This document shows, piece after piece, positions 1 to 64,000 of a stretch of DNA of 64,000 bases (the stretch's first letter is position 1; each line of letters starts with the position of its first letter). Under the pieces are notes generated by a model, which was not told the DNA's origin, ran no database searches, and was given only the letters and a program-made list of their open reading frames with translations. The position numbers and the translations under genes were made by a program. The DNA is from a virus, in the IMG/VR virus record IMGVR_UViG_3300018931_000001, positions 7,014-71,013 of that record. One strand, 5' to 3'.

Positions 1-369
1 GCCTTGTCCTTTTCTGAACCAGAAAAAACTAGAGTATTGCCTCAGTCAAATAAAGCAATAGCCAAAATAGTAGAGTTAGAATTGGCTGAAGAAACCGGAA
101 CAGTTAATGTTTCTTCAAGTGTCAAATCCCTTCCTATTTATATGGTTACACCTAACAATACTAAAAGCCTTACAATTGCGCTAGCGTCTAGCAACTATTG
201 GTGTAAAGGGAAAAGTAAAGGAGAATCATTGCCAGTTTTTGTTCAAACACCCTCCGAAATTCCAACTCCGACTCCAACCCCGACTCCAACTCCGACTCCG
301 ACTCCAACCCCGACTCCGACTCCAACCCCGACTCCAACTCCGACTCCGACACCTGGCTATGGATACTAA
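1..369 (+). CDS. C-terminal part of a protein ending in a (Pro-Thr)15 tract; 5' end outside the window
   Basis: Frame 1 is open from base 1; ends ...EIPTPT...PTPGYGY*. Confidence 0.75.
   Translation, partial: ALSFSEPEKTRVLPQSNKAIAKIVELELAEETGTVNVSSSVKSLPIYMVTPNNTKSLTIALASSNYWCKGKSKGESLPVFVQTPSEIPTPTPTPTPTPTPTPTPTPTPTPTPTPTPTPGYGY
262..351 (+). repeat. Hexamer tandem repeat CC(A/G)AC(T/C/A) x15 encoding Pro-Thr
   Basis: Read directly: ccaactccgactccaaccccgact... Confidence 0.95.
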
Positions 370-373
370 AACG

Positions 374-1207
374 CTACCAAGTTTTTACTTGTTCTATAGA
401 ATAAACAGAATTCAAAGTGACTTTAAGCTTATGGGTTTTATCTATTCCACGCCTTTTAAGTGCTTGATTTATCACTTTCTTGTTAAGAGACATTTTCTCC
501 AGATCATCCATATTAGATTGCAAGGAGTCTAAGTGGACTCTATGCTGATACAAATAATCGTTAATTTTTTGGATGTTAGCAATTTCAGATATACGTAAAC
601 ATAAATCGTAATCTTCAATGCGATTAAATTGAACGTCAAACCCTCCTGCCTGTTTGTAAACAGATGTCCGAATCAATCGAAAATGAAAAGTCATAAAATT
701 AGTTAAAAGCTTTTCCCTAGAATAAGGAATTGAGCATCGCCTACCTGGTCGAAATTTGCGTCCATTGTTATCAATGTCTACATAGTTCGTGTAAACCATC
801 CCACAAAGACTGTCCTCGTTCAACACCTTTGTCGTCAGTTCAACCGCCCGCATTTCTAATCGATCATCAGAATCAACCTGTCCTACGTATTCTCCCCGTG
901 CTGCCTCAAACCCTTTCTTGAGCGCATGAGCAGCCCCCTTATTAATAGGATTTGACAACACCCGCACCCGATCGTCCTCTTTGGCAAATTGCTCTGCAAT
1001 AGTCAGGGAGCCATCCGTCGATCCATCATCAACAATGATTAATTCAAGGTCAGTAAAAGTTTGGTCTAACACGCTTCGGACGGCGATTCCCAAATATTTT
1101 TCACGGTTGTAGACTGGAATGACGATCGAGACTTTAGGTGCAGGTTTTTCAGCTTTGGGCTGGTTGGCTTTTTTTGGTGCACTTCCGGTTTCTAATGGTT
1201 TATTCAT
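374..1207 (-). CDS. GT2-family glycosyltransferase
   Basis: VSIVIPVYN, IIVDDGSTD, DxD (VDSDD) and EDYDL motifs. Confidence 0.93.
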   Translation of the reverse strand: MNKPLETGSAPKKANQPKAEKPAPKVSIVIPVYNREKYLGIAVRSVLDQTFTDLELIIVDDGSTDGSLTIAEQFAKEDDRVRVLSNPINKGAAHALKKGFEAARGEYVGQVDSDDRLEMRAVELTTKVLNEDSLCGMVYTNYVDIDNNGRKFRPGRRCSIPYSREKLLTNFMTFHFRLIRTSVYKQAGGFDVQFNRIEDYDLCLRISEIANIQKINDYLYQHRVHLDSLQSNMDDLEKMSLNKKVINQALKRRGIDKTHKLKVTLNSVYSIEQVKTW

Positions 1208-1329
1208 AAGCTTAAGTACAATGCAAAAGTTGTATAATACAATTTAACAGGTTCTCTGAGACTAAAATTGTAAAGGACAGCAGACGAACCCCAAACGCGC
1301 CGTCCTTTACAATTTATTTGAACCCCTAA

Positions 1330-2145
1330 ATGAAACGCATATTTCTCGTCGGCGCACCCCGCAGCGGAACCACCATCTTACAAAGCCTGCTAGCGGCGCA
1401 TCCTAACATCACCTCGTTTCCAGAAACAAAGTTTTTCCACCACTTATGGACTGACAGGCTATCTCGCAAGTTGCCAAACCGTTTGCGCGAATTCTTTACC
1501 AACGAAATCCGTCGCCCCGACCTTTATAACGAGGTAGAAGTCTACCAGCGCCAATCCACCACCGATCGCATCAACTGGTTTATTAGCGTTCTCGACAAAC
1601 TAGCAACAGAAGAGGGAAACAATGTCTGGCTGGAAAAAACGCCAGAACACATTTATTTTTTGGAGTCGATCGCAGACTACCTACCTGAAGCAAAATTCAT
1701 CCACATTATCCGGCATCCGCTGGACGTGGTCGCATCAATGCGGAAAGCTACGAGAGATCCGCTAAACAATATTCTCTGGGGTGGTGAGTGGAGTTTAGAT
1801 TTTTGCGTATCCCGATGGAATAGTTCTGCCTTGATTAGCTACAGTTGCGCTAATAAACCCCAGCATTTAGTAACGAAATATGAAAACTTGCTGCGAGACA
1901 AAACCTGGTTACTGTCTCAATGCTGTCATTTTATTGGGTTAGATTATGACGTGGAGATGCTTCGCAATTACCAAGGGGAAAGCCAAAGGTTAAGCTTGGG
2001 GTTGCCGTGGCATGAGGGTATTGATCGGGCGATCGAGCCTGCAATCATTGCAAAGTACAAACAGTTTCTCAGCTCAGACGAGATTCTATATGTGTTGAAG
2101 AATACGGTGCAGTTGCGAGAAAAGTTTGGGTATGGATGTGAGTAG
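1330..2145 (+). CDS. Sulfotransferase (Sulfotransfer_3-like)
   Basis: PAPS-binding GAPRSGTTIL, EKTP, IIRHPLDVVAS, YENL, C-terminal FGY. Confidence 0.92.
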   Translation: MKRIFLVGAPRSGTTILQSLLAAHPNITSFPETKFFHHLWTDRLSRKLPNRLREFFTNEIRRPDLYNEVEVYQRQSTTDRINWFISVLDKLATEEGNNVWLEKTPEHIYFLESIADYLPEAKFIHIIRHPLDVVASMRKATRDPLNNILWGGEWSLDFCVSRWNSSALISYSCANKPQHLVTKYENLLRDKTWLLSQCCHFIGLDYDVEMLRNYQGESQRLSLGLPWHEGIDRAIEPAIIAKYKQFLSSDEILYVLKNTVQLREKFGYGCE

Positions 2146-2237
2146 TGGCGCTCCGATCACGATTGCCAGGATTTGGAGCGGAAGGAGCAATCGGGTGATC
2201 GCACCACATGATCCAAACACCAATCGCCCATCCAGAC

Positions 2238-2277
2238 AAACAAAACCCGCAGTCTTTCAATCTGCGGGTTCTGTTTT
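2238..2277 (+). terminator. Rho-independent terminator
   Basis: aacccgcag (2244-2252) / ctgcgggtt (2262-2270) stem followed by ctgtttt. Confidence 0.7.
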
Positions 2278-2461
2278 CGGTCGGTTCTGTCGCTTATCTG
2301 CCGACTATATTGTAGCGTTGATCGGGCTAATCTAGCGGGTCTATTTTGTTACCTAGAGTCTGCAACCCCGCTATTTAAGGGGGCCAAATTTTAAACGGCG
2401 TACCACCAATTTGTTAGTTATTATTTTACTCGCATGATAAAATCTAAGTATTTATTACACA

Positions 2462-2926
2462 TTGGTTGCCACCATGAAAATCAACCAAGACGGCTTAGAC
2501 CTTATCAAGCAATTTGAAGGCTGCAAGCTTGAAGCATATCTCTGTCCGGCCGGAATTGCGACGATCGGGTACGGACACACCAAAACAGCAGAACTAGGCG
2601 CTGTCATCACTGAAGCTGAGGCGGAAGCACTGCTTAGAGCTGATTTGAAAGATGCGGAGGATGCGGTCAATCAATTGGTAACTGTACCGATCAACGATAA
2701 TCAATTTTCAGCACTGGTTAGTTTTGTGTTTAATGTCGGTACAGATTCTTTTGAACACTCAACCTTGCTTGCTATGCTCAATGCCTACGCCAGCGCTCTC
2801 ACTGTGTCAGCTCAGTTCTTACGGTGGAATAAAGCCGACGGGCAGGAATTACCAGGGCTAACACGCCGCCGCCATTCTGAGCGGGCATTATTCGTAGGAG
2901 AGGACTGGAAAGTTTATTTGTTTTGA
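2462..2926 (+). CDS. Phage lysozyme/endolysin, GH24 (likely start ATG 2474)
   Basis: FEG..L.AY.CPAG..TIGYGHT, NQF.ALVSF.FNVG, GL.RRR..E..LF. Confidence 0.95.
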   Translation: MVATMKINQDGLDLIKQFEGCKLEAYLCPAGIATIGYGHTKTAELGAVITEAEAEALLRADLKDAEDAVNQLVTVPINDNQFSALVSFVFNVGTDSFEHSTLLAMLNAYASALTVSAQFLRWNKADGQELPGLTRRRHSERALFVGEDWKVYLF

Positions 2927-3372
2927 AGAGACTCAACGTGAATTTCTTCGTCAACCAACAAGGCATTTTCTTCGGGTTGTGAAGAATCAGATTTCCTGTA
3001 TCCAGAGTCACTAAAGTTTGTTATAGTTAAAAGGATTATGACAAGCCCGTGAATAGACGGCGCTAATTTTTCTGGAATTAATCTCTCAGCCCAAATTAAA
3101 GAATTATAGTTGATAACTAGAAGTAATTGAGTAACAGCTAATCCCATCAATGAATAGTTAACAAAAGATCCTTTGACTGAAGCGTCTAATTTGGATTTAC
3201 TTTTTAAAGCCCCAGCAGCAATTGCACCACCTGCAAGAGTAACACCTACAGAAACCATATCCGAGGGGATTTCTTTAGTAGTCCAAGTCAATAATGTGTA
3301 ACTGAATAGTATGATAATTGCAGAAATTGCTACGAAAACAATTACAAAATCCGCTAATGTTGATGCTTTCAT
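2914..3372 (-). CDS. Multi-pass membrane protein, holin candidate
   Basis: About 4 hydrophobic segments and an acidic C-tail; next to the lysozyme. Confidence 0.55.
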   Translation of the reverse strand: MKASTLADFVIVFVAISAIIILFSYTLLTWTTKEIPSDMVSVGVTLAGGAIAAGALKSKSKLDASVKGSFVNYSLMGLAVTQLLLVINYNSLIWAERLIPEKLAPSIHGLVIILLTITNFSDSGYRKSDSSQPEENALLVDEEIHVESLQNK

Positions 3373-3792
3373 TTAATCTCCTTTATAGTAGTCTCTGTCA
3401 TCGACTCGTTGATGTTCTTCTTCTTCAGCCCATTTTACACGCTGCCGCAACTCTTCTATTACAGTAGTATTGTCTATTCCTTCTTCACTGCGAATTAAGT
3501 TACTAATACTTAGAACCTCACCCAGCCATTGGTGAACTTGATTCATTTGTTGTCTTAAGCATACTATTTCGTCAGCGCCTGATTGAACAACTATAAGAAT
3601 TCGCGCTATTGAACTATGTAATACTTTGTTATTTGCATTGAGCTTTCTGCTTTCATTTTTTATTAACTTGTTCTCTTGTTTTAACAAAGTAACTGTCTTG
3701 AACAAGATAACGATTAGAGCGATAGCCGTAATCAATCCTAAAGTTAATACGAATAAAGTGAATAGAACTACATTTTCGTATTGGTCTAACAT
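3373..3792 (-). CDS. Single N-terminal TM plus coiled-coil protein (lysis-associated candidate)
   Basis: Hydrophobic residues about 8-32, then a heptad-rich segment. Confidence 0.55.
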   Translation of the reverse strand: MLDQYENVVLFTLFVLTLGLITAIALIVILFKTVTLLKQENKLIKNESRKLNANNKVLHSSIARILIVVQSGADEIVCLRQQMNQVHQWLGEVLSISNLIRSEEGIDNTTVIEELRQRVKWAEEEEHQRVDDRDYYKGD

Positions 3793-4015
3793 TAGAAAGG
3801 TTAACTCTTTAATAAGTTGCAGGCAATAAATGAATTATTGAGGTTTCAACTACCAAAAACTTGGCAATTGTTTTTGAACAAATAATTCTCAACTCTATGC
3901 TTCCCTGAGTTTGCGTGAACTATAATTGTAAATGCGAAATATTTATAAATATAGCATTATAGCAGCAATCTTAGATTTAAAAGTGCCTTATCTGTCGCAA
4001 CGAGACACTCATTTA

Positions 4016-4437
4016 TTAAATAATTGAACGTAAATATTTAATCCTTAGCGCCATCGGCACCGCTTGCATCGGGGTGCAGGCGGCACCGTAGTGATTGATG
4101 CACTCCCGTCGGCCTTTTATTCGCTTGCCGTCAATTCCGGCTCGGTCAGGCGGGGAATTGTCGAGCCACCATCCCGATCGTCCAATCCCAGCGAGCCAAG
4201 ATGCGGCATCAGCACCGAATCCGCCCAGTTCAGCGGGAATCCCATCATTCATCCCCATACTTGAGGGTTTGCTGACTGTCCGGGCAGGATCGATGGCAGT
4301 AAATTGTTCGCCAATGTCGCACTTGTCCCGGTCTTTTTTGTCGACGAGGCTCCTTTGAAGTCTCGTGCTGTGGAAGTTGCTAACCGATCACCAGTCAAAT
4401 TGATTCCCCTTGTTTTCTCCGAGTTGTATTTTGCCAC
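4016..4437 (-). pseudogene. Relic of a second dual-frame C5 DNA methyltransferase
   Basis: One frame reads LATSTARDFKG...NPQVWG*MMGFPLNW (TGA 4249-4251); the overlapping frame reads GMNDGIPAEL...HYGAACTPMQA, a decayed motif X; no N-terminal motifs. Confidence 0.65.
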
Positions 4438-4649
4438 GCATTGCCCTTGATGATTGCTGCGATCGTACTTTTGCTAACTCCAAAACGAACAACCAAAGAC
4501 TTGCGATCGACTCCCTCAGCAACCAGACGGCGAATCTGGTTTACTTGCTCTTGAGTTAACTTGGCGTTGGGGTGCTGTTCTTTCTTTTTGCGGGTAGAGC
4601 GGCAGTTGTCAATCGGCTGGTTGGTGTTGGGGTTGATCGGGAAGCCCAT
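4395..4649 (-). CDS. Small HTH protein resembling the C-terminal domain of HNH homing endonucleases
   Basis: HPNAKLTQEQVNQIR...FGVSKSTIAAIIKGNAW matches the C-terminus of 19065..19565. Confidence 0.7.
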   Translation of the reverse strand: MGFPINPNTNQPIDNCRSTRKKKEQHPNAKLTQEQVNQIRRLVAEGVDRKSLVVRFGVSKSTIAAIIKGNAWQNTTRRKQGESI

Positions 4650-5404
4650 TATTTGTACACCTCGTGTTTCAAGTCTGGGGAAATTAAACTAACAATTTTT
4701 GTCTTTGGGCTTTGGGCCGATTCAAAAGCGCGTTGTTTTGCTTCTGTTTCGGGGCCCTTAAAAATTTCGTGCATATCCACTTTTACGACCCACATCGGCT
4801 CAGTGTGTTTAGGAGTAACGATCGGGTCAGGACGTTTCCATTCAGAGATCAGATGAAACGGCGGATGTTTTTTTGGATCAAAATTTTGCTCAATCCATTT
4901 AAGAGCCTCAACACTGCACACTCCTTTAATTATTGCCTGATATTTTACGGGTTTTAAAAAGCGCTGCTCGATCGCAACATCCCAGTTACCCGATTTGGCG
5001 AATGAATGGGATTTAGTCAGGAAGTAAACCCAACTATCTATTAAGCCTTTGTTGTTTCCTCCCATATACAAAATACCATCCACAAAGTCGAGATAAGGCG
5101 GTGGCTCAATCGCAGGCACTTGCCGAGATTCTAAACCTCGCAAATAATCCCGAAATAGCATCACATTAAAAATCGGTACAGTGTCCAACCGGGTAGCCCC
5201 GGTTTGCTGGTGCGTTAAAAATTCCAGCATTGCGTTGTCAATATTCAAACGATTTTGCTCGGACTTGATTTGTTCAAGCAAAGTTGTCCGCTGGTTTCTT
5301 TGCTCGTCAGTTTCTTGCGGAGGTTCGGCAAAGTCAGTCACGGTAAATTCCTGAAATCCAGGATTGGCTTTTTCTATTATTCTTGGAATTGGTTGAGTAT
5401 TCAT
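4649..5404 (-). CDS. Phage hypothetical protein; N-terminal ~95 aa paralogous to 18795..19064
   Basis: Shared DFA.PP, QQTG/QTTG and MLFRDYLR.LESR.V. Confidence 0.8.
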   Translation of the reverse strand: MNTQPIPRIIEKANPGFQEFTVTDFAEPPQETDEQRNQRTTLLEQIKSEQNRLNIDNAMLEFLTHQQTGATRLDTVPIFNVMLFRDYLRGLESRQVPAIEPPPYLDFVDGILYMGGNNKGLIDSWVYFLTKSHSFAKSGNWDVAIEQRFLKPVKYQAIIKGVCSVEALKWIEQNFDPKKHPPFHLISEWKRPDPIVTPKHTEPMWVVKVDMHEIFKGPETEAKQRAFESAQSPKTKIVSLISPDLKHEVYK

Positions 5405-5437
5405 TTAATTTGCCCACGTATCTATTGACAATGAAAA

Positions 5438-5638
5438 TTAATCCCACTCCGGCACCGCATATCCCATGTGTCGAAAAACAACTGCTTCTGACTTTGATCG
5501 GGGCATCCTATGCGGTATCCGCGCCACAAAGTCAGCCCGATCGAACCAAGCCCCAAAACCGCCGGGGAACCGGAGGAAGATTTGATCGGGCGCGATATCT
5601 GCAATTTCGCCCCAGCCCCAATCAGGATGTGGAATCAT
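5438..5638 (-). CDS. Small hypothetical protein
   Basis: ATG start 10 nt after the MTase stop; fits the operon. Confidence 0.55.
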   Translation of the reverse strand: MIPHPDWGWGEIADIAPDQIFLRFPGGFGAWFDRADFVARIPHRMPRSKSEAVVFRHMGYAVPEWD

Positions 5639-5648
5639 AAAACCTCAC

Positions 5649-7118
5649 TTAAAAGAGAGAAAGTTGAGTTCCTTCAGTTGCCTTGAACCGATCGCGCGCC
5701 ATCTGTTCTTTTGCTTCAACTTGAAGCCCAGCTAAATAAATATCAAGCGCGTCAGGTTCGTCAAAAAATGTTTGATATCGTTGCAACACCATGTCCAGGC
5801 AATCAGCTATATAGCGCAAACACGGCACCGCCATAGAGTTGCCCAAAGCTTTGTAGCGCAAGCTATTAGGAGAATATGGCTTACCTCTCCAAGGAATGTT
5901 AGTGTAATCGTCTGGGAAGCCTTGCAATCGTTCGCATTCGATCGGGGTTAGCCTGCGAATTTCCCAACCCAAAACTTGCTTAACAACGACAGGAGAAATT
6001 TGATCGAGCGACCATCCACCAGAACCTTTTGCCAGTAAAGCATTAGAACTATTTTGGCGTAATGTCATTTGTCGGCAATCCACAGAATAGGCAATCGACG
6101 CGCCGCTAGCTGTGCTGCTGATATGCGATTTGTGAAAATTACCGGCCCTCAACGTCGGAGCGCATTCTTCTCTAGCGTCGCCACCAGCATCTACTTTGCT
6201 AAAGCCGACGGAGGGGAAGGCTACTGCCGAACTATTACCGCATTTACCGGCTCGCAAAGTTGGTGATAGTTCCGATTTAGCTCCGTTGCCGTAGTCAATC
6301 GAGCTAAATCCAACGGCGATCGGAATGTAGCAACCTACTCCGTCAATTCGGTTTCCGCCTCCACCGTGTCCTTGTCCGAGGGTGTCAGAGATTGGTGGAG
6401 GAAATTCAATGCGTGTTCCAGTGTCGGATGCAGCTTTTTTCCTCGTGCTTTGCTGCGACGAAGCAACCCGGACACAGCCGTTAAACTCAAATGATATCTC
6501 TCCAGGTATTGATAAAAATCGTCGGCTGTCGAACCAGGATGGCGCATTAACCAATCTTCCAAGTTTTCGAGAATCGACGACAACTGCGTAGACTCGTTCC
6601 CTATTTTGGGCGAGTCCGAAGTTTCGAGCATTGAGCGTTCGCCAGGCCACGGAGATATATTTTCCGGCAACCATACCTGCACGTCGCCATTTTCCGTCCG
6701 GTGGGTTGATTTCGTCTGAGCCGACAGTGCAGCCCAAAAACTTGCCCCAGGGATTCCCTGCTGCCGATAATATTCCTGGTACATTTTCATAGATGGCAAT
6801 AGCTGGTTGAATTTGTTTGAGTAATTCTAAGTATTGAAAGGTCAACATTCCTCGTGGATCGTCTAACGACTGCCGATCGCCTGCTACCGAGAAAGATTGG
6901 CACGGCGGGCCACCAATTACTATGTCAATTTTGTCGCGCCAGAGCGTCCCGTCTATTTTTGTGATGTCGCCAAGATTGGGTGTTTCTGGGTAGTGATGAG
7001 CTAATACGACACTGGGGAATTTCTCAATTTCGGCGCAAAATTTGAAGTTGTACCGATCAACTAGAGCGTGTTCTGGCGCTCCGATACCAGAGCAAAGTGT
7101 GGCAGCGCGTAGCTTCAT
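5649..7118 (-). CDS. C5 cytosine DNA methyltransferase (alpha chain)
   Basis: Motif I LCSGIG, IV GGPPCQSFS, VI ENVPG, VIII QNRERVY, RRLTPIECERLQGFPD, X YKALGNSM. Confidence 0.95.
   Translation of the reverse strand: MKLRAATLCSGIGAPEHALVDRYNFKFCAEIEKFPSVVLAHHYPETPNLGDITKIDGTLWRDKIDIVIGGPPCQSFSVAGDRQSLDDPRGMLTFQYLELLKQIQPAIAIYENVPGILSAAGNPWGKFLGCTVGSDEINPPDGKWRRAGMVAGKYISVAWRTLNARNFGLAQNRERVYAVVVDSRKLGRLVNAPSWFDSRRFLSIPGEISFEFNGCVRVASSQQSTRKKAASDTGTRIEFPPPISDTLGQGHGGGGNRIDGVGCYIPIAVGFSSIDYGNGAKSELSPTLRAGKCGNSSAVAFPSVGFSKVDAGGDAREECAPTLRAGNFHKSHISSTASGASIAYSVDCRQMTLRQNSSNALLAKGSGGWSLDQISPVVVKQVLGWEIRRLTPIECERLQGFPDDYTNIPWRGKPYSPNSLRYKALGNSMAVPCLRYIADCLDMVLQRYQTFFDEPDALDIYLAGLQVEAKEQMARDRFKATEGTQLSLF
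6335..6799 (-). CDS. Nested alternative-frame ORF inside the MTase (EcoHK31I beta-like polypeptide)
   Basis: 154-aa ORF in another frame with LSSILE...RYHLS..AVSGLLRRSKARGKKL...LEHAL. Confidence 0.7.
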   Translation of the reverse strand: MPSMKMYQEYYRQQGIPGASFWAALSAQTKSTHRTENGDVQVWLPENISPWPGERSMLETSDSPKIGNESTQLSSILENLEDWLMRHPGSTADDFYQYLERYHLSLTAVSGLLRRSKARGKKLHPTLEHALNFLHQSLTPSDKDTVEAETELTE

Positions 7119-7194
7119 TATTTTCGCTTAGGGTATAGTTAGATTAGCGGAACCGAAGTTGCAGTCAGTTCCGCCGGGATTGTAAGTGGTAGTC

Positions 7195-8088
7195 TTAGAC
7201 AATCGGGAATTGGCGGACTCGAATGGTTTCAGGCCACTCCGCCATATCTCCCCCTTTGCGGTTTTTGAGTTTGATTCGAGAGTGAGATACTGCTACGCCA
7301 TCAATATATGGAGCGTAGCCGATAGCGTTCTGACCCCACTGCTTAACAAATACCGCGACTGACGCTTCTTGACATTGGGTGACGATCGACTCAATCCAGT
7401 TTCGATGGCAAGGACGGGATTTAGTGCCACTCTCTCCGCCGACAATGACCCAACTTACTCCAGGCAAATATTTACCGTCTAGATCTGCCCACAAAAAGTC
7501 CGAAAGATAACTAGAAAGATCGACGGATTCCAGTAATGGTTCACAGCTTAAAAACCGAACTACCGCCGGAGTGTTTAGCAAATATGGGATGCGTTGATCT
7601 ACAACTTCTTGATTCTCTATCGACGTTCCTAGCCATACGTTAGGCAACGGCCAGTTATTGATGCAGTCCATATTGTGCGTAAAACTGTAACCTGCCTCTT
7701 CAATCCGATCGACTGTTGCTGACTCTGACAAATACTGCTGCATCCGCTTTGGGCGTTTCGTCAAAATTTGAAATGTGTGTTGCCGAGCAAATGCCATTAC
7801 AGCAAAAATTTTGTCTATCCATTCATCTTTTACATTGGCGTGAAAAATATCGGACATTGAACAGACAAACACTTTTTTGGAAGCTTTCCAAGATAACGGC
7901 TTTAGTAGTTGTTTTTCAACAAACGCGATCGTGCCGTCCCAGTCTTTGACCATTTGATACTGAGGAAACTGCTGCAACCGTGCAGACTTTGTCGCTTCGG
8001 CGGCATAACAACGAGCGCAGCCAACACTTATTTTTGAGCATCCAACTAATGGATTCCAAGTTTCATTCGTCCACTGAATATTACTCAT
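7195..8088 (-). CDS. Phage Gp37/Gp68 (DUF5131) three-Cys-motif protein
   Basis: TWNPLVGCSKISVGCARCYA, VFVCSMSDIFH, FQILTKRP, RFLSCEPLL, WVIVGGESG, FVKQWG. Confidence 0.93.
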   Translation of the reverse strand: MSNIQWTNETWNPLVGCSKISVGCARCYAAEATKSARLQQFPQYQMVKDWDGTIAFVEKQLLKPLSWKASKKVFVCSMSDIFHANVKDEWIDKIFAVMAFARQHTFQILTKRPKRMQQYLSESATVDRIEEAGYSFTHNMDCINNWPLPNVWLGTSIENQEVVDQRIPYLLNTPAVVRFLSCEPLLESVDLSSYLSDFLWADLDGKYLPGVSWVIVGGESGTKSRPCHRNWIESIVTQCQEASVAVFVKQWGQNAIGYAPYIDGVAVSHSRIKLKNRKGGDMAEWPETIRVRQFPIV

Positions 8089-8116
8089 GTTTTTGCGTTA
8101 ATTTTGATTTTTGTGT

Positions 8117-8764
8117 TCAACTTTCAGGACTTTCCGCGCCCCACGAATCCCAATTTGATCGCCGCTGTCGCGCAAACAACTCTATGTTTTTGCCACCTAA
8201 TTTCTTGGCAAGTCGATCAGCAATTACCCAAAATTCTTCCGGCTTCTGACTATGCTTGCCACGCGGGGCATGAATGACGTTGGGAATATTAGTCAGCCCA
8301 TGTGATGTAAAACTGCCGGGTTTGCCTTTGGTCGCGACTAACCAATGTTCAGTGCAGTTTCGCCCATAATGACCAATGCCGATATTTGGTCTTGGATTTT
8401 CCTCTGTGCTTGCCTTCGTCGTTTTCACCCATGTGAAAATTGACTTATACTCAAACCCCCAAGCTTTCAAACACTCAAACCCCAGTAGTAGGTGATTATT
8501 TGTCACCCATAACAAGAGGTAGCAGTTGACATCGGCGATCGCCCCAACAGGCAAGCCCAGTATTTCAGCGTCGGACATAGAAGGGTAAGGACAACGACCT
8601 CTATGTGATGGATCTGTTTCTCGCAAGCTGTAAGCCCAAGGCGGATCAATCGCTATCAGGCTGTAATTCCCGACTGGGATAGGTGGCAGGCTGGGGAGTA
8701 ATTGCTGGGTGATCGCTAGTTTCAATTGCCCGGTTTTGTCGGTGACATCGTAAGTCGCTTTCAT
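8117..8764 (-). CDS. MT-A70 family N6-adenine methyltransferase
   Basis: IDPPW, LLLWVTN, WGFEYK...WVK, HSQKPE, IELFAR, WGAE. Confidence 0.93.
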   Translation of the reverse strand: MKATYDVTDKTGQLKLAITQQLLPSLPPIPVGNYSLIAIDPPWAYSLRETDPSHRGRCPYPSMSDAEILGLPVGAIADVNCYLLLWVTNNHLLLGFECLKAWGFEYKSIFTWVKTTKASTEENPRPNIGIGHYGRNCTEHWLVATKGKPGSFTSHGLTNIPNVIHAPRGKHSQKPEEFWVIADRLAKKLGGKNIELFARQRRSNWDSWGAESPES

Positions 8765-9079
8765 TTATTTTTCTCTCCAACACTTTCCAAGAAACTCTCG
8801 ATAAACCGACAAATTTGGGTCTTCTTGAGGCGGCGGTATTTCTCGATCAAGCTCTTCATAAACGAGATCGAGCAAAGATACTGCCATATCTAAAGCGTCG
8901 GTCAAAGAAACTTCTGCGCTATTGTCAGCGGGAGCAATCAAAGTTGCTTGTGCTTTTTGAAATTCTGGTTGGGTGGCAACCAATCTTAATGCCTCAGCCA
9001 TGCCGCCGATAATTGCTTTTAATCCATCTCTATCCATGAGGAAACTGGGAGCGAGCCAGTAATTCGCTAAAACAAACAC
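8765..9079 (-). CDS. Hypothetical protein
   Basis: ORF abutting its neighbours in the leftward operon. Confidence 0.65.
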   Translation of the reverse strand: MFVLANYWLAPSFLMDRDGLKAIIGGMAEALRLVATQPEFQKAQATLIAPADNSAEVSLTDALDMAVSLLDLVYEELDREIPPPQEDPNLSVYREFLGKCWREK

Positions 9080-9264
9080 AATTGAGCATTCTGATTAACC
9101 GGATATGACACGGATTGAACTTGAAACTGTCGCAATATCACTTCTTTATCAATCAACTCTGCAATATAACGACGAATTAGCTTCCGACAATAGGCAAAAG
9201 TGTTAATTAACCGCTCTAATACGCGAACTCTTGCTTGTACCTTTTTTAGTTTTCTTGGGTTCAT
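9067..9264 (-). CDS. Small basic hypothetical protein (MNPRKLKK...)
   Basis: ATG at 9264 within ORF 9067..9357. Confidence 0.5.
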   Translation of the reverse strand: MNPRKLKKVQARVRVLERLINTFAYCRKLIRRYIAELIDKEVILRQFQVQSVSYPVNQNAQLCLF

Positions 9265-9529
9265 TGATTTCCTTGACTCTGTTTCTTTGATGAGGGCGAG
9301 TCGCTTCAAGCTTGTGAGTTTCCGATCTCCCCATAGAAGATGAGCGGTACTCTTCACTCATAACCAAGTTTAAGTATCGGCGGACTAGCTCAGGGCCACT
9401 TTTTGGGTAATCTGCCAAGAATAAATCGACCTGCTCTTGAACTCCCTCTGGCAGGTTGTCCGGGATTTGGACGGATGGGCGGAGGATAGCGATCGGTGGA
9501 ATTGCAAGAAAGTCTGGTTCTGGTTGCAT
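9203..9529 (-). CDS. Hypothetical protein
   Basis: ATG start after an intergenic hairpin. Confidence 0.55.
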   Translation of the reverse strand: MQPEPDFLAIPPIAILRPSVQIPDNLPEGVQEQVDLFLADYPKSGPELVRRYLNLVMSEEYRSSSMGRSETHKLEATRPHQRNRVKEINEPKKTKKGTSKSSRIRAVN

Positions 9530-9584
9530 GGTTGTGTGAGAGGCGATCGGCTAGATAGTAATTAACCACCTAGCCGTGGACTAA

Positions 9585-10271
9585 CTAGCTAGCCGATGGG
9601 AGTGCCGGAATATCTAACACATCGTCAACCGAGGCAAACACTGGTTGAGAATAGGTGTCTCCGCGCATAATATACGCTGCTTCTTGTGGCGAAAGGTTGT
9701 CGAGACATTGCATTGCTTTTGTCCCATCCCAATCAACCATCCGAGACAGGTTACTGGGGTCTGATAACACCGCTGCGGCTTGGTCAATTACAGCCCAGTC
9801 TTTTCGCTCTTGCCAAGACCATTTCAAGCTGTAGTAATTAATTGGCTTAACTACGCCACTGTCGTCTGGTTTCTGACCGGAATGCTTGACAAATTCAGGA
9901 ATGAAGACTCCGGTTGCTGGCTCTACGCCACGAGATTGAACTGATGCAACCAAACGGTTAAAGTCGTTCAACGTGCGATTTTTGATGTAAGTCACCATCA
10001 CTGTTCCCTGTGGTAAATCACCACTTTCGGCAACGAACCAGAGTTGACCCCATAGACTGTTTGAGGTTTGACCGAGGGAGCCAAAAAACTTGGAGAATTT
10101 GAGGATTGTCATTGAACATTTTGAACCGTAGTCCGCATCCCCAATCGCCCACTGCCCTGACTGGCAGTTGTTACGAACGGCGATCGGGATTTCTGGAACG
10201 AGTAGTTCGTTGGCTGCTTTGCTTCCGAAGACTGAAAAGGTAGAGCGTTGATTTTCTGTTTGCTTAGTCAT
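9585..10271 (-). CDS. Phage early protein, possibly ssDNA-binding
   Basis: 228-aa ORF with aromatic beta-rich core and acidic C-tail; function inferred only. Confidence 0.6.
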   Translation of the reverse strand: MTKQTENQRSTFSVFGSKAANELLVPEIPIAVRNNCQSGQWAIGDADYGSKCSMTILKFSKFFGSLGQTSNSLWGQLWFVAESGDLPQGTVMVTYIKNRTLNDFNRLVASVQSRGVEPATGVFIPEFVKHSGQKPDDSGVVKPINYYSLKWSWQERKDWAVIDQAAAVLSDPSNLSRMVDWDGTKAMQCLDNLSPQEAAYIMRGDTYSQPVFASVDDVLDIPALPSAS

Positions 10272-10358
10272 GGGTTTTAGATTTGGTTTAGTTCGGTCTG
10301 TTTTTAGTTTGGTTGTTGCGGTTCTGTTCAGCCGTACCGCTGGTTGGCGATAGCGCTT

Positions 10359-10781
10359 TTATTTGTGCGTCAGAAAGGCGTCAATAAACTCTTGAGCATC
10401 TGTTTCGTTGGTGAATTGTTGCGAAGAAATCTTGTGTGGGATTCCGTTGTAAAAAAAGCCAACATTGAAAGATGTGCAGCTTGGGCTACTGAAAACAGGA
10501 ACGAGCTTAACTCCTTCATTGAGTAAGTCTCTCAAGGTTTTGCGTCTGCTCGCTTTCTGTTCTTGAGATTTTAAAAAATCTAAAAACATAGTTTTTGTTG
10601 GTGGCTTGTATGCTTGCCACTCTTTATTCTCGTAAGCGCTCAAAAAACAAACCGTAGCAACTTGCGAATTAAAATCAACTAGCCAAACAACATAACTGCC
10701 GTCAATTGTGTCGTGTACAGGTACAGCGCGGTCAAGGAATTCTTCTGAACAATACAGAGAGTCAGTTGCAACGGTAGTCAT
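10359..10781 (-). CDS. Hypothetical protein
   Basis: 140-aa ORF with A/C-rich leader. Confidence 0.7.
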   Translation of the reverse strand: MTTVATDSLYCSEEFLDRAVPVHDTIDGSYVVWLVDFNSQVATVCFLSAYENKEWQAYKPPTKTMFLDFLKSQEQKASRRKTLRDLLNEGVKLVPVFSSPSCTSFNVGFFYNGIPHKISSQQFTNETDAQEFIDAFLTHK

Positions 10782-10867
10782 AGTTTTGTAGGGCTTTTGT
10801 AGAGTTTGTTTGATTTAGTTTTGCCGACCCTTACAAAGCTCCTGTCGGCACTGAACACTTTCGTTTG

Positions 10868-11059
10868 TCAAGAATCGTAATCCTCTTGACTGAGTACGCC
10901 TAAGAGGTACGTAGCTCTGTTTAACGATCCGCCGGCAATCATGTGAGAGTTGTATTTCCAGTCGATCCACTCAACCGGTAATCTTGCGAACCACTTAGTT
11001 TTATGGCTAATACGGCAAGATGCTTGAGCCAATTCAATTCCGTTAAAAGTAATTTTCAT
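10868..11059 (-). CDS. Small hypothetical protein flanked by related hairpin repeats
   Basis: 63-aa ORF with ATG and A/C-rich leader. Confidence 0.6.
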   Translation of the reverse strand: MKITFNGIELAQASCRISHKTKWFARLPVEWIDWKYNSHMIAGGSLNRATYLLGVLSQEDYDS

Positions 11060-11132
11060 TTTTTGAAATTGGTTGATTTGTTTTTAGCTTGACCAGCCGT
11101 TTTACCGCTCCCGCTGGCACTGAGCCGACATA

Positions 11133-13016
11133 TTACTTCGCGCAAACTGCGCTTTGTCTTGCAAGTTGGTGTTGCTGGGTCATTTTATCTAGGTAGCTGA
11201 TTGCAATTTCCTTCGAGAAAAATGGATGACCAGTACCAGCCTCACTCCAAATAGACCACGCCCACCAGCGACCATCCTGTCCTTGCTTGATGCGACCAAT
11301 TCCGTTGTAATTTTCCGTTTCTCGCGCAAAACAGGCATACTGTTTGTACATCTTGGGATTGAAGGCGCGCCCGGCTTCAATAGCTGCTCTGATTTGTTGA
11401 TGTCGCACGTTCGGGTGCTTCGTCTCGGATGCGGTGAACCCGGCGTTGATGATGATAAAAATCTCGTCATTGCGGATATAAAATTGACGAGTCGCTCCTT
11501 TCTTACCTACGATCGCCCCCTCAAGCGGCGTCCGCCAGTGAATAGTGCCTTCCGACTCTTCCGTCGGTGGTTGCTCGTCTAAATCTTCGTCATGTGTGGG
11601 CAGAATGGACGAGTCAAACGGCGTAATCTTAAACAAGCTCAAGACATCTTTTTTTAGTTCAGACATTTGTTGCTCCAGTTTTACGATGACCGGGGACGGA
11701 GACGGTTCGGGCTGTGATCGCCCGTAAAATTCAATATCTTTGTCAATTCTCGCAAGGTGCAGCAAGGCGATCGCCTCGTCCTCTGAACCGATGACGGTTT
11801 TTTCAACCGCCAACTGCGCTTTGAGTTGCTGCTCTGATAAGTAGGCTAAGTCGTAAAACTCACGGTCAAAATCATCTTCCTGAGTCATTGAGGACATGAG
11901 GTTATCTGGCTTTGCAGTGCGGGGGAATGCTGCGATTTTAACAATCCCTCCACCTGTCGGCTGCACTCTGTTGCGACCATTGCCACGATTCGGCGGTGCA
12001 TTGTCTGGTGTCTCTTCAGTAGTAGCCGTAACCAGAACACAAGGCAACAGTGGAGCGGGTAATACTGAATTATCAAGAGTAGGCAACTCAAGAAGTGGTT
12101 CAGCGCCATAGTAGGCAGGAACCCCCTGCCATTGATTCAACCTGTAGAAGGAATAGCCATCTTTGACCATTTCCGCCAGAAACTTGTAAGGAGAAGTTTG
12201 GCTAGCAATATCGCTATAAACCAACTTCCACCGCCAGCCGGCGTCTTTAGATTGACCAACCCACGTAACGATTCCAACTACCAAGCCAGAATGGACTACT
12301 AAACTAGACGACTCTACATGACCTTCTGGTTTTGGAAGTTTTGTATAAACTTCACCCCTAAACTTGATTTTGTTTTTGGCAAATTCAAACCTGGCTGTTT
12401 TTTGCATTTGGTTAGCAGGAGTGAAAACGGGTGTAGATTCTGTTTTAGCTTGGATTTCTTCGGGTGCTGCGGGTTCATTGATTTTCGGCTGAGCAACTGA
12501 AATGCAATCGCTGCACTCACACAATCCGTAAGTAGCGCTTGAGAATGAATGTTGACCCATCCAAATGTCGCGACAGTAGCGGAAAGGGTGGTTTGTTAAC
12601 CGGGTCTTTACTGGGGTAGCAGTGGTTGGTTGGAATGCGACGGTTTCTTGGGGGGCTACTTCGGCGGCGATCGGCGCTTCAGTTTCAACAACTTCGGCTT
12701 CTGGTTGGGTCTTAGCGACTTCTTCGTAACAGTCGCTTTTGGCTTCCCAGTGTCCTCGGGTTACGGCGTCGGTCAGTTCGCAGCAGTAGCGATCGCCGTC
12801 GATGCGACGGGCTAGAGGGCAAGTGGCGCAAGTCAGCGGAGTGGCGATGTGTTCTGGCTCGACTACGGGCTGCGGTTGGGCTTCTACAATCCGGCGTTGG
12901 TAGTCGCGGCGGGTGCGGGTGGTGGAGGTGGCTTTCAGACCGAGGGCGGAATGAAGCTTTTGGACTTCGTTCCAGGTGAGCTTGTCTAGGGATTGTTGGG
13001 TGTGGAGTGGTATCAT
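11133..13016 (-). CDS. Large mosaic early protein (helical N-terminus, Cys cluster, low-complexity linkers)
   Basis: 627 aa; TCATC...YCC...C; first gene after the leftward promoter. Confidence 0.8.
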   Translation of the reverse strand: MIPLHTQQSLDKLTWNEVQKLHSALGLKATSTTRTRRDYQRRIVEAQPQPVVEPEHIATPLTCATCPLARRIDGDRYCCELTDAVTRGHWEAKSDCYEEVAKTQPEAEVVETEAPIAAEVAPQETVAFQPTTATPVKTRLTNHPFRYCRDIWMGQHSFSSATYGLCECSDCISVAQPKINEPAAPEEIQAKTESTPVFTPANQMQKTARFEFAKNKIKFRGEVYTKLPKPEGHVESSSLVVHSGLVVGIVTWVGQSKDAGWRWKLVYSDIASQTSPYKFLAEMVKDGYSFYRLNQWQGVPAYYGAEPLLELPTLDNSVLPAPLLPCVLVTATTEETPDNAPPNRGNGRNRVQPTGGGIVKIAAFPRTAKPDNLMSSMTQEDDFDREFYDLAYLSEQQLKAQLAVEKTVIGSEDEAIALLHLARIDKDIEFYGRSQPEPSPSPVIVKLEQQMSELKKDVLSLFKITPFDSSILPTHDEDLDEQPPTEESEGTIHWRTPLEGAIVGKKGATRQFYIRNDEIFIIINAGFTASETKHPNVRHQQIRAAIEAGRAFNPKMYKQYACFARETENYNGIGRIKQGQDGRWWAWSIWSEAGTGHPFFSKEIAISYLDKMTQQHQLARQSAVCAK

Positions 13017-13105
13017 TTGATTATCTCGCTGTAACAGTGGGTTTTCGGGCGACTCATACTTGCTTTTCCAGGGCGGGGTGTGAGTCGCTTTTGCTTTCTT
13101 CCTTT

Positions 13106-13134
13106 AGTATAGGCAATGCCTAGGCAGATGTCAA
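13106..13134 (-). promoter_or_regulatory. Leftward sigma70-type promoter
   Basis: TTGACA (13134-13129), 17-nt spacer, TATACT (13111-13106). Confidence 0.8.
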
Positions 13135-13171
13135 CTACTTATCTAGGCAAAATATATCAAATTTATAGGCA
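13110..13171. promoter_or_regulatory. Operator array of TAGGCA half-sites
   Basis: TAGGCA at 13110, 13121, 13144, 13166; palindrome TAGGCA-A-TGCCTA at 13110-13122; further copies at 13647 and 13702. Confidence 0.7.
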
Positions 13172-13279
13172 AATATGCAAAAAGGTATATGAGCAGCTTA
13201 TAAGCCAAAACCCTATTGCTATGGAACAGATAAAAAGCTAGGCTATTGTATATACCACTGCAAAGCAAAAACGAAAATA

Positions 13280-13540
13280 ATGCGAAAACAGCAAGACGGT
13301 CAACTAAATATCAGAACTAACAACGAACTGAAGCAGGCGTTCATAGAAAAAGCCAAAGAGGACGGAACTACGGCAACCGAACTAATGAATAAGTTTATGA
13401 GGGAGTATCTTAAAAACAATGTGTCGTTTGAACAGGCACCGGGGAATGAGCTAGCAGATTTAGAAGTTCGGCTAACAAGTCGGTTCACCAATGAACTGAA
13501 AAAACTGGAAGAACGTTTCACGGGGGAATTGGCAGCCTGA
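13280..13540 (+). CDS. Ribbon-helix-helix (Arc/CopG-like) repressor with coiled-coil tail
   Basis: QLNIRTNNELKQAFIEKAKEDGTTATELMNKFMREYL; divergent from the leftward promoter. Confidence 0.85.
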   Translation: MRKQQDGQLNIRTNNELKQAFIEKAKEDGTTATELMNKFMREYLKNNVSFEQAPGNELADLEVRLTSRFTNELKKLEERFTGELAA

Positions 13541-13597
13541 GAGAGAAGAATCGATCTCTCAGGCAATTGTGCGATTCACTGCTTGAATCCTTAGACC

Positions 13598-13639
13598 TTA
13601 AAGCGAACCCTTAGTTTCAAAACTAAGAGTTCGCTTTAA
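13598..13639. terminator. Long bidirectional hairpin terminator between convergent genes
   Basis: ttaaagcgaac.cttagttt / aaactaag.gttcgctttaa. Confidence 0.75.
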
Positions 13640-13725
13640 TTTTGTCTAGGCAACCCCTTTACAAAAGCTATTTATCTGTATAGGTTATAGATATGCGTTA
13701 CTAGGCATCCATGTTTGGCAAATTT

Positions 13726-14007
13726 TTACCCCTGCCGCCGCGACGACCAGTACAACGCCGCCGCCGGGGGAGCAATTAAGCCGGTAAAGCCCAAGGCAAC
13801 CCGCAAATTAATTTGGTCTTCATTGGCAAACCTAGACAAGAGAAGCCCCAAGAACAAACCTGCTATGCAAGAGCCAAGCAAAATCAGAGCGTTCGCACCC
13901 TCTATCTGAGTAGCTCGCTTCCCGGCAACGGGAGCGCCACAGTGGGGGCAGGCAGCGGCGGTCGAGGCAACCTTACCTTTACATTCCGAACAAGTGACCA
14001 GAGCCAT
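13726..14007 (-). CDS. Zinc-ribbon plus 2-TM membrane protein (exclusion candidate)
   Basis: CSEC...ACPHCGAP followed by two hydrophobic helices. Confidence 0.8.
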   Translation of the reverse strand: MALVTCSECKGKVASTAAACPHCGAPVAGKRATQIEGANALILLGSCIAGLFLGLLLSRFANEDQINLRVALGFTGLIAPPAAALYWSSRRQG

Positions 14008-14082
14008 AATTTGATTTTAAAAATGCTATCCCTGCGATGTTATCAGCATCCAGGGGGCGGTCAACCAACTTAGGAGACAAAA

Positions 14083-15351
14083 GTGAACCATCAACTAAAT
14101 TCAGCTAACTCGTCCAGTTTATCAGTTTTCGACTTCCAAAGCCAGCCCGTGCGCCTGCTGACCCGAAATAATGACCCGTGGTTTGTAGCAAAAGATATTT
14201 GCGCTGCGGTAGAAATCAAAAACTCACGACACGCACTATCACGGCTTGATGATGACGAAAAAAATACTGTCGTTTTAAACGACGGAACTCCCGGCAACCC
14301 AAATACAGCAATAGTGTCAGAATCCGGGATGTACACGCTCGTACTCAGCAGCCGCAAACCCTCGGCAAAACTATTTCGCAAGTGGGTCACGTCGGAAGTG
14401 CTGCCAACCATCCGCAAAACTGGTGGCTATTTCCACGCACAGCCGGAGAGTGACCCAACCCCGATCGACCAAAATCTAATATCCAACATCCAAAACCTAA
14501 AACTAAAAATCGCCCAGCAACCGGAAATCTACCGCCTAATTTTCAGCAGCCGCCTGAAAGAAGCGACCAACTTTCAGCAATGGGTATTTGAACACGTCCT
14601 CCCCGCAGTTTGTCAAACCGGGATGTACGCGCAGTTGAGCGAATCCGAATTTGCTCCCATTCTCCGATCGGAAACTTTATGGCCCCCGATCGCCCGCACC
14701 GGAAACTCCAGCACATCAACTACACCCGGCACTCCCGGAACCGGAGGCACATCCGGTGGATTCGGCGGGGCAGGCTCCGGCGGAACTGGCAACGGTGGTG
14801 GGGATGATGGCGGGGACGATGACGACTTCAACGAAGATGATGAGGACGAAGAATATTACCAGCGGTACGAGTACGACAACTTGAGCGCCCCGATCGACCT
14901 TGACGAGCAATTCCTCCAAATCGACTACGTTTTCGACAACCTGCCTTACGACTGCCGGCAAAACTTGACAATGGAGATTCAGAAGCGCCGGGTACTGCAA
15001 GAGCTAATTGCCGCGTTCCCGCCAAACAAAAAATTCTTGCTAAGTCGCGACACGGCGATCGCGCTTGCGGATGCCGAGCGGTACTTCACTATTGAGCAAC
15101 TGGCAGACAGGCTAGAACGGATGGCGGGAATGCCCGTAAGTGCCGACAGAGTTGTCACCCTACTGGAAGAGATGGGCTACATAGCTGTCGGCGAAGACTT
15201 GGTGGAAGCTATCACCCCAACCCAGTCAGCCCGATTCTTTACCCGGCGGGTTGCGGGTGAAATGAAATGGCGAGCTAATATTTTGCAATTGCTGCTATGG
15301 GAGTATAACTGGCAGATGAAGAACAGGAAGAGCGGCGGGCGATCGGTATAG
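14083..15351 (+). CDS. BRO-N domain antirepressor-like protein
   Basis: FDFQSQPVR, PWFVAKDIC, VSESGMYTLVLSSRKPSAKLFRKWVTSEVLPTIRKTGGY. Confidence 0.92.
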   Translation: MNHQLNSANSSSLSVFDFQSQPVRLLTRNNDPWFVAKDICAAVEIKNSRHALSRLDDDEKNTVVLNDGTPGNPNTAIVSESGMYTLVLSSRKPSAKLFRKWVTSEVLPTIRKTGGYFHAQPESDPTPIDQNLISNIQNLKLKIAQQPEIYRLIFSSRLKEATNFQQWVFEHVLPAVCQTGMYAQLSESEFAPILRSETLWPPIARTGNSSTSTTPGTPGTGGTSGGFGGAGSGGTGNGGGDDGGDDDDFNEDDEDEEYYQRYEYDNLSAPIDLDEQFLQIDYVFDNLPYDCRQNLTMEIQKRRVLQELIAAFPPNKKFLLSRDTAIALADAERYFTIEQLADRLERMAGMPVSADRVVTLLEEMGYIAVGEDLVEAITPTQSARFFTRRVAGEMKWRANILQLLLWEYNWQMKNRKSGGRSV

Positions 15352-15395
15352 CTTTCAATCAATAACAAACCCAACACATAGGCAAGCAATAAATC

Positions 15396-15701
15396 ATGTC
15401 ACAGCCCTCAAAACCAACAGAAGAACAATGTTTAACTGTTGAGCAGCTAATAAACTTGCTTCAAAAATGTCTAGTGGATTCTATCGTCCAAATTTGGACT
15501 GAAGACCATGACTTTTTTGTAACGTTTAGCGCATTGGAATTCGTAGAAAATTGTTCTACCAGTAGAACAGTTCGTTTGCTTAATTACAAACCAGGACTGA
15601 CAAGCAATGACAACCTCTCCATAGAGATCGCACAGCAAGAACCCCATTTTGCTGAAACCAAGTATTACAGCCCTAATGGGCGTCCATTTCTACATTACTA
15701 A
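15396..15701 (+). CDS. Hypothetical protein
   Basis: 101-aa ORF in the operon. Confidence 0.6.
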   Translation: MSQPSKPTEEQCLTVEQLINLLQKCLVDSIVQIWTEDHDFFVTFSALEFVENCSTSRTVRLLNYKPGLTSNDNLSIEIAQQEPHFAETKYYSPNGRPFLHY

Positions 15702-17259
15702 TTTTTTCGTAGAAATCAACTCTGAAACAACGAATGTCTTTAGGGTTGGTTTCCAGGGCAAGATCAACAAAAATACTCAAGCCATGACTACTAATCACGC
15801 CCCTAGAAACGCCGCAAACCCCTTCGTAATAGTTTCTTCAAATATAGCCAAGAATCCAAACTTGAGTGCGGTTGAGTGCCGAGTAATGACTATCCTGCTA
15901 AATATGCCGCAAGGTTGGCAGCCAAACGCCAAACACCTGTCAAATCAAATGCTGGAAGGCACGAGTGCAATCCAAAGAGCCATTACTCGGCTCAAGCAAT
16001 TGGGTTATTTAGTCTGTCGCAGCATTCGAGATGCTGCAGGTCGGTTTCTGCGATCGGACTGGGAAATCAATGAAATCCCCGCACCCCCCAGCGACGAGAA
16101 TATTGACGCCAGGGGCAACGTCATCGCAGTTGATCGTCCCGACCAAGCTCCCAAAAACTTGAGGCGGGAAGCAAGGCAACGAGCAAAAAGCGGTCAAAAA
16201 ACAGAGGTAAAACGGCAAACTGAAACCCTTGCTGCTGCGTCGTTTAATCCGTATCCGGGTTTTCCAGATACGGGTTTTGAAAACGTAATTAATATAGATA
16301 TATCAAATATCCAAAGTATTGAGAGAGAAGCGGGTTTTGAAAATTTGGAAGTAGAAACCGAATGCCAGATCCAAGAGACTGAAAGTGAATACCAGTGTCA
16401 AGAAAACAACTTGTTTGCAAAAACAGCAAGCACTCGATCGGATCAGTATTCCGCGCCCGCCGAGTCCGCTAAATACTGGAACGAGACTGAGCTTAGGGAA
16501 TTCCAGTCCCAGCTAGAAGATTTGGGCAAACGACTAGGGCGAAAATCCCCGGTTGCTTGGGCGTTTACGATCGTCCAAAACTTGAGAACTGGCACACCCT
16601 GCACCTACTGGGAAGAGTTCAAGGCAGGCGTACCGCTGGGAACTTCAGAACAACGGGAATGGGAAACAGCACCGGGCGTCCCTTGTGCGATCGCAATTCA
16701 GTGCCTAGAAGCGGACTTCCTCTCCCGCCCCGGCACAACCCCGCAGGAGGCGGCCCGGAAAGCAGCGCAAGTAGTATCGCGACCAAAGGAGATGGCAGCA
16801 GTCTGGGAAACCATCAAAGCGCGGGTAGTGTTTCAGAAAGAGGAATGGGAACGACAGTCGGCGCTGGGAGTGCAGACTCCGGTGGTAGATTCTTGGTTGC
16901 GAGCAAAGCCGTCAGTGTCGGTGGAGGAAGCGGCGATCGCACTGCACGAAATACAATCAGCTTTGCCACCAGCACTTCAGCCAAGTGACGAGCCCAGTTC
17001 TCTGCCTCCTCTTGCCGTGCCAGTATTGAGCGAGTCCGTTGATGGCGGCGCGACTAATGTTGCCAGTGAAGTAGATGAAGTGGCTATAGCGGCGAAGACA
17101 ACGATTTGGGCTACTTTGAGCAAGTTTGCGAGGCCGAACAAAAAGCGGAATATTTTGGAAGCAAATATTGCCGAAGTGAAAAAACTGGTTCCGGTGGTGA
17201 CGGCTGCGAAAGAGGTGAAGTGCGACGCAGTAGCGGATGAAGAGGAAGAAATTTGGTGA
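15649..17259 (+). CDS. HTH replication initiator-like protein (likely start ATG 15784)
   Basis: FVIVSSNIAKNPNLS...LLNMPQGW...AIQRAITRLKQLGYL...RDAAGRF wHTH; internal iteron-like repeats. Confidence 0.75.
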   Translation: MLKPSITALMGVHFYITNFFVEINSETTNVFRVGFQGKINKNTQAMTTNHAPRNAANPFVIVSSNIAKNPNLSAVECRVMTILLNMPQGWQPNAKHLSNQMLEGTSAIQRAITRLKQLGYLVCRSIRDAAGRFLRSDWEINEIPAPPSDENIDARGNVIAVDRPDQAPKNLRREARQRAKSGQKTEVKRQTETLAAASFNPYPGFPDTGFENVINIDISNIQSIEREAGFENLEVETECQIQETESEYQCQENNLFAKTASTRSDQYSAPAESAKYWNETELREFQSQLEDLGKRLGRKSPVAWAFTIVQNLRTGTPCTYWEEFKAGVPLGTSEQREWETAPGVPCAIAIQCLEADFLSRPGTTPQEAARKAAQVVSRPKEMAAVWETIKARVVFQKEEWERQSALGVQTPVVDSWLRAKPSVSVEEAAIALHEIQSALPPALQPSDEPSSLPPLAVPVLSESVDGGATNVASEVDEVAIAAKTTIWATLSKFARPNKKRNILEANIAEVKKLVPVVTAAKEVKCDAVADEEEEIW

Positions 17260-17358
17260 TAAATAGAAGTTTAGCCAATTTGCAAGAGTTGGTGCAATAC
17301 GTGTGATCGGGTAAACTGGTAGAAATGCAGCAAGCCAATCGGGAGTAAACCGACTGGC

Positions 17359-18210
17359 TTGCAAATGTCCCTAACACGGTGGAACTATATGAACGATTTT
17401 AACTCAATCACGCGACACGAGAATACTTTTTCTCAAGACTTGGCGATCGCGCTCGTAAATAGCGACAATCAATTTCCAGTAAATTTTGACGACGCATGGC
17501 AATGGCTGGGCTACGCAACGAAGCAAAAAGCAAAAAATAAGCTACTCAACAACTTTGAACAAGAGCTGGATTTTAACCTAAACCAAATGGTTAAGGTTCA
17601 AAACGAAGGCTCTAGAGTAGTTTCACGCCCTTATGAACAAATCATGTTGACTGTTGAGTGTCTCAAATCGCTGGGAATGATGGCTGGCACAAGTCAAGGG
17701 AGAGAGATTCGCAAATACTTCCTTGAGTGTGAACGAACTGTCAAAAAAGTCGTCCCGGCGCAAAGCGAGCGCATCCAAGAACTTGAACTGGAAGTAGAAT
17801 TAGCCAAACAGTGCGTAGAAACCGAGAGGCTCCGAAACCGGGGCCGGGAACTTGACAGCAATCTTGTGACACTGCACGGCGCTCCCGTTGCTTTGGCTCT
17901 AAGGGGTGTTGCTGGTGCGATCGTCGAAGTTGAAAAACCGACCATTGAAGTAATCAAAGAGAACGTCAAATTTAAAGGTCAGACACTCTCTCAAATAGTG
18001 GAATTTCTGAAGAAGAAGCACGGCATTAGAAACTTCAAATCCGGTGCCGATCTAAAACGGTTTTTAGAACAATTAGGTAAAGATGATTTAATAGCCCAGA
18101 CTCCGCGCTCTGTCCTTCAAGATTACGTCCCAGTGGAGAACCAAGAGGAAGTGTACCGGGCTATCTTAGACAATACGAATCGTCAACTACTACTTGGCGA
18201 AGGTTGTTAA
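17359..18210 (+). CDS. AntA/AntB-like antirepressor (likely start ATG 17389)
   Basis: [14 protein letters not shown]...[31 protein letters not shown]. Confidence 0.85.
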
Positions 18211-18364
18211 GGCAGTACGATCGTCCACAACTGCGTTTGACGTAGCAATGCTGCCTATGTCTACTCTGTTAAAATACATGAGGCTGCTCTCGGCAGTTGC
18301 CTCGGTTTTCTTGAAAGTTGAGAGGTGTTATTAGGCAATACCTGGTAATTGCCACTGGTGATAG

Positions 18365-18390
18365 CTAATGACTAATGACCAATGACCAAT
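18365..18390 (+). repeat. Cyanobacterial STRR-type heptamer repeat C(T/C)AATGA
   Basis: ctaatga ctaatga ccaatga ccaat. Confidence 0.7.
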
Positions 18391-18456
18391 ATGCCTGGTA
18401 ATTACCGCTTGCGGTCGGGTTGACCGCGCTAGACGATGTACGCACCACCGGGCAAC

Positions 18457-18795
18457 TCAATCACCCCAAATTTCCTGAATATCTTCTGCATCATCCAAGC
18501 ACAAATGCCTCGGATTCTCTATTTCTGAAAGCTTGCCCGGTTCGTCGTTGTAAGATTCGTAGTAACTCAAATCAATAACAAAACCCCGAGCCAACGCCAT
18601 TGTTCTGCCGTTGAAACATCACTCGGCATCTCGCCAGATGGCAAAATATGCAATGCCACAAGTCGGGCAATCCCAGCGCGTACCAATGTGTGGGGGTTCC
18701 GTGTGGAAGCGGCGAAACTCGATCGGCTTGCCCCTCAAGTCCGACAACCGGACGGTATTGTTGCAGCAGATTGATCGACACAAGTTTCTACTCAC
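18457..18795 (-). pseudogene. Cys-rich phage gene with an in-frame TGA at 18619-18621
   Basis: GTG overlaps the upstream TAG; reads SRNLCRSICC...WDCPTCGIAYFAIWRDAE*CFNG...FVIDLSYYESYNDEPG...IWGD*. Confidence 0.7.
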
Positions 18796-19064
18796 TATTC
18801 AACACTCCTACTTTCCAGCCGTCTTAAATAATCCCTAAAAAGCATCAAGTCAAAATTAGACTCTACCGTACCTATTTGAATGCTTCCCGTGGTTTGATAG
18901 CTCAGCATTTCTTGAAATTCCCGATCTATACCCAACCGCTCGAATTCTTGCTGTATTTCATCCAATAACTGAGTTTTCTGCTGTTCCTGTTCTGGAGTGC
19001 GATCGGGAGGAACAGCAAAATCTTTAAGCGTGTATTCAAATGGTTCGGAGTTTAAATTAAACAT
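18795..19064 (-). CDS. Hypothetical protein, paralog of the 4649..5404 N-terminus
   Basis: MLFRDYLRRLESRSVE. Confidence 0.8.
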   Translation of the reverse strand: MFNLNSEPFEYTLKDFAVPPDRTPEQEQQKTQLLDEIQQEFERLGIDREFQEMLSYQTTGSIQIGTVESNFDLMLFRDYLRRLESRSVE

Positions 19065-19565
19065 TTACTCACCTGCATAATCTATGTGATTCCACGCTAA
19101 ACCTCTACTAATATTTCCGATCGTTGAACGACTCACTCCGAACAGTTGGGCAATTTCTGGTATAGTAAGTTGCTGCTCAAATAATAACTTTTTTATTTCC
19201 ATAACTTGATTTTCGGTAAATCGGGACTTCCCAGCTCCCTTTACATTAGAACCTTTTGCTTGCTTGTTGCGCCGTCTTTGATTCAACCCGTTTTCAACTT
19301 TAGTTCCTAAAAAAAGATGTTCGGGATTGATGCAAAGCGAATCTTGACACTTATGGTAAACGCATAAACCTTTTGGAATTTCTTCGTTTTTGTATACTTC
19401 GTATGCAATACGGGTAAGTTTAAAGTTTTTATTGTTGATGCTGATTGCTTGAATTTTACATCTGCCTACATTGCATATTTTGTAGTTGGTTATCCAGCAA
19501 TCATTTTTTGAAACAATATGCGATTCAATACGTTTTTGAAGTGATAGTCTTTGATTTGCATCCAT
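19065..19565 (-). CDS. HNH endonuclease with C-terminal HTH
   Basis: DCW, RIAYE, VYHKCQDSLCINPEHLFLGTKVEN. Confidence 0.9.
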   Translation of the reverse strand: MDANQRLSLQKRIESHIVSKNDCWITNYKICNVGRCKIQAISINNKNFKLTRIAYEVYKNEEIPKGLCVYHKCQDSLCINPEHLFLGTKVENGLNQRRRNKQAKGSNVKGAGKSRFTENQVMEIKKLLFEQQLTIPEIAQLFGVSRSTIGNISRGLAWNHIDYAGE

Positions 19566-19577
19566 TTTAACAACTCC

Positions 19578-19988
19578 CTAATTAACAAAAACACCTATCA
19601 ACAAACTTGTCAAAGCAGTCAATACGACAATCAGCCCGATCGCACCCAACATATAACAACTGTTGACCGCCCAGCATTTACCTAATAAACAAGCTTTAGC
19701 ATACGGCACAACCCACCAATCAAAATTAAACCACTCCGTGCCACCATCAATTTTACCTCGATATGTTCTCACCAATTTAAACTGTTTGTGCAGCGACTGT
19801 TCCACAAACAGCATATTAAACGTCCAAGCAACTTGCAACAGTTTTAGCTGAGTGCCATAGGATTGCTTGAGGTATCGCAGTCGGGTTGCGGGCGATCGGG
19901 ATAAGCCTATTTTGTAAAGTTGCACGGCGGGGTCGTAAATTAGATACACGTAACCGGGGACGGCGTGGTTCTGTTGTTTAATATTCAT
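19578..19988 (-). CDS. GIY-YIG (T5orf172/MUG113-like) protein with C-terminal TM anchor
   Basis: GYVYLI...YKIGLS..PATRL...EQSLHKQF...GTEWF; ends LGAIGLIVVLTALTSLLIGVFVN. Confidence 0.85.
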   Translation of the reverse strand: MNIKQQNHAVPGYVYLIYDPAVQLYKIGLSRSPATRLRYLKQSYGTQLKLLQVAWTFNMLFVEQSLHKQFKLVRTYRGKIDGGTEWFNFDWWVVPYAKACLLGKCWAVNSCYMLGAIGLIVVLTALTSLLIGVFVN

Positions 19989-20181
19989 GGTTATACCTCT
20001 TTTGTATTACTTCTCTAACAAAACCTTTAACTAAGCCAGGTTCCACGTTGCGCCGATTAGCTGTTATTTCGTGTACAGACGCTGAGTCTAAAGATTCGTC
20101 ATACGCCAAGAGATCAATAGCATCTATTGAGGCTTCTACTTTGGCGTCATGCACTCTTTCTGGTAAATCAGAATATTTCAT
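19978..20181 (-). CDS. Small hypothetical protein
   Basis: 67-aa ORF overlapping the next start. Confidence 0.65.
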   Translation of the reverse strand: MKYSDLPERVHDAKVEASIDAIDLLAYDESLDSASVHEITANRRNVEPGLVKGFVREVIQKRYNHEY

Positions 20182-20194
20182 GGTTGTTACAGTT

Positions 20195-21643
20195 TTAAAT
20201 TTTAACTTCTTCTTTTTTCCTTACTTGATAAGGAATGTTGTACGCATCCAAAATTTTTCGCACTCGATCAAGTGCCATTACGAACTTGCGAGAATCGCCG
20301 CTTGATCGCGCTTGATAAACAATTCCGCAAACGTGTCGCTGGTTTTGATTTTTTTCAATCAGCCACAGCTTTAGAATCCAATTTCTCTCGACAACAGAAA
20401 TCTCTGAGTTGTGACGAGGGTCGATCGGCACAAGCGGATCTTCCATAGTTTTCAAAAACGCTAAGAAGTTTTCCAAAGGTTCTTCAAGCGCGGATTTTGC
20501 GCTAAAAGTGTCGATTGCTGCGCTTTGGTACTCGCTAACCGCGCTATCCTCTACGCGGGCTGAAATTGAGGCTGCGTCGGGCATAAACGAGAATTGCATT
20601 GCGCCCTTGGCAATTGAGAGCGCAATCTTCTCGCTTTGCAATCTTTGCTGGACTAAACCTAAATAAGGTCTAATTTTTGCTTCAGAATAATCAATCCTGA
20701 GACGAACAAAAATGCGCCCGTCCTCGTGCAAATAACTGCTTTTATACTGGCAGTTAATACCTTGAGATTTGAGCACGTCGCGAATAGTTCTAGCTGCGAT
20801 CGTGCTAGGCTGCAAATCTTCTGGAAAAGATTCCTGCAACTGTGCGATCGTGTTGGCTGCGTGAGAAAGTTCTGATTCCAACTGTTCGATTCTGGCTTTG
20901 AGTTGATCGACTTGTTCGTGGTGCTTCTCCAAAAACTCTTTTTTGAATTCTTTAAATTCATCTTCGCGCAACTTGCAAACTTCTTCAAATTCAGATTGTT
21001 GTTTGGCGTAAAAATCTTGAATTTCCTTAGTTTTTTGTGCTTCAAGTTCTTCAATTTCAGCAATTGAGAAAGATTCTTCTTCATTTAATTGAGCTTTTCT
21101 CTCCGCTAATTCTGCTAGCTCTTGTTCGCACTGCTGCTCGAACTGCAAACGCTCTCTTTCGAGGGTTAGCCTGGATTCTTCAAGTATTTTAGCTTTAAGG
21201 GCTTCTACTCTAGATTGCAGCTCAAGTTCTTCTTCCTCAATAGCTTGCTCGCGAGCAGTAACTTCAGCTTCGCGCTCGCTCAGCTCCATACGATCGGCAC
21301 TCAACAAAGCATCTATACGCTGCCGGGAAAGTTCTTCTTGTGCAGCGATAGTTTCTTCAATGTCAATAAGCTCTTTGCGGCGGATACTGATAAATTCTTC
21401 TAAATTTAAATTCTGAATTTCTAAATTACTAAATGTTTGGTTTAGAGATTCAAAGTATTTAAAGAAGTTGGGAGATACTTGCAAAAATACTAACCCTAAC
21501 AGAATCTCTCCAGATTGAGCTAAAACACTAATTTTACCGGGAAAAGCGCGGGCCGTGACGGCACAACCTAAAGCGCTTACTGCTAATGTGTACTGGCAAC
21601 TTTCCCGCAATATTTTTTTCCAATTACGTGCGGGCTTTTCCAT
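20195..21643 (-). CDS. Membrane-anchored long coiled-coil protein with an FtsK-alpha-like segment
   Basis: Two N-terminal hydrophobic segments, about 200 aa of E/Q/K coiled coil, then IRDVLKSQGINCQY...IFVRL...LSIAKGAMQFSF; no Walker A seen. Confidence 0.7.
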   Translation of the reverse strand: MEKPARNWKKILRESCQYTLAVSALGCAVTARAFPGKISVLAQSGEILLGLVFLQVSPNFFKYFESLNQTFSNLEIQNLNLEEFISIRRKELIDIEETIAAQEELSRQRIDALLSADRMELSEREAEVTAREQAIEEEELELQSRVEALKAKILEESRLTLERERLQFEQQCEQELAELAERKAQLNEEESFSIAEIEELEAQKTKEIQDFYAKQQSEFEEVCKLREDEFKEFKKEFLEKHHEQVDQLKARIEQLESELSHAANTIAQLQESFPEDLQPSTIAARTIRDVLKSQGINCQYKSSYLHEDGRIFVRLRIDYSEAKIRPYLGLVQQRLQSEKIALSIAKGAMQFSFMPDAASISARVEDSAVSEYQSAAIDTFSAKSALEEPLENFLAFLKTMEDPLVPIDPRHNSEISVVERNWILKLWLIEKNQNQRHVCGIVYQARSSGDSRKFVMALDRVRKILDAYNIPYQVRKKEEVKI

Positions 21644-21818
21644 ACTTTTTAATTCGTTCGTAAACTAAGAGTAATGCTAGGGCAATCAGGGAGGCAACAG
21701 CGCCGCTCAAAATATTTTTGCTATTGGGATGCTTGTATATTTTGAGGGCTAGCGCAATCGCCAGCCCCGATAAATCGACAGCTAGCACTCCGATAACAGC
21801 GAAGTACAACTGTTTCAT
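21624..21818 (-). CDS. Small 2-TM membrane protein
   Basis: Two hydrophobic helices and a basic C-tail. Confidence 0.75.
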   Translation of the reverse strand: MKQLYFAVIGVLAVDLSGLAIALALKIYKHPNSKNILSGAVASLIALALLLVYERIKKYGKART

Positions 21819-21821
21819 TGA

Positions 21822-22313
21822 TTACACCTCAACGGGGGTTTTGGCGCGGGATTTGATGTTATTGGCAGCGCGGGAATTGAAAGACAAATCAGGTGTTTCT
21901 GTGCCGCGCACCTTGAGGGTTTTGATTTTGAGTTGCAGGTTCTGCCCTTCTGACTTTAACGTTCCCATAGTGCGGGTAAAACTTAAGTCGTTCTGAGCGA
22001 TCGCCTTAAGTTCTAAGGCTGTTTCGTGTTTGATAGAAGCCGTGTCGCGCTTAACTTCCTGAGTGTCAGCTTTGATTTTCTGAGTTTCTTCCCAGGCTTT
22101 TGCACCGCGTTCTTTATGTTTCCAGCCTGCTTTCATGTGGGTTTGCACTACTTTTTTGCTGGCTGCAATTTCTGTTTCGTAAGCTAAATCGGTTACTAAA
22201 CTCATGATTGTGTTCCTTGTATTGATTGATTTACAAGCCCAGAGACTGGCTCGAACCAGCTTGTTTCTACTTTTTAGGGCAATTATCTCAGGCATCAGTA
22301 GACTAGCCTCCAA
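21822..22313 (-). CDS. Basic coiled-coil protein
   Basis: 163-aa ORF in the operon. Confidence 0.65.
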   Translation of the reverse strand: MEASLLMPEIIALKSRNKLVRASLWACKSINTRNTIMSLVTDLAYETEIAASKKVVQTHMKAGWKHKERGAKAWEETQKIKADTQEVKRDTASIKHETALELKAIAQNDLSFTRTMGTLKSEGQNLQLKIKTLKVRGTETPDLSFNSRAANNIKSRAKTPVEV

Positions 22314-22319
22314 ATTAAA

Positions 22320-22646
22320 TTAACGTCCAAGAATTCGCTTACAATAAGCCGCAGTTTCTCTTTTTGTGGCAGACATATCTCCTTGCAACTGAACAAGATG
22401 TGACTTTGCCCGATCAAGCTGGTAATTTTGCTGACTTGCGCCTAAAATTGTACCGATACCCAAACCTGCAACTCCACAAATTCCACCAATTACAAGTGCT
22501 GTTTTTAGCACCGTAGGCTGCTGTTGATGGTGTTTGAAATTTGTGCCTAACGCAGGCGTTCCAGTTTCCAAATTGATAATAGGCTGCGGTTGGCTATCAA
22601 TGTTTACTGTGATTGAGTGTTTTTGGTCTGGATATTGCTGCTGCAT
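22320..22646 (-). CDS. Single-TM protein with Gly-zipper and short coiled coil
   Basis: ALVIGGICGVAGLGIGTILGA. Confidence 0.75.
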   Translation of the reverse strand: MQQQYPDQKHSITVNIDSQPQPIINLETGTPALGTNFKHHQQQPTVLKTALVIGGICGVAGLGIGTILGASQQNYQLDRAKSHLVQLQGDMSATKRETAAYCKRILGR

Positions 22647-22933
22647 TTTTTGTCGCTTTCCACTAATTCAATCCAAAGATGTCCATCTAAAATCGCCATA
22701 TGCTCAGTCGGACTGATGCCATGACAAAGCTGGTTGTCAAATTCATCTCTTACCTTCCATTCCCATTTCTCAGTCTTAGAAACAATAATTGTGAATCCTT
22801 GGGGAATAAAAAACTCTGGATGGGTTAAAGTTATTTGCCTCCAGTATTTGCGTCTAAACAGTATCTGCGCGCAAATATTAATTATGTTTTGCAAAATTTT
22901 TGTGGATAGCAAACCAAATAAATTTTTTAGCAT
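22604..22933 (-). CDS. Hypothetical protein (start ATG 22933)
   Basis: MLKNLFGLL...WEWKVRD...CHG. Confidence 0.6.
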   Translation of the reverse strand: MLKNLFGLLSTKILQNIINICAQILFRRKYWRQITLTHPEFFIPQGFTIIVSKTEKWEWKVRDEFDNQLCHGISPTEHMAILDGHLWIELVESDKKCSSNIQTKNTQSQ

Positions 22934-23125
22934 CTCACAATCCCACCATCTGATAAACGCTTTCGATGTCAATTTTGTAGTTAATCGGCGATCCAAACAA
23001 ACTTTTAACCCATCCCCACATATGCTTTTCTCCTGTTGTTGATGACTTAGAAGTTTTTGATATCAATTCTGCAATTTGCCGATTGCTAAGTTGGTTTAAT
23101 AACTCCAGTAAAAGTGCTTCTAGAG

Positions 23126-23770
23126 CTAAAGCTTGACTCCGAGGTTCTTGAGTGCAGCGTAAGCATCCAGTGGCGTTGCAGCCCCCGTTTGTGCTGTCTG
23201 AGTGTACGTCTGCGAGGACAATTGCGAGTTTGTCAAAAAATCATCACCCGCGCTGTCTTTGAGGAGTGCGTTGAGCCGATCGCGCGATGCTTGACCTTTG
23301 TTAAATACAGCATCGCGAACAAGCATTGCACCCTCGCGCTCTTTTGTGGCCCGAACCAATTCCTTCACAACTCCGACCCGCAATCCATCATCAGCCGCCT
23401 GCTGAATCTCTGTCTCTAGAATGTGAGCTTGTTGGCTCTCAGACGCGCTCATTGCGTTAGAAAGCCCTGTTTGGCGGATTTCAGCAATCCCTATTTCGTC
23501 CGCTTGTGACACGGGCGCGGATTCAGAAACTTGCTTGATCGCATTTTCTGCATCTATCGGTTGATTTGCAGGATTGGATTCTAATTCTTGCTCAATTCCA
23601 GGCGTCAACTGGTGCGTAATATTTTGAGCAAATTGCTTTTTAATTAAGTTTATTTGCTCTGGCAAAAACTGGGTTTTGAAATTAACACCCCGCAAGCCGA
23701 CTTGAACAGCTAACCGCAAAACTTCAGCATCGGAAACTTGTAATTCAATAGCTAATTGTTTAGGTTTCAT
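23126..23770 (-). CDS. Protein with IF2-N-like HTH and helical body; candidate -1 frameshift
   Basis: MKPKQLAIELQVSDAEVLRLAVQVGL; slippery T TTT TTG at 23240-23234. Confidence 0.75.
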   Translation of the reverse strand: MKPKQLAIELQVSDAEVLRLAVQVGLRGVNFKTQFLPEQINLIKKQFAQNITHQLTPGIEQELESNPANQPIDAENAIKQVSESAPVSQADEIGIAEIRQTGLSNAMSASESQQAHILETEIQQAADDGLRVGVVKELVRATKEREGAMLVRDAVFNKGQASRDRLNALLKDSAGDDFLTNSQLSSQTYTQTAQTGAATPLDAYAALKNLGVKL

Positions 23771-24195
23771 TTTTTGTTGAATTCCTTATAAAAACAACTG
23801 TGAGTCAGGCGATCGGCATGAGCAATTAAATGCTGTTTTAGTTCTTCTATCAAAGGTTTTGGTTTGCGAGCCATAAACTTTTTTATGTACTTCAAAACCC
23901 ACATTTGATGGTGGTTCCAGGGGGTTCCCGGCATTAACACCGCTTCGCCCGTACCGGGGTCAAATAAATAATCAGAAAGTTTTTGACCGTTTGTTTCGGC
24001 GTAAATTTCAATTATTAATTCTTCCCATTCGTAAGCCGTTTGCCTGCAAACCTTAAGGTGTTGCTCAATAAAATATTTTCGAGTCCACCCCGTTATGCGT
24101 TCGCGAGCTTTTTGCGACCTTAACGTACAAATTTTAGGGGTTATTGCCGTCATCTTCCCGCCTGTCACGTCCCAGAACGGGACTGTTGCAAACAT
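23767..24195 (-). CDS. Hypothetical HTH-like protein
   Basis: WTRKYFIEQHLKVCRQTAYEWE. Confidence 0.6.
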   Translation of the reverse strand: MFATVPFWDVTGGKMTAITPKICTLRSQKARERITGWTRKYFIEQHLKVCRQTAYEWEELIIEIYAETNGQKLSDYLFDPGTGEAVLMPGTPWNHHQMWVLKYIKKFMARKPKPLIEELKQHLIAHADRLTHSCFYKEFNKK

Positions 24196-24367
24196 TCCAA
24201 AAACTGGTGTAGCTTCTGGCTTTTGAGTCTTCAGTCAATCTGGCGATCGCATCAGCTTGCGACAGCGCCGGCACCTGAAACACTAAAACTGATTGAAATC
24301 GTTCTACCTGAACAGGGTACATTTGCAACATTTTGACCTCCACCAGACAAGTTTCAAAACACCTCAA
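24134..24367 (-). CDS. Small hypothetical protein
   Basis: 77-aa ORF in the operon. Confidence 0.45.
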   Translation of the reverse strand: MRCFETCLVEVKMLQMYPVQVERFQSVLVFQVPALSQADAIARLTEDSKARSYTSFWNVCNSPVLGRDRREDDGNNP

Positions 24368-24506
24368 ATGCTTGTGCTACAAACAATTTGAGCTATCGGA
24401 CTAGACAGGTACTGACTAGACGCAACTCGTGTCTAGCGACCCGTGTCTATTTCGATAAACCAACAATAAACCCCTCGCTTGGAGGGGTAAACTGACTGGG
24501 TAAGGT

Positions 24507-24677
24507 TTAATTCGATTCGGCTTTTTTCGTTTTTTTCTCGTGGTGAAATCGCTCTTCTTCCCATCCTGCTCTTGCTATGTTCGATCGTAAATCGTCTTTT
24601 CTACCTCCAGACTGGTAGTGCCACTGACCTTTAATCCATTCAAAGTCCCATTCGGGCGTCCCATATTCAGCACTCAT
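24507..24677 (-). CDS. Small hypothetical protein (MSAEYGTPEW...)
   Basis: ATGA overlap with the upstream HTH gene. Confidence 0.55.
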   Translation of the reverse strand: MSAEYGTPEWDFEWIKGQWHYQSGGRKDDLRSNIARAGWEEERFHHEKKTKKAESN

Positions 24678-24940
24678 AATCCCCACTCCCGTTTCCATTT
24701 TTCTTGTAGAGCGGCAGCGTGCATCTTTACCCATTTATTAGGAGGGCGACGCTTGGAAAGCCAAGTATAAAGCGTGTTGGGGTCACAACCAAAAGCCTCT
24801 GCAAATTGTCGCTGATTCCATCCAAATTTTGCCGAAGCTTGATAAAAAAGCATAGTTGGATCGAGCTCTGCTGGTTCAACGATCGGCGGTGCAGCAATTT
24901 TGCCGCGCTGCACGGCGGTTGATGATGATAAACTAGGCAT
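24674..24940 (-). CDS. XRE/Cro-like HTH regulator
   Basis: GWNQRQFAEAFGCDPNTLYTWLSKRRPP. Confidence 0.85.
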   Translation of the reverse strand: MPSLSSSTAVQRGKIAAPPIVEPAELDPTMLFYQASAKFGWNQRQFAEAFGCDPNTLYTWLSKRRPPNKWVKMHAAALQEKWKREWGL

Positions 24941-25016
24941 ATCGTTCTATGGCTCTATACGGTGTTAGTGGGCGATCGGCCCCGAGTGTTTGCTGCACTG
25001 CGGGGCACTTCAATTT

Positions 25017-25313
25017 TTACAAGTGAGCATCAAGCGGTTTAGTGAGTTCTGACAGCAAAGCGATTCGGGGTTTAGCATCGTCGATATGCAGAAAATCAGC
25101 ACATACCAACGTCAACAAATCTTTAAAATACGCCTGACCTAGTTGGTCTTCGGTAATGGTAACTGAATCAGGAATCCCCCTGAACCACAACTGCAACTCG
25201 TTTTGAGCAGTCAAATGAAAAGAAACAATTTCATCGGTATCAATTCCTAAATAAGGAATTTCACCTTTAAGCCCGATGACGTGTTGATTGTTTAATGGAA
25301 ATCTAATTTTCAC
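25017..25313 (-). CDS. Hypothetical protein (GTG start 25313)
   Basis: AGGAGG upstream; 3' part of ORF 25017..25802, whose 5' part overlaps the HNH gene. Confidence 0.6.
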   Translation of the reverse strand: MKIRFPLNNQHVIGLKGEIPYLGIDTDEIVSFHLTAQNELQLWFRGIPDSVTITEDQLGQAYFKDLLTLVCADFLHIDDAKPRIALLSELTKPLDAHL

Positions 25314-25326
25314 TCCTTCATTCCTC

Positions 25327-25824
25327 CTAATTGTTTCTCCGCTGCTGTTCGCGCTTGTTGTGGCACGGAACGCAGACACATTCCACGGCCAAATGATTGA
25401 TGGTGGCGTAGCCCAAATAGTGATCGTATTCGTGCTGTCTGTCGCTCCCAATATGTCCGCAGTCGGTGCAAGGCACAGTTCGAGCATGGGGCAATTTGCC
25501 ATTTCTAACCATGTGATTAACTCGATTGCGGGCTTGCTGTTTATCGCCGTCCCTGGGAGGATAAACGGCAAAACCTCGCGGTTTTCGTTGATCGAGCGGG
25601 ACGGGTTCGTAGCGCTGGCGGTCTTTAGCTCGCGTGCAACTTTTGCATTTGTTGCTTTTACCGTCGATCGCGCCTGAATCTTTGTTGAAAAAAGCGAGTG
25701 GTACCCAGGTTTTACAAGCTGAACACCACTTAAAACCTGATTGGCGTTTTTGAAAATACTCTTGCCAAGTGCAGCCAATTCTACAAGCGGCTGATTTTGC
25801 ACCTCCTAATTTTGTGTTAGCCAT
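25327..25824 (-). CDS. Zinc-finger HNH endonuclease-like protein
   Basis: WCSACK...CKSC, PCTDCG...HEYDHYLGY...VCVPCH. Confidence 0.85.
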   Translation of the reverse strand: MANTKLGGAKSAACRIGCTWQEYFQKRQSGFKWCSACKTWVPLAFFNKDSGAIDGKSNKCKSCTRAKDRQRYEPVPLDQRKPRGFAVYPPRDGDKQQARNRVNHMVRNGKLPHARTVPCTDCGHIGSDRQHEYDHYLGYATINHLAVECVCVPCHNKREQQRRNN

Positions 25825-25858
25825 CTACTCTTTACCTCCCATTCAAGGTTTCTGTTAA

Positions 25859-26173
25859 TTATGGGCGTGCCTTTTTCAGTCTTTTATCAAGCTCTTCTTG
25901 GGTACTAATGCCACCGCGTACATCTGTCGAATTAGGGTCTACTCCAAAAGCCTTTAGCTTGTGTTTCCACTTGGCTTTTACCTCGTCGTCACAGTGTGCC
26001 ATTGCATCCTCCCAAGTAGGAGATTTCCCTTGTGGGTGATTGGCGACAAATAGCATTTGATATTTGAGCGTTGTCGGATCGTGCGGCTCCTCGTCCGGGT
26101 GCTTCTGACCACAAATTTGGCAGCCATCGGGAGCGGAAGGAAGCACGTAAAACTTGCCTTTTTCTATTTCCAT
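25859..26173 (-). CDS. Phage Zn-binding hypothetical protein
   Basis: CQICGQKH..EPH...PTWEDAMAHC; GAGG upstream. Confidence 0.75.
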   Translation of the reverse strand: MEIEKGKFYVLPSAPDGCQICGQKHPDEEPHDPTTLKYQMLFVANHPQGKSPTWEDAMAHCDDEVKAKWKHKLKAFGVDPNSTDVRGGISTQEELDKRLKKARP

Positions 26174-26402
26174 TGATTACCTCACTACTAATTGAATTTA
26201 CCCACCACCTCAACTGATCGCACTTCGAGCTGCTAGTTCTCAAGGTTTTGGTGATATTGATAAAAGCCCGTCTCTCCGGACTGTTACGCCACAGCTACAC
26301 TTATAGTGTACAGCTTGCACTTGTTATTGTCTATACGTCGCTGGATGAATTAACGATACACAGTTCAAACTATACTGGGGCTATTGTTTCAAGAATTCTA
26401 AT

Positions 26403-27866
26403 ATGACAAGGGTTGTAGGTTACGCAAGAGTAAGCACAAAAGAGCAGGCAAACGACTCTAACGCCTTGCTTCAGCAAATCGATCGACTCAAAGCTGCTGG
26501 AGCAATTGAGATTTTTAGCGACGTGGAATCCGGGTGGAAGAAGAACACAAGACCGCAGCTTGAAGATTTGATGGCGCAAGTGCGATCGGGCAAAGTTACA
26601 GAAGTGATAGTAACTCGGCTAGACAGACTGAGCCGACAGGGCTTGAAAAGCTTTCAAATTTTTGAAGAATTTCTCAACGTGGGGGCGGTACTCAGAGCTT
26701 TAGACGAACCTTTTGACTTAACGACGGCGGCAGGGCGGGCGATGGCGGGACAGTTAATTGTGTTTGCCCAGTTCCACAGCGACCAAAAAGCGGAATCAGT
26801 TCGCGCTGGATGGGCGCACTTAAGAAACAAGAAGGTTGCGATGCAACCACCGTTTGGTTATCTTAAAGTTGATGACGCGCACATTTTAGACTGTCGCCCG
26901 TTTCTGTGCTTGCTAGATGATCGCCGAGAAATGTCAAAGTCGGAAATTGCCAGAGAAATTGTCGAAGCCTTTTTAAAACAACAAACTTTGCGGTTAGCGT
27001 TGCGCGAAATTAATGAGCGCTACGGGTTGAAAGTTTTTGCCCACAACAACACCGCTGGCAAAAAACTCGGGGGAAGAATCGCTCAGGACTTATTTCGTTT
27101 CTCGCCGGGAGGTCTGAAAAATTGGTTAACAAGTCCGGTTCTGCGCGGACACTTGGTTTACTTGCGAGGAACACCACGCGAGCAAATTTATCTAAATACG
27201 CATCTTGAGGCAAGACTAATCTCTGAAGAAGAAAGTCGGGAAATAGAACGCATTTTAAACTTCAACCGAAAAGTCCGGGGATTCGGAACTACTGCGCTTA
27301 AGTATCCCTGCTCTGGGTTGGTGTACTGCGCTCAATGCCGTGGGGCTTGCTATTCCATTTCGGGAGTAAACAACTACCACCGAGCAAAACGCTTAGGTAT
27401 CCCGATCGAACACAATCACTACTTTCAGTGTAACAACTGGCGATCACGAGCTTGCGAGAATAAAAAGACCATCAGAATGGAAATTGTTGAGAAATGTCTT
27501 GTTGTTAGTTTGATAACAAGGGCGCAGGCTATTGCCGACATTATGCAAACTGTTCCAGCTAAAGTTGAGTCTCCTCAAGTTAGAGCTTTGCGAGAACAAG
27601 TGCGGGCGCTGCGGGCGATCGGAGAAAACCCGGCAATTAACAGTGCAATTGTGGAAATAGAGAAGCAAATCTCGCAACTATTGCTAACAGAAGACAAAGA
27701 AATGATTGACAACGAATTTCAGCGCGAATTATTAATCTCTTGCTTTTCTCACCCAGAATTGTGGTTAGAAGCAGACATTGCAGATCGACAAAGAGTTTAC
27801 CGAGAACTAACAGACAAAATCTTAATATCAGACGGGGAAGTAGTGGACGTGGTATTAAAGATTTGA
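26403..27866 (+). CDS. Large serine recombinase/integrase (XisF-like architecture)
   Basis: GYARVSTKEQ (catalytic Ser), RPQLE, TRLDRLSR, PPFGY, Zn ribbon CAQC...YFQCNNW..RAC, coiled coil. Confidence 0.95.
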   Translation: MTRVVGYARVSTKEQANDSNALLQQIDRLKAAGAIEIFSDVESGWKKNTRPQLEDLMAQVRSGKVTEVIVTRLDRLSRQGLKSFQIFEEFLNVGAVLRALDEPFDLTTAAGRAMAGQLIVFAQFHSDQKAESVRAGWAHLRNKKVAMQPPFGYLKVDDAHILDCRPFLCLLDDRREMSKSEIAREIVEAFLKQQTLRLALREINERYGLKVFAHNNTAGKKLGGRIAQDLFRFSPGGLKNWLTSPVLRGHLVYLRGTPREQIYLNTHLEARLISEEESREIERILNFNRKVRGFGTTALKYPCSGLVYCAQCRGACYSISGVNNYHRAKRLGIPIEHNHYFQCNNWRSRACENKKTIRMEIVEKCLVVSLITRAQAIADIMQTVPAKVESPQVRALREQVRALRAIGENPAINSAIVEIEKQISQLLLTEDKEMIDNEFQRELLISCFSHPELWLEADIADRQRVYRELTDKILISDGEVVDVVLKI

Positions 27867-27946
27867 CTACTCCGATCGGACTTGATAGCTTGTCGCTCTA
27901 AATGCTGTACTACCATCCGTCGTAAAACTTGCTGTAATGTTTCCAT
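27797..27946 (-). CDS. 49-aa ORF convergent with and overlapping the recombinase 3' end; RDF candidate
   Basis: METLQQVLRRMVVQHLERQAIKSDRSSQIF...; has its own promoter. Confidence 0.55.
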   Translation of the reverse strand: METLQQVLRRMVVQHLERQAIKSDRSSQIFNTTSTTSPSDIKILSVSSR

Positions 27947-27985
27947 TGTATTTCTACTTAACTATTATTGTACTAATTCAATAGA

Positions 27986-28014
27986 ATAATAACTACAAAA
28001 TTGGCAAACGTCAA
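27986..28014 (-). promoter_or_regulatory. Leftward promoter, divergent from the repressor
   Basis: TTGACG (28014-28009), N17, TATTAT (27991-27986); rightward TATAAT at 28030. Confidence 0.65.
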
Positions 28015-28063
28015 GCACCGTTTTGCAAGTATAATGAATCAACCTGTCTTACCTTAATTTACA

Positions 28064-28966
28064 ATGGCAACAACTACTACTGGTCCCCGATCGGCTAGAG
28101 GCCCTCGCTCTACCAAACACAAAGATGCAGGCTCTCAATCACCTCTTTTGCCGGAACCCAAGACAAAAGAACAAGAAAGCTTTGTGAGACTAGCGATTTT
28201 ATTGAGACACTTGCGTCAAGCGAAGCAACTGACTGTGCAACAAAGAAAATTCTTGTTTGAGAATTTACCGAACTTGCCCGACGAACGAGAACTAGAGCCT
28301 TTAACGCAAGCTACTTTTACCGAAAAAATAGAAAAAGTCTTTGATGATGGAAAGACTTTGAGTTCCGGAGCCTTTCAGCGGTGGGAAGACGGAATAGGCT
28401 TGCCAGAACCGCTAAATCTACTGCGAATTGCGAAACTTGCAAGAATGTCAATGGATCAGTTATTTGCTTACCTCTACCCTGACGCGGATGTCTCAACACC
28501 AGATGTGTTTCCAGAAAAAGACACCTCAAAATTGTTGAAAAAAATAAAAGCACTCAAAGATCCAAATATTCTTGCAGAAATAATTATGGCTGCAAGCCAG
28601 ACCTGGAAAGGAATAATGGAAGAAAGTGTCAGTTGGTCAACTAAAAGCAACTCAAAAAACGAAGAAGAAGCACTAGGTATTAACCTCTCAAAATCTCAAC
28701 GTCAAAAGCTTGCATTACTTTTAAAAAAGAGCTTGGAGACAAGACCAAACGAAAGTCTCCCCGACTTAATGAGGGATCATATCTTGACAGCAAACCCTAA
28801 CACAAAGTACAGCAAGTCTTCACTTGAGTTGGTTGCGTCAGCTTGCTGTGAAATAAAGATATGGGATGAAGATGGACTTTTCTTGAAGCAAGATCGAACT
28901 TATGAGAACCGACTGGAACAACTACTTGCAGACTTAGAGAAAAGTCCTTTACTTCAAACTGTCTGA
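28064..28966 (+). CDS. XRE-type HTH repressor (CI-like)
   Basis: LTQATF...LSSGAFQRWEDGIGLPEPLNLLRIAKLARMSMDQLFAYL. Confidence 0.8.
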   Translation: MATTTTGPRSARGPRSTKHKDAGSQSPLLPEPKTKEQESFVRLAILLRHLRQAKQLTVQQRKFLFENLPNLPDERELEPLTQATFTEKIEKVFDDGKTLSSGAFQRWEDGIGLPEPLNLLRIAKLARMSMDQLFAYLYPDADVSTPDVFPEKDTSKLLKKIKALKDPNILAEIIMAASQTWKGIMEESVSWSTKSNSKNEEEALGINLSKSQRQKLALLLKKSLETRPNESLPDLMRDHILTANPNTKYSKSSLELVASACCEIKIWDEDGLFLKQDRTYENRLEQLLADLEKSPLLQTV

Positions 28967-29149
28967 CTTGTAGTTAACCCATGAGTCAATCGTCCTTTTT
29001 GCTTCTTCAAGTGCTTCACTCTCATTCTTTGATGTGCCACTTATTCCGATGTAATACTTTGAACACATGATTTCCCAGTTGTTCCCAGACACAAGCAGCA
29101 AATAATTCTGATAGCAAGACAGGTTGTCAACCTGAAAATGTGAAGACAT
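28949..29149 (-). CDS. Small hypothetical protein
   Basis: 66-aa ORF with ATG. Confidence 0.5.
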   Translation of the reverse strand: MSSHFQVDNLSCYQNYLLLVSGNNWEIMCSKYYIGISGTSKNESEALEEAKRTIDSWVNYKSDSLK

Positions 29150-29195
29150 GGCGGTTAAAAAATAGTTTATATTGCTTTCACAAAAGCAAAAATTA

Positions 29196-29214
29196 TGTCA
29201 ACAAAGTGTTGACA
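29196..29214. promoter_or_regulatory. Perfect inverted repeat TGTCAACA-AAG-TGTTGACA (operator or back-to-back -35 boxes)
   Basis: Read directly in the divergent intergenic region. Confidence 0.55.
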
Positions 29215-29433
29215 AAAGATCCGTAATAAGTTCCACTATAAATGAGGTGCATCTCTCAATTACAGCGGAACTCTTAACAAGGCGACACTCAAAGCTTAAA
29301 CCCTTTGAGCTTGTTAGTGCAAGAACTCTTAAAAGTTCTTCCACTGAACGGTTGAAGTGCACTCCATACACTGAAAAATGGAGAACAGGGAAAATGGCAG
29401 AGAACACTTACGGATACACGGCTACCAATCAAG

Positions 29434-30048
29434 ATGGCGATCGCGAAGAAGTCCCGGAAGGGAACGAACAAGGCGACAGTAAAGGCGGTTAGAAGAGGAT
29501 GTAAGCACATGGTAACGGCAGCTCCACTGGTCAAATCAACGGAAGATGGTAAAGTCATGGTTCGCCTATTAGCAAACCTAGGAAGGGAGCTAGCGCGAGA
29601 GCTGGCGGATGCAATGGCTAAATACCATCAAGCGTCTGGTTTGGGGCTTGCCGATCGCCAGAGATTGGCTGAAATTCACTATTTACGTTTAGAGCAACTG
29701 CGGCGGGTAGAAAAAATAATCACGCCCGCCGCAACCCTCAAACGTAATTATCTAGATAGTGATTTGAGCTGTCTTAAAATTGTGTGGAGTAACGAACAAG
29801 GGGGCAACAAGTCCAAGACTGTCCCCCCTTCTTTTGATTGCGAATTGTCTAAATGCTTATTGAGAGGAGACAGTTTAGCTCAAATTCTTTATACAGCAGA
29901 AACAGGAAAAAGAACGTTTTCTGCCGATCCGGAAACTCATAAAAAAGGAATGATCCCTCAATGGGTTCGCGAGTGGGAGGAAAAAAACTACAGCCTTAAA
30001 TTTATTCCCCCTGACTTTGCTGATTGGGTGAAGATAAAACTTGATTGA
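29434..30048 (+). CDS. Hypothetical early protein
   Basis: 204-aa ORF followed by a hairpin at about 30092-30123. Confidence 0.7.
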   Translation: MAIAKKSRKGTNKATVKAVRRGCKHMVTAAPLVKSTEDGKVMVRLLANLGRELARELADAMAKYHQASGLGLADRQRLAEIHYLRLEQLRRVEKIITPAATLKRNYLDSDLSCLKIVWSNEQGGNKSKTVPPSFDCELSKCLLRGDSLAQILYTAETGKRTFSADPETHKKGMIPQWVREWEEKNYSLKFIPPDFADWVKIKLD

Positions 30049-30203
30049 TATCTAAATAATCAAGTTGTAATATTGAAATACACTATAGAGAAGGGAAAAC
30101 TAAAGCTGCGCTTAGTCTTCCCTATATTTGTCTAATTTGTTTTTCGTGGTATTAGAAAAATATTGTATTATCATATAATACTTATACTTGAGATTTGGTA
30201 AGC

Positions 30204-30386
30204 ATGACCAGCAGTACACCCAAAAGAATGACTTGCAGTATCACTGACGAACTGCTAACTGACCTTGACGAAGCCTGCTGGCTGAGCCGCACAAACTGAT
30301 CAAAGTTTGTCAGCAAGGGCGTGGCGGCTTATCTCAAGAAATTTCACAAAGCGAGGGAGAAGCAGCTCGAAACAACAGAGGCATAA
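30204..30386 (+). pseudogene. CopG/RHH regulator interrupted by TGA at 30297-30299
   Basis: KRMTCSITDELLTDLDEACWLSRTN*SKFVSKGVAAYL; the stop sits at the usual Arg of the RS motif; upstream IR GTATTA-N5-TAATAC at 30165-30181. Confidence 0.8.
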
Positions 30387-30387
30387 A

Positions 30388-30690
30388 ATGTCTGACTATA
30401 CAGTAAGAGGTCAAGTATTGCAGGTTTCAAAAGATCGTGTCTTAATTCATCTAAGTGGAATGATGGATGATGTTCGGTCAGATTGGATTCCTGTGCCATC
30501 GACAATGCCTCAATGGGCAAAAAAAGAAAACAGCCCAGTGTTTAAGGCAATTGTTAATATCGATGAAATAACAGAATTAACGTTTGAATACTTGAGGCAA
30601 AATCCTAACTGTTTGAAAAGATTTTCCTGTCGCCCAATGCCAAAGAATCTTGACTGGCTTTTTGATGATAGTGAACAATGCTCAGAATAA
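30388..30690 (+). CDS. Hypothetical protein (MSDYTVRGQ...)
   Basis: ATG immediately after the RHH TAA. Confidence 0.7.
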   Translation: MSDYTVRGQVLQVSKDRVLIHLSGMMDDVRSDWIPVPSTMPQWAKKENSPVFKAIVNIDEITELTFEYLRQNPNCLKRFSCRPMPKNLDWLFDDSEQCSE

Positions 30691-31076
30691 TCCTGAAAGG
30701 CAAAGTAGTCCCAAAAGCCAGACCTCGCCTTAGCGGACGTAAACACGTTCACCTACCGCCAAAATACGCTGCATGGAAACAGGAAGCTGTCCTCAATCTA
30801 AGAGACGTGAGGTACGTCGCTTCCGGCAAAGTCAGTCTAGAAATAACCTTTGTCAATGCTCTGCGCGAGAATGCTGACTGCGACAACGCAGCAGGTGCAA
30901 TTATGGATGCGCTTGTGGAGAGCGGAGTGCTGGTTGGCGATAGTGTTGGGACAATCAGCAAACTGGTTGTGGAAAACTACAAAGAGAAAAAACCGAAGAT
31001 TGCGTCGCAAACCCTAATTGTAATCAACAACAATTATGAAGCAAATATTGACAAGATTAGAGAGTTTTTAAACTGA
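30678..31076 (+). CDS. rusA: RusA-family Holliday junction resolvase
   Basis: GKVVPKARPR...ADCDNAAGAIMDALVESGVLVGDS. Confidence 0.9.
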   Translation: MLRIILKGKVVPKARPRLSGRKHVHLPPKYAAWKQEAVLNLRDVRYVASGKVSLEITFVNALRENADCDNAAGAIMDALVESGVLVGDSVGTISKLVVENYKEKKPKIASQTLIVINNNYEANIDKIREFLN

Positions 31077-31246
31077 ACCAGTTGCTTGATTCAAGCAGTA
31101 TCCCTCTTCACTGTCCAGATAAACTGTTTTGGTTTCCAAAATAACTGTACAGATAAGACGACAAAGGCACCCAGACAAGCAAATTGGCGCAACTGATAGC
31201 TCACGCCCCATCGCCACACCGCCCTACCGCGACACATTTCGCAATC

Positions 31247-31549
31247 TTGCGAGTAGTAACAACTCTTGTGTAATAATAGAGTCAGCTCAGTTTACCAGCC
31301 TCGGCTGTAAATGGGCAAAAAAATATCGCTCATGCTTGGCGGCGAAGCGATACCTCAAAGGATTCTCAATTCTGTTCAGATGCAAACTTTTTAAAGTTTG
31401 AATATTATTTCACGAGTATAGCATCAACACCTGTGAAACGTCAAATTTGCAGGAAATATCGAAAAATCTGGTAGAGTTAAGGGATTGAGGATTGTGTAGC
31501 TGCCAAGCATGAGCGAGTTCATTAATGAACTTGGCAAGGAAAGCTCATG
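31247..31549 (+). promoter_or_regulatory. Structured 5' leader of the helicase-primase operon
   Basis: Two hairpins (about 31285-31316 and 31324-31352); 15-nt complement 31326-31340 / 31502-31516; pairing over the start codon. Confidence 0.55.
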
Positions 31550-33271
31550 TTTATTCAACCAGTTACTTATAATCTCAGGGATTATCAAGAAAACCTCATC
31601 CGCCAGATATTCGCCAGTTGGCAGACCAAACGCAGTGTCATGCTGCAATTACCGACTGGTGGCGGAAAAACAATCTTGTTCGCATACCTCGCCCGCGAAT
31701 TTGCCAAAAAAGGAATGGGGGTACTGGTACTGGCGCACCGGGAAGAACTGTTACTGCAAGCTCAGGAGAAGTTAGAGGCAGTTACTGGAGTTCCGGCGGG
31801 AATAATTAAGTCCGGCTACCCGGTGTATTCTTACGATCTCCAGGTTGCCTCTGTTCAGTCTTTAGTCCGACGCAAGAACAAACCCGACGCGGGGCTGGTG
31901 ATTGTAGACGAGGCTCACCACGCATCTTCTAAGACTTACACCACAATTCTTCAAGCCTACCCAGAAGCTTATGTTCTGGGCTGCACCGCCACACCGCACC
32001 GGATCGACGGTCAAGGGTTCAAGTGGTTGTTTGACGAGCTAATTTGCGGCCCGTCAACAGGAGAGTTAATCGAACGGAAATACCTCTCGCGTTACAAGCT
32101 ATTTCAGGGCGTGAAAGTGGTGGACACTTCAAAAACCAAAACCACCGCCGGAGATTTCAATAAGGCAGCACTAGCCCACGAAGTTGATTTACAAATTGAG
32201 CCGATCGACGTAGTGAACGAATGGCGCAAACGAGCCAACGGGTTGCGAACCGTTGTCTTTGCGGTGGACATCGCCCATTCTCGGCAGTATGCAGAAGCAT
32301 TTTTAGAGGCTGGCATCATTGCAGAACACTTGGACGGGGCGACGGGCAAAGAGGATCGCCGGGATATTTTGCATCGGTTTGGAAGCGGGGAAACGACGGT
32401 GCTATGCAATTGCGGAATTATTTCGGAGGGTTTTGATTTACCTGCGATCGAGTGCGTTCAAGTTGTACGCCCCACCAAGTCGCTATCAATGTGGCTTCAA
32501 ATAGTCGGGCGGGGGCTTAGACCTGCACCAGGGAAAGAACACGCCGTAATTATTGATCACACTACTAATTGGAAATTTTTAGGACTTCCAGATGAAGATC
32601 GGGAGTGGACACTTGAACCAATAAGCATTGACAGCAGTGCAAAACGTTTCTTGCACATTGTTTGCACGGATTGCAACCACGCTTTTAAACCCCTGCCCCA
32701 CGAAACAAAAGCGCTGAAATGCGAATGCCCGAATTGTCGATCCATTCATTGTTTTGAGATTGGAGAGGGAGGTATAGCATTAACTGTCAAAACTTTGGAT
32801 GCGAACACCAAAGAGGAAGAGATTGATTTAGATGTCGATCCAGATCTCAAAGTTTTAATTGATTACTATTATGAGCTTTGTTCTGTGCACGGTCAAAGGC
32901 TAGCTTCTGTCTATTTCAATTTTGAGGAGGAGTGTCTAGACATTTTGCACAAGGTGTCTATTGGTACGTGGAGGTATCTAGCTCAGAAACTAGGATACAA
33001 GAAGGGGTGGGCTTGGTACAAGTGGAAAAACGCACAAAATCAAAGCAATATCAACGAAAAAACTTTGAAATCAATGCCTGCACACATAAATCCCAACAAA
33101 GCGGAAGGTAGGCGCAAATACATTAACTGGATTAAGCGTACAGGGTTTGAGCAGATTGAAGAGATGAAGCTAGGTAAGACTACATTTACCGCATCAGAAC
33201 TGGGGATAGGAGATGATGATTTTCTTGAATTACTGAAACCATTAACGGAAGACGACTTTATTGATTGGTGA
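31547..33271 (+). CDS. SF2 DEAH helicase (RadD/YejH-like) with Zn finger
   Basis: LRDYQ, LPTGGGKT, DEAHH, TATP, EGFDLP, QIVGRGLR, CTDC..CPNC. Confidence 0.95.
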   Translation: MFIQPVTYNLRDYQENLIRQIFASWQTKRSVMLQLPTGGGKTILFAYLAREFAKKGMGVLVLAHREELLLQAQEKLEAVTGVPAGIIKSGYPVYSYDLQVASVQSLVRRKNKPDAGLVIVDEAHHASSKTYTTILQAYPEAYVLGCTATPHRIDGQGFKWLFDELICGPSTGELIERKYLSRYKLFQGVKVVDTSKTKTTAGDFNKAALAHEVDLQIEPIDVVNEWRKRANGLRTVVFAVDIAHSRQYAEAFLEAGIIAEHLDGATGKEDRRDILHRFGSGETTVLCNCGIISEGFDLPAIECVQVVRPTKSLSMWLQIVGRGLRPAPGKEHAVIIDHTTNWKFLGLPDEDREWTLEPISIDSSAKRFLHIVCTDCNHAFKPLPHETKALKCECPNCRSIHCFEIGEGGIALTVKTLDANTKEEEIDLDVDPDLKVLIDYYYELCSVHGQRLASVYFNFEEECLDILHKVSIGTWRYLAQKLGYKKGWAWYKWKNAQNQSNINEKTLKSMPAHINPNKAEGRRKYINWIKRTGFEQIEEMKLGKTTFTASELGIGDDDFLELLKPLTEDDFIDW

Positions 33272-33344
33272 GGACTAGCGCAAGCATCTAATAAAAAAAC
33301 AGACCCGCCATTAGCAAGCCTGAAGAATCAAAAGAATTTATTTT

Positions 33345-36300
33345 ATGTCTTCCAATTTTACACCTCTTAAAGGCAATTGTCCAGTTTGCGACGGAGAAGA
33401 AAGAGATTGCCGTCAAAGTAAAATTACTGGTCTTTATCATTGCCGCACAGACAACCCAAGTCCCAATTTCACTTATATAAAACACGACGCGATCAATTTC
33501 GGTATGTATGTCGAAACCGCGTTAAGGTCTGAACAGAATGCTGAAAAACTAGCAGAACATAGACGCCAACAAAAAATAAACGAGCGAATCAGACTCGATC
33601 GTGAAGCCAAAGAAAGAGCGCAATTTCTCTCAGCCGCCGATCGAGACAGAGAAATCCGCAAAATCCTAAACCAGCTAACCCTTACCTCAGAACACAGGGC
33701 TGAGCTACGTCATCGGGGTCTGTCAGACAAGCAGATTGACAATGGAATCTTTCGCAGCGTCGGGCGATACGAAAAGTTACAACACCCCGTCAGTATTAAC
33801 CTTGCCGGAGTCTCAGCGGATACCAACGGCCGATCGCTAGTTGGCAAAGAACCTGGTTATCTTTGCCCAGTCTGGAACGGCGACGGGTTAATAATCGGCT
33901 GGCAAATACGACTGGACAATGACAAAGATTGTAAATATAAGTGGCCCACAAGCCGATGGCCGAAGCGTCCCAATGGGCCCACGTCTCACCAACAGAACGG
34001 CGAGATGCCCGTCACTGTTTGCCGACCCGCAATATTAAACGGCGACATTGACGCAATCGGAATCGTCGAAGGAATCCTGAAACCCAAGATTGCAGCGGAG
34101 CTCAGCGGAAAAGTTTTCATCGGTGCCGCCGGGGGGAACTTTGCCAGCAGCGCCAAGAGTTTCAAGATTGAACTTGACAAACTTTCAGCAGAATTTGACA
34201 CAAAGATAGTCAGGCTTTACGCCGACGCGGGTTCCACGGCGAACCCGAACGTGATGAGGGAATATCGAAAAACCCACAAGCTCGTCACAGAATGGGGATA
34301 CGAACTGCGGGTAGCTTGGTGGGGACAAAAAGAAAAATCTGCTGGCGACATTGACGATATTTTAGCTGCCGGAGACACGGACAAAATAACAGACTTATTC
34401 TGGAAGGACTTTGAGGAGATCGCCAGCAACAAGGCTTACAGAATGTTGAGAATGCTGGATGGTCTTAAGCGCAAAGTCAAGAAAGCCGCATCACCTATTT
34501 TTGGCGCTTCAACACCAGTTCGCGAGATTGAGACAATCCCCTACTTTGCCGGGGAACGGATAGAGACTTGGCAGAAGGCGACAGCGAAACATAAATTCAT
34601 CGTTGACACCAGCGGCACCGGAACCGGGAAAAGTTTTGACAGCGGACTGTGCGAGCCGGAAAGGTTCAACGCCGATCGCATCATCTACATTTCCAAAGAC
34701 CACCGCAACGCCAGCACCCCATCACTCAAGAATTGGGAAGATTTAGAAGCGCGCCACAAGGGCTTGACGCTAGATAATCTGGGCAATTGGCGGCGGGCAA
34801 AGGCGGACGATCGGGTTGAAGTTGGCGCTAGCTGCGATCGTACAGAGTTCTCTGCCGTGATGCGCGAGAAGAACATCTCCGGCAGCGACACCGCAAATCT
34901 AATGTGTCCAACCTGCCCGTCATTTGAGGGTTGCAGGGCCGGTGAGAAATTTGGGTTCTTGAAAGCCAGGACTGAAACACTGAAAAATACCCGATTCCGA
35001 TCGCACCCTGACTCTCTGCCAGGAACACAAACTTTCGGCTACGCCCCAGATGAAGAAGGAAAAGGTAAGGGCAAAGGAACAGTTTTAATCTGGGAAGAGT
35101 GGAGCGAGTGCCTGAGTTACAGCAAGGAAATCCAAATAAAGCAAGATGATATTGAGCACATTACTGCTGAATTGTTCTCAGCAGACAAGGACGCTTTTGG
35201 GTTGAACGAATGGATAGTCAGACTTTGGGAATTCAGCGCGGGCAAACATCCGATAGACCGCTGGGGAATGCCACACGATCAGGTATTAGAAATCCTGCTC
35301 CCCCTTGTCAAGGGGGAGACCGATATTGATGCGATCTCCCAAGCGACAAACCCCAACGAAAAAATCCAGTCAATATTGCACGGACTGGACGACCACGGCG
35401 TGTCACTTCAAGATTTGCCCGCGCACCTGCGGAAAAGTTTTGCGGAATCAGATGAACAGTTAGCAGAAAAAGCCCAGAGGATTGCCAAACAGTGGGTAGT
35501 GCCATTTTTGGAAGTGTTACTCGGACGTCGACCCGGACATGTCAGTCTCGACAACCGGGGAACCTTCACTTTGACGATCGCCAACCGCCGACTGATTGAA
35601 ATTGCCCACGCCGCTAAGTCCAATATTTTCCTCGATGCCACGGGCGACATTGACAAGTTTTGCAGGATTCTAGGAATTGACGCTGAGGACGTGTTCTGCA
35701 CCGCGCAAGTACCAACTCACAAGAGTGCGAAGTTAACTATCAAACAAGTAATTGACCACGGGCGGCTGGGGATTTCGCGGGGTGCGGAACAGGTGCGGGC
35801 GATCGACGCGATGGTTGCAGCTATTCGGGAGAAAGACTCAGAGGCTGCGGTTATTGACTTTAAGAAGTTTACCAGTGCCGAGCCAGGGCTTAATCTGAAG
35901 TGGCTGAGCGAGTCGCGGGGGTCGAATTTGGCTCAGAACGCGAAAACTTTAGTGCTAGTGGGGGCCCCTTGCCGCCCGATCGCTACGCTGGCGGCTGAGT
36001 TTACTTTGCTCTACGGGCGATCACCAAACATCGAAACCGAAGAGGTGACGAGGGAAGTTCGCCAAATTCGGAACGTTGTGAGACAGGAGGCGACGGTCAC
36101 GTCGAGGGAATCCGCCGATCAACAATTCCGGGACTACATATACAGGGATGTGCTAGCAGCAATTTCCCAAGGAATCGGTCGGCTGCGGGCGAACCGCCGG
36201 GAAGGAGAGGAGCTGACCATCTACTTTATTAGCAACTTTGTTTTGGACTTGCCAGTAGAGGTAGTTCCAGCCCTTGAAATCACGCTGGAGGCAGCTACAC

Positions 36301-36728
36301 CTTTTCAGAGGCTTGAGATAGCAATCCGCCGCGCCGGAGAGGAACTGCAAGCCAAGGGCAAAAAATTGACTCTGACTGCGATCGCTGATTACTGCCAAGT
36401 AACAAAACAGAGGGTTAGCCAGTTGGCTCGCGAACTGGGGTACGCCACTGCCGCCCACTTCAAAAAAAGTCTAGTTTTGCTTGTAGGTTCTCTAAGCAAA
36501 ACTAGACAAAATTTCCAAGAGTACATTCCTTTGGCGGCTGAAAAACAGATTGAATTGTGGGCAGCTCAGATTAGCTCGTTGCCCAAATCCGTAATTCTGG
36601 CGTTGATGGAATGGGCGACGGGGCTGCCGGAGTTGAGTGGCGAGTTTTTGGCTTTGGTTTGTGCGGATGCGGGGCGATCAGGCGATACCGCCGATCCAGG
36701 ATTTGAGGATTGGGACTTGGGATTTTAG
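33345..36728 (+). CDS. Primase-helicase Rep (Zn finger, TOPRIM/DUF3854-like, helicase, C-terminal HTH)
   Basis: CPVC, IVEGILKP, LYADAG, WWGQ..DIDD, SGTGTGKS, QGIGRLRA. Confidence 0.85.
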   Translation: MSSNFTPLKGNCPVCDGEERDCRQSKITGLYHCRTDNPSPNFTYIKHDAINFGMYVETALRSEQNAEKLAEHRRQQKINERIRLDREAKERAQFLSAADRDREIRKILNQLTLTSEHRAELRHRGLSDKQIDNGIFRSVGRYEKLQHPVSINLAGVSADTNGRSLVGKEPGYLCPVWNGDGLIIGWQIRLDNDKDCKYKWPTSRWPKRPNGPTSHQQNGEMPVTVCRPAILNGDIDAIGIVEGILKPKIAAELSGKVFIGAAGGNFASSAKSFKIELDKLSAEFDTKIVRLYADAGSTANPNVMREYRKTHKLVTEWGYELRVAWWGQKEKSAGDIDDILAAGDTDKITDLFWKDFEEIASNKAYRMLRMLDGLKRKVKKAASPIFGASTPVREIETIPYFAGERIETWQKATAKHKFIVDTSGTGTGKSFDSGLCEPERFNADRIIYISKDHRNASTPSLKNWEDLEARHKGLTLDNLGNWRRAKADDRVEVGASCDRTEFSAVMREKNISGSDTANLMCPTCPSFEGCRAGEKFGFLKARTETLKNTRFRSHPDSLPGTQTFGYAPDEEGKGKGKGTVLIWEEWSECLSYSKEIQIKQDDIEHITAELFSADKDAFGLNEWIVRLWEFSAGKHPIDRWGMPHDQVLEILLPLVKGETDIDAISQATNPNEKIQSILHGLDDHGVSLQDLPAHLRKSFAESDEQLAEKAQRIAKQWVVPFLEVLLGRRPGHVSLDNRGTFTLTIANRRLIEIAHAAKSNIFLDATGDIDKFCRILGIDAEDVFCTAQVPTHKSAKLTIKQVIDHGRLGISRGAEQVRAIDAMVAAIREKDSEAAVIDFKKFTSAEPGLNLKWLSESRGSNLAQNAKTLVLVGAPCRPIATLAAEFTLLYGRSPNIETEEVTREVRQIRNVVRQEATVTSRESADQQFRDYIYRDVLAAISQGIGRLRANRREGEELTIYFISNFVLDLPVEVVPALEITLEAATPFQRLEIAIRRAGEELQAKGKKLTLTAIADYCQVTKQRVSQLARELGYATAAHFKKSLVLLVGSLSKTRQNFQEYIPLAAEKQIELWAAQISSLPKSVILALMEWATGLPELSGEFLALVCADAGRSGDTADPGFEDWDLGF
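36469..36507. repeat. Perfect 14-bp inverted repeat within the Rep gene
   Basis: gtctagttttgctt-N11-aagcaaaactagac. Confidence 0.85.
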
Positions 36729-36809
36729 GCTTTGGCTTTCAATACCAGTTCGCTTGTTAAAGCTGTAGTCGCAAGATTTTGTAAAGGTTTAGAAGTTTAG
36801 AGGTTTGTC

Positions 36810-37247
36810 ATGGCGAAAAATAAATGTAGCAAGTGCCACATCAGAATTAAGTTGCCCCCCAGCTTCCCGCCTAACCCTTTTGATCACTGGTGCTACCTGT
36901 GCCAAGCTACCGCGCCTTTAGTTGAAAAGACCCGGAAGTGTTCAAGGGGTGAAAAACGAAAATTGCTAGAAAAGCAACAGCGTGAGGCTGAGAAAAAAGC
37001 CAAGCAGCGGGCGGAATCTCTGGAACAGCAAGAGTTGAAACGGGTTGCTGCTGCCAAGAGTAAACCAACTTACGTGCCCAAGAGTAAATCTAAAAAGGGT
37101 TCTGATTTACCGTTTGCGCTCAATCTAGAGTTTATTGAAATGGTTGAAGAGCCAGCGGTTGTGGCGGTTGACTACGATGTGCTGAGGCGGCGGATTGCAG
37201 AAGTGCAAGATCCGACAATATTTGAGGAAGAATTGTCGGACGATTGA
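36810..37247 (+). CDS. Zn-finger, Lys-rich hypothetical protein
   Basis: CSKC...CYLC. Confidence 0.7.
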   Translation: MAKNKCSKCHIRIKLPPSFPPNPFDHWCYLCQATAPLVEKTRKCSRGEKRKLLEKQQREAEKKAKQRAESLEQQELKRVAAAKSKPTYVPKSKSKKGSDLPFALNLEFIEMVEEPAVVAVDYDVLRRRIAEVQDPTIFEEELSDD

Positions 37248-37368
37248 CACCAACAAAATGGTTAAAATACAACTCGCGAGATTTGGTGATATTTTAAATA
37301 AAATGCCTCTCGCGAGTTGGCGCCGCAAACGCCGAGACTCCAAAGGCCGTAACCGAAGCAGGGTCACA

Positions 37369-37848
37369 ATGAATAATTTAACACAACCTAAATCGTTAAA
37401 CACTTATCTCGTTTCGGTTAAGCCCCAGTGGGCTAATTTGTTTTTCGATCACACCCAAACCAAGTCAGTCGAACTTCGCAAGGGTGACTTTGGCAAGTCG
37501 CTGGTTCCTGGCGATCGGCTGCTAATCTATGCCACCCTGCCAGTGGGTAAAATTTTGGGTTCTGTCGCGGTGCGTGATCGTAAAACATTCCCGGTTGCCG
37601 AACTTCGCGAGGTAACTGAACATTTGGCGCAGGTTTCCGCTGAAGATTTTGCCGACTACTACCAAGGCAAGGATGTCGGCGTTGGGGTGTGGGTGGAAAA
37701 TCCCGAGTTGCTTGAATATCCGATCTCGCTTCACCTCTTAAAAGAATTTGCGGGCATTACTCCGCCACAGCAGATAACGAAGTTGAGCGAAGAACAAGTA
37801 TACCTACTTCTGTCGGACAGTTTTATAGCAAGATTTTGCTCAGTTTAA
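37369..37848 (+). CDS. ASCH/PUA-domain protein
   Basis: VSVKPQWANLFF...KSVELRK...LIYATLPVGKILG...PPQ. Confidence 0.88.
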   Translation: MNNLTQPKSLNTYLVSVKPQWANLFFDHTQTKSVELRKGDFGKSLVPGDRLLIYATLPVGKILGSVAVRDRKTFPVAELREVTEHLAQVSAEDFADYYQGKDVGVGVWVENPELLEYPISLHLLKEFAGITPPQQITKLSEEQVYLLLSDSFIARFCSV

Positions 37849-37875
37849 ATTATTAATTTACAGAAAAATCAAACA

Positions 37876-38421
37876 ATGGAACCAAAATTATTAATTGTTC
37901 GCGTTGATCTTCTTACCAAGACTCTTAGCGGGGAACGTAGACCCCTGCACTGCCGAGATATCCAAGCGGTTGACGGCGCTTATTCGGCGCTCGACAACTG
38001 GGCAAAATGGGGCTATACAATACTGGGGCTGTCCGACCAATCGGTGATCGCTAAACAAAACAAGCCCTTTGGTATCGTCATAGAAGAATTAGCTTACACC
38101 ATCTACTGTTTTCCACCACTGGAGGCAATCTACCTTGATCCGGGTTATGCCACAGAAGGGGGTTATCGGTTGGACGCCGCTAATTACTGTCAGATTGATC
38201 GAGCCAAAACTTCCAATTCTTTCCTTTCTAGCGTTCTTTTGTCTGCCTGTTCCCGCTACGGCGTGACATCCGGTAATGTGTGGGTGGCAAGTGACTCGAT
38301 CGAAGATGAAGAGGTGTCCTCCAGTCACGGCGTCAATTTTATTGCAGGGGACGTTTGGCGGGTTTGTCTAGATGCCTCACTTATTAATCCTCAACCATTG
38401 ATATCTTTTGAGTATTACTAA
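37876..38421 (+). CDS. Degenerate HAD-IIIA (GmhB/PNK phosphatase-like) protein
   Basis: GYTILGLSDQ, VWVASDSIEDE..S..HGVNF; motif I DxD not intact. Confidence 0.6.
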   Translation: MEPKLLIVRVDLLTKTLSGERRPLHCRDIQAVDGAYSALDNWAKWGYTILGLSDQSVIAKQNKPFGIVIEELAYTIYCFPPLEAIYLDPGYATEGGYRLDAANYCQIDRAKTSNSFLSSVLLSACSRYGVTSGNVWVASDSIEDEEVSSSHGVNFIAGDVWRVCLDASLINPQPLISFEYY

Positions 38422-38452
38422 AAACTATTTGGCGAGAATAGGAGGTATACAA

Positions 38453-38664
38453 TTGAAGTATTATCAGTTCAATAAAGTCCAGCAATTGCTGGGAGTGCTG
38501 GGGATGCGCCCCTCCTCTGTGAGTGTAGACAATGCCCGTCGGGTCAGGTTTTTACTTGTGAACAATGTTTGAGGAATAAACCCTGGTGCTTGAATGGTGA
38601 CGAGCAGCTTGGTGCTTACTGCCAAGAATGCACGGTAATAGTTAAACGACTTGAACTAAATTAG
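38453..38664 (+). pseudogene. Frameshifted Cys-rich Zn-finger gene
   Basis: AGGAGG + TTG gives MKYYQFNKVQQLLGVLGMRP; LCECRQC...CEQC...PWC...YCQEC continues in the -1 frame. Confidence 0.55.
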
Positions 38665-38675
38665 GAGATCACATC

Positions 38676-39629
38676 ATGTCAGACTCATCAACCATCCTTT
38701 CGGAAGTCAACGAACTTGCAGCTCCGTTTTTGCAGCAGATGCTTGATCGGTATATCGACATCGGGCAACGCGCCGAAGATATCGGCTTAAAATCCAAAGA
38801 GTTTAAGCAAGAAGCGCAATTTCACTTGAAAGCCGCTAGCAAAGAAGTGACCTTTGCTAAGCGGCTATACAATTGGGTGACGAATCTTGGGAAAGTGTGG
38901 GCGGGTGTGAAACCGAAACTAGATGCAATCTTAGCACACTGCACGATCGATTTAGGATTGAAGTTGATAAGGTTGTTGCCAGACTTGACTAAAAATTTGA
39001 GTTCTGAATTTCTCGATCGCGCATCCGAGATTTGCTCTCAGATTATTGATGAAATCCACGATTTAGTTGGACAGCTTGGAAAAGTTGAACTGTCCACAGC
39101 CGAAATTTCTCGTATAATTAAACGTGCTTCTACTGTGCCGGATTGTGGGACAACTGTGAAATTTTCTGGGGATGGCGGCAAGGTAGTCGTTGCCGAAATT
39201 TTGTCTTGCGACGCCGATAATGACAAGATTCACGTCAAAGAGATTGGCGGTTTCGAGAAAATTTTCAGCCGAGGTGATAAATTATTGAAAATTGTCCCTC
39301 AGCCACAGGTTGAAGATTTTTGCTTAATTCAGGGCGGTAGTTTTACTGGTGATGTTGGAGTTTTGGAGTCTTGTGAAAATGGTTTGGCTACTGTGCGGTT
39401 GTTAACAAACGGAGAGCAAAAGGAAATTAAGTTGTCATTGCTAGCTAGGATTACTGCAAAACAGGCTGAGGCTGGCGTTGCATTTATTGAGATGGTTGAG
39501 CGTTGCAAAAAGGCAGAAAGTGAAATGGCATTGATGGTTGAATCAATTGCGGAACCCTTGTCGTTAGTTGGTCGTAATGACGATCGGGTTGATGATGAGC
39601 CGATCGAGCTTGAATCTGTGGCGGCATAG
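38676..39629 (+). CDS. Hypothetical protein with C-terminal KOW/SH3-like motifs
   Basis: VEDFCLIQGGSFTGDVGVL; AGGAG RBS. Confidence 0.75.
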   Translation: MSDSSTILSEVNELAAPFLQQMLDRYIDIGQRAEDIGLKSKEFKQEAQFHLKAASKEVTFAKRLYNWVTNLGKVWAGVKPKLDAILAHCTIDLGLKLIRLLPDLTKNLSSEFLDRASEICSQIIDEIHDLVGQLGKVELSTAEISRIIKRASTVPDCGTTVKFSGDGGKVVVAEILSCDADNDKIHVKEIGGFEKIFSRGDKLLKIVPQPQVEDFCLIQGGSFTGDVGVLESCENGLATVRLLTNGEQKEIKLSLLARITAKQAEAGVAFIEMVERCKKAESEMALMVESIAEPLSLVGRNDDRVDDEPIELESVAA

Positions 39630-39767
39630 TCAAGAATCGTTCCGTCGTTCCCTTCTTTTAGCTTAATCCTATGTAACAGATTAGCAATCCGCCGCTTTCG
39701 ACTGGGAACTGCTTGACAGGTAATAGTCTCAGACTTTTGCGATTAAAGCTTCCCCAATTCTGCTTTT

Positions 39768-40136
39768 TCAATTTTTGTGTAGTCGATCGCTCCCAGCCTC
39801 AAAAACAGCCTTGAGAGCTGCGGTCGCTTCAGGAGTGTAGCGACCGTCGCCCGAAAAGAAAGACTCGGGAAACAAAGTCTGTGGCTTTGACTTGCTCTGA
39901 GTTTCTCGAATTTTTGTCAAGCAGCACCGTAACTGTAATTCTGACCACCCCGTCCACCTCACCAGTGCAATAAGACTTTCTTCGTCCGGTTTTGTCCCTT
40001 GAGCCATGCGAATTAGGATAGATGAGTTCACCCCGGATTGTGCAGCCACTTCACGCCAACGCAAGCGCCGAGACTGTCGGAGAGTATCTAAAAATTCATA
40101 AAAAGCACCTACATCAATAATATTTAAGTTGGTCAT
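39768..40136 (-). CDS. XRE-type HTH regulator
   Basis: LDTLRQSRRLRWREVAAQSGVNSSILIRMAQGTKPD; ATG 40136. Confidence 0.85.
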   Translation of the reverse strand: MTNLNIIDVGAFYEFLDTLRQSRRLRWREVAAQSGVNSSILIRMAQGTKPDEESLIALVRWTGWSELQLRCCLTKIRETQSKSKPQTLFPESFFSGDGRYTPEATAALKAVFEAGSDRLHKN

Positions 40137-40339
40137 ACTATTTACTTGATTAGTACAAAATAGCCACCAACGCACTCATTGGTGGCTTGTCGAGCAAAGC
40201 ATTGAGAGTCTAGCCTAAAAATATTGTACCCCGATCGCTTGTCTTTTAGCCCCAATAGCTCTCATATAAAAACTCAAATCGGAATAGACGCGATTATCAG
40301 TACATCTATTCCGACTTGAGCGGGGCGTGAATGTTGTGG

Positions 40340-40762
40340 TTAATTTATTGTATTCATTTGCTCCCACTGTTTCAACTCAAACCCATACAACTTTTTAAAC
40401 TTTTTTCGCACCGACACCAGCCAGTCGTCATAAGCAGATTGTTTTGGTACGTCTAACTTTTTAGCCTCTTCGTCTTGAAATGGGTTAATTTCTAGCCTGA
40501 TAATTAGTTCTTTAAACCCTTCGGTAAAAATGAAAGCTTGGTTTATACCGAGTTCTCGCGCTTTGTCTGTGGCAAAGTTGTTCCATACAGACAATATTGC
40601 CCAACGCTTTTCCCACTCTCGATTGCCTAAATCTGGAATTGTAATTTGCTCGGTGCTGATAAGCTCTTCTTGATCTCCTGTAGCATCATCCGGCGGGCGG
40701 TGTTTTAACTCTACCTCAAAAGTTCGAGTTGTTATTTTAATTTGTTGAAATCCTTTCTGCAC
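40340..40762 (-). CDS. Hypothetical protein
   Basis: 140-aa ORF. Confidence 0.65.
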   Translation of the reverse strand: MQKGFQQIKITTRTFEVELKHRPPDDATGDQEELISTEQITIPDLGNREWEKRWAILSVWNNFATDKARELGINQAFIFTEGFKELIIRLEINPFQDEEAKKLDVPKQSAYDDWLVSVRKKFKKLYGFELKQWEQMNTIN

Positions 40763-40789
40763 AATACACTATTTTGATATAATTTAATA

Positions 40790-40868
40790 GTCAACCCGGA
40801 GATACTTTCTAGGGGAAGATAGGAAAAAACTAGACTGACCTAATCACCGCTAGTCGCGGTGATTTTTT
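40790..40868 (+). ncRNA. Candidate ~80-nt small RNA
   Basis: Extended -10 TGaTATAAT at 40775-40783; terminator aatcaccgc/gcggtgatt followed by T run. Confidence 0.4.
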
Positions 40869-40893
40869 GTGAATTGTAAACAGTCCACGCTCC

Positions 40894-41436
40894 TTAATTT
40901 TGATCCTCCTGTTTTTGTATGGGATAGGCTTGATCGAACCAAGTCAAAAGCTCATCCACGTTAGAGAATCGTTGAGTTAGCGGGTGGTCGTTAGGTACAG
41001 CAAACAAGCCACCCATATAGTAGCGGATTTGCCATTCGGCTGCTTCTGGGGTGACGATCGACTCGTGCCGAGTTGGAACTTCAGCATCTTCGCCATAGAC
41101 CAGTTTGTAGGCGGCATCAACCCGTTCATTCGGAGGTAGTGGCTGTCCTTCTGGCGGTTTAGGTTTTTGTATTTGTGACTCGGTTGGCTGCTCTGGGTGT
41201 GGCTCTTGTTGCTTGGGTGCTTCTGGTGTGGATGGCTCGGATGGTGGCGGTTCGATCAGTGGTTGCTCAGGTGCAGGTTCTGGCGCGGGTTGCTCTTGTT
41301 GGGATTCTTCTGGTTTTGATTCTTCCGGCTTAGGTTGTTCGGCTGATTTCTCTTCGGATTCAGTTTCCTTAGTAGACTCTTCTGAGCTGCCGCCTAAGTG
41401 CATTATTTTAGATACGGTGTCGGTAATTAGGTTCAT
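40894..41436 (-). CDS. Pro/Glu/Gln-rich protein with a small C-terminal domain
   Basis: 180-aa ORF. Confidence 0.75.
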   Translation of the reverse strand: MNLITDTVSKIMHLGGSSEESTKETESEEKSAEQPKPEESKPEESQQEQPAPEPAPEQPLIEPPPSEPSTPEAPKQQEPHPEQPTESQIQKPKPPEGQPLPPNERVDAAYKLVYGEDAEVPTRHESIVTPEAAEWQIRYYMGGLFAVPNDHPLTQRFSNVDELLTWFDQAYPIQKQEDQN

Positions 41437-41703
41437 AATGTTTGGGAGTAATTTAGGTAGATTATAACTTGAACTTGTTGCGGGTGTAAAGATTGACTGG
41501 CAGGCGATCGGATGAATACAAAAGCCTCCCCTGTTACGAGGAAGCTAAAGTCTGTTGATATATTCCGGCTCCTTTTGGTTACGTCCTAGGAGCAAGTTTA
41601 TTAGTTTATTAGTTTATTATGACACACTAAATATATTGTATTTTATGCACTGTTTTGCCCAACCAAGTTAAAATATAGTGTATTAAGTGTATTTAATAGG
41701 TAA

Positions 41704-42369
41704 ATGAAAGGCAAAAAAGGTAGAAATAGTCTTTATACTCAAGCGACACTAAACATCATTCAGAAAGAATTAATAGAACATGGTTGCAATCAACGCGCTT
41801 TTAAAGCAGCAGGAATCAGCAAAGAAGTTTTTTATTTGTGGATGCGTGAACGTCCTGAGTTTGTTACGCTAGTGGAAGAGGCTAAGCAAGAACGCTTGTT
41901 CCGAAGGCACGAGGTATTAAAGTTACAGGCTGATAAAGTTCTTGAAGACTATTTGAATAATGGTGTTGTGACAAAAATCACAATCATTGAAGAAGGAACT
42001 TCAGACAAATTTGGTTCTTATGTCAAGAAAACAGTCAGGGAGGTGCGGTCTCCTACTCCCGTTAAAATACTTGATCGAGTTCTTGGTAAACCATCAGACG
42101 AGCTTGAAGCTTTTACTGCTTTTGTAAATGCAGGGTGGCTCCCTCGATCGTTATTAAATTTAGCAGAAAGTGAAATTAACAACATTAAGCTCGTCATTAG
42201 ACAAGCGTTCGCGGGAATCTTCCCAGACAGTACGGAAGCTGCAATTACTGGACTCACCCCCGAAACAGCAGCAGTCATTCGACAGCACCTTTTGGGCATC
42301 CAGCCCGCCGATGCTCTTGAAATATCAGCAGATGTGGAACCGGGACAGCAGCCCGATCAAGATTTGTGA
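41704..42369 (+). CDS. Terminase small subunit
   Basis: HTH AFKAAGISKEVFYLW..PEF; directly upstream of TerL. Confidence 0.8.
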   Translation: MKGKKGRNSLYTQATLNIIQKELIEHGCNQRAFKAAGISKEVFYLWMRERPEFVTLVEEAKQERLFRRHEVLKLQADKVLEDYLNNGVVTKITIIEEGTSDKFGSYVKKTVREVRSPTPVKILDRVLGKPSDELEAFTAFVNAGWLPRSLLNLAESEINNIKLVIRQAFAGIFPDSTEAAITGLTPETAAVIRQHLLGIQPADALEISADVEPGQQPDQDL

Positions 42370-43573
42370 GAAGTCGAGACGGATAGGCATTAGCTGGGCT
42401 GATGCCGCCGACTCTGCATTGGTGGCGGCTGAAATCAACGGTTCCGACTCTTGGTATGTCGGCTACAACTTTGATATGAGCCGCCAATATATAGAAGATG
42501 TTGCGTACTGGGCGCGGGCTTATAATTTGGCGTGTTCCAGTATTAATGAGTCAGTCATTGAGGAGCCGGACAAAAATATTCTTGCCTATACTATCCGGTT
42601 TGACTCAGGGTTCAAAGTGACATCTTTGTCATCGCGTCCGGCAAACTTGCGATCGAAGAAAGGTCGGCTGCGGATTGATGAGGCGGCATTTCATGACGAC
42701 TTAGAAGAGTTGATCAAAGCGGCGCTGGCTATCAATATGTGGGGTGGGAGCGTTGCAATTTGGAGCACTCACAACGGGAAAGACAATTATTTCAACCAGT
42801 TAATCGAGAAGTGCAAAACCGGGGAACTTAATTACTCCTATCACCGCTACGACTTGGCTACCGCGATCGCAGACGGTTTATACCGTCGAATTTGCTTGGT
42901 ATCAAATCAAAAATGGTCGATCGAGCGCGAAGAAGCTTGGATTGAGCAACTGCGAAAAGACTACGGTATCAACGCTAGAGAAGAGTTGGACTGCATTCCG
43001 TTTGAGGCAAAGGGCGCGGGTTCAGTATTCAAGCGCGAATGGTTTGAGGTTGTCGATCGAGTGCCAGCAGGCGGGCGCATAGTTCGGTTTTGGGATTTGG
43101 CAGCAAGTGCTAAAATCTCTGCTTGCTACACCGCCGGAGTTAAGATGAAAAAAGTTGACGGTATAATTTATGTTATGGATGCGATCGCCGAACAATTTGA
43201 GCCAGCGCAAACTAATAACTTGTTGAAAAACACAGCTATTCGGGACACGGTAAACACAAAAATTGCTTGGGAGTTAGAGGGCGGTTCCTCTGGCCCACGC
43301 GACCAAGTTAGGATTAGAGAATTGCTTGAAGGTTTCAACTGTGCCGGAATTAGACCGCGAGAAAGTAAGATTGTTCGGGCAAGTCACTTTGCTAACGCCG
43401 CGCTTCGGGGCGAAGTTCGCATACTAAGGGGTGACTGGAACGAGCAATATATAGATGCGCTCTACCATTTTGATGGTAGTTCCAAGCCTAAGATTACCGA
43501 CTTGACTGACGCCAGTTCAGGAGCTTATAGCTTTTTGGATGGGCAGAAAATCATCCAACCTGACTTTAATTAA
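42170..43573 (+). CDS. Terminase large subunit (Mu gp28-like ATPase; start may be ATG 42311)
   Basis: EKSRRIGISW, IDEAAFH, STHNG..N.F, RFWDLAAS, DLTDASSGAY. Confidence 0.93.
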   Translation: MKLTTLSSSLDKRSRESSQTVRKLQLLDSPPKQQQSFDSTFWASSPPMLLKYQQMWNRDSSPIKICEKSRRIGISWADAADSALVAAEINGSDSWYVGYNFDMSRQYIEDVAYWARAYNLACSSINESVIEEPDKNILAYTIRFDSGFKVTSLSSRPANLRSKKGRLRIDEAAFHDDLEELIKAALAINMWGGSVAIWSTHNGKDNYFNQLIEKCKTGELNYSYHRYDLATAIADGLYRRICLVSNQKWSIEREEAWIEQLRKDYGINAREELDCIPFEAKGAGSVFKREWFEVVDRVPAGGRIVRFWDLAASAKISACYTAGVKMKKVDGIIYVMDAIAEQFEPAQTNNLLKNTAIRDTVNTKIAWELEGGSSGPRDQVRIRELLEGFNCAGIRPRESKIVRASHFANAALRGEVRILRGDWNEQYIDALYHFDGSSKPKITDLTDASSGAYSFLDGQKIIQPDFN

Positions 43574-43578
43574 ACCTA

Positions 43579-44946
43579 ATGCGATCGCCAACCCCAACTC
43601 CCGGCAGAAACAAAACTCTAGAAAATATCTGGCAAAGCATTGTCAATTACAGCCGGACGCTGGTTGGCGGTCAGTCGAAACCCGTCTCGCAATATCACGG
43701 TTATGCGAGCGACAGCATTCACGGGCGTCAATATGATTTTGAAATTCGCGAACCGATCGTGCGCGATAACGGTCATACCCGCGAACTTGTACGGATGATT
43801 GAGCTTTCATCTGAAATAACTTTGGCGCTTGACCTCCGACGGGATGCGATTTGGAGCAACCCGACGGGAGATGACCAGGGTTGGGATATCGCCCCCACAC
43901 TCAACGACAACGTGACGCCGATCGACCCCGGAGTATATAAGGTGTTGCAGCGACTGCGGGAAGAAGTTATTGGCGGGTTGGCACTGAACGCGGGACCGGA
44001 ATTGTTGATGGCGTGGGGTGATTGGTTTTTGTCGATCGGAGTAAACCTTAAATCTTCTCAGATTGAACGGGTATTATTCCCACCAACTTTTGAGATGTTC
44101 CGTATCGAGTCCGTGACAGGTGAACTGTTGGGATTTCAACAGCGCAAGAATTCAACCAATGAAGTCAGTGCTTTGGATTTTCACCCGATCGTCTGCGCTC
44201 ATGCCAGATACCGCTGGCGTCCGCCACACCTCTACGGACGATCGCTTTTTGAAGAGTGCATCCCTGATTGGGTAGGAGCAGAAAATGTCAAAGCTGATTT
44301 ATTGAGCGCGGCTAGAGCCACCGGCGTGAATTCTCGGCTGCACGTTTTTCCTTGTGATTATACAGATGAAGATGCTAATGATTACAAACAAGCGCATAGG
44401 GAAAGGCTCCGGCGAGATGGCAGTATTACTGATTATTATTTAATGAATGGCGCAGAAATAAAACAATTATCTAATACTAATCCTGATTTTTCTGGGTTAA
44501 TATCTGTACTTAAAGAGTTTCAGTTAATTATTGCTAGAAAATCAAAAGTTCCCTTATATTTGATGGGATATAGTTGGGGTGGTGCTCAAGATATTGCAAC
44601 TCAACCAATGTTGAATTATGCGAGGAGTCTTAATGCCGATCGAATGCTGATAACTTATTCAATAATTAAGCATTTATGCAATCTAGAGCTGGCACTTCAG
44701 GGTTACAGTAAAGACCAGTGGATCTATCGAATAATCTGGCCTAAATTATACGTCAACCCGTTTGAGGAACAGATGAACCCATTGGAGGCAGAAGAAGTTA
44801 ACGCGAAAGGAGTTGAAGATTTAGATGTACTGCCCAAACCAAGTCTTCAACATCTTGACTGGTTAAGCACTGCCACCGATGCTGATATACGTTCAGGATT
44901 GGAGGCGCTTAAGTCTAAAGACTCTCAACTGTTGGAGGTGGGATAA
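43579..44946 (+). CDS. Portal protein
   Basis: Position after TerL, 455 aa, WGDWF, HARYR...LYGRSL. Confidence 0.85.
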   Translation: MRSPTPTPGRNKTLENIWQSIVNYSRTLVGGQSKPVSQYHGYASDSIHGRQYDFEIREPIVRDNGHTRELVRMIELSSEITLALDLRRDAIWSNPTGDDQGWDIAPTLNDNVTPIDPGVYKVLQRLREEVIGGLALNAGPELLMAWGDWFLSIGVNLKSSQIERVLFPPTFEMFRIESVTGELLGFQQRKNSTNEVSALDFHPIVCAHARYRWRPPHLYGRSLFEECIPDWVGAENVKADLLSAARATGVNSRLHVFPCDYTDEDANDYKQAHRERLRRDGSITDYYLMNGAEIKQLSNTNPDFSGLISVLKEFQLIIARKSKVPLYLMGYSWGGAQDIATQPMLNYARSLNADRMLITYSIIKHLCNLELALQGYSKDQWIYRIIWPKLYVNPFEEQMNPLEAEEVNAKGVEDLDVLPKPSLQHLDWLSTATDADIRSGLEALKSKDSQLLEVG

Positions 44947-45263
44947 TGCCGATCGGAACAGCGGAAAGAGGAAAAATATTAAGATATTTGGAACTACCAA
45001 TAACTTCGCTGCCTATCATTAATGTTCTTTGCGATTCAGTCCAGCAAACCTCCGAGCAGTTGGCGCAGCAGGTAAACGAAATAGTGCAACAGCTTGACTC
45101 TAATTCTGAAGAAATTAGGAAAGCATCAAGCGGAATTGTCAAACTAGATGTTATTGAGTGGAAACCTGAGCGCAAGTGTGATTTGCATAGTTACCGCAAA
45201 TATCTAGTCAAGCAATTATCTAATGCGATCGGTTATAAAACTATTACAGTATATCCTTGGTAA
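44946..45263 (+). CDS. Head-tail adaptor-like protein
   Basis: Position; helical, IVKLDVIEW. Confidence 0.55.
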   Translation: MPIGTAERGKILRYLELPITSLPIINVLCDSVQQTSEQLAQQVNEIVQQLDSNSEEIRKASSGIVKLDVIEWKPERKCDLHSYRKYLVKQLSNAIGYKTITVYPW

Positions 45264-45266
45264 AAC

Positions 45267-46190
45267 ATGAAAACTCTCTTTAAAATTGGCGATGAAATTA
45301 GCTGGGATTCTTCCGTAGGGATGGTCAGTGGAATTATTGAGCGAGTCGTTCTAGATGGATTGATTCCTAAAATTGGCATAGATATCGCAACAACCAAAAC
45401 CAATCCGGGTTATTTGATTAAACTAGCCAACAGGCAAGATGATGTTTTCGTGGGTAAATTACACTCGGATTTGCGAGAACCAAAAACTGAAGTTGCAGTA
45501 ACGGAAGTTGCACCCGATAGACCTGATACGTTGCCTTATTTGACCAAACAGCAACTGGCTAAATTAAACAAGTTTAGGCCGTCTGGTTTCCCGTTGATAT
45601 CAGACGAAAGCATGGTAGCAATTTCTTTCGTCGTTGCTGACAACTTGATTAACCGAAGCAAAGGTAAGTGGGCAGAAAAAGATTTGGCAAAAATGGCAAC
45701 TATGCTCGACCGCATGGGACTACCTCACATCTTGAACCACAACTGGGAATCTGTGGAAGATGTGCAAGGGGTAATTATTGAAGCTAATTTGGTAAAGTCT
45801 AAGCCACCAGCCGAACTTGTAGACGCGCTGCAAAACGGCGAATTAAACCGCCAAATTGTCAAGAATGAAGAGTTTGTGCAAGTCGTCGCAACCGTTGCTT
45901 TTCCCGCTAATTCTGGGATTGTTGATAAGCTTAAAATAGGGCTTGGTCGAGCGGTATCGTTGGGCGGGTTCTCGTTTAAGGATTACGTCTGCCCAATATG
46001 TAACACCAGTTTTTCGTTCAAAAATTGCCCACACTACATTCCAGATAGTTGGACAGAATGGGACGCTGATCCGGCGCTGGTTGCGCCTTACTATATCCGC
46101 GACGGGCTTTATGACCTAGGAGAATTGTCAACTGTAGTTATTGCAAATCTGCCGGGAGCTTCATTGGTGACGGCCGGGAACGGCGCTTAA
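45267..46190 (+). CDS. Prohead protease with N-terminal Tudor-like (DUF2945-like) domain
   Basis: FKIGDEISWDS; ILNHNW, AVSLGG, CPIC..CPH, ELSTV...NLPGA. Confidence 0.8.
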   Translation: MKTLFKIGDEISWDSSVGMVSGIIERVVLDGLIPKIGIDIATTKTNPGYLIKLANRQDDVFVGKLHSDLREPKTEVAVTEVAPDRPDTLPYLTKQQLAKLNKFRPSGFPLISDESMVAISFVVADNLINRSKGKWAEKDLAKMATMLDRMGLPHILNHNWESVEDVQGVIIEANLVKSKPPAELVDALQNGELNRQIVKNEEFVQVVATVAFPANSGIVDKLKIGLGRAVSLGGFSFKDYVCPICNTSFSFKNCPHYIPDSWTEWDADPALVAPYYIRDGLYDLGELSTVVIANLPGASLVTAGNGA

Positions 46191-46439
46191 CATTAATGAG
46201 GCTGGGCTAACATCTAAAGCTTTAGCCCAAATAAAAAGGTCGGAATATTTCAACTCTTGACCGTTCGTTTCAACTCGGCTAACTGTCTTTCGAGATTTGC
46301 CAACAAGTTTGGCGAAAGTTTTTTGAGGGAGTTGCTTTCTTTCACGTAAGATTTTTATTTTTTCGCCTAACGTTAACAACGTTAAGTCTGTACCATCTGT
46401 TTTGGTCATAAAACAACCTTTTGCCCATATATTGACCAT
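46161..46439 (-). CDS. XRE HTH regulator antisense within the head module (likely start 46409)
   Basis: LGEKIKILRERKQLPQKTFAKLVGKSRKTVSRVETNG. Confidence 0.88.
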   Translation of the reverse strand: MVNIWAKGCFMTKTDGTDLTLLTLGEKIKILRERKQLPQKTFAKLVGKSRKTVSRVETNGQELKYSDLFIWAKALDVSPASLMLSAVPGRHQ

Positions 46440-46496
46440 CAGTAGTATAGCACAATTAAAACTTTGATAAGTTGGTCATAGTATCCTGGTAAACCA

Positions 46497-48413
46497 ATGC
46501 CAACAAAGTCAAAACCTAAAATAATTGGCAGCGATGCAGTCGCAGGTGTTAATGAACGCGACGCGATTAATCGGATTAATGCTACAAAAAAGAATAAGTC
46601 TGGAAACAACTTTAACTCGGACGGTGCGGTTCCAGCAGAGCAGTTGCCACCTCTGTCTAATGTGACTGGCTCTGACTCTGTTACTGAACCAGCACCTTCC
46701 CAATCTGCACCAGCTCCTCAATCTTCAACTGCCACTGCTCCGACTCAGGCAGCAATGACTTTTAACGAAGATGGCAGCATGACTCTTACGGAGTCTCAAT
46801 TGCAAATACTGATTGATAGTGGTGTGCGACGAGAGACCCATCAAACCCAAGCTCAATTACAACAAGCAGCCGATCAGATTGCTCAACTAAGACAACAACA
46901 AGACGCTATTGAAGAGCGCGCAAAAAAAGAAAGAGAAGATCTTGAAAAGCAGGTTGAGAGCGAGCGCAAACAGCGTGACACATGGGCTAGGGTTTTAAAC
47001 CAACACGGCTATCCACCTGTTGACATGGGTGGAACCGATCGCGCCCCTCTTCCCTCCCAAGCTTTTATCTCTCCGCTGGCTAACCGAGGTGGCATTTCTG
47101 CCAAGGATGCGGTTCGGGAATTCGAGCGCCGATGTAATGACGCTGGCACAACTGAAGCTCGACTGATTACCACGTCTACAGGCAGTTATGTCCAGCGCAA
47201 TTCGCGATATACCGATCAGTTTTTTGTTGAACATCGTAAGGTGTTGCGCGAAGGTATTGACGCGATCGCCCGCCAGCACGGATTGCTGCGAGGTCGGAAT
47301 CAAGTCTGGGGCGGGAAGGATGCGCCAACAACTTTTGCTAATTTCCCGATCGTGCTTCGCGAATATCTCAGTCAAGTTGTGCGGATTGAGCACAGTGCCC
47401 GATTTGTCTTGTGGCAGTTTTGTAACAAGGCGATTCACACTGGCATTCCCATCAACCAAACGGTTTTGGTTCCCCGCGTCCGTCACCTTAACGTCGGTGT
47501 AACTTCTTCTGATTGGAGGCTGACTCCTGGTATCCCGATCGTCCCAACGCGCCAAAACCTAAACGGCAACGGCATCTCTGTTCCGATTTTGGAATGGGGT
47601 ATGGGTAAAGATGCCGTTGTTGAGCCACTAGGAATTCACGAATTAGTTAATGCTGTCACCATTATTGATATTGAGCGATTGGTTCAGGAACGAATCGGCT
47701 ACAACTACGGGATGTGGGAAGATTTGCTGCTGTTTGAAATCTTGCTCAGTTCAACAGTCGTCAGCTACAACAACAACGGCACAGTTGTTAATACTGCCGC
47801 TGGAGTTCCGGCAGGTGGTGGCGGTCAGCTAACAATGAATTTTTTCGGGTCGCTGCGAGCTCGAATGGTCAACGACAAAGTGCCACCTCTTGACGACGGC
47901 TGCTTTATCTTTGTCGGCACTCCCGACCATTTCGCATCTCTAGAAAACGACATGGCTGAGAAATCCCAGTATGCGGATAACTCCCAAGTTGAAGGCTTGA
48001 CCAATATGCTGCAACTGAAAACCCGCCAAGAGTACATGGGTAAGGTTAACGGTTACAAGGGTCGGGTTCGTGGATTTCATTGTTTTGAGTCTACTAATAT
48101 CAGTTCTGGCTTGCCTGGTTCTCCCGGTGTTCAGACTGAGACTTTGGGCGGCAATCCTGTTACGACTCGATCGGGTTTTGCCCTCGGCGCTGATGCGTTA
48201 GGCATGGCTGAATCTATGCCGATGGAAATTCGGGAGTCTGACGATACCGACTTTGGACGGATGCGATCGCTGATTTGGAAAATCCATGCAAACGCAACTG
48301 GTCTGGATGTTGACCCAAATCGCACTCTACTGCCGAACGAGGTGGCTCGCGCTGTCGGTGGTGAGGAACAGCTTAGGGTTTACGAAGTCCGATCATCCAC
48401 AACAAAGGTCTAA
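46497..48413 (+). CDS. Major capsid protein with fused N-terminal scaffold
   Basis: 638 aa; low-complexity and coiled-coil N-third; position after the protease; TDFGRMRSLIW. Confidence 0.85.
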   Translation: MPTKSKPKIIGSDAVAGVNERDAINRINATKKNKSGNNFNSDGAVPAEQLPPLSNVTGSDSVTEPAPSQSAPAPQSSTATAPTQAAMTFNEDGSMTLTESQLQILIDSGVRRETHQTQAQLQQAADQIAQLRQQQDAIEERAKKEREDLEKQVESERKQRDTWARVLNQHGYPPVDMGGTDRAPLPSQAFISPLANRGGISAKDAVREFERRCNDAGTTEARLITTSTGSYVQRNSRYTDQFFVEHRKVLREGIDAIARQHGLLRGRNQVWGGKDAPTTFANFPIVLREYLSQVVRIEHSARFVLWQFCNKAIHTGIPINQTVLVPRVRHLNVGVTSSDWRLTPGIPIVPTRQNLNGNGISVPILEWGMGKDAVVEPLGIHELVNAVTIIDIERLVQERIGYNYGMWEDLLLFEILLSSTVVSYNNNGTVVNTAAGVPAGGGGQLTMNFFGSLRARMVNDKVPPLDDGCFIFVGTPDHFASLENDMAEKSQYADNSQVEGLTNMLQLKTRQEYMGKVNGYKGRVRGFHCFESTNISSGLPGSPGVQTETLGGNPVTTRSGFALGADALGMAESMPMEIRESDDTDFGRMRSLIWKIHANATGLDVDPNRTLLPNEVARAVGGEEQLRVYEVRSSTTKV

Positions 48414-48417
48414 TAGT

Positions 48418-48723
48418 ATGCCTTCAAGTTCCGCGCCTTCACCTCCTCCTAGTCCTGAGAATCCTTTGTCTCCAGAGACATTAGAGACGCCTGATCCGGC
48501 TCCGCTAAAACCAAAAGTGGAGGCGGGTGTGAAAAAACCGAGTGATGCCTCAAAAGTAACTGCGCCGTCAGGTAAAGCTGATTATGCGTCAGACTATTTC
48601 AAAATGTTGGGTTTGCAAGTTTGCCCTAAATGTGGCAATAAAAAGCAAACCGATGGCTACAACAATGTGATTTGTGGAATAGGTGAATCCAGTTGTCCAA
48701 TGATTGAGGAGTTTAAAAAATAA
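48418..48723 (+). CDS. Pro-rich protein with C-terminal Zn ribbon
   Basis: ATG 48418; CPKCG...C...CP. Confidence 0.7.
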   Translation: MPSSSAPSPPPSPENPLSPETLETPDPAPLKPKVEAGVKKPSDASKVTAPSGKADYASDYFKMLGLQVCPKCGNKKQTDGYNNVICGIGESSCPMIEEFKK

Positions 48724-49529
48724 TGGCAACTGGACATCTGACAAACACTGGTTCAAATATTTACTTAAACCATCTGTTTCGGGGACAACAGAAAAACAAT
48801 GGTACACCCTATCTTGCGCCATTTTTAACCATGCCCTCAAAACAGGGTCCCGGTTCAGAGCCGACAGGTGCAACCAGGATTTTAATGACCCCTCAAGACT
48901 GGCAAGCACCCGTTGGTGGTTCAACAACAACTATTAAAAACTTGGTTTTTCCAAGGTCTACCGGATGGAACGGCAACATCATTGCTCTCGGAGTTTTTGA
49001 CAGCGCTAGCGGTGGCAGTTGCTTTGCTTATTTCATCCCGGACGATGGAGAATTAATTGAAGTTAATGATTCTCTGATTGTGCTGGCGGGTGGGCTATTG
49101 CACAGGTTTGATTCTGGGTTTATGTCGTTAAACTTACAAAATGCAATTCTTAATGACTTGTACCGCAGTATCCCATTACCCCTGTTTCCCACGCTCTCAG
49201 TGGCTCATTACAGTAGCGCACCTGCCCCCATGGTTTCACCAACGATCGGAGGTACAGAACCGACAGACAGCGCATACAGTCGCCAACCCGTAGCTATTAA
49301 CGGGACAGCATTTGGCGCGGCGACAAGTGGCAAAATTTCAACTATTATTCCTTTTTCGTTTGCTCCTGCGACAGTCGCCCAAGGGTTGCGAACTCACTGG
49401 GGTTTGCATGATGCGCCCACTGCTGGAAACTTTCAAGTCGGTGGTGTTTTTGATGCTCCGCTAAAGACAGTAGATGCTGGTGATCCATTTACGTTGACTA
49501 AAATCACGATCGGGCTGGATGCTGCGTAA
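48723..49529 (+). CDS. Virion structural protein with an internally duplicated beta domain
   Basis: G.EPT...R / FP..T / G.FD..SGG in the first half; GTEPT..YSRQ / FAPAT / WGLHDAPTAGN in the second. Confidence 0.75.
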   Translation: MATGHLTNTGSNIYLNHLFRGQQKNNGTPYLAPFLTMPSKQGPGSEPTGATRILMTPQDWQAPVGGSTTTIKNLVFPRSTGWNGNIIALGVFDSASGGSCFAYFIPDDGELIEVNDSLIVLAGGLLHRFDSGFMSLNLQNAILNDLYRSIPLPLFPTLSVAHYSSAPAPMVSPTIGGTEPTDSAYSRQPVAINGTAFGAATSGKISTIIPFSFAPATVAQGLRTHWGLHDAPTAGNFQVGGVFDAPLKTVDAGDPFTLTKITIGLDAA

Positions 49530-50185
49530 TGCCTACCCAATTCGCAACAGCGACGGCAACAGCCACAACACTTACAGAAGCAGACGAGGTGCTAATAGTC
49601 CGAAATCGTCATGCAGTTGCTAGTGGATTTGTAGTGACTAACGCGATCGCATTGTCACTAGGTCGAGATAGAAATGTGCTTGGTATGACTACAAGCACTG
49701 CTGTTACTGGTTCCGCTACTGCAATTAGAGAGCGGGTTGTTGACGCGATCGGGCTGCAATCAACTCAAACCGTTTGCGACAAAATTGCTTCAATGCCTGC
49801 GGTCATCGCTCCAGGAGGTAAGCTTTGGCTCAATGGAAAACCGTTACAAGGTCAGCCATTGCAAAAAGGCCAATCCTTGCAAATTAGGTTTGAATTACTA
49901 GGGCGCAAGCTATCAAACCTTAAAGCAAGGTTTAAGTTGTTTAACTTGCAAGGCTTAGAACTGATTGACAAGCTCGAAAATATCGCCCCCGGCGGTTTAG
50001 AGGTTGACTTGGAAACTGTGCAGCCCGGAGGTTTGACGAGTTACATCGGTTACATTTTTATCGATCGAACAGAAACTTTGTTTGCCCAATTTGCTCGCGA
50101 GTTTGAAACTGAGTACGAATTTGAAATCGGCAACTCTAGAATCAATTATCCGATCGAACGCGGTTTTTTAACTTTTAACGGATAG
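49529..50185 (+). CDS. Virion structural protein
   Basis: Coupled ORF in the late operon. Confidence 0.65.
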   Translation: MPTQFATATATATTLTEADEVLIVRNRHAVASGFVVTNAIALSLGRDRNVLGMTTSTAVTGSATAIRERVVDAIGLQSTQTVCDKIASMPAVIAPGGKLWLNGKPLQGQPLQKGQSLQIRFELLGRKLSNLKARFKLFNLQGLELIDKLENIAPGGLEVDLETVQPGGLTSYIGYIFIDRTETLFAQFAREFETEYEFEIGNSRINYPIERGFLTFNG

Positions 50186-50190
50186 TAATT

Positions 50191-50631
50191 ATGGCAAACT
50201 CGCTTTACATAGATATGCGTTACGAAAGTAACAATATGAAATTCGATGGAGTTGAGCAGCCTGTTTTTGTTCGATCGGATAGCGTGGTTGTTGTGGGGCC
50301 GATCGCTGGTGCTAACTTAACCGGGTTGACCGTTAAAGCTTCTGTCTGCAAAGTGTTGCCTGATGGTTCCATTAGTCCGCCTATTTATGCTCGGACTGTC
50401 GGCAGTGGCGTTACTCTCAGCACGTTAAATTCCAGCGAAAAAAAAGCAGCCATAGTTTTGATACAGTCAGGAGAGAATGCTGCCGATGAACCAGGTCAAA
50501 AATACGTTGCCGATATTGAATTTAGTTACGATCAAGATTTTACGGTTGGTACGACAGTTGGAACCGCCACGCCAATGCGAAAAACAATCAAAGGAGGATT
50601 TAGTATTGAAGAAGATTATACGGTGATTTGA
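50191..50631 (+). CDS. Virion structural protein (beta-rich)
   Basis: Late operon position. Confidence 0.65.
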   Translation: MANSLYIDMRYESNNMKFDGVEQPVFVRSDSVVVVGPIAGANLTGLTVKASVCKVLPDGSISPPIYARTVGSGVTLSTLNSSEKKAAIVLIQSGENAADEPGQKYVADIEFSYDQDFTVGTTVGTATPMRKTIKGGFSIEEDYTVI

Positions 50632-50632
50632 T

Positions 50633-51025
50633 ATGGTTTCTGAACTTGCTGAGTACACTGACGGTAATAAAATATTCGTTTCAGTTGATACAGGTGAAAT
50701 TGAAAAAGACGAATGGGGTCAAACTCAACCAAAAAATAAAATTGTTGAAATTGAAGTTTTTCTTAAAGAATGTCGTGGCACCAATAATCAACCTGTGGTT
50801 TCTAAACCGGATAACAAGCAAGGTACAAACTCTATAAGAACTTATCTAAAAGGTTATTTGGTAAACCCTATGCAATGGCCAAAAAATATTCGACCAAGTG
50901 AATGTGAAGTTGAGTTTTATGGAAAAAGAGGGAAACTTCAGGTTTTATCTCAGTTTCCTAGAGGGTTTAATACTGAAGAACAGACAGGAGCAATTGTGGA
51001 AGGATGGGCAACGTTTCAAGCTTAA
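50633..51025 (+). CDS. Head closure/stopper-like protein
   Basis: Position; DEWGQ motif. Confidence 0.55.
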   Translation: MVSELAEYTDGNKIFVSVDTGEIEKDEWGQTQPKNKIVEIEVFLKECRGTNNQPVVSKPDNKQGTNSIRTYLKGYLVNPMQWPKNIRPSECEVEFYGKRGKLQVLSQFPRGFNTEEQTGAIVEGWATFQA

Positions 51026-51444
51026 ATGACGAAATTATTGCACTTAAGACGGCAATAGAAACGCTGACAGGATTGGGGACATATCTGTTCCCGACTGGTC
51101 AAAGTTTAAAAGCTGTTGCAGTAGCCAAACCAAACTTTCCACCAACAGGGACACAAACGCAGGGGTTAGAAATTGTAATTATTCCATCAGAAGAGTTAAC
51201 AGCGACGCCAATGCTTAATCAAGGAATGGGTTGGGTTCAATCACACAAGATAACTCTCAAGCAATGGGATAGCCAAGACACAACGTTAAAAATAATTGAG
51301 CCATTAGTCCAGTTATTAATGCACCTCGATTATTCAGTAAATGTCGGGTTAAGAATTGTTCCCAATCCCAATATTGGTAATATAGAAACTAGAAATCTGA
51401 CAATATCTAAAACTATCATAAACAGGAGGAAACATGGGAACTAG
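51004..51444 (+). CDS. Tail terminator-like protein
   Basis: Position before the tail tube; ITLKQWD. Confidence 0.55.
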   Translation: MGNVSSLNDEIIALKTAIETLTGLGTYLFPTGQSLKAVAVAKPNFPPTGTQTQGLEIVIIPSEELTATPMLNQGMGWVQSHKITLKQWDSQDTTLKIIEPLVQLLMHLDYSVNVGLRIVPNPNIGNIETRNLTISKTIINRRKHGN

Positions 51445-52147
51445 CTATCAAAACCGGGAGTTACAAAAAGGCTGGAAAACTTCAGTCTACTGCTGGAGAC
51501 AGAAAACCAAACCTGTGCTGCCATTTGCGCCTGCCACCCTGACACTGACAGCAGCGGCGACAGAAGGCGGAACAACGATGACCGTAACGGGCGCTCCGGC
51601 TACGGCGATCGAAAAAGGTAACGTTCTGCTCTTTGTTGACGCTGACGAGCTAGCGTATCTTGCTGAGGTAACGGCTAACAGTACAGGCGGAGCGCTAACT
51701 GTTCGGGCGTTAGCAGAAACTATTCCATCAGGTGCAACGGCGATGTGGCCGCCTGAATTGCTTGATCGGACTGATGCTGAAATTAGTCGAACGGTTGACA
51801 CCACTGACACCCAAACATTTAACACGGGTGGTAACAAACTAATTACGACAACTACCAGCAGTCGATCACTGAGTCTGCCCGGCCCTTATATGCTGAAAAA
51901 CGGCGGTTATTGGACGGCGTTCTTTTCAGCAGAAGAGAAAGTCGCGTTGTGGTTTGCCATTCAACACGAAGCGCCCGATCAAGACTTGGGGACTATTAAA
52001 GAAGCCCCATTTATTGCTAAGGGTTACGTCACGGACAACACGACATCGGCGGCTGCTGACGGATTTAGAATGGGCGACTTATCAGTCGATATTACGGGCG
52101 CACCAATTAGTGACTTCCGAGTAGTTGGAATCCCTAACGCAGCGTAA
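51434..52147 (+). CDS. Major tail tube protein
   Basis: Thr/Ala-rich; KGYVTD..TSAAADG...LSVDITGAP. Confidence 0.8.
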   Translation: MGTSYQNRELQKGWKTSVYCWRQKTKPVLPFAPATLTLTAAATEGGTTMTVTGAPATAIEKGNVLLFVDADELAYLAEVTANSTGGALTVRALAETIPSGATAMWPPELLDRTDAEISRTVDTTDTQTFNTGGNKLITTTTSSRSLSLPGPYMLKNGGYWTAFFSAEEKVALWFAIQHEAPDQDLGTIKEAPFIAKGYVTDNTTSAAADGFRMGDLSVDITGAPISDFRVVGIPNAA

Positions 52148-52155
52148 CTTGAGAA

Positions 52156-52380
52156 ATGACTAAAGTTGCATCTCTTCAAACTAAGGGTGTTTTTGCTTGC
52201 TGTTGCAACATTCACGATTACACAATCCATTGTGAAATGTTGGCAATCAGCGGAAATCAAGAGTCTGAAGCAAAGTTACTAGACGTAGAAACAGGTAAGC
52301 GGTATCCAGTTCGCTTGCCTGTTGGTGCTCACATACTATGGGATTACACTATGGAGAGAATTGTCGATGCTGCCATTTAA
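52156..52380 (+). CDS. Small hypothetical protein
   Basis: 74-aa ORF in the operon. Confidence 0.55.
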   Translation: MTKVASLQTKGVFACCCNIHDYTIHCEMLAISGNQESEAKLLDVETGKRYPVRLPVGAHILWDYTMERIVDAAI

Positions 52381-52909
52381 GACTACTGCCACGCAGCAGG
52401 GAGAAAATACGGCGCTGATTGAGGACGGCTTTGGTAACTCGATCGAAATTCCGAAATACGGATGTCTGACCTATAACGAGGAAAATGCCATAAGTCAATA
52501 CTATATGGGACTTAAAGATGGTGTTAGTAGAGTTGATGCACGATTATCAGAAATTACCATTTTGCTTCGTTCTAGGTTTAAACTGCCTGATTTGACAACC
52601 GATCAAGTTGCCGAGCAAGCCACAACAATGCCAATGATTGATTGCTTGTACGAATTTGTATTAGGTGAGCGCACTCGGTGGATACCCAAAGAGGTTTTAC
52701 TCGAACTGACTGGAGAGGTAGCTAAGGAAATGGCGATCGAAACAGCCCGCCAGTATAAAGGCATTGTCGCCGGACGCCCTGACCTTGAATTAGAAAAGCG
52801 CTGGGTCGTGTTCGCAAAGAAAGGGCCTTGGCTTGAAGGGTTTGAAATCCTTAAAGACTTTGCGGAAGATGAGCCGATGGGAAAGCCACTGACTCGAAAC
52901 CTCAACTAA
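52367..52909 (+). CDS. Tail assembly chaperone (gpG-like)
   Basis: After the tail tube; G GGA AAG slippery site near the 3' end. Confidence 0.8.
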   Translation: MLPFKTTATQQGENTALIEDGFGNSIEIPKYGCLTYNEENAISQYYMGLKDGVSRVDARLSEITILLRSRFKLPDLTTDQVAEQATTMPMIDCLYEFVLGERTRWIPKEVLLELTGEVAKEMAIETARQYKGIVAGRPDLELEKRWVVFAKKGPWLEGFEILKDFAEDEPMGKPLTRNLN

Positions 52910-53295
52910 TTGACTGGGAGAGTATTTACTGGAAATTGCGGTTAAATTATCCATCGGACGATCGATTTAATTCTGATAATTTTGCAGACCAACCTCTAGT
53001 AATTATTGAACAAGCTTTAGAGGCGATCGGCAAAAGAGAGATTGAATTAGGCAACCTAATAGCAACTCCAATCAGTAGAGCGATGTTGTACATCCTTTCT
53101 AGCAAAGGAGTTAAACGCCCCGAGCGTGAACTTAACTCGATCAATCCATACGCACAGGCAATAGAGAGTGAGATTGCTAAGAAAAAATACTCTAAAGAGT
53201 TTGCTCAGACTTTCCTTAAGTTGTTAAAAGACGGGAAAATACCACACTGGGTAGCTAGCGCGATTGATATCGAAACGATAAATTTAGCAAGGTAA
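52879..53295 (+). CDS. gpT-like extension reached by -1 frameshift
   Basis: The -1 frame is open from GGGAAAG: ATDSKPQLIDWESIYWKLRLNYPSDDRF... Confidence 0.8.
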   Translation, partial: GKATDSKPQLIDWESIYWKLRLNYPSDDRFNSDNFADQPLVIIEQALEAIGKREIELGNLIATPISRAMLYILSSKGVKRPERELNSINPYAQAIESEIAKKKYSKEFAQTFLKLLKDGKIPHWVASAIDIETINLAR

Positions 53296-53299
53296 CAAT

Positions 53300-53776
53300 A
53301 TGACAAGGAATTCCAAGATTGTGAGTGAAATAGCAGAACTTCAAGTAGCGAAAACTGAAAACACTACAGTGTTAAACTTTGTTTCTACTGCTGAAAAAAA
53401 ACAGGTTGAAATTGACGATGGCTTGGGCAACGTAGTAATTGTGCCAAGCAAAGGCGCTGCTGACTGCGTTGAGTACAACAAGGTCATGCAATTGCTGTAC
53501 CGCATGGAAAAAGACCCCACACAGGCTTTAGGAATGGAGGTTGACATAGTAATACTTTGCCTCCGCCACCGTTACAAACTTGCAAAAACTGTGACTGATG
53601 ACAGTGTTTTGTTGGACAAAGATGGCGATCCGGTACCCATATCACTTGTCAAAAAACTGTACGAGTTTTTTATGAAAGAACTCCAGCTCGAAAGAGTTTT
53701 AGACGCGCAAAAAACGGCTATTGAAGGGCGAAAATCCGTGATGCGGATGGAAGATGCTGCGCCTTATTTGGAATAA
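53300..53776 (+). CDS. Second tail assembly chaperone paralog
   Basis: IDDGLGN..IVP.KG / LRHRYKL / LYEFF versus IEDGFGN..IPKYG / LRSRFKL / LYEFV. Confidence 0.7.
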   Translation: MTRNSKIVSEIAELQVAKTENTTVLNFVSTAEKKQVEIDDGLGNVVIVPSKGAADCVEYNKVMQLLYRMEKDPTQALGMEVDIVILCLRHRYKLAKTVTDDSVLLDKDGDPVPISLVKKLYEFFMKELQLERVLDAQKTAIEGRKSVMRMEDAAPYLE

Positions 53777-53781
53777 AACTA

Positions 53782-53862
53782 ATGAAAGAACTTTTAAACT
53801 TTCCGTATCGATCACAACGCGACAATTATTACAATTCCAGCGATTCGTGCAACGTAATTTGA
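53782..53862 (+). pseudogene. 26-aa N-terminal stub of a C39-like peptidase
   Basis: MKELLNFPYRSQRDNYYNSSDSCNVI* aligns with TRYLSQQNNRLYRSGTCNT. Confidence 0.7.
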
Positions 53863-53874
53863 GAATACAACACA

Positions 53875-54696
53875 ATGGCAAGAGTATTTGTTCCAACCCG
53901 ATACCTATCTCAACAAAATAATCGGTTATATCGCTCAGGAACGTGCAACACCACTTCTATTGCAATGGGTATGGGTAATCACGGGGAACCATTGATTCGT
54001 CCTGACGGTACTCAGCTTGAAGATTACTTGACTCAATACTGTTTGGACAATGGCTTATCTCGGCATTCTCCAGGGGATTTGGAGGTTTTGGCGCAGAAGC
54101 ACGGATACAGGTTCCGATTTAGTGCTTATGCTACTTGGGAAGAGGTCAAAGCTTGGCTGCGTCAAGGGAAAATTTGTATAACTCATGGCTGGTTTACTGA
54201 TTTTGGTCATATTTTAGTAATTTGTGGCTACGACGAAGAAAAGCAGTGTTGGATTGTACACGACCCTTGGGGTGAATGGTATCCAGGTGGATACGACACT
54301 AGCGTTTCGGGTGAAGCGTTGGAGTATTCTTTTCGGATGATGTCACGATTGTGCGGGCCCGACGCAGAAAATCAACTCTGGATTCACTTCGTTAATGGTA
54401 AAAGTGAAGACAAGCGCGTTTGGAAGCCGGGAGAACTTGGAGGGTTGCGGCTTCAGGATATCTACGAGCGCAAGTTGTCGCTATCGTTGGGGGATGTAAA
54501 GAAAGATATAGGGTTGACCAAACAAGTACAGATTTGCCTTACTCGGTTCCCACAGTTTCAACCAGGAACACCAGATGGTAGTTGGGGCCCGGTAACTCAG
54601 AAAGCATTTGAGAATTTGGCTTTTAACTTTCAGGTTGACGCGAGGGTGATCGACTTTAAAACTGCAAAAATTCTGATTGAGGGTAAATATAGATAG
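53875..54696 (+). CDS. C39-like cysteine peptidase with C-terminal peptidoglycan-binding-like domain
   Basis: SQ..N...GTCNTTSIAM, GHILVICGYD, VHDPWG; PDGSWGPVTQKA. Confidence 0.88.
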   Translation: MARVFVPTRYLSQQNNRLYRSGTCNTTSIAMGMGNHGEPLIRPDGTQLEDYLTQYCLDNGLSRHSPGDLEVLAQKHGYRFRFSAYATWEEVKAWLRQGKICITHGWFTDFGHILVICGYDEEKQCWIVHDPWGEWYPGGYDTSVSGEALEYSFRMMSRLCGPDAENQLWIHFVNGKSEDKRVWKPGELGGLRLQDIYERKLSLSLGDVKKDIGLTKQVQICLTRFPQFQPGTPDGSWGPVTQKAFENLAFNFQVDARVIDFKTAKILIEGKYR

Positions 54697-54734
54697 TTTG
54701 TAATCTAAATTAGATTTAACTTAAGAATTAAAAT

Positions 54735-56489
54735 ATGCCCAACGCTTACGGACGCGCTTTTACCACTGCTAATTTTCTTTCTAATTTGACTGCTTTGAAA
54801 GCTATAAATTTTGGCGCGTCCGATCCGAGCGGAGTTTGGTTTGTTGTTCCGAATTCCAGCACGAATAATGTTGAGATTTGGGTATGGGAACCCGGCTCGG
54901 TACTTGCTACTGATGAAGTTTCGGTAGTGCGACCAGATTCTATAGCTCCGGGAAGTCCGGGCAGGTGCTTGCAACGGCTTCAATTTGATGCAAGCCAGCT
55001 TGGCGGAATTTTAGCAGCTATCGCCACACTCAACACCGCTGGATTGATTGAACGGACGGCTGGCGGTGGCGCTGCCATTATATCTGTTAGTAACTACGCT
55101 AAGACTCTGCTCAATGATGTAGATGAGGATGCAGCACGAGTAACTTTAGGCTTAGGTTCAGTTGCGACTCGATCAATAGGCACAACAAGCGGACAGGTTA
55201 GAGACGCAGGAGACTCGACTTATTCAGATGCCAGGACTCCTCTTTCTCATGCTAGCTCCCATCTTTCAGGAGGAAGTGATGCTTTTGATACTACATTATT
55301 GCGTCAAACAATTGACTTAGGAAATGTTAACAATACCAGCGACGCAAATAAGCCTGTTTCAACTGCAACACAGACAGCCCTAAACCTCAAAGCTAATCTC
55401 GCTTCTCCAACTTTTACAGGAATCCCCGCCGTCCCAACTGCAACTGCTGGAACAAATACAACTCAGGCAGCAAGCACGGCTTTTGTCGGCACCGCTATTT
55501 CTAATTTAATAAACTCTTCGCCTGCTGTGCTTGATACCCTAGGCGAACTTGCTGCAGCATTAGGCAATGATGCTAATTTTGCAACGACAGTTACGAATGC
55601 TTTAGCAACAAAAGCACCTTTAAACTCTCCTGTTTTGGTTACTCCCAATTTAGGAACTCCTAGTGCTGGAGTATTAACTAATGTAACTGGATTACCTTTA
55701 TCTACTGGTATAACTGGAACCCTTGCTATTGGAAATGGAGGTACAGGCGCGACAACTCAACAGGGAGCAATTAATGCTTTGGTGGGAACACAAATAGCCA
55801 ACAGATTGCTCAGGAGCAACGGAACTAATACCTTTTTAGCTCAAGCTAGTTTAACTACGGACGTTACAGGTATCCTTCCTATTGCTAACGGCGGTACTAA
55901 TAGCAACACTCAAAATTGGGTAGATTTAACCACGAATCAAAATATTGCTGGGGTTAAAACTTACACAGATACTACTGAATCTACCAGCACTACTACTGGA
56001 AGTGTTAAATACTTAGGAGGACTTGCTGTTGTTAAAAATTTATCAGTAGGCGGAACCATAAAGCAAGATATTAATTATACTTTTAAAGCTGCTACAAATG
56101 TCTCTCAATCTATACCTGCTACTACTTTCACTAAAATTGCTTTAGCTTCTGAGGTTACTGATACAAACAATCAGTATACTGCTGCGAGTTCAAGATTAGT
56201 TGCTAATACTACCGAAGTTTGGAGTTTGTTTATTTTTATAACGTTTAGCTTAGCAGCAGCTTCAAGAATTATATTGTCTGTTTATAAAAATGGTTCTGAA
56301 TCGGGAGGAGTAAGGGTTATGGATATTACTCCTTCTGCTGGCTTTTTTGGAATACCTATCACTATCCAAGAAATTAATCTCGTAGCAACAGATTATTTAG
56401 AAATGTACTGCTATATAGGCTCTGTTCAAAATGTTTACGGAGATGCTACACTAGGAGCTACATATTGGTATGGCAAACGAATAAATTAA
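54735..56489 (+). CDS. Tail fibre with C-terminal C1q/TNF-like head
   Basis: [55 protein letters not shown] fibre motifs. Confidence 0.9.
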
Positions 56490-56502
56490 TTAACAAAAAG
56501 CT

Positions 56503-56880
56503 ATGGGAGTTCCAATTTCAGAAGATGACGTTACAAGTCTTCATGTCGCCGACAGACTACAAATAAACTTAGCGCAAGCTGAAGAAGATGTTGAAAAAAT
56601 GGAACTTGAAGTTTTTTTTAAAATCTTTACGGTTTTGCCTAACGGCAAAGTAGTTGGAGAACCGTACCTTGATACTGCAAAGCCTTTGCGTTTTACTTGC
56701 AAAAATAATCCAGAGTTGAAAGCTGCAATGGAATTAATTCAACAAACTATAGGGGAAAAACGTTATGAACAGTTGACAGCTCAACCAGAAATCCCCCCAC
56801 CATCACAAATTCCTGCGTTGTCAGAAATTTCTGAACCCGTCGAAAATCCAGAGATGATACCACCAATTGAAAACAGCTAA
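56503..56880 (+). CDS. Tail fibre-associated/chaperone protein
   Basis: Small acidic ORF after the fibre. Confidence 0.55.
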   Translation: MGVPISEDDVTSLHVADRLQINLAQAEEDVEKMELEVFFKIFTVLPNGKVVGEPYLDTAKPLRFTCKNNPELKAAMELIQQTIGEKRYEQLTAQPEIPPPSQIPALSEISEPVENPEMIPPIENS

Positions 56881-56889
56881 AAAACTATA

Positions 56890-57024
56890 ATGAAACCAAA
56901 AATAACGTTTAACGGCAGTGCAATTAAGGGTGCTGCGCTCCGAGCTTTTCAAACTATAACGCTCGAACTGGGAGAAACTTTTCAAGAAGTTATTGAGGAA
57001 ATGAAAAATGCCAATACCCGGTAA
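56890..57024 (+). pseudogene. 44-aa N-terminal stub paralogous to the next gene
   Basis: ITFNGSAIKGAALRAFQ...LGETFQEVIEE versus VNFNGTALRGAALRAFE...LGNTFQEVISE. Confidence 0.8.
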
Positions 57025-57463
57025 AGTTTCTGTTAATTTTAATGGTACTGCTTTACGCGGGGCCGCTTTACGTGCTTTTGAGCGCACAATGAAAGATTTA
57101 GGTAATACTTTTCAAGAAGTCATTAGTGAGGTTGGGGCTTTTCCTGAATTTCCACAAAGTGACATCATTGACACGGGTGCGTTGAAAGAATCACAAACTG
57201 TCGCTTTCCCATCTCCGGGTTCTGTTGTTTTTGAGTGGCCTGTAGAATACGCGCCTTATGTTCACGATGGCTATACATTGCGAAATGGCGCGCAACAACC
57301 CGGCAGACCTTGGACATCCTTGGGCTTGCAAAAGTTTGATCCAGTGGTGCAGTATACCGCAAACTTAAACGCTGAACTAGCTTTTGTACCGATCGCGATG
57401 CGTCGAGTTGGGCTAGTTGCTCGAAGAAAACTCACAACCCGATTATCTAACTGGCAGGTTTAA
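57008..57463 (+). CDS. HK97 gp10-like tail completion protein
   Basis: IIDTGALKES, VEYAPYVHDG, PGRPW. Confidence 0.85.
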   Translation: MPIPGKVSVNFNGTALRGAALRAFERTMKDLGNTFQEVISEVGAFPEFPQSDIIDTGALKESQTVAFPSPGSVVFEWPVEYAPYVHDGYTLRNGAQQPGRPWTSLGLQKFDPVVQYTANLNAELAFVPIAMRRVGLVARRKLTTRLSNWQV

Positions 57464-57465
57464 TT

Positions 57466-60400
57466 ATGTACGGTGGCGTCAGTATTCCAGTCAGTTTGGG
57501 TTTAGGCGGATTTCAGCAGCAAGTCGGAGTAGCTACGCGAGCACTTCAAGGTGTGGGACTAGCAGGCGGTACAGCAAGTCAAAGAGTTGCCCAAGTTGCG
57601 ATTGCTGCAAAACAATTTGTCAACTTAGCTGTTCCAGCTTCTATTTTTGCCAGTCAAATAGCACAATCAGTGTTTGGCATGACGCAGCTCTCTACAAAAA
57701 TGGCTGCTGTTGCTAACTTTTTTGCCGCCAATTATTTCCCATTACCTTTCCTTAACCCAATTAACCAAGGGATACTTCAAACAGTCGTATTCATGCGACA
57801 GGCTGGAGCAATTCAGTCTGTAATCTCTTCTGCTATCACGGGGTTTACTAATCTTGGATTTTCGGGAAAACTAGCTTTTTCCACAATTTTAACAGGTGGA
57901 CTAGCTGCCGCGCCTCAAGCAATGGCGTTCTTACTTAATCAATCTGCGCTTGTTAATCAAGTGTTTGTCACTGGTTTAATCCCAAACATAATGACGGTCA
58001 ATGCGTTAATGACGACTTACCAAAGTCTTTTTGCAACTGCATTAGCCAATCCAGTTAGATATACAGATTTAGTTGTTTTAGGAGGCATTCTTAAAGAGTT
58101 AGTTCCTAAAGCATCGCTTTTAGGTCAAACATTAAATACTATGATAACTCCCATTAAATTTGGGAGAGCGGCGCAAGGCTTTATTGCTTATTTGAATTTA
58201 CTTAGCACTGAAGTGACGATGCTTACTGGGCAAGTAAATATGCTAACCACAGGGCTTGCGGCAAGTGCTGCAAGCTTAATCGGTGGCGGTAGTTTCTTGT
58301 TGCCTGGGCAACTATCGCCAGGCCCCACTGTTGTTGATATGTTTCAAAATCAGCAGGGGGTAGAAGAAGCAGTACAATATCAAATTCTTACAGATAATTT
58401 ACGCGCACTAAGTGAGACAAGTGGCGCAACTTCTAAACAAATAGACAATGTAAATAGAGCTATATTTAGTGTTGGAACAAATACAAAGCAAAATATAGAT
58501 CAGGTTGCAAATAGTGCATCTGCATTAAAACGTGCCGGGATAGAAGTAGAAGCAATTCCCGCCGCTATAAAAAGTTTAGGATATGCGGCGAGTGCAACCA
58601 ATGAAGATATGATGGCACTTAGTCGAACAACTTTAGATTTGACAACTGCTTTTACCGGGTTAACTGTTCCTGAAGCTGCCGACGTATTAACTGCGGTTAG
58701 TACACAAACAGGCGTTGCAACGAATCAATTAGCTACAAGTATTGTCAGTGCTAGTGGTACAGCTAAATCGGCGGGATTGACTTTTAAAGATACTGCATTA
58801 TTAATTGGTGCAATGGGCGCTGCTGGAATTAGCGGAGCTAATGCGAGTGGTACTTTAGAGGCAGCAATTACATCGCTACAAGGAATCGCTGGAGATTACA
58901 ATAAAAACAATAAATCAAAAGGAGTATCAGCGCTCAGCGCTCTTGGTTTATCTAAATCAGATATAGTTGATGCTAGCGGAAATGTAAACAGTATTGAGTC
59001 AATTATTCAAAGTTTTCAAAGTCGAATTGCTGAGTTTAATAGCTCAGGAAAACAAAGTCAAGTTGCACCTTTGATTGCTCAAATATTTGGGTCACAAAGT
59101 AGTAACGAAATGTTATCTGTGTTTAACCAGTCTTCGTCTGCTATTAATGAGTTAAAAAAATCAATCAATGATGCTGGCGGGATTAGCCAGAAAGTTAGCG
59201 ACAGTCAAATGACTTCGCTAGCAGGAACACTAGACAAATTAACTGATGGCGCTCGGGCTGTCTCTATTACTGTTGGTCAGTTTTTAAGTCCAATTTTAAG
59301 TGCCTTTTTGCAACCAGTTGCCTCTTTGACAGAAGGGTTTTTAAAGCTTCCTCCGGCGCTGCAATTAACTGCGCTATCGCTTAGTGTTGTAGGGCCGTTG
59401 GTGTTGGTGGTGTTTCAAGGTACAAGACTTTTGGTGACTTGGACTAAGCTGTGGGCAGCAGCTCAAGTTGCAGCAGGTGTTGCTGGTGATATTTTCTCAG
59501 GCAAGCTTACAGCTTTACAGGCAAAGCAGGCTATTGCAGCACAATGGACAGAGATTACAGCTAAAGTTACACAAGCTTACTCTTTCGCACTAGGGGCTCT
59601 CACGGGTCAAATAAGTGCAGCAGAAGTTAAGCAAACTATTTTAAACGCAAGCCAAGCATTTGGGGCTGCTAACGCTAGAGAATATTTTAATACCACTAAA
59701 GCTTCTATTGCAATCTTAGGTGATTATGCTAAACACCTCTTGATTGGTACAACAAACATTAAATTATTTTCAATATCTCAACTAGCAAGTGCTGCTGTTA
59801 CGGGCATCAAAAATACGGTAACTAATACGGCAATAGCTTTAACTAGAGCGCAAACTTATGTAGACTTAGCTCAGAATGCTGTCACACTAACTCAAGCTGG
59901 TATAAACAAAATAGTTAGTGCATCTATTGCTGCTAAAACTTTTATCTTAGGATTATTTATAAGACAGCAAGCTACTGCAAACACTCAACAGTCACTCAGT
60001 ACAACAATCTCGCTGATAGCGGCTCAAGCCAAAAATATTTATGCTATTGCAGTTGGTAGAGCTTCTGCTGCGACCCTGGGTTTTGTCGGCACAATGGCAA
60101 CATTAGCTGCTAGATTTGCGCTTCTTACTGCTGCGGCTTGGGCAGTATCACAAGCATGGAATTCGTTTTCATCGGGAGTCAAAGAAGCTAATGGCATCAA
60201 GGAGACTGCGGATAACATCAATAAGCTGACTAAAGAGTTGACTGGGTTGCAGGCAAAAGCGAACGATTCTGGAAATGCCTTTCAACAGTTTTGGGAAAGT
60301 GTACAGAAAAAAGGGCCAATCGAAGCTACTCAGCAAGCATTGTCTACAGTAACAGGCGGATCTCCCACTGATACTTACGGCAAAGATTTTTCGGTAATTA

Positions 60401-63400
60401 CAAGTTCGCAACTAGCTGCACAACGCGCAATGTTTGCCACTGAGGAAGTTTCTAAAGCTGTCAACACTCAGTTAGAGCTAGGCGTTGGAGTTATGCAAAA
60501 ATACGGTGTGGAAACTTTAGACGCTGCCGACAAACAAAGGTTAGGAGCGCAGGGTATAGCTGATTTTAAGGCTGAAGCTAGTCGGCAAGTAGATACTTTA
60601 AATAAAACGCTAGAAGCGTTAAAAGCTCAACAGCCTGTTAATGATGAGCAAAAAGCATTTATTCAAACAAACATCAAATTAACAGAGCAACAAATTCGGA
60701 TTCTGCGGGGTAAAATTGTAGCATTAGAATCAGAAACAGCTACAACTAAAGTACATATTTTAACCCTAGAAGAATTAACTAAAAAATATAAAGAGTTAGC
60801 ATACGCTTCAGAGATGGCAACCCAAAAATCTGCTGCGTCGATCGAAGAACGAGTAGCAAAAGGAACCGGGCGTGGAGGTATTGACCAAAAGCGGGGCGAA
60901 GAACTTAAGCTAGGTTTAGACAAAGTTGGTGTTACTGAACGCACTCGATCAAACGCTAGTCAACTCAAAGACTTGAAGGCTGCAAGCGTTGGAGCGACGC
61001 CAGAAGATGCAGCTAAAATTTCTGAAGAAATTAAGCGTCTAGAATTAGACCAAGTAAAAGCCAGGATTGACGCCGCTAAATTAGAACAGCAAGCGCGACA
61101 GAATCTCAATCAAGAAATTCTGGGAAATGTCAAAGAGCGCGAAGACGCTGTAACGGCTAAGCAGCAGTTGTCTAGTCAAAATCAAATAACAGCAATCAAA
61201 AAAGCGCAAGCTGCCCGCACTGTTTCGGCCGAAGAAGCAGCAGCTAAAATTGCCGCGATCGAAGCCACCGACCTACAAGCATCGATCGCCGATGAAACAG
61301 AGAAACAACAGAAGTTGTTTCAGTTGCGACAGTGGGGGGTGATTTCCGAAGAAGAAGCTCGCAAAGGGGTTCGAGAATCAGCGGTCACAATTGCCAAAAC
61401 TCAAGGACAACTGGCTGAAGCTGAATTAAAACGATCTGAAGAAAGGATCTCAGCACAAGTTAAGAAAATTAAGGAGCAGTCAAAAGTTAATTCTGAGCAA
61501 ATGCTTGCGGGACTAGACGCTAAATCGTTCACCAGTGACCAGCAGGGAAAACTGGCAACCGCTCAATCAGGAGTTAGTGACGCTCGATCGGAATTAGACA
61601 AGCAGCGATTAGGCTTCGCTCTCCAATTAGCAGAACTCAACGGCAATCAGTCGCAGCAAGAGCAAGTTAAAAACCAAATTTACCAGCAACAGCTAGCCTC
61701 ACTAACCCAGCAACAGCAGGCAAAACGCCAAGAGCTAGTTATCAGTCAGCAGCAAGCAGCGATCGAACTTGAGCGTAAGCGGGTGCAGTCAGAGATTGCA
61801 GTGCTTGAGGCTCAATCAGCGCTGCAAGTTGCCCAAGCTCAAGGGGCGTCCGCTGGAGAAATCACAGCGCTACAACAGTCGATCGCACTGAAGCAGCAAA
61901 TAGTGGCACAAGTTGCTACAGAGAAAACCAATCAACAAAAGCTCAACAGCTTGGCTGGACAGCAGTTGACAATCCAACAGCAGACTGCAAAAGAGGGCTT
62001 AGAACAGCAGCGTCAAATAGACCTCCAGCGACAGGCGATCGAGAAAAAGACTAAAGCTATTGAGGAGGGAATTAACCGCGCCCGTTCACTCTCTGAATCT
62101 CAACTCCAAGGGCTTGACTTTAAAGGGCAAGATGTCGGAGCTGAACTCAACAAGCAAAAACTACTTGCTGATATTTCACAGTCTCAATCTAACTTACAGA
62201 AACAACGCTTAGAATTCAGTTTGCAAGCTGCTGAACTATCAGGAAATGAATCAACAAAAGAGCAGATTAAAGGACAAATCTATCAGCAACAGCAAGTATC
62301 TTTAGTCGCTCAACATCAAGCACAAAAAGCTAATTTAGAATTATCCAGTCAACAGGCTGCTATTGAGTTAAAACGAAAACAGATTCAAGGTGAGATTGCT
62401 CTATTAGAAGCAGAAGCTAATCTAGAATTGGCGCAATCTAAAAACGCTTCAGAATCTGAATTGGCTGGACTGCAATCAGTTATTGCTCTGCGCCAAAAAT
62501 CGATTGATTATATCTCAACTGAGGAAGCGAATCAGAATAAAGTTAATCAGCTAACTAGCCAGCATCTCACTATTGAGCAACAATTGGCACAAGAAGGGTT
62601 AGAGCAGCAGCGACAAATCGAACTACAGAAAGAAGCGATTGAGAGGCGAACTAGAGCTATTGACGAAGGACTAACTTTAGCAAAGTCACTGTCAGAGGCG
62701 CAATCACAAAAACTAGAGTTCAAAGGGCAGGATATTGGCGCAGAAATTGGTAAACAGAAACTACTAGCTGATATCTCCCAATCTCAATCTAACTTACAAA
62801 AACAACGCCTAGAATTCAGCTTGCAGACCGCAGAGCTAACCGGACAGGAATCGACTAAAGAGCAACTTAAGCAACAAATTTACCAGCAGCAGCAAGCTTC
62901 CTTAATTGCCCAACACCAAGCGCAAAAAACTAGCCTCCAACTATCCAACCAGCAAGCAGCGATCGAGCTTGAGCGTAAGCGCATCCAAGGCGAAATTGCA
63001 CTAATAGAGGCGCAAGCAAATCTAGAGTCAGCACAGGCTAAAAATGCGTCAGACTCTGAGATTGATAGTTTGCAAGCCGTTATCGCCCTAAGGCAGAAAT
63101 CGGTTGACTACATCTCGACGGAAGAAGCGAACCAGAACAAAATCAACCAGCTAACCAGTCAGCACCTTACTCTAGAGCAGCAGATAGCCAGGGAAGGACT
63201 AGAGCAGCAACGCCAACTAGAGATGCAGAAATTGGCGATCGAGAAGCGAACTAAAGCAATTGAGGATGGGTTGATTCGATCTCGCACCGCAATGGAGGGG
63301 CAATCCCAAAGTCTCGAATTCAAGGGACAAAACATCGGCGGTGAGATTGACAAACAGAAGGGTGTCACCGACCTCCAACAGTCACAGGCAGCATTGCAAA

Positions 63401-64000
63401 AACAGCAACTAGATTTTGCCCTACAGCGCGCCGAACTCACCGGGAACGAATCGGCTAAGGAGCAAATTAAAGAGCAAATTTACCAACAGCAGAAAGCTGC
63501 GTTGGTTGCCCAGCAGCAAGCTCAGGTTGTCGGAATTGGGTTGTCCCGCCAGCAAGCAGCGATCGAACTTGAACGCCAAAAACTCTCAGCACAAATTGCA
63601 GTCACAGAAGCGCAAGCCAATCTAGCGAAAGCGCAAGTTACTAAAACCACATCCGCAGCCGAAATGGAATCTTTGCGGGCGACGGTTGGCTTCAGACAGC
63701 AAGCCCTTGGTCAAATCACCCAACAGGCAGCGGTTAGCAAACAGGTACAGTCAACGGAGGATCAAAAGCTTGCGATCGAACGCCAGACCACAATGGAAAA
63801 TCTGGTGCAAACTCGCGAACTGGAGCGCCAGAAAGAAGCGATCGAGAAACAGAAACAGGCGATCGAAGACAGGTTACAGGCTCAAAAATCGGGATTAGAA
63901 AACCGCCAGGGCAAATTGGAACTTTCAAATCAGTTGCTTGATTTAGAGTCGCGCCAGTTGTCGGCTCGATCGGGTTTGACCGAAGCAACCAACGGATTGG
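57466..64000 (+). CDS. Tape measure protein, >2170 aa, 3' end outside the window (absent from the ORF track)
   Basis: ATG 57466 MYGGVSIPVSLGLGG...; frame 1 appears open to the window end; TP901-like core at about 58400-59300; hydrophobic segments; long coiled coil. Confidence 0.93.
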   Translation, partial: MYGGVSIPVSLGLGGFQQQVGVATRALQGVGLAGGTASQRVAQVAIAAKQFVNLAVPASIFASQIAQSVFGMTQLSTKMAAVANFFAANYFPLPFLNPINQGILQTVVFMRQAGAIQSVISSAITGFTNLGFSGKLAFSTILTGGLAAAPQAMAFLLNQSALVNQVFVTGLIPNIMTVNALMTTYQSLFATALANPVRYTDLVVLGGILKELVPKASLLGQTLNTMITPIKFGRAAQGFIAYLNLLSTEVTMLTGQVNMLTTGLAASAASLIGGGSFLLPGQLSPGPTVVDMFQNQQGVEEAVQYQILTDNLRALSETSGATSKQIDNVNRAIFSVGTNTKQNIDQVANSASALKRAGIEVEAIPAAIKSLGYAASATNEDMMALSRTTLDLTTAFTGLTVPEAADVLTAVSTQTGVATNQLATSIVSASGTAKSAGLTFKDTALLIGAMGAAGISGANASGTLEAAITSLQGIAGDYNKNNKSKGVSALSALGLSKSDIVDASGNVNSIESIIQSFQSRIAEFNSSGKQSQVAPLIAQIFGSQSSNEMLSVFNQSSSAINELKKSINDAGGISQKVSDSQMTSLAGTLDKLTDGARAVSITVGQFLSPILSAFLQPVASLTEGFLKLPPALQLTALSLSVVGPLVLVVFQGTRLLVTWTKLWAAAQVAAGVAGDIFSGKLTALQAKQAIAAQWTEITAKVTQAYSFALGALTGQISAAEVKQTILNASQAFGAANAREYFNTTKASIAILGDYAKHLLIGTTNIKLFSISQLASAAVTGIKNTVTNTAIALTRAQTYVDLAQNAVTLTQAGINKIVSASIAAKTFILGLFIRQQATANTQQSLSTTISLIAAQAKNIYAIAVGRASAATLGFVGTMATLAARFALLTAAAWAVSQAWNSFSSGVKEANGIKETADNINKLTKELTGLQAKANDSGNAFQQFWESVQKKGPIEATQQALSTVTGGSPTDTYGKDFSVITSSQLAAQRAMFATEEVSKAVNTQLELGVGVMQKYGVETLDAADKQRLGAQGIADFKAEASRQVDTLNKTLEALKAQQPVNDEQKAFIQTNIKLTEQQIRILRGKIVALESETATTKVHILTLEELTKKYKELAYASEMATQKSAASIEERVAKGTGRGGIDQKRGEELKLGLDKVGVTERTRSNASQLKDLKAASVGATPEDAAKISEEIKRLELDQVKARIDAAKLEQQARQNLNQEILGNVKEREDAVTAKQQLSSQNQITAIKKAQAARTVSAEEAAAKIAAIEATDLQASIADETEKQQKLFQLRQWGVISEEEARKGVRESAVTIAKTQGQLAEAELKRSEERISAQVKKIKEQSKVNSEQMLAGLDAKSFTSDQQGKLATAQSGVSDARSELDKQRLGFALQLAELNGNQSQQEQVKNQIYQQQLASLTQQQQAKRQELVISQQQAAIELERKRVQSEIAVLEAQSALQVAQAQGASAGEITALQQSIALKQQIVAQVATEKTNQQKLNSLAGQQLTIQQQTAKEGLEQQRQIDLQRQAIEKKTKAIEEGINRARSLSESQLQGLDFKGQDVGAELNKQKLLADISQSQSNLQKQRLEFSLQAAELSGNESTKEQIKGQIYQQQQVSLVAQHQAQKANLELSSQQAAIELKRKQIQGEIALLEAEANLELAQSKNASESELAGLQSVIALRQKSIDYISTEEANQNKVNQLTSQHLTIEQQLAQEGLEQQRQIELQKEAIERRTRAIDEGLTLAKSLSEAQSQKLEFKGQDIGAEIGKQKLLADISQSQSNLQKQRLEFSLQTAELTGQESTKEQLKQQIYQQQQASLIAQHQAQKTSLQLSNQQAAIELERKRIQGEIALIEAQANLESAQAKNASDSEIDSLQAVIALRQKSVDYISTEEANQNKINQLTSQHLTLEQQIAREGLEQQRQLEMQKLAIEKRTKAIEDGLIRSRTAMEGQSQSLEFKGQNIGGEIDKQKGVTDLQQSQAALQKQQLDFALQRAELTGNESAKEQIKEQIYQQQKAALVAQQQAQVVGIGLSRQQAAIELERQKLSAQIAVTEAQANLAKAQVTKTTSAAEMESLRATVGFRQQALGQITQQAAVSKQVQSTEDQKLAIERQTTMENLVQTRELERQKEAIEKQKQAIEDRLQAQKSGLENRQGKLELSNQLLDLESRQLSARSGLTEATNGL
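61441..64000 (+). repeat. 600-bp (200-aa) tandem repeat in the tape measure gene, four units plus the start of a fifth
   Basis: YQQQ codons at 61681, 62281, 62881, 63481; (K/R)T(K/R)AI(E/D)(E/D)G near 62047, 62647, 63247. Confidence 0.92.

Follow-up and report, generated by a model that had tools for sequence, protein, structure and literature searches.

A candidate counter-transcript RNA control cassette ahead of replication genes in cyanobacterial prophages

In the window, which is the whole 64,000-nucleotide stretch of viral DNA analyzed here, an untranslated cassette of about 300 nt (31247-31549) precedes the replication genes of a cyanobacterial prophage. Five copies of the cassette were compared: that of the window, two on a single metagenome contig (L163a and L163b), one on an IMG/VR contig (L243), and one in a genome of the Microcoleus family (L261). 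The start of the helicase gene that follows the window copy, at 31547, agrees with the N-termini of the closest homologs. The features of the locus are listed below, those of the promoters and the antisense RNA being predictions.

31247..31277, plus strand: P1, candidate leader promoter (TTGCGA 31247-31252, AATAAT 31272-31277), inferred; marks the left edge of the cassette
31285..31316, plus strand: SL0, two-tier 5' leader stem-loop with inner CAGC-CUCG-GCUG at 31296-31307; folds in all five copies
31317..31323, minus strand: U7 tail of the predicted terminator, read as A7 on the plus strand; an A9 run in L261 and an A7 run in the other four copies, in each case immediately 5' of SL1
31317..31408, minus strand: predicted antisense sRNA of about 92 nt between P2 and the U-run, with 5' hairpin 31400..31383, spacer, terminator hairpin 31352..31324 and U7
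31324..31352, plus strand: SL1, target stem-loop TATCGCT ... AGCGATA; its minus-strand complement is the terminator hairpin of the predicted antisense RNA
31326..31343, plus strand: arm 1 of helix H1, comprising the 5' stem half and loop of SL1
31347..31358, plus strand: 5' strand of helix H2, GCGATACCTCAA; pairs with 31485-31495 in duplex and minimum free energy (MFE) predictions
31415..31444, minus strand: P2, convergent candidate promoter TTGACG-18-TATACT with TG before the -10; best promoter-like site of the region (10/12)
31485..31495, plus strand: 3' strand of helix H2, TTGAGGATTGT
31499..31516, plus strand: arm 2 of helix H1, the distal site; nearly identical in sequence to the 3' hairpin of the predicted antisense RNA
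31516..31531, plus strand: HP, hairpin directly 3' of arm 2, with a covarying stem and variable loop length
31536..31549, plus strand: Shine-Dalgarno-like AAGGA (31536-31540) and helicase start codon (31547-31549)
31547..33271, plus strand: SF2 DNA helicase, the downstream and presumably regulated gene; Pfam ResIII and Helicase_C; phrog_16 'DNA helicase', E 3.9e-99

The four further copies lie in three other cyanobacterial phage or prophage records and precede an SF2 helicase, a D5-like primase, and, in two cases, a replication initiator; L163a and L163b stand before two consecutive genes of their contig. The cassette is modular: the replication genes that follow it, for a helicase, a DNA primase, and a replication initiation protein, are of three unrelated kinds with large products, from 574 to about 1140 aa, and every copy ends in a Shine-Dalgarno sequence (SD) and start codon. 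Wider searches added little. A blastn search with 30600-32200 gave no match among 50,697 phage records, and the helicase protein alone recovered no close relative from IMG/VR, where an exact 29-mer of the conserved block had no match and a 21-mer occurred in two stretches, one of them by chance. A loose hairpin pattern matched more than 117 stretches, and among the 80 examined only a copy already found (G002) was real; L261 was also recovered by the filter built on this pattern. The tighter hairpin pattern retrieved four stretches, three of them unrelated coding DNA, and relatives of the initiator protein in IMG/VR led to two further loci with different leaders. In 401 genomes sampled from the cyanobacterial order, blastn returned short weak matches only; 38 of these genomes had a match by pattern, none of the 32 tabulated loci carried the P2 signature, and the six inspected were unrelated. 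The 144 genomes of the family contained one match by pattern (G440) and one by covariance model. The covariance model of the antisense sRNA (R1) matched only the five seeds and G440, and a covariance model run over 48 sources returned the five seeds only. The stretch itself is present in only four DNA runs, all of one biocrust study and possibly its source, whose contigs have neither variation nor joints inside the leader. A 192-nt contig from the biocrust runs carries a further SL1 variant, with 30 letters visible on each side.

The first base of P1 is the exact left limit of homology with L163. Its elements recur as TTGCG[AC] in four of the five copies and as an xAxAAT hexamer in all five, with an unequal spacer of 16 to 19 nt (19 nt in the window); a sigma-70 scan accepts P1 in one copy of five, L261 (TTGAGA-17-TAGAAT, 10/12), and does not list that of the window. 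The gene upstream of the L243 cassette is divergent, so the leader promoter must lie inside the cassette. A third promoter on the plus strand at about 31447-31477 (TTGCAG-19-TAGAGT) was rejected, being unconserved in L243 and L261 and not listed by the promoter scan. A terminator scan found no terminator-like site on the leader strand between the arms in any of the five copies, and it is plausible that both arms are carried on one transcript. Near the 5' end of this leader, the inner closing pair of SL0 covaries, being C-G in the window, A-U in L163a, and U-A in L163b. At the other end, the sequence-only reading had described a perfect 16-bp palindrome at 31516-31531. It is exact and unique in the window, but the other copies have no fixed 16-bp site; what they have is a covarying RNA hairpin with a loop of 3-6 nt (AGUUCA-UUAA-UGAACU in the window, AGUUUA-UUAAA-UAAACU in L163a, GAAUUC-AUUUAU-GGAUUC in L163b, and GAGUUUC-AGA-GAAACUC in L243). 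No clear equivalent of HP was found in L261, and in the other four copies it lies directly 3' of the long-range helix.

The leader also contains two ATG codons, at 31311 and 31509. Neither is at an equivalent place in L243, the first is also missing in L163b, and the reading frames that leader ATGs open are unequal in size (27, 19, 88, and 6 codons). The second opens an out-of-frame ORF of 88 aa, as had been pointed out, but is unconserved, being ATT in L243 and opening a 6-codon ORF in L163a. Among the cassette copies compared, no conserved leader peptide with translational coupling to the downstream gene was found. A leader peptide, an operator palindrome, and a small toxin ORF were each considered and rejected, none being conserved across copies.

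The stem of SL1 (TATCGC/GCGATA) is invariant in all five copies while its loop is hypervariable. A hairpin had been proposed here with a TTGGCGG loop; the hairpin stands, but its real loop is one of 15 nt, closed by TATCGCT/AGCGATA at 31324-31352 and able to form two or three inner pairs. On the minus strand, P2 scores 10, 10, 10, 12, and 11 of 12 in the five copies and is the best promoter-like match in each. Both hexamers and the 18-nt spacing are retained throughout, the spacer sequence diverges, and the TG before the -10 is present in four of five. A hairpin with a U7-9 tail is fixed in place 65-101 nt downstream of P2 in every copy, although the SL1 hairpin is missing from the output of the terminator scan on account of a loop longer than 8 nt. 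The predicted antisense RNAs of the other copies would measure 101, 65, 91, and 81 nt, and, assuming a transcription start 7 nt after the -10, all would begin AUA(A/G)(U/A)AU. The fold of the predicted sRNA is no better than that of shuffled sequences (z -1.65; 13 of 200 as good). The promoter and terminator signals of this putative antisense gene are conserved at the level of sequence. The promoters and terminators are consensus matches only, and the leader and antisense transcripts are both predicted.

A predicted sense and antisense RNA pair adjoining replication genes, together with an AT-rich conserved block at 31383-31410, would also suit an RNA-primed origin, in which the leader would serve as precursor of a primer and be inhibited by the antisense RNA. 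PMC7157519 describes RNA-based origins of extrachromosomal mycobacteriophage prophages; in these, as in ColE1 with its RNAI/RNAII, replication is controlled by a sense and antisense RNA pair, and the antisense RNA alters folding of the sense RNA. The ColE1 and mycobacteriophage prophage origins resemble the proposed cassette in this pair, but there the sense RNA is a primer while that of the cassette would be an mRNA leader. Every copy of the cassette leads straight to an SD and start codon, two cassettes occur on one contig before two consecutive genes, and the phage has an integrase, all of which make an origin of this kind very improbable.

The two arms of H1 were identified by a repeat search as complementary at 17 of 18 positions and 155 nt apart, the sole mismatch being G opposite T, which would be G.U in plus-strand RNA. 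The strings and coordinates quoted in the sequence-only reading are all borne out, including a perfect 15-nt reverse complement: TCGCTCATGCTTGGC occupies 31326-31340, its exact reverse complement occupies 31502-31516, and neither the window nor the full record of 71,013 bases contains another exact copy. The repeat in fact extends to 18 nt. H2 has an equivalent, GCGAUACCC / GGGUAUCG, in L163a, L243, and L261. MFE predictions for the full leader include both H1 and H2 in all five copies, with H1 contributing 13-18 bp and H2 10-11 bp to a long-range helix of 25-30 pairs in total. At 225 helicase-homolog loci, the longest helix between -330..-95 and -85..+6, with G.U allowed, reached at most 15 (three loci) with a median of 10, against 18 in the window. 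This count replaced RNAduplex energies, which at the 225 loci were governed by length and GC content. In the window, the duplex between the upstream hairpin region and the distal region has an energy of -51.6 kcal/mol compared with -20.0 +/- 3.5 for shuffled sequences, a value reached by none of 500 shuffles. The cognate duplexes of the five copies range from -37.8 to -51.6 kcal/mol (z -5.4 to -9.0), and for no copy did any of 500 shuffles equal its value. In all five copies the cognate partner ranks first in its row of pairings. One cross-pairing, between L163a SL1 and the L163b distal site, is stronger than a cognate one (-39.8 compared with -37.8 kcal/mol), and the two cassettes of that contig are therefore not clearly orthogonal.

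The arm sequences differ among copies, yet complementarity is retained in all five. RNAalifold on a plain MAFFT alignment returned H1 as the only helix, with 13 pairs, four of them changed on both sides. In this alignment 92.2% of 64 cells pair, compared with 26.6-46.9% when the partners are slid, and the covariation score is 0.415 compared with 0.255 for shuffled alignments (2 of 500 as high). Two measures, based on the number of pairs or of pair types, do not reach significance (106 of 500 shuffles as high), and the covariation statistics are thin because there are only five copies and these are not independent, the window being close to L163a and L243 to L261. The outer part of H1 in L163b is wholly different (GCCGGCAAGC / GCUUGCCGGC) yet perfectly complementary. 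Mismatches provide a second line of evidence. Summed over the five copies, the distal site aligned to SL1 in reverse complement gives 129 matches, 22 mismatches, and 15 gap positions, and the transition mismatches comprise 12 that are G.U on the plus strand and one that is A.C; the probability of at least 12 of 13 at an even rate is 0.0017. The folding energy is -95.9 kcal/mol (z -6.4) for the plus strand and -77.6 kcal/mol (z -4.3) for the minus strand. The bias toward G.U indicates selection on an RNA helix of the plus strand, and sequence comparison establishes the long-range helix on that strand as being under selection. The earlier supposition that pairing of the arms is biologically relevant is upheld by this check on covariation, the helix being kept in five of five copies through two-sided changes and G.U wobbles.

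The inverted repeats lie on either side of the near-consensus promoter P2, which is directed away from the helicase, and they might instead be recombination sites; after inversion of the 155-bp segment carrying it, P2 would drive the helicase. A serine recombinase gene is present at 26403-27866, but it encodes a large serine integrase (phrog_95, 487 aa) and not a small invertase. The segment has the same orientation in all five copies, and contigs of the four DNA runs contain no strand-changing joint, a weak point here being that contigs drop rare variants. The L261 repeats are poor as DNA (23 matches, 6 transitions of G.U type), the 12:1 mismatch bias on one strand is unexpected for DNA sites, and a U7-9 run that would end the P2 transcript after about 90 nt is left without a role. 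A DNA switch is accordingly given very little credence.

A long helix of RNA could also be a substrate for RNase III. Cleavage of the long-range helix, and of a duplex of about 90 bp between sRNA and leader, would then trim the leader and set the stability or translation of the mRNA, and HP would be a protective 5' end. In favor of this, in the window 11 more pairs add to an 18-bp helix with one G.U pair, and all five copies have 25-30 pairs; the position of HP directly 3' of the helix in four of five copies also fits. A passage in PMC12197685 states that OOP RNA promotes the breakdown of cII mRNA by way of RNase III, which was counted in favor. The sequence has no cleavage-specific feature, and as the primary explanation this one is rather improbable. 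RNase III cleavage is compatible with the competition model set out below and may be its downstream step.

The consequences of the helix for translation are less clear. The SD is left uncovered, lying 20-30 nt downstream of the end of the distal site. When accessibility of the ribosome-binding site (RBS) was modelled in the window, L163a, L243, and L261, with the helix and with SL1 masked, the helix gave the higher value in three of these four copies: 0.47 compared with 0.48 in the window, and 0.59 with 0.38, 0.63 with 0.52, and 0.82 with 0.56 in the others. Masking SL1 lowers the probability that the AUG is unpaired from 0.58 to 0.05 in the window, while no such pairing occurs in L163a, L243, or L261. 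The modelling suggests that the long-range helix may favor translation of the replication gene, the gain in accessibility being modest and the AUG freed in the window only.

The sequence-only reading had proposed that local pairs formed by the distal segment, exclusive of the long-range fold, hide the start codon. Complementary strings for the local alternatives do exist, but they are not conserved among copies. Pairing of CATGAG with CTCATG is the MFE structure in a 51-nt context, whereas in 97 nt the AUG pairs with 31493-31501, and sequestration of the AUG in the window but not in L163a, L243, or L261 speaks against such a switch. The general idea of a regulatory leader fares better, with a selected plus-strand pairing ahead of a replication gene, although the specific start-codon switch is unsupported. 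The most parsimonious interpretation is that the pairing has a regulatory function at the ribosome-binding region.

One form of such regulation is a riboregulator encoded on the same strand, in the manner of P1 c4 or P4 CI, where SL0-SL1, in cis or as a released small RNA, would bind the distal site and so repress the replication gene. In that case the minus-strand RNA would act as an anti-repressor, or be the by-product of a promoter acting only by transcriptional interference. Conservation of plus-strand pairing, the compact and conserved 5' structures SL0 and SL1, and the short-context fold of the window that pairs CAUGAG with CUCAUG over the start codon are all in keeping with this. The c4 RNA covers the RBS and CI causes termination; both are regulators on the strand of their target, and neither is known to have a convergent antisense gene. 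The helix of the cassette, in contrast to c4, stops 20-30 nt before the SD and leaves the RBS uncovered, and the pairs that sequester the start codon are unconserved. Downstream of SL1 there is no convincing plus-strand terminator or processing signal; L261 lacks the AU-rich hairpin at 31383-31400. The best-conserved signals, P2 and the U-run, are left without a role. A conceptual likeness to C4 or IsrK RNA control had been suggested, and membership in an RNA family was not confirmed. Rfam cmscan at E <= 1 over 30000-33000 of the window and over L163, L243, and L261 gave no match to any family, C4 antisense RNA, IsrK, CopA, RNAI, and the ctRNA families included, inside the window, L163, and L243 cassettes, and the L261 cassette is overlapped by one weak match, to BTnc201, at 32.8 bits against a gathering score of 105; with no Rfam match to them, the cassette is not a member of the C4 or IsrK families. 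P1/P7 c4, P4 CI, and Gifsy-1 IsrK do resemble it as phage early-leader RNAs, an upstream RNA element being paired with a site further down the same transcription unit, but their regulator is on the strand of the target and no convergent antisense gene is known for them. IsrK activates translation of a downstream ORF, according to part of PMC12197685. Taken together, a same-strand riboregulator is considered unlikely.

The convergent minus-strand promoter and terminator, missed by the sequence-only reading, move the analogy to plasmid counter-transcript systems. The preferred interpretation, which has about as much in its favor as against it, is that 31247-31549 forms a self-contained cassette for RNA control, organized in the manner of the counter-transcript units that set plasmid copy number. 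A plus-strand leader from P1, probably starting at about 31284, would carry SL1, and a site about 150 nt beyond SL1, adjoining the ribosome-binding region, would complement the whole of SL1 and form the long-range helix with it. Between both sites P2, strong and convergent, would produce an antisense RNA of 65-101 nt ending in the complement of SL1 and the U-run. Because the antisense RNA is almost identical to the distal site in sequence, both would compete for SL1; the shared bases hold by construction, and the competition is what they suggest. Antisense RNA reaching SL1 first would block the long-range helix, and, if the helix favors translation, the antisense RNA would be a repressor. With low leader transcription, as in lysogeny or on entry of a superinfecting relative, the replication genes would be silent, and they would be expressed when P1 outruns P2.

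Counter-transcript control with long-range activator pairing is textbook knowledge for a few enterobacterial plasmid groups. By analogy, the closest system on the best reading is the counter-transcript control of IncI-alpha and IncB plasmids. Control of the I-complex by an antisense RNA together with an activator pseudoknot was reportedly described by Asano and Mizobuchi in 1998. In the I-complex (IncI-alpha ColIb-P9 repZ, IncB pMU720 repA) and IncL/M plasmids, as in the cassette, a replication gene's leader has an antisense RNA (here predicted) encoded against it. The target is a 5' stem-loop, and its loop pairs in addition with a distal site shortly before the RBS; antisense RNA and distal site share sequence and compete (in the cassette, would compete) for one stem-loop. 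The pseudoknot of the I-complex is a few base pairs long, while the pairing of the cassette has 25-30 pairs and includes both halves of SL1. The cassette differs further in belonging to phages or prophages of filamentous cyanobacteria instead of enterobacterial plasmids, in lacking a conserved leader peptide (repY/repB) or translational coupling, in having a helicase and a primase besides an initiator as presumed targets, and in having no sequence or Rfam similarity to these systems. Part of PMC8053102 describes an antisense RNA in IncI1 and IncB plasmids that blocks a pseudoknot essential for RepZ translation, and titles cited in PMC10724649 and PMC8053102 refer to antisense and pseudoknot control in the I-complex and IncL/M. 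The R1 CopA/CopT and IncI2 systems make a constitutive counter-transcript, about 90-108 nt long, which targets a replication gene's leader and acts on translation (a passage of PMC8053102). R1 CopA/CopT and IncI2 repA differ from the cassette in having a leader peptide (Tap, RepR) and no long-range activator pairing, while the leader ATGs of the cassette are unconserved. In type I toxin-antitoxin systems such as hok/sok, the mRNA folds back on itself in a long-range helix, and a convergent promoter within its 5' leader gives rise to a short antisense RNA. The cassette shares the fold-back helix and, by prediction, the short antisense RNA with hok/sok, but has no conserved small toxin ORF and is followed by a helicase, a primase, or a replication initiator.

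No description of such control for phage replication genes or for cyanobacteria was found in the literature consulted, which included part of the review PMC12197685, or in Rfam 15. If the interpretation as a counter-transcript unit is correct, then temperate phages of crust-forming, Microcoleus-type cyanobacteria would gate helicase, primase, and initiator with a protein-free RNA module of about 300 nt, and this module would be exchanged among otherwise unrelated replication modules. The leader and sRNA would together be a new RNA family for annotation resources, and the five matched triples of sense, antisense, and distal site, with different specificity loops, would be a natural set. The cassette would also offer cyanobacterial genetics a compact and probably host-independent regulatory part. 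A bolder reading, which is doubtful, is that the cassette is a portable RNA unit of immunity or incompatibility in cyanobacterial prophages, with the invariant stem and hypervariable loop serving as a specificity code. The antisense RNA of a resident prophage would silence an incoming phage with the same loop while phages with other loops escape, and the cassette would move whole, before whichever replication gene, and twice in one genome. If so, it would be a plug-in post-transcriptional gate for which no protein repressor is needed. The counter-transcript interpretation, if true, would provide a testable mechanism for the silence of prophage replication and for immunity between related phages.

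The virus record containing the window has 71,013 bases, most of which lie in the window. The runs containing window DNA are biocrust metagenomes only, the named relatives of its helicase are from filamentous cyanobacteria (e.g. Microcoleus, Moorena, Okeania and Planktothrix), and the phage is temperate, with a filamentous cyanobacterium as its host. Its relevant features are:

26403-27866: large serine integrase
30678-31076: RusA resolvase
between RusA resolvase and helicase: 470-nt gap without a supported gene
31547-33271: SF2 DNA helicase
33345-36728: ORF of 1127 aa after the helicase, without family match
42170-43573: terminase

The 1127-aa protein has CxxC and GTGKS motifs and no Pfam, PHROG or PDB sequence match. 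The closest helicase (80% identity) is on the metagenome contig L163, where the large ORF behind it (5839-9258) is a DUF3854/D5_N/DUF5906 primase that is not homologous to the 1127-aa protein (best BLASTP E 0.15). Judged by sequence, non-homologous ORFs beside a conserved helicase look like replication-module shuffling. Elsewhere in the window there are further strong local inverted repeats at 13598-13639 (a 20-nt pair, 95% complementary, 2-nt gap) and 36469-36507 (a perfect 14-nt pair, 11-nt loop).

The sequence-only reading proposed that the leader before the helicase gates its translation by mutually exclusive folds, and every string it quoted is found where it was placed. No exact copies besides the 15-mer (31326-31340) and its reverse complement (31502-31516) occur in the window or the whole 71,013-base record, and the palindrome at 31516-31531 is exact and unique. 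The repeat reaches 18 nt (31326-31343 and 31499-31516) with one mismatch, a G opposite T, which is a wobble pair in plus-strand RNA. In an empirical background of 225 helicase-homolog loci, the longest upstream helix with this geometry has a median of 10 and a maximum of 15, against 18 in the window. Paired with the distal region, the whole upstream hairpin region gives a duplex of -51.6 kcal/mol; shuffles average -20.0 +/- 3.5, and none of 500 does as well.

Homology between the window and the 320 nt before the L163 helicase starts at the TTGCG motif (31247) and does not extend to its left, defining a cassette. Four records together contain five complete copies of it, and one sequencing run contains a fragment of 192 nt. 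A second copy on L163 (L163b, 5555-5841), found by an nhmmer profile of other copies, lies between the helicase and the primase; the window has only 73 nt (33272-33344) at this position, with no second cassette. The L243 copy, on a 188-kb IMG/VR contig, was reached by DNA search of records found through other loci and precedes a gene other than that contig's helicase. The L261 copy, in the Microcoleus-family genome G440, is the single find in a pattern search of 144 such genomes.

Gene after each copy of the cassette
window and L163a (first L163 copy): SF2 helicase
L163b: D5-like DNA primase (Pfam DUF3854, DUF5906; phrog_864 E 5e-34)
L243 and L261: replication initiation protein (phrog_4707 E 8e-14 and 5e-9; Pfam HTH_36 just below cut-off)

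Since these genes differ and the post-helicase ORFs of the window and L163 are not homologous, the cassette moves independently of the genes it precedes. An RNA-primed replication origin is disfavoured as an explanation by the SD and start codon that end every copy and by the two cassettes on one contig. Further scans for members gave none beyond the five copies. Members seem to be rare in the collections searched, the metagenomes and genomes via the helicase only: 1 of 144 host-family genomes, no real match among 401 sampled genomes of the order, two IMG/VR records including the window's own, and one metagenome contig. The C-terminal half (~230-400) of the L243/L261 initiator-like protein matches a ~410-aa protein in 85 of the 144 family genomes (E 1e-14 to 1e-25; example loci L414-L441), apparently a widespread relative, either cellular or plasmid-borne. 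The gene upstream of the G440 cassette (L261:849-1454) has a Bro-N-like N-terminus, recognised by eye and consistent with a prophage context.

The first arm of the repeat lies in a stem-loop at 31324-31352 (SL1), and its long-range helix with the second arm (H1) differs in sequence in each of the five copies with mutual fit retained.

Arms of H1
window: arm 1 UCGCUCAUGCUUGGCGGC; arm 2 GCUGCCAAGCAUGAGCGA
L163b: arm 1 UCGCUC-C-GCCGGCAAGC; arm 2 GCUUGCCGGC-AU-GAGUGA
L243: arm 1 UCGCUGAUGCCUU; arm 2 AAGGCAUUAGCGA
L261: arm 1 CGCUGAUGCCUGG-A-AGCUC; arm 2 GAGCU-CCAGGUGUUGGCG

A second helix (H2) pairs the 3' half of SL1 and the following bases (GCGAUACCC) with GGGUAUCG directly upstream of arm 2, so that the distal site mirrors the entire SL1 (25-30 pairs over both helices). 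Both helices are present in the full-leader MFE of all five copies, and the cognate SL1/distal duplex is row-best in five of five and column-best in four of five. In an unfitted MAFFT alignment of these five, in part mutually related, leaders, RNAalifold gives H1 as the sole consensus helix (13 pairs: four changed on both sides, five on one, four invariant). Pairing is found in 92.2% of 64 H1 cells, and in 27-47% with partners slid 1-3 columns. H1 scores 0.415 for covariation versus 0.255 shuffled (2/500 as high), while two count-based H1 covariation measures are not significant (106/500 shuffles). Transitions that separate the distal site from the reverse complement of SL1 leave 12 G.U and 1 A.C on the plus strand, for which our own arithmetic gives P ~0.002 against the equal numbers expected for drifting DNA repeats, and the plus-strand fold of the leader is 18 kcal/mol more stable than the minus-strand fold. 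The comparison of copies thus indicates that the long-range helix is under selection as plus-strand RNA. A rival reading takes the helix as an RNase III processing stem, which could also be a downstream step of the competition described below.

The minus strand between the arms is predicted to encode a candidate antisense RNA gene, its promoter and terminator, like all those named for the cassette, being consensus matches. The region's best promoter-like site, P2 (31444..31415, minus strand), is TTGACG-18-TATACT with TG; its equivalents are TTGACG-18-TATAGT, TTGACG-18-TATCAT, TTGACA-18-TATAAT and TTGACA-18-TAAAAT, with hexamers scoring 10-12 of 12, constant spacing and differing spacer sequences. 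Past P2 the strand continues with a short hairpin whose stem covaries, a variable spacer, the SL1 complement and, directly, U7 (U9 in L261), giving predicted RNAs of 92, 101, 65, 91 and 81 nt. The conserved A7, with no evident plus-strand role, thereby completes a predicted intrinsic terminator on the minus strand. With a loop of more than 8 nt, the hairpin is passed over by a simple terminator scan, and the predicted folding energy of the RNA is unremarkable (z -1.65). An invertible promoter segment is disfavoured: the G.U bias is on one strand, the orientation is single in five of five copies and in contigs of four runs, and the U-run is placed downstream of P2. Seven of 15 weak blastn matches in the 401 order genomes fall on 31426-31472, which covers the P2 -35 and the adjoining sequence on the right; they are 24-42 nt long with 83-96% identity (E 8e-5 to 3e-3) and could be chance or a common short motif.

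The 5' stem-loop (SL0) is a conserved two-tier hairpin whose closing pair covaries (C-G, A-U, U-A). In G440 (L261:1454-1489) it is a 16-bp hairpin made of two GCGATCGC (HIP1-like) palindromes, followed on the minus strand by UAUUUU and flagged as terminator-like by the scan; it may be a second stop of the antisense transcript. The 16-bp palindrome is better described as a covarying RNA hairpin directly 3' of arm 2, present in four of five copies, its variable loop (3-6 nt) favouring this over a fixed protein-binding site. Neither the upstream out-of-frame ATG at 31509 nor the local alternative pairs CAUGAGC/GCUCAUG and UGCCAAG/CUUGGCA, part of the proposed switch, are conserved among copies, nor is an ATG at 31311. 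The candidate leader promoter at the left edge (P1) is a -10-like xAxAAT with TTGCG[AC] 16-19 nt upstream, and passes tool criteria in L261 only; as the gene upstream of the L243 copy is divergent, the leader promoter must lie within the cassette there. The leader strand between the arms has no terminator-like site in any of the five copies. A third promoter candidate near 31447-31477 is not conserved.

The cassette is read as counter-transcript control. The antisense RNA would be exactly complementary to SL1, and the distal site is nearly a copy of that RNA's 3' hairpin, so the two must compete for SL1. If the antisense RNA captured SL1 during leader synthesis, the distal site, made ~150 nt later, would stay unpaired with it; if not, the long-range helix would form. 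A rival is a same-strand, c4/CI-like repressor. The helix ends 20-30 nt before the SD, so the ribosome site is not occluded.

Computed RBS accessibility, with the helix and with SL1 masked
L163a: 0.59, 0.38
L243: 0.63, 0.52
L261: 0.82, 0.56
window: 0.47, 0.48

Computed AUG accessibility in the window goes from 0.05 with SL1 masked to 0.58 with the helix. Together with the clear ribosome site, these models favour, only weakly, a direction in which the helix would activate and the antisense RNA repress; the architecture of the cassette is much better supported than this sign.

A literature search gave no description of this architecture. The part of a 2025 review of phage-derived sRNAs consulted (PMC12197685), covering sar, OOP, aQ, IsrK, CfrI and others, contains nothing of the kind and nothing on cyanophage replication genes. 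The nearest known system is the one controlling replication in plasmids of the IncI-alpha/IncB (I-complex) and IncL/M groups. The cassette shares with it, at the level of sequence, an antisense gene, stem-loop/distal-site pairing and common target bases, but a leader peptide with translational coupling was looked for and not found. As neither sequence nor Rfam links the cassette to these plasmid systems, it is not filed within their family, and would be an independent variant of the same type of mechanism.
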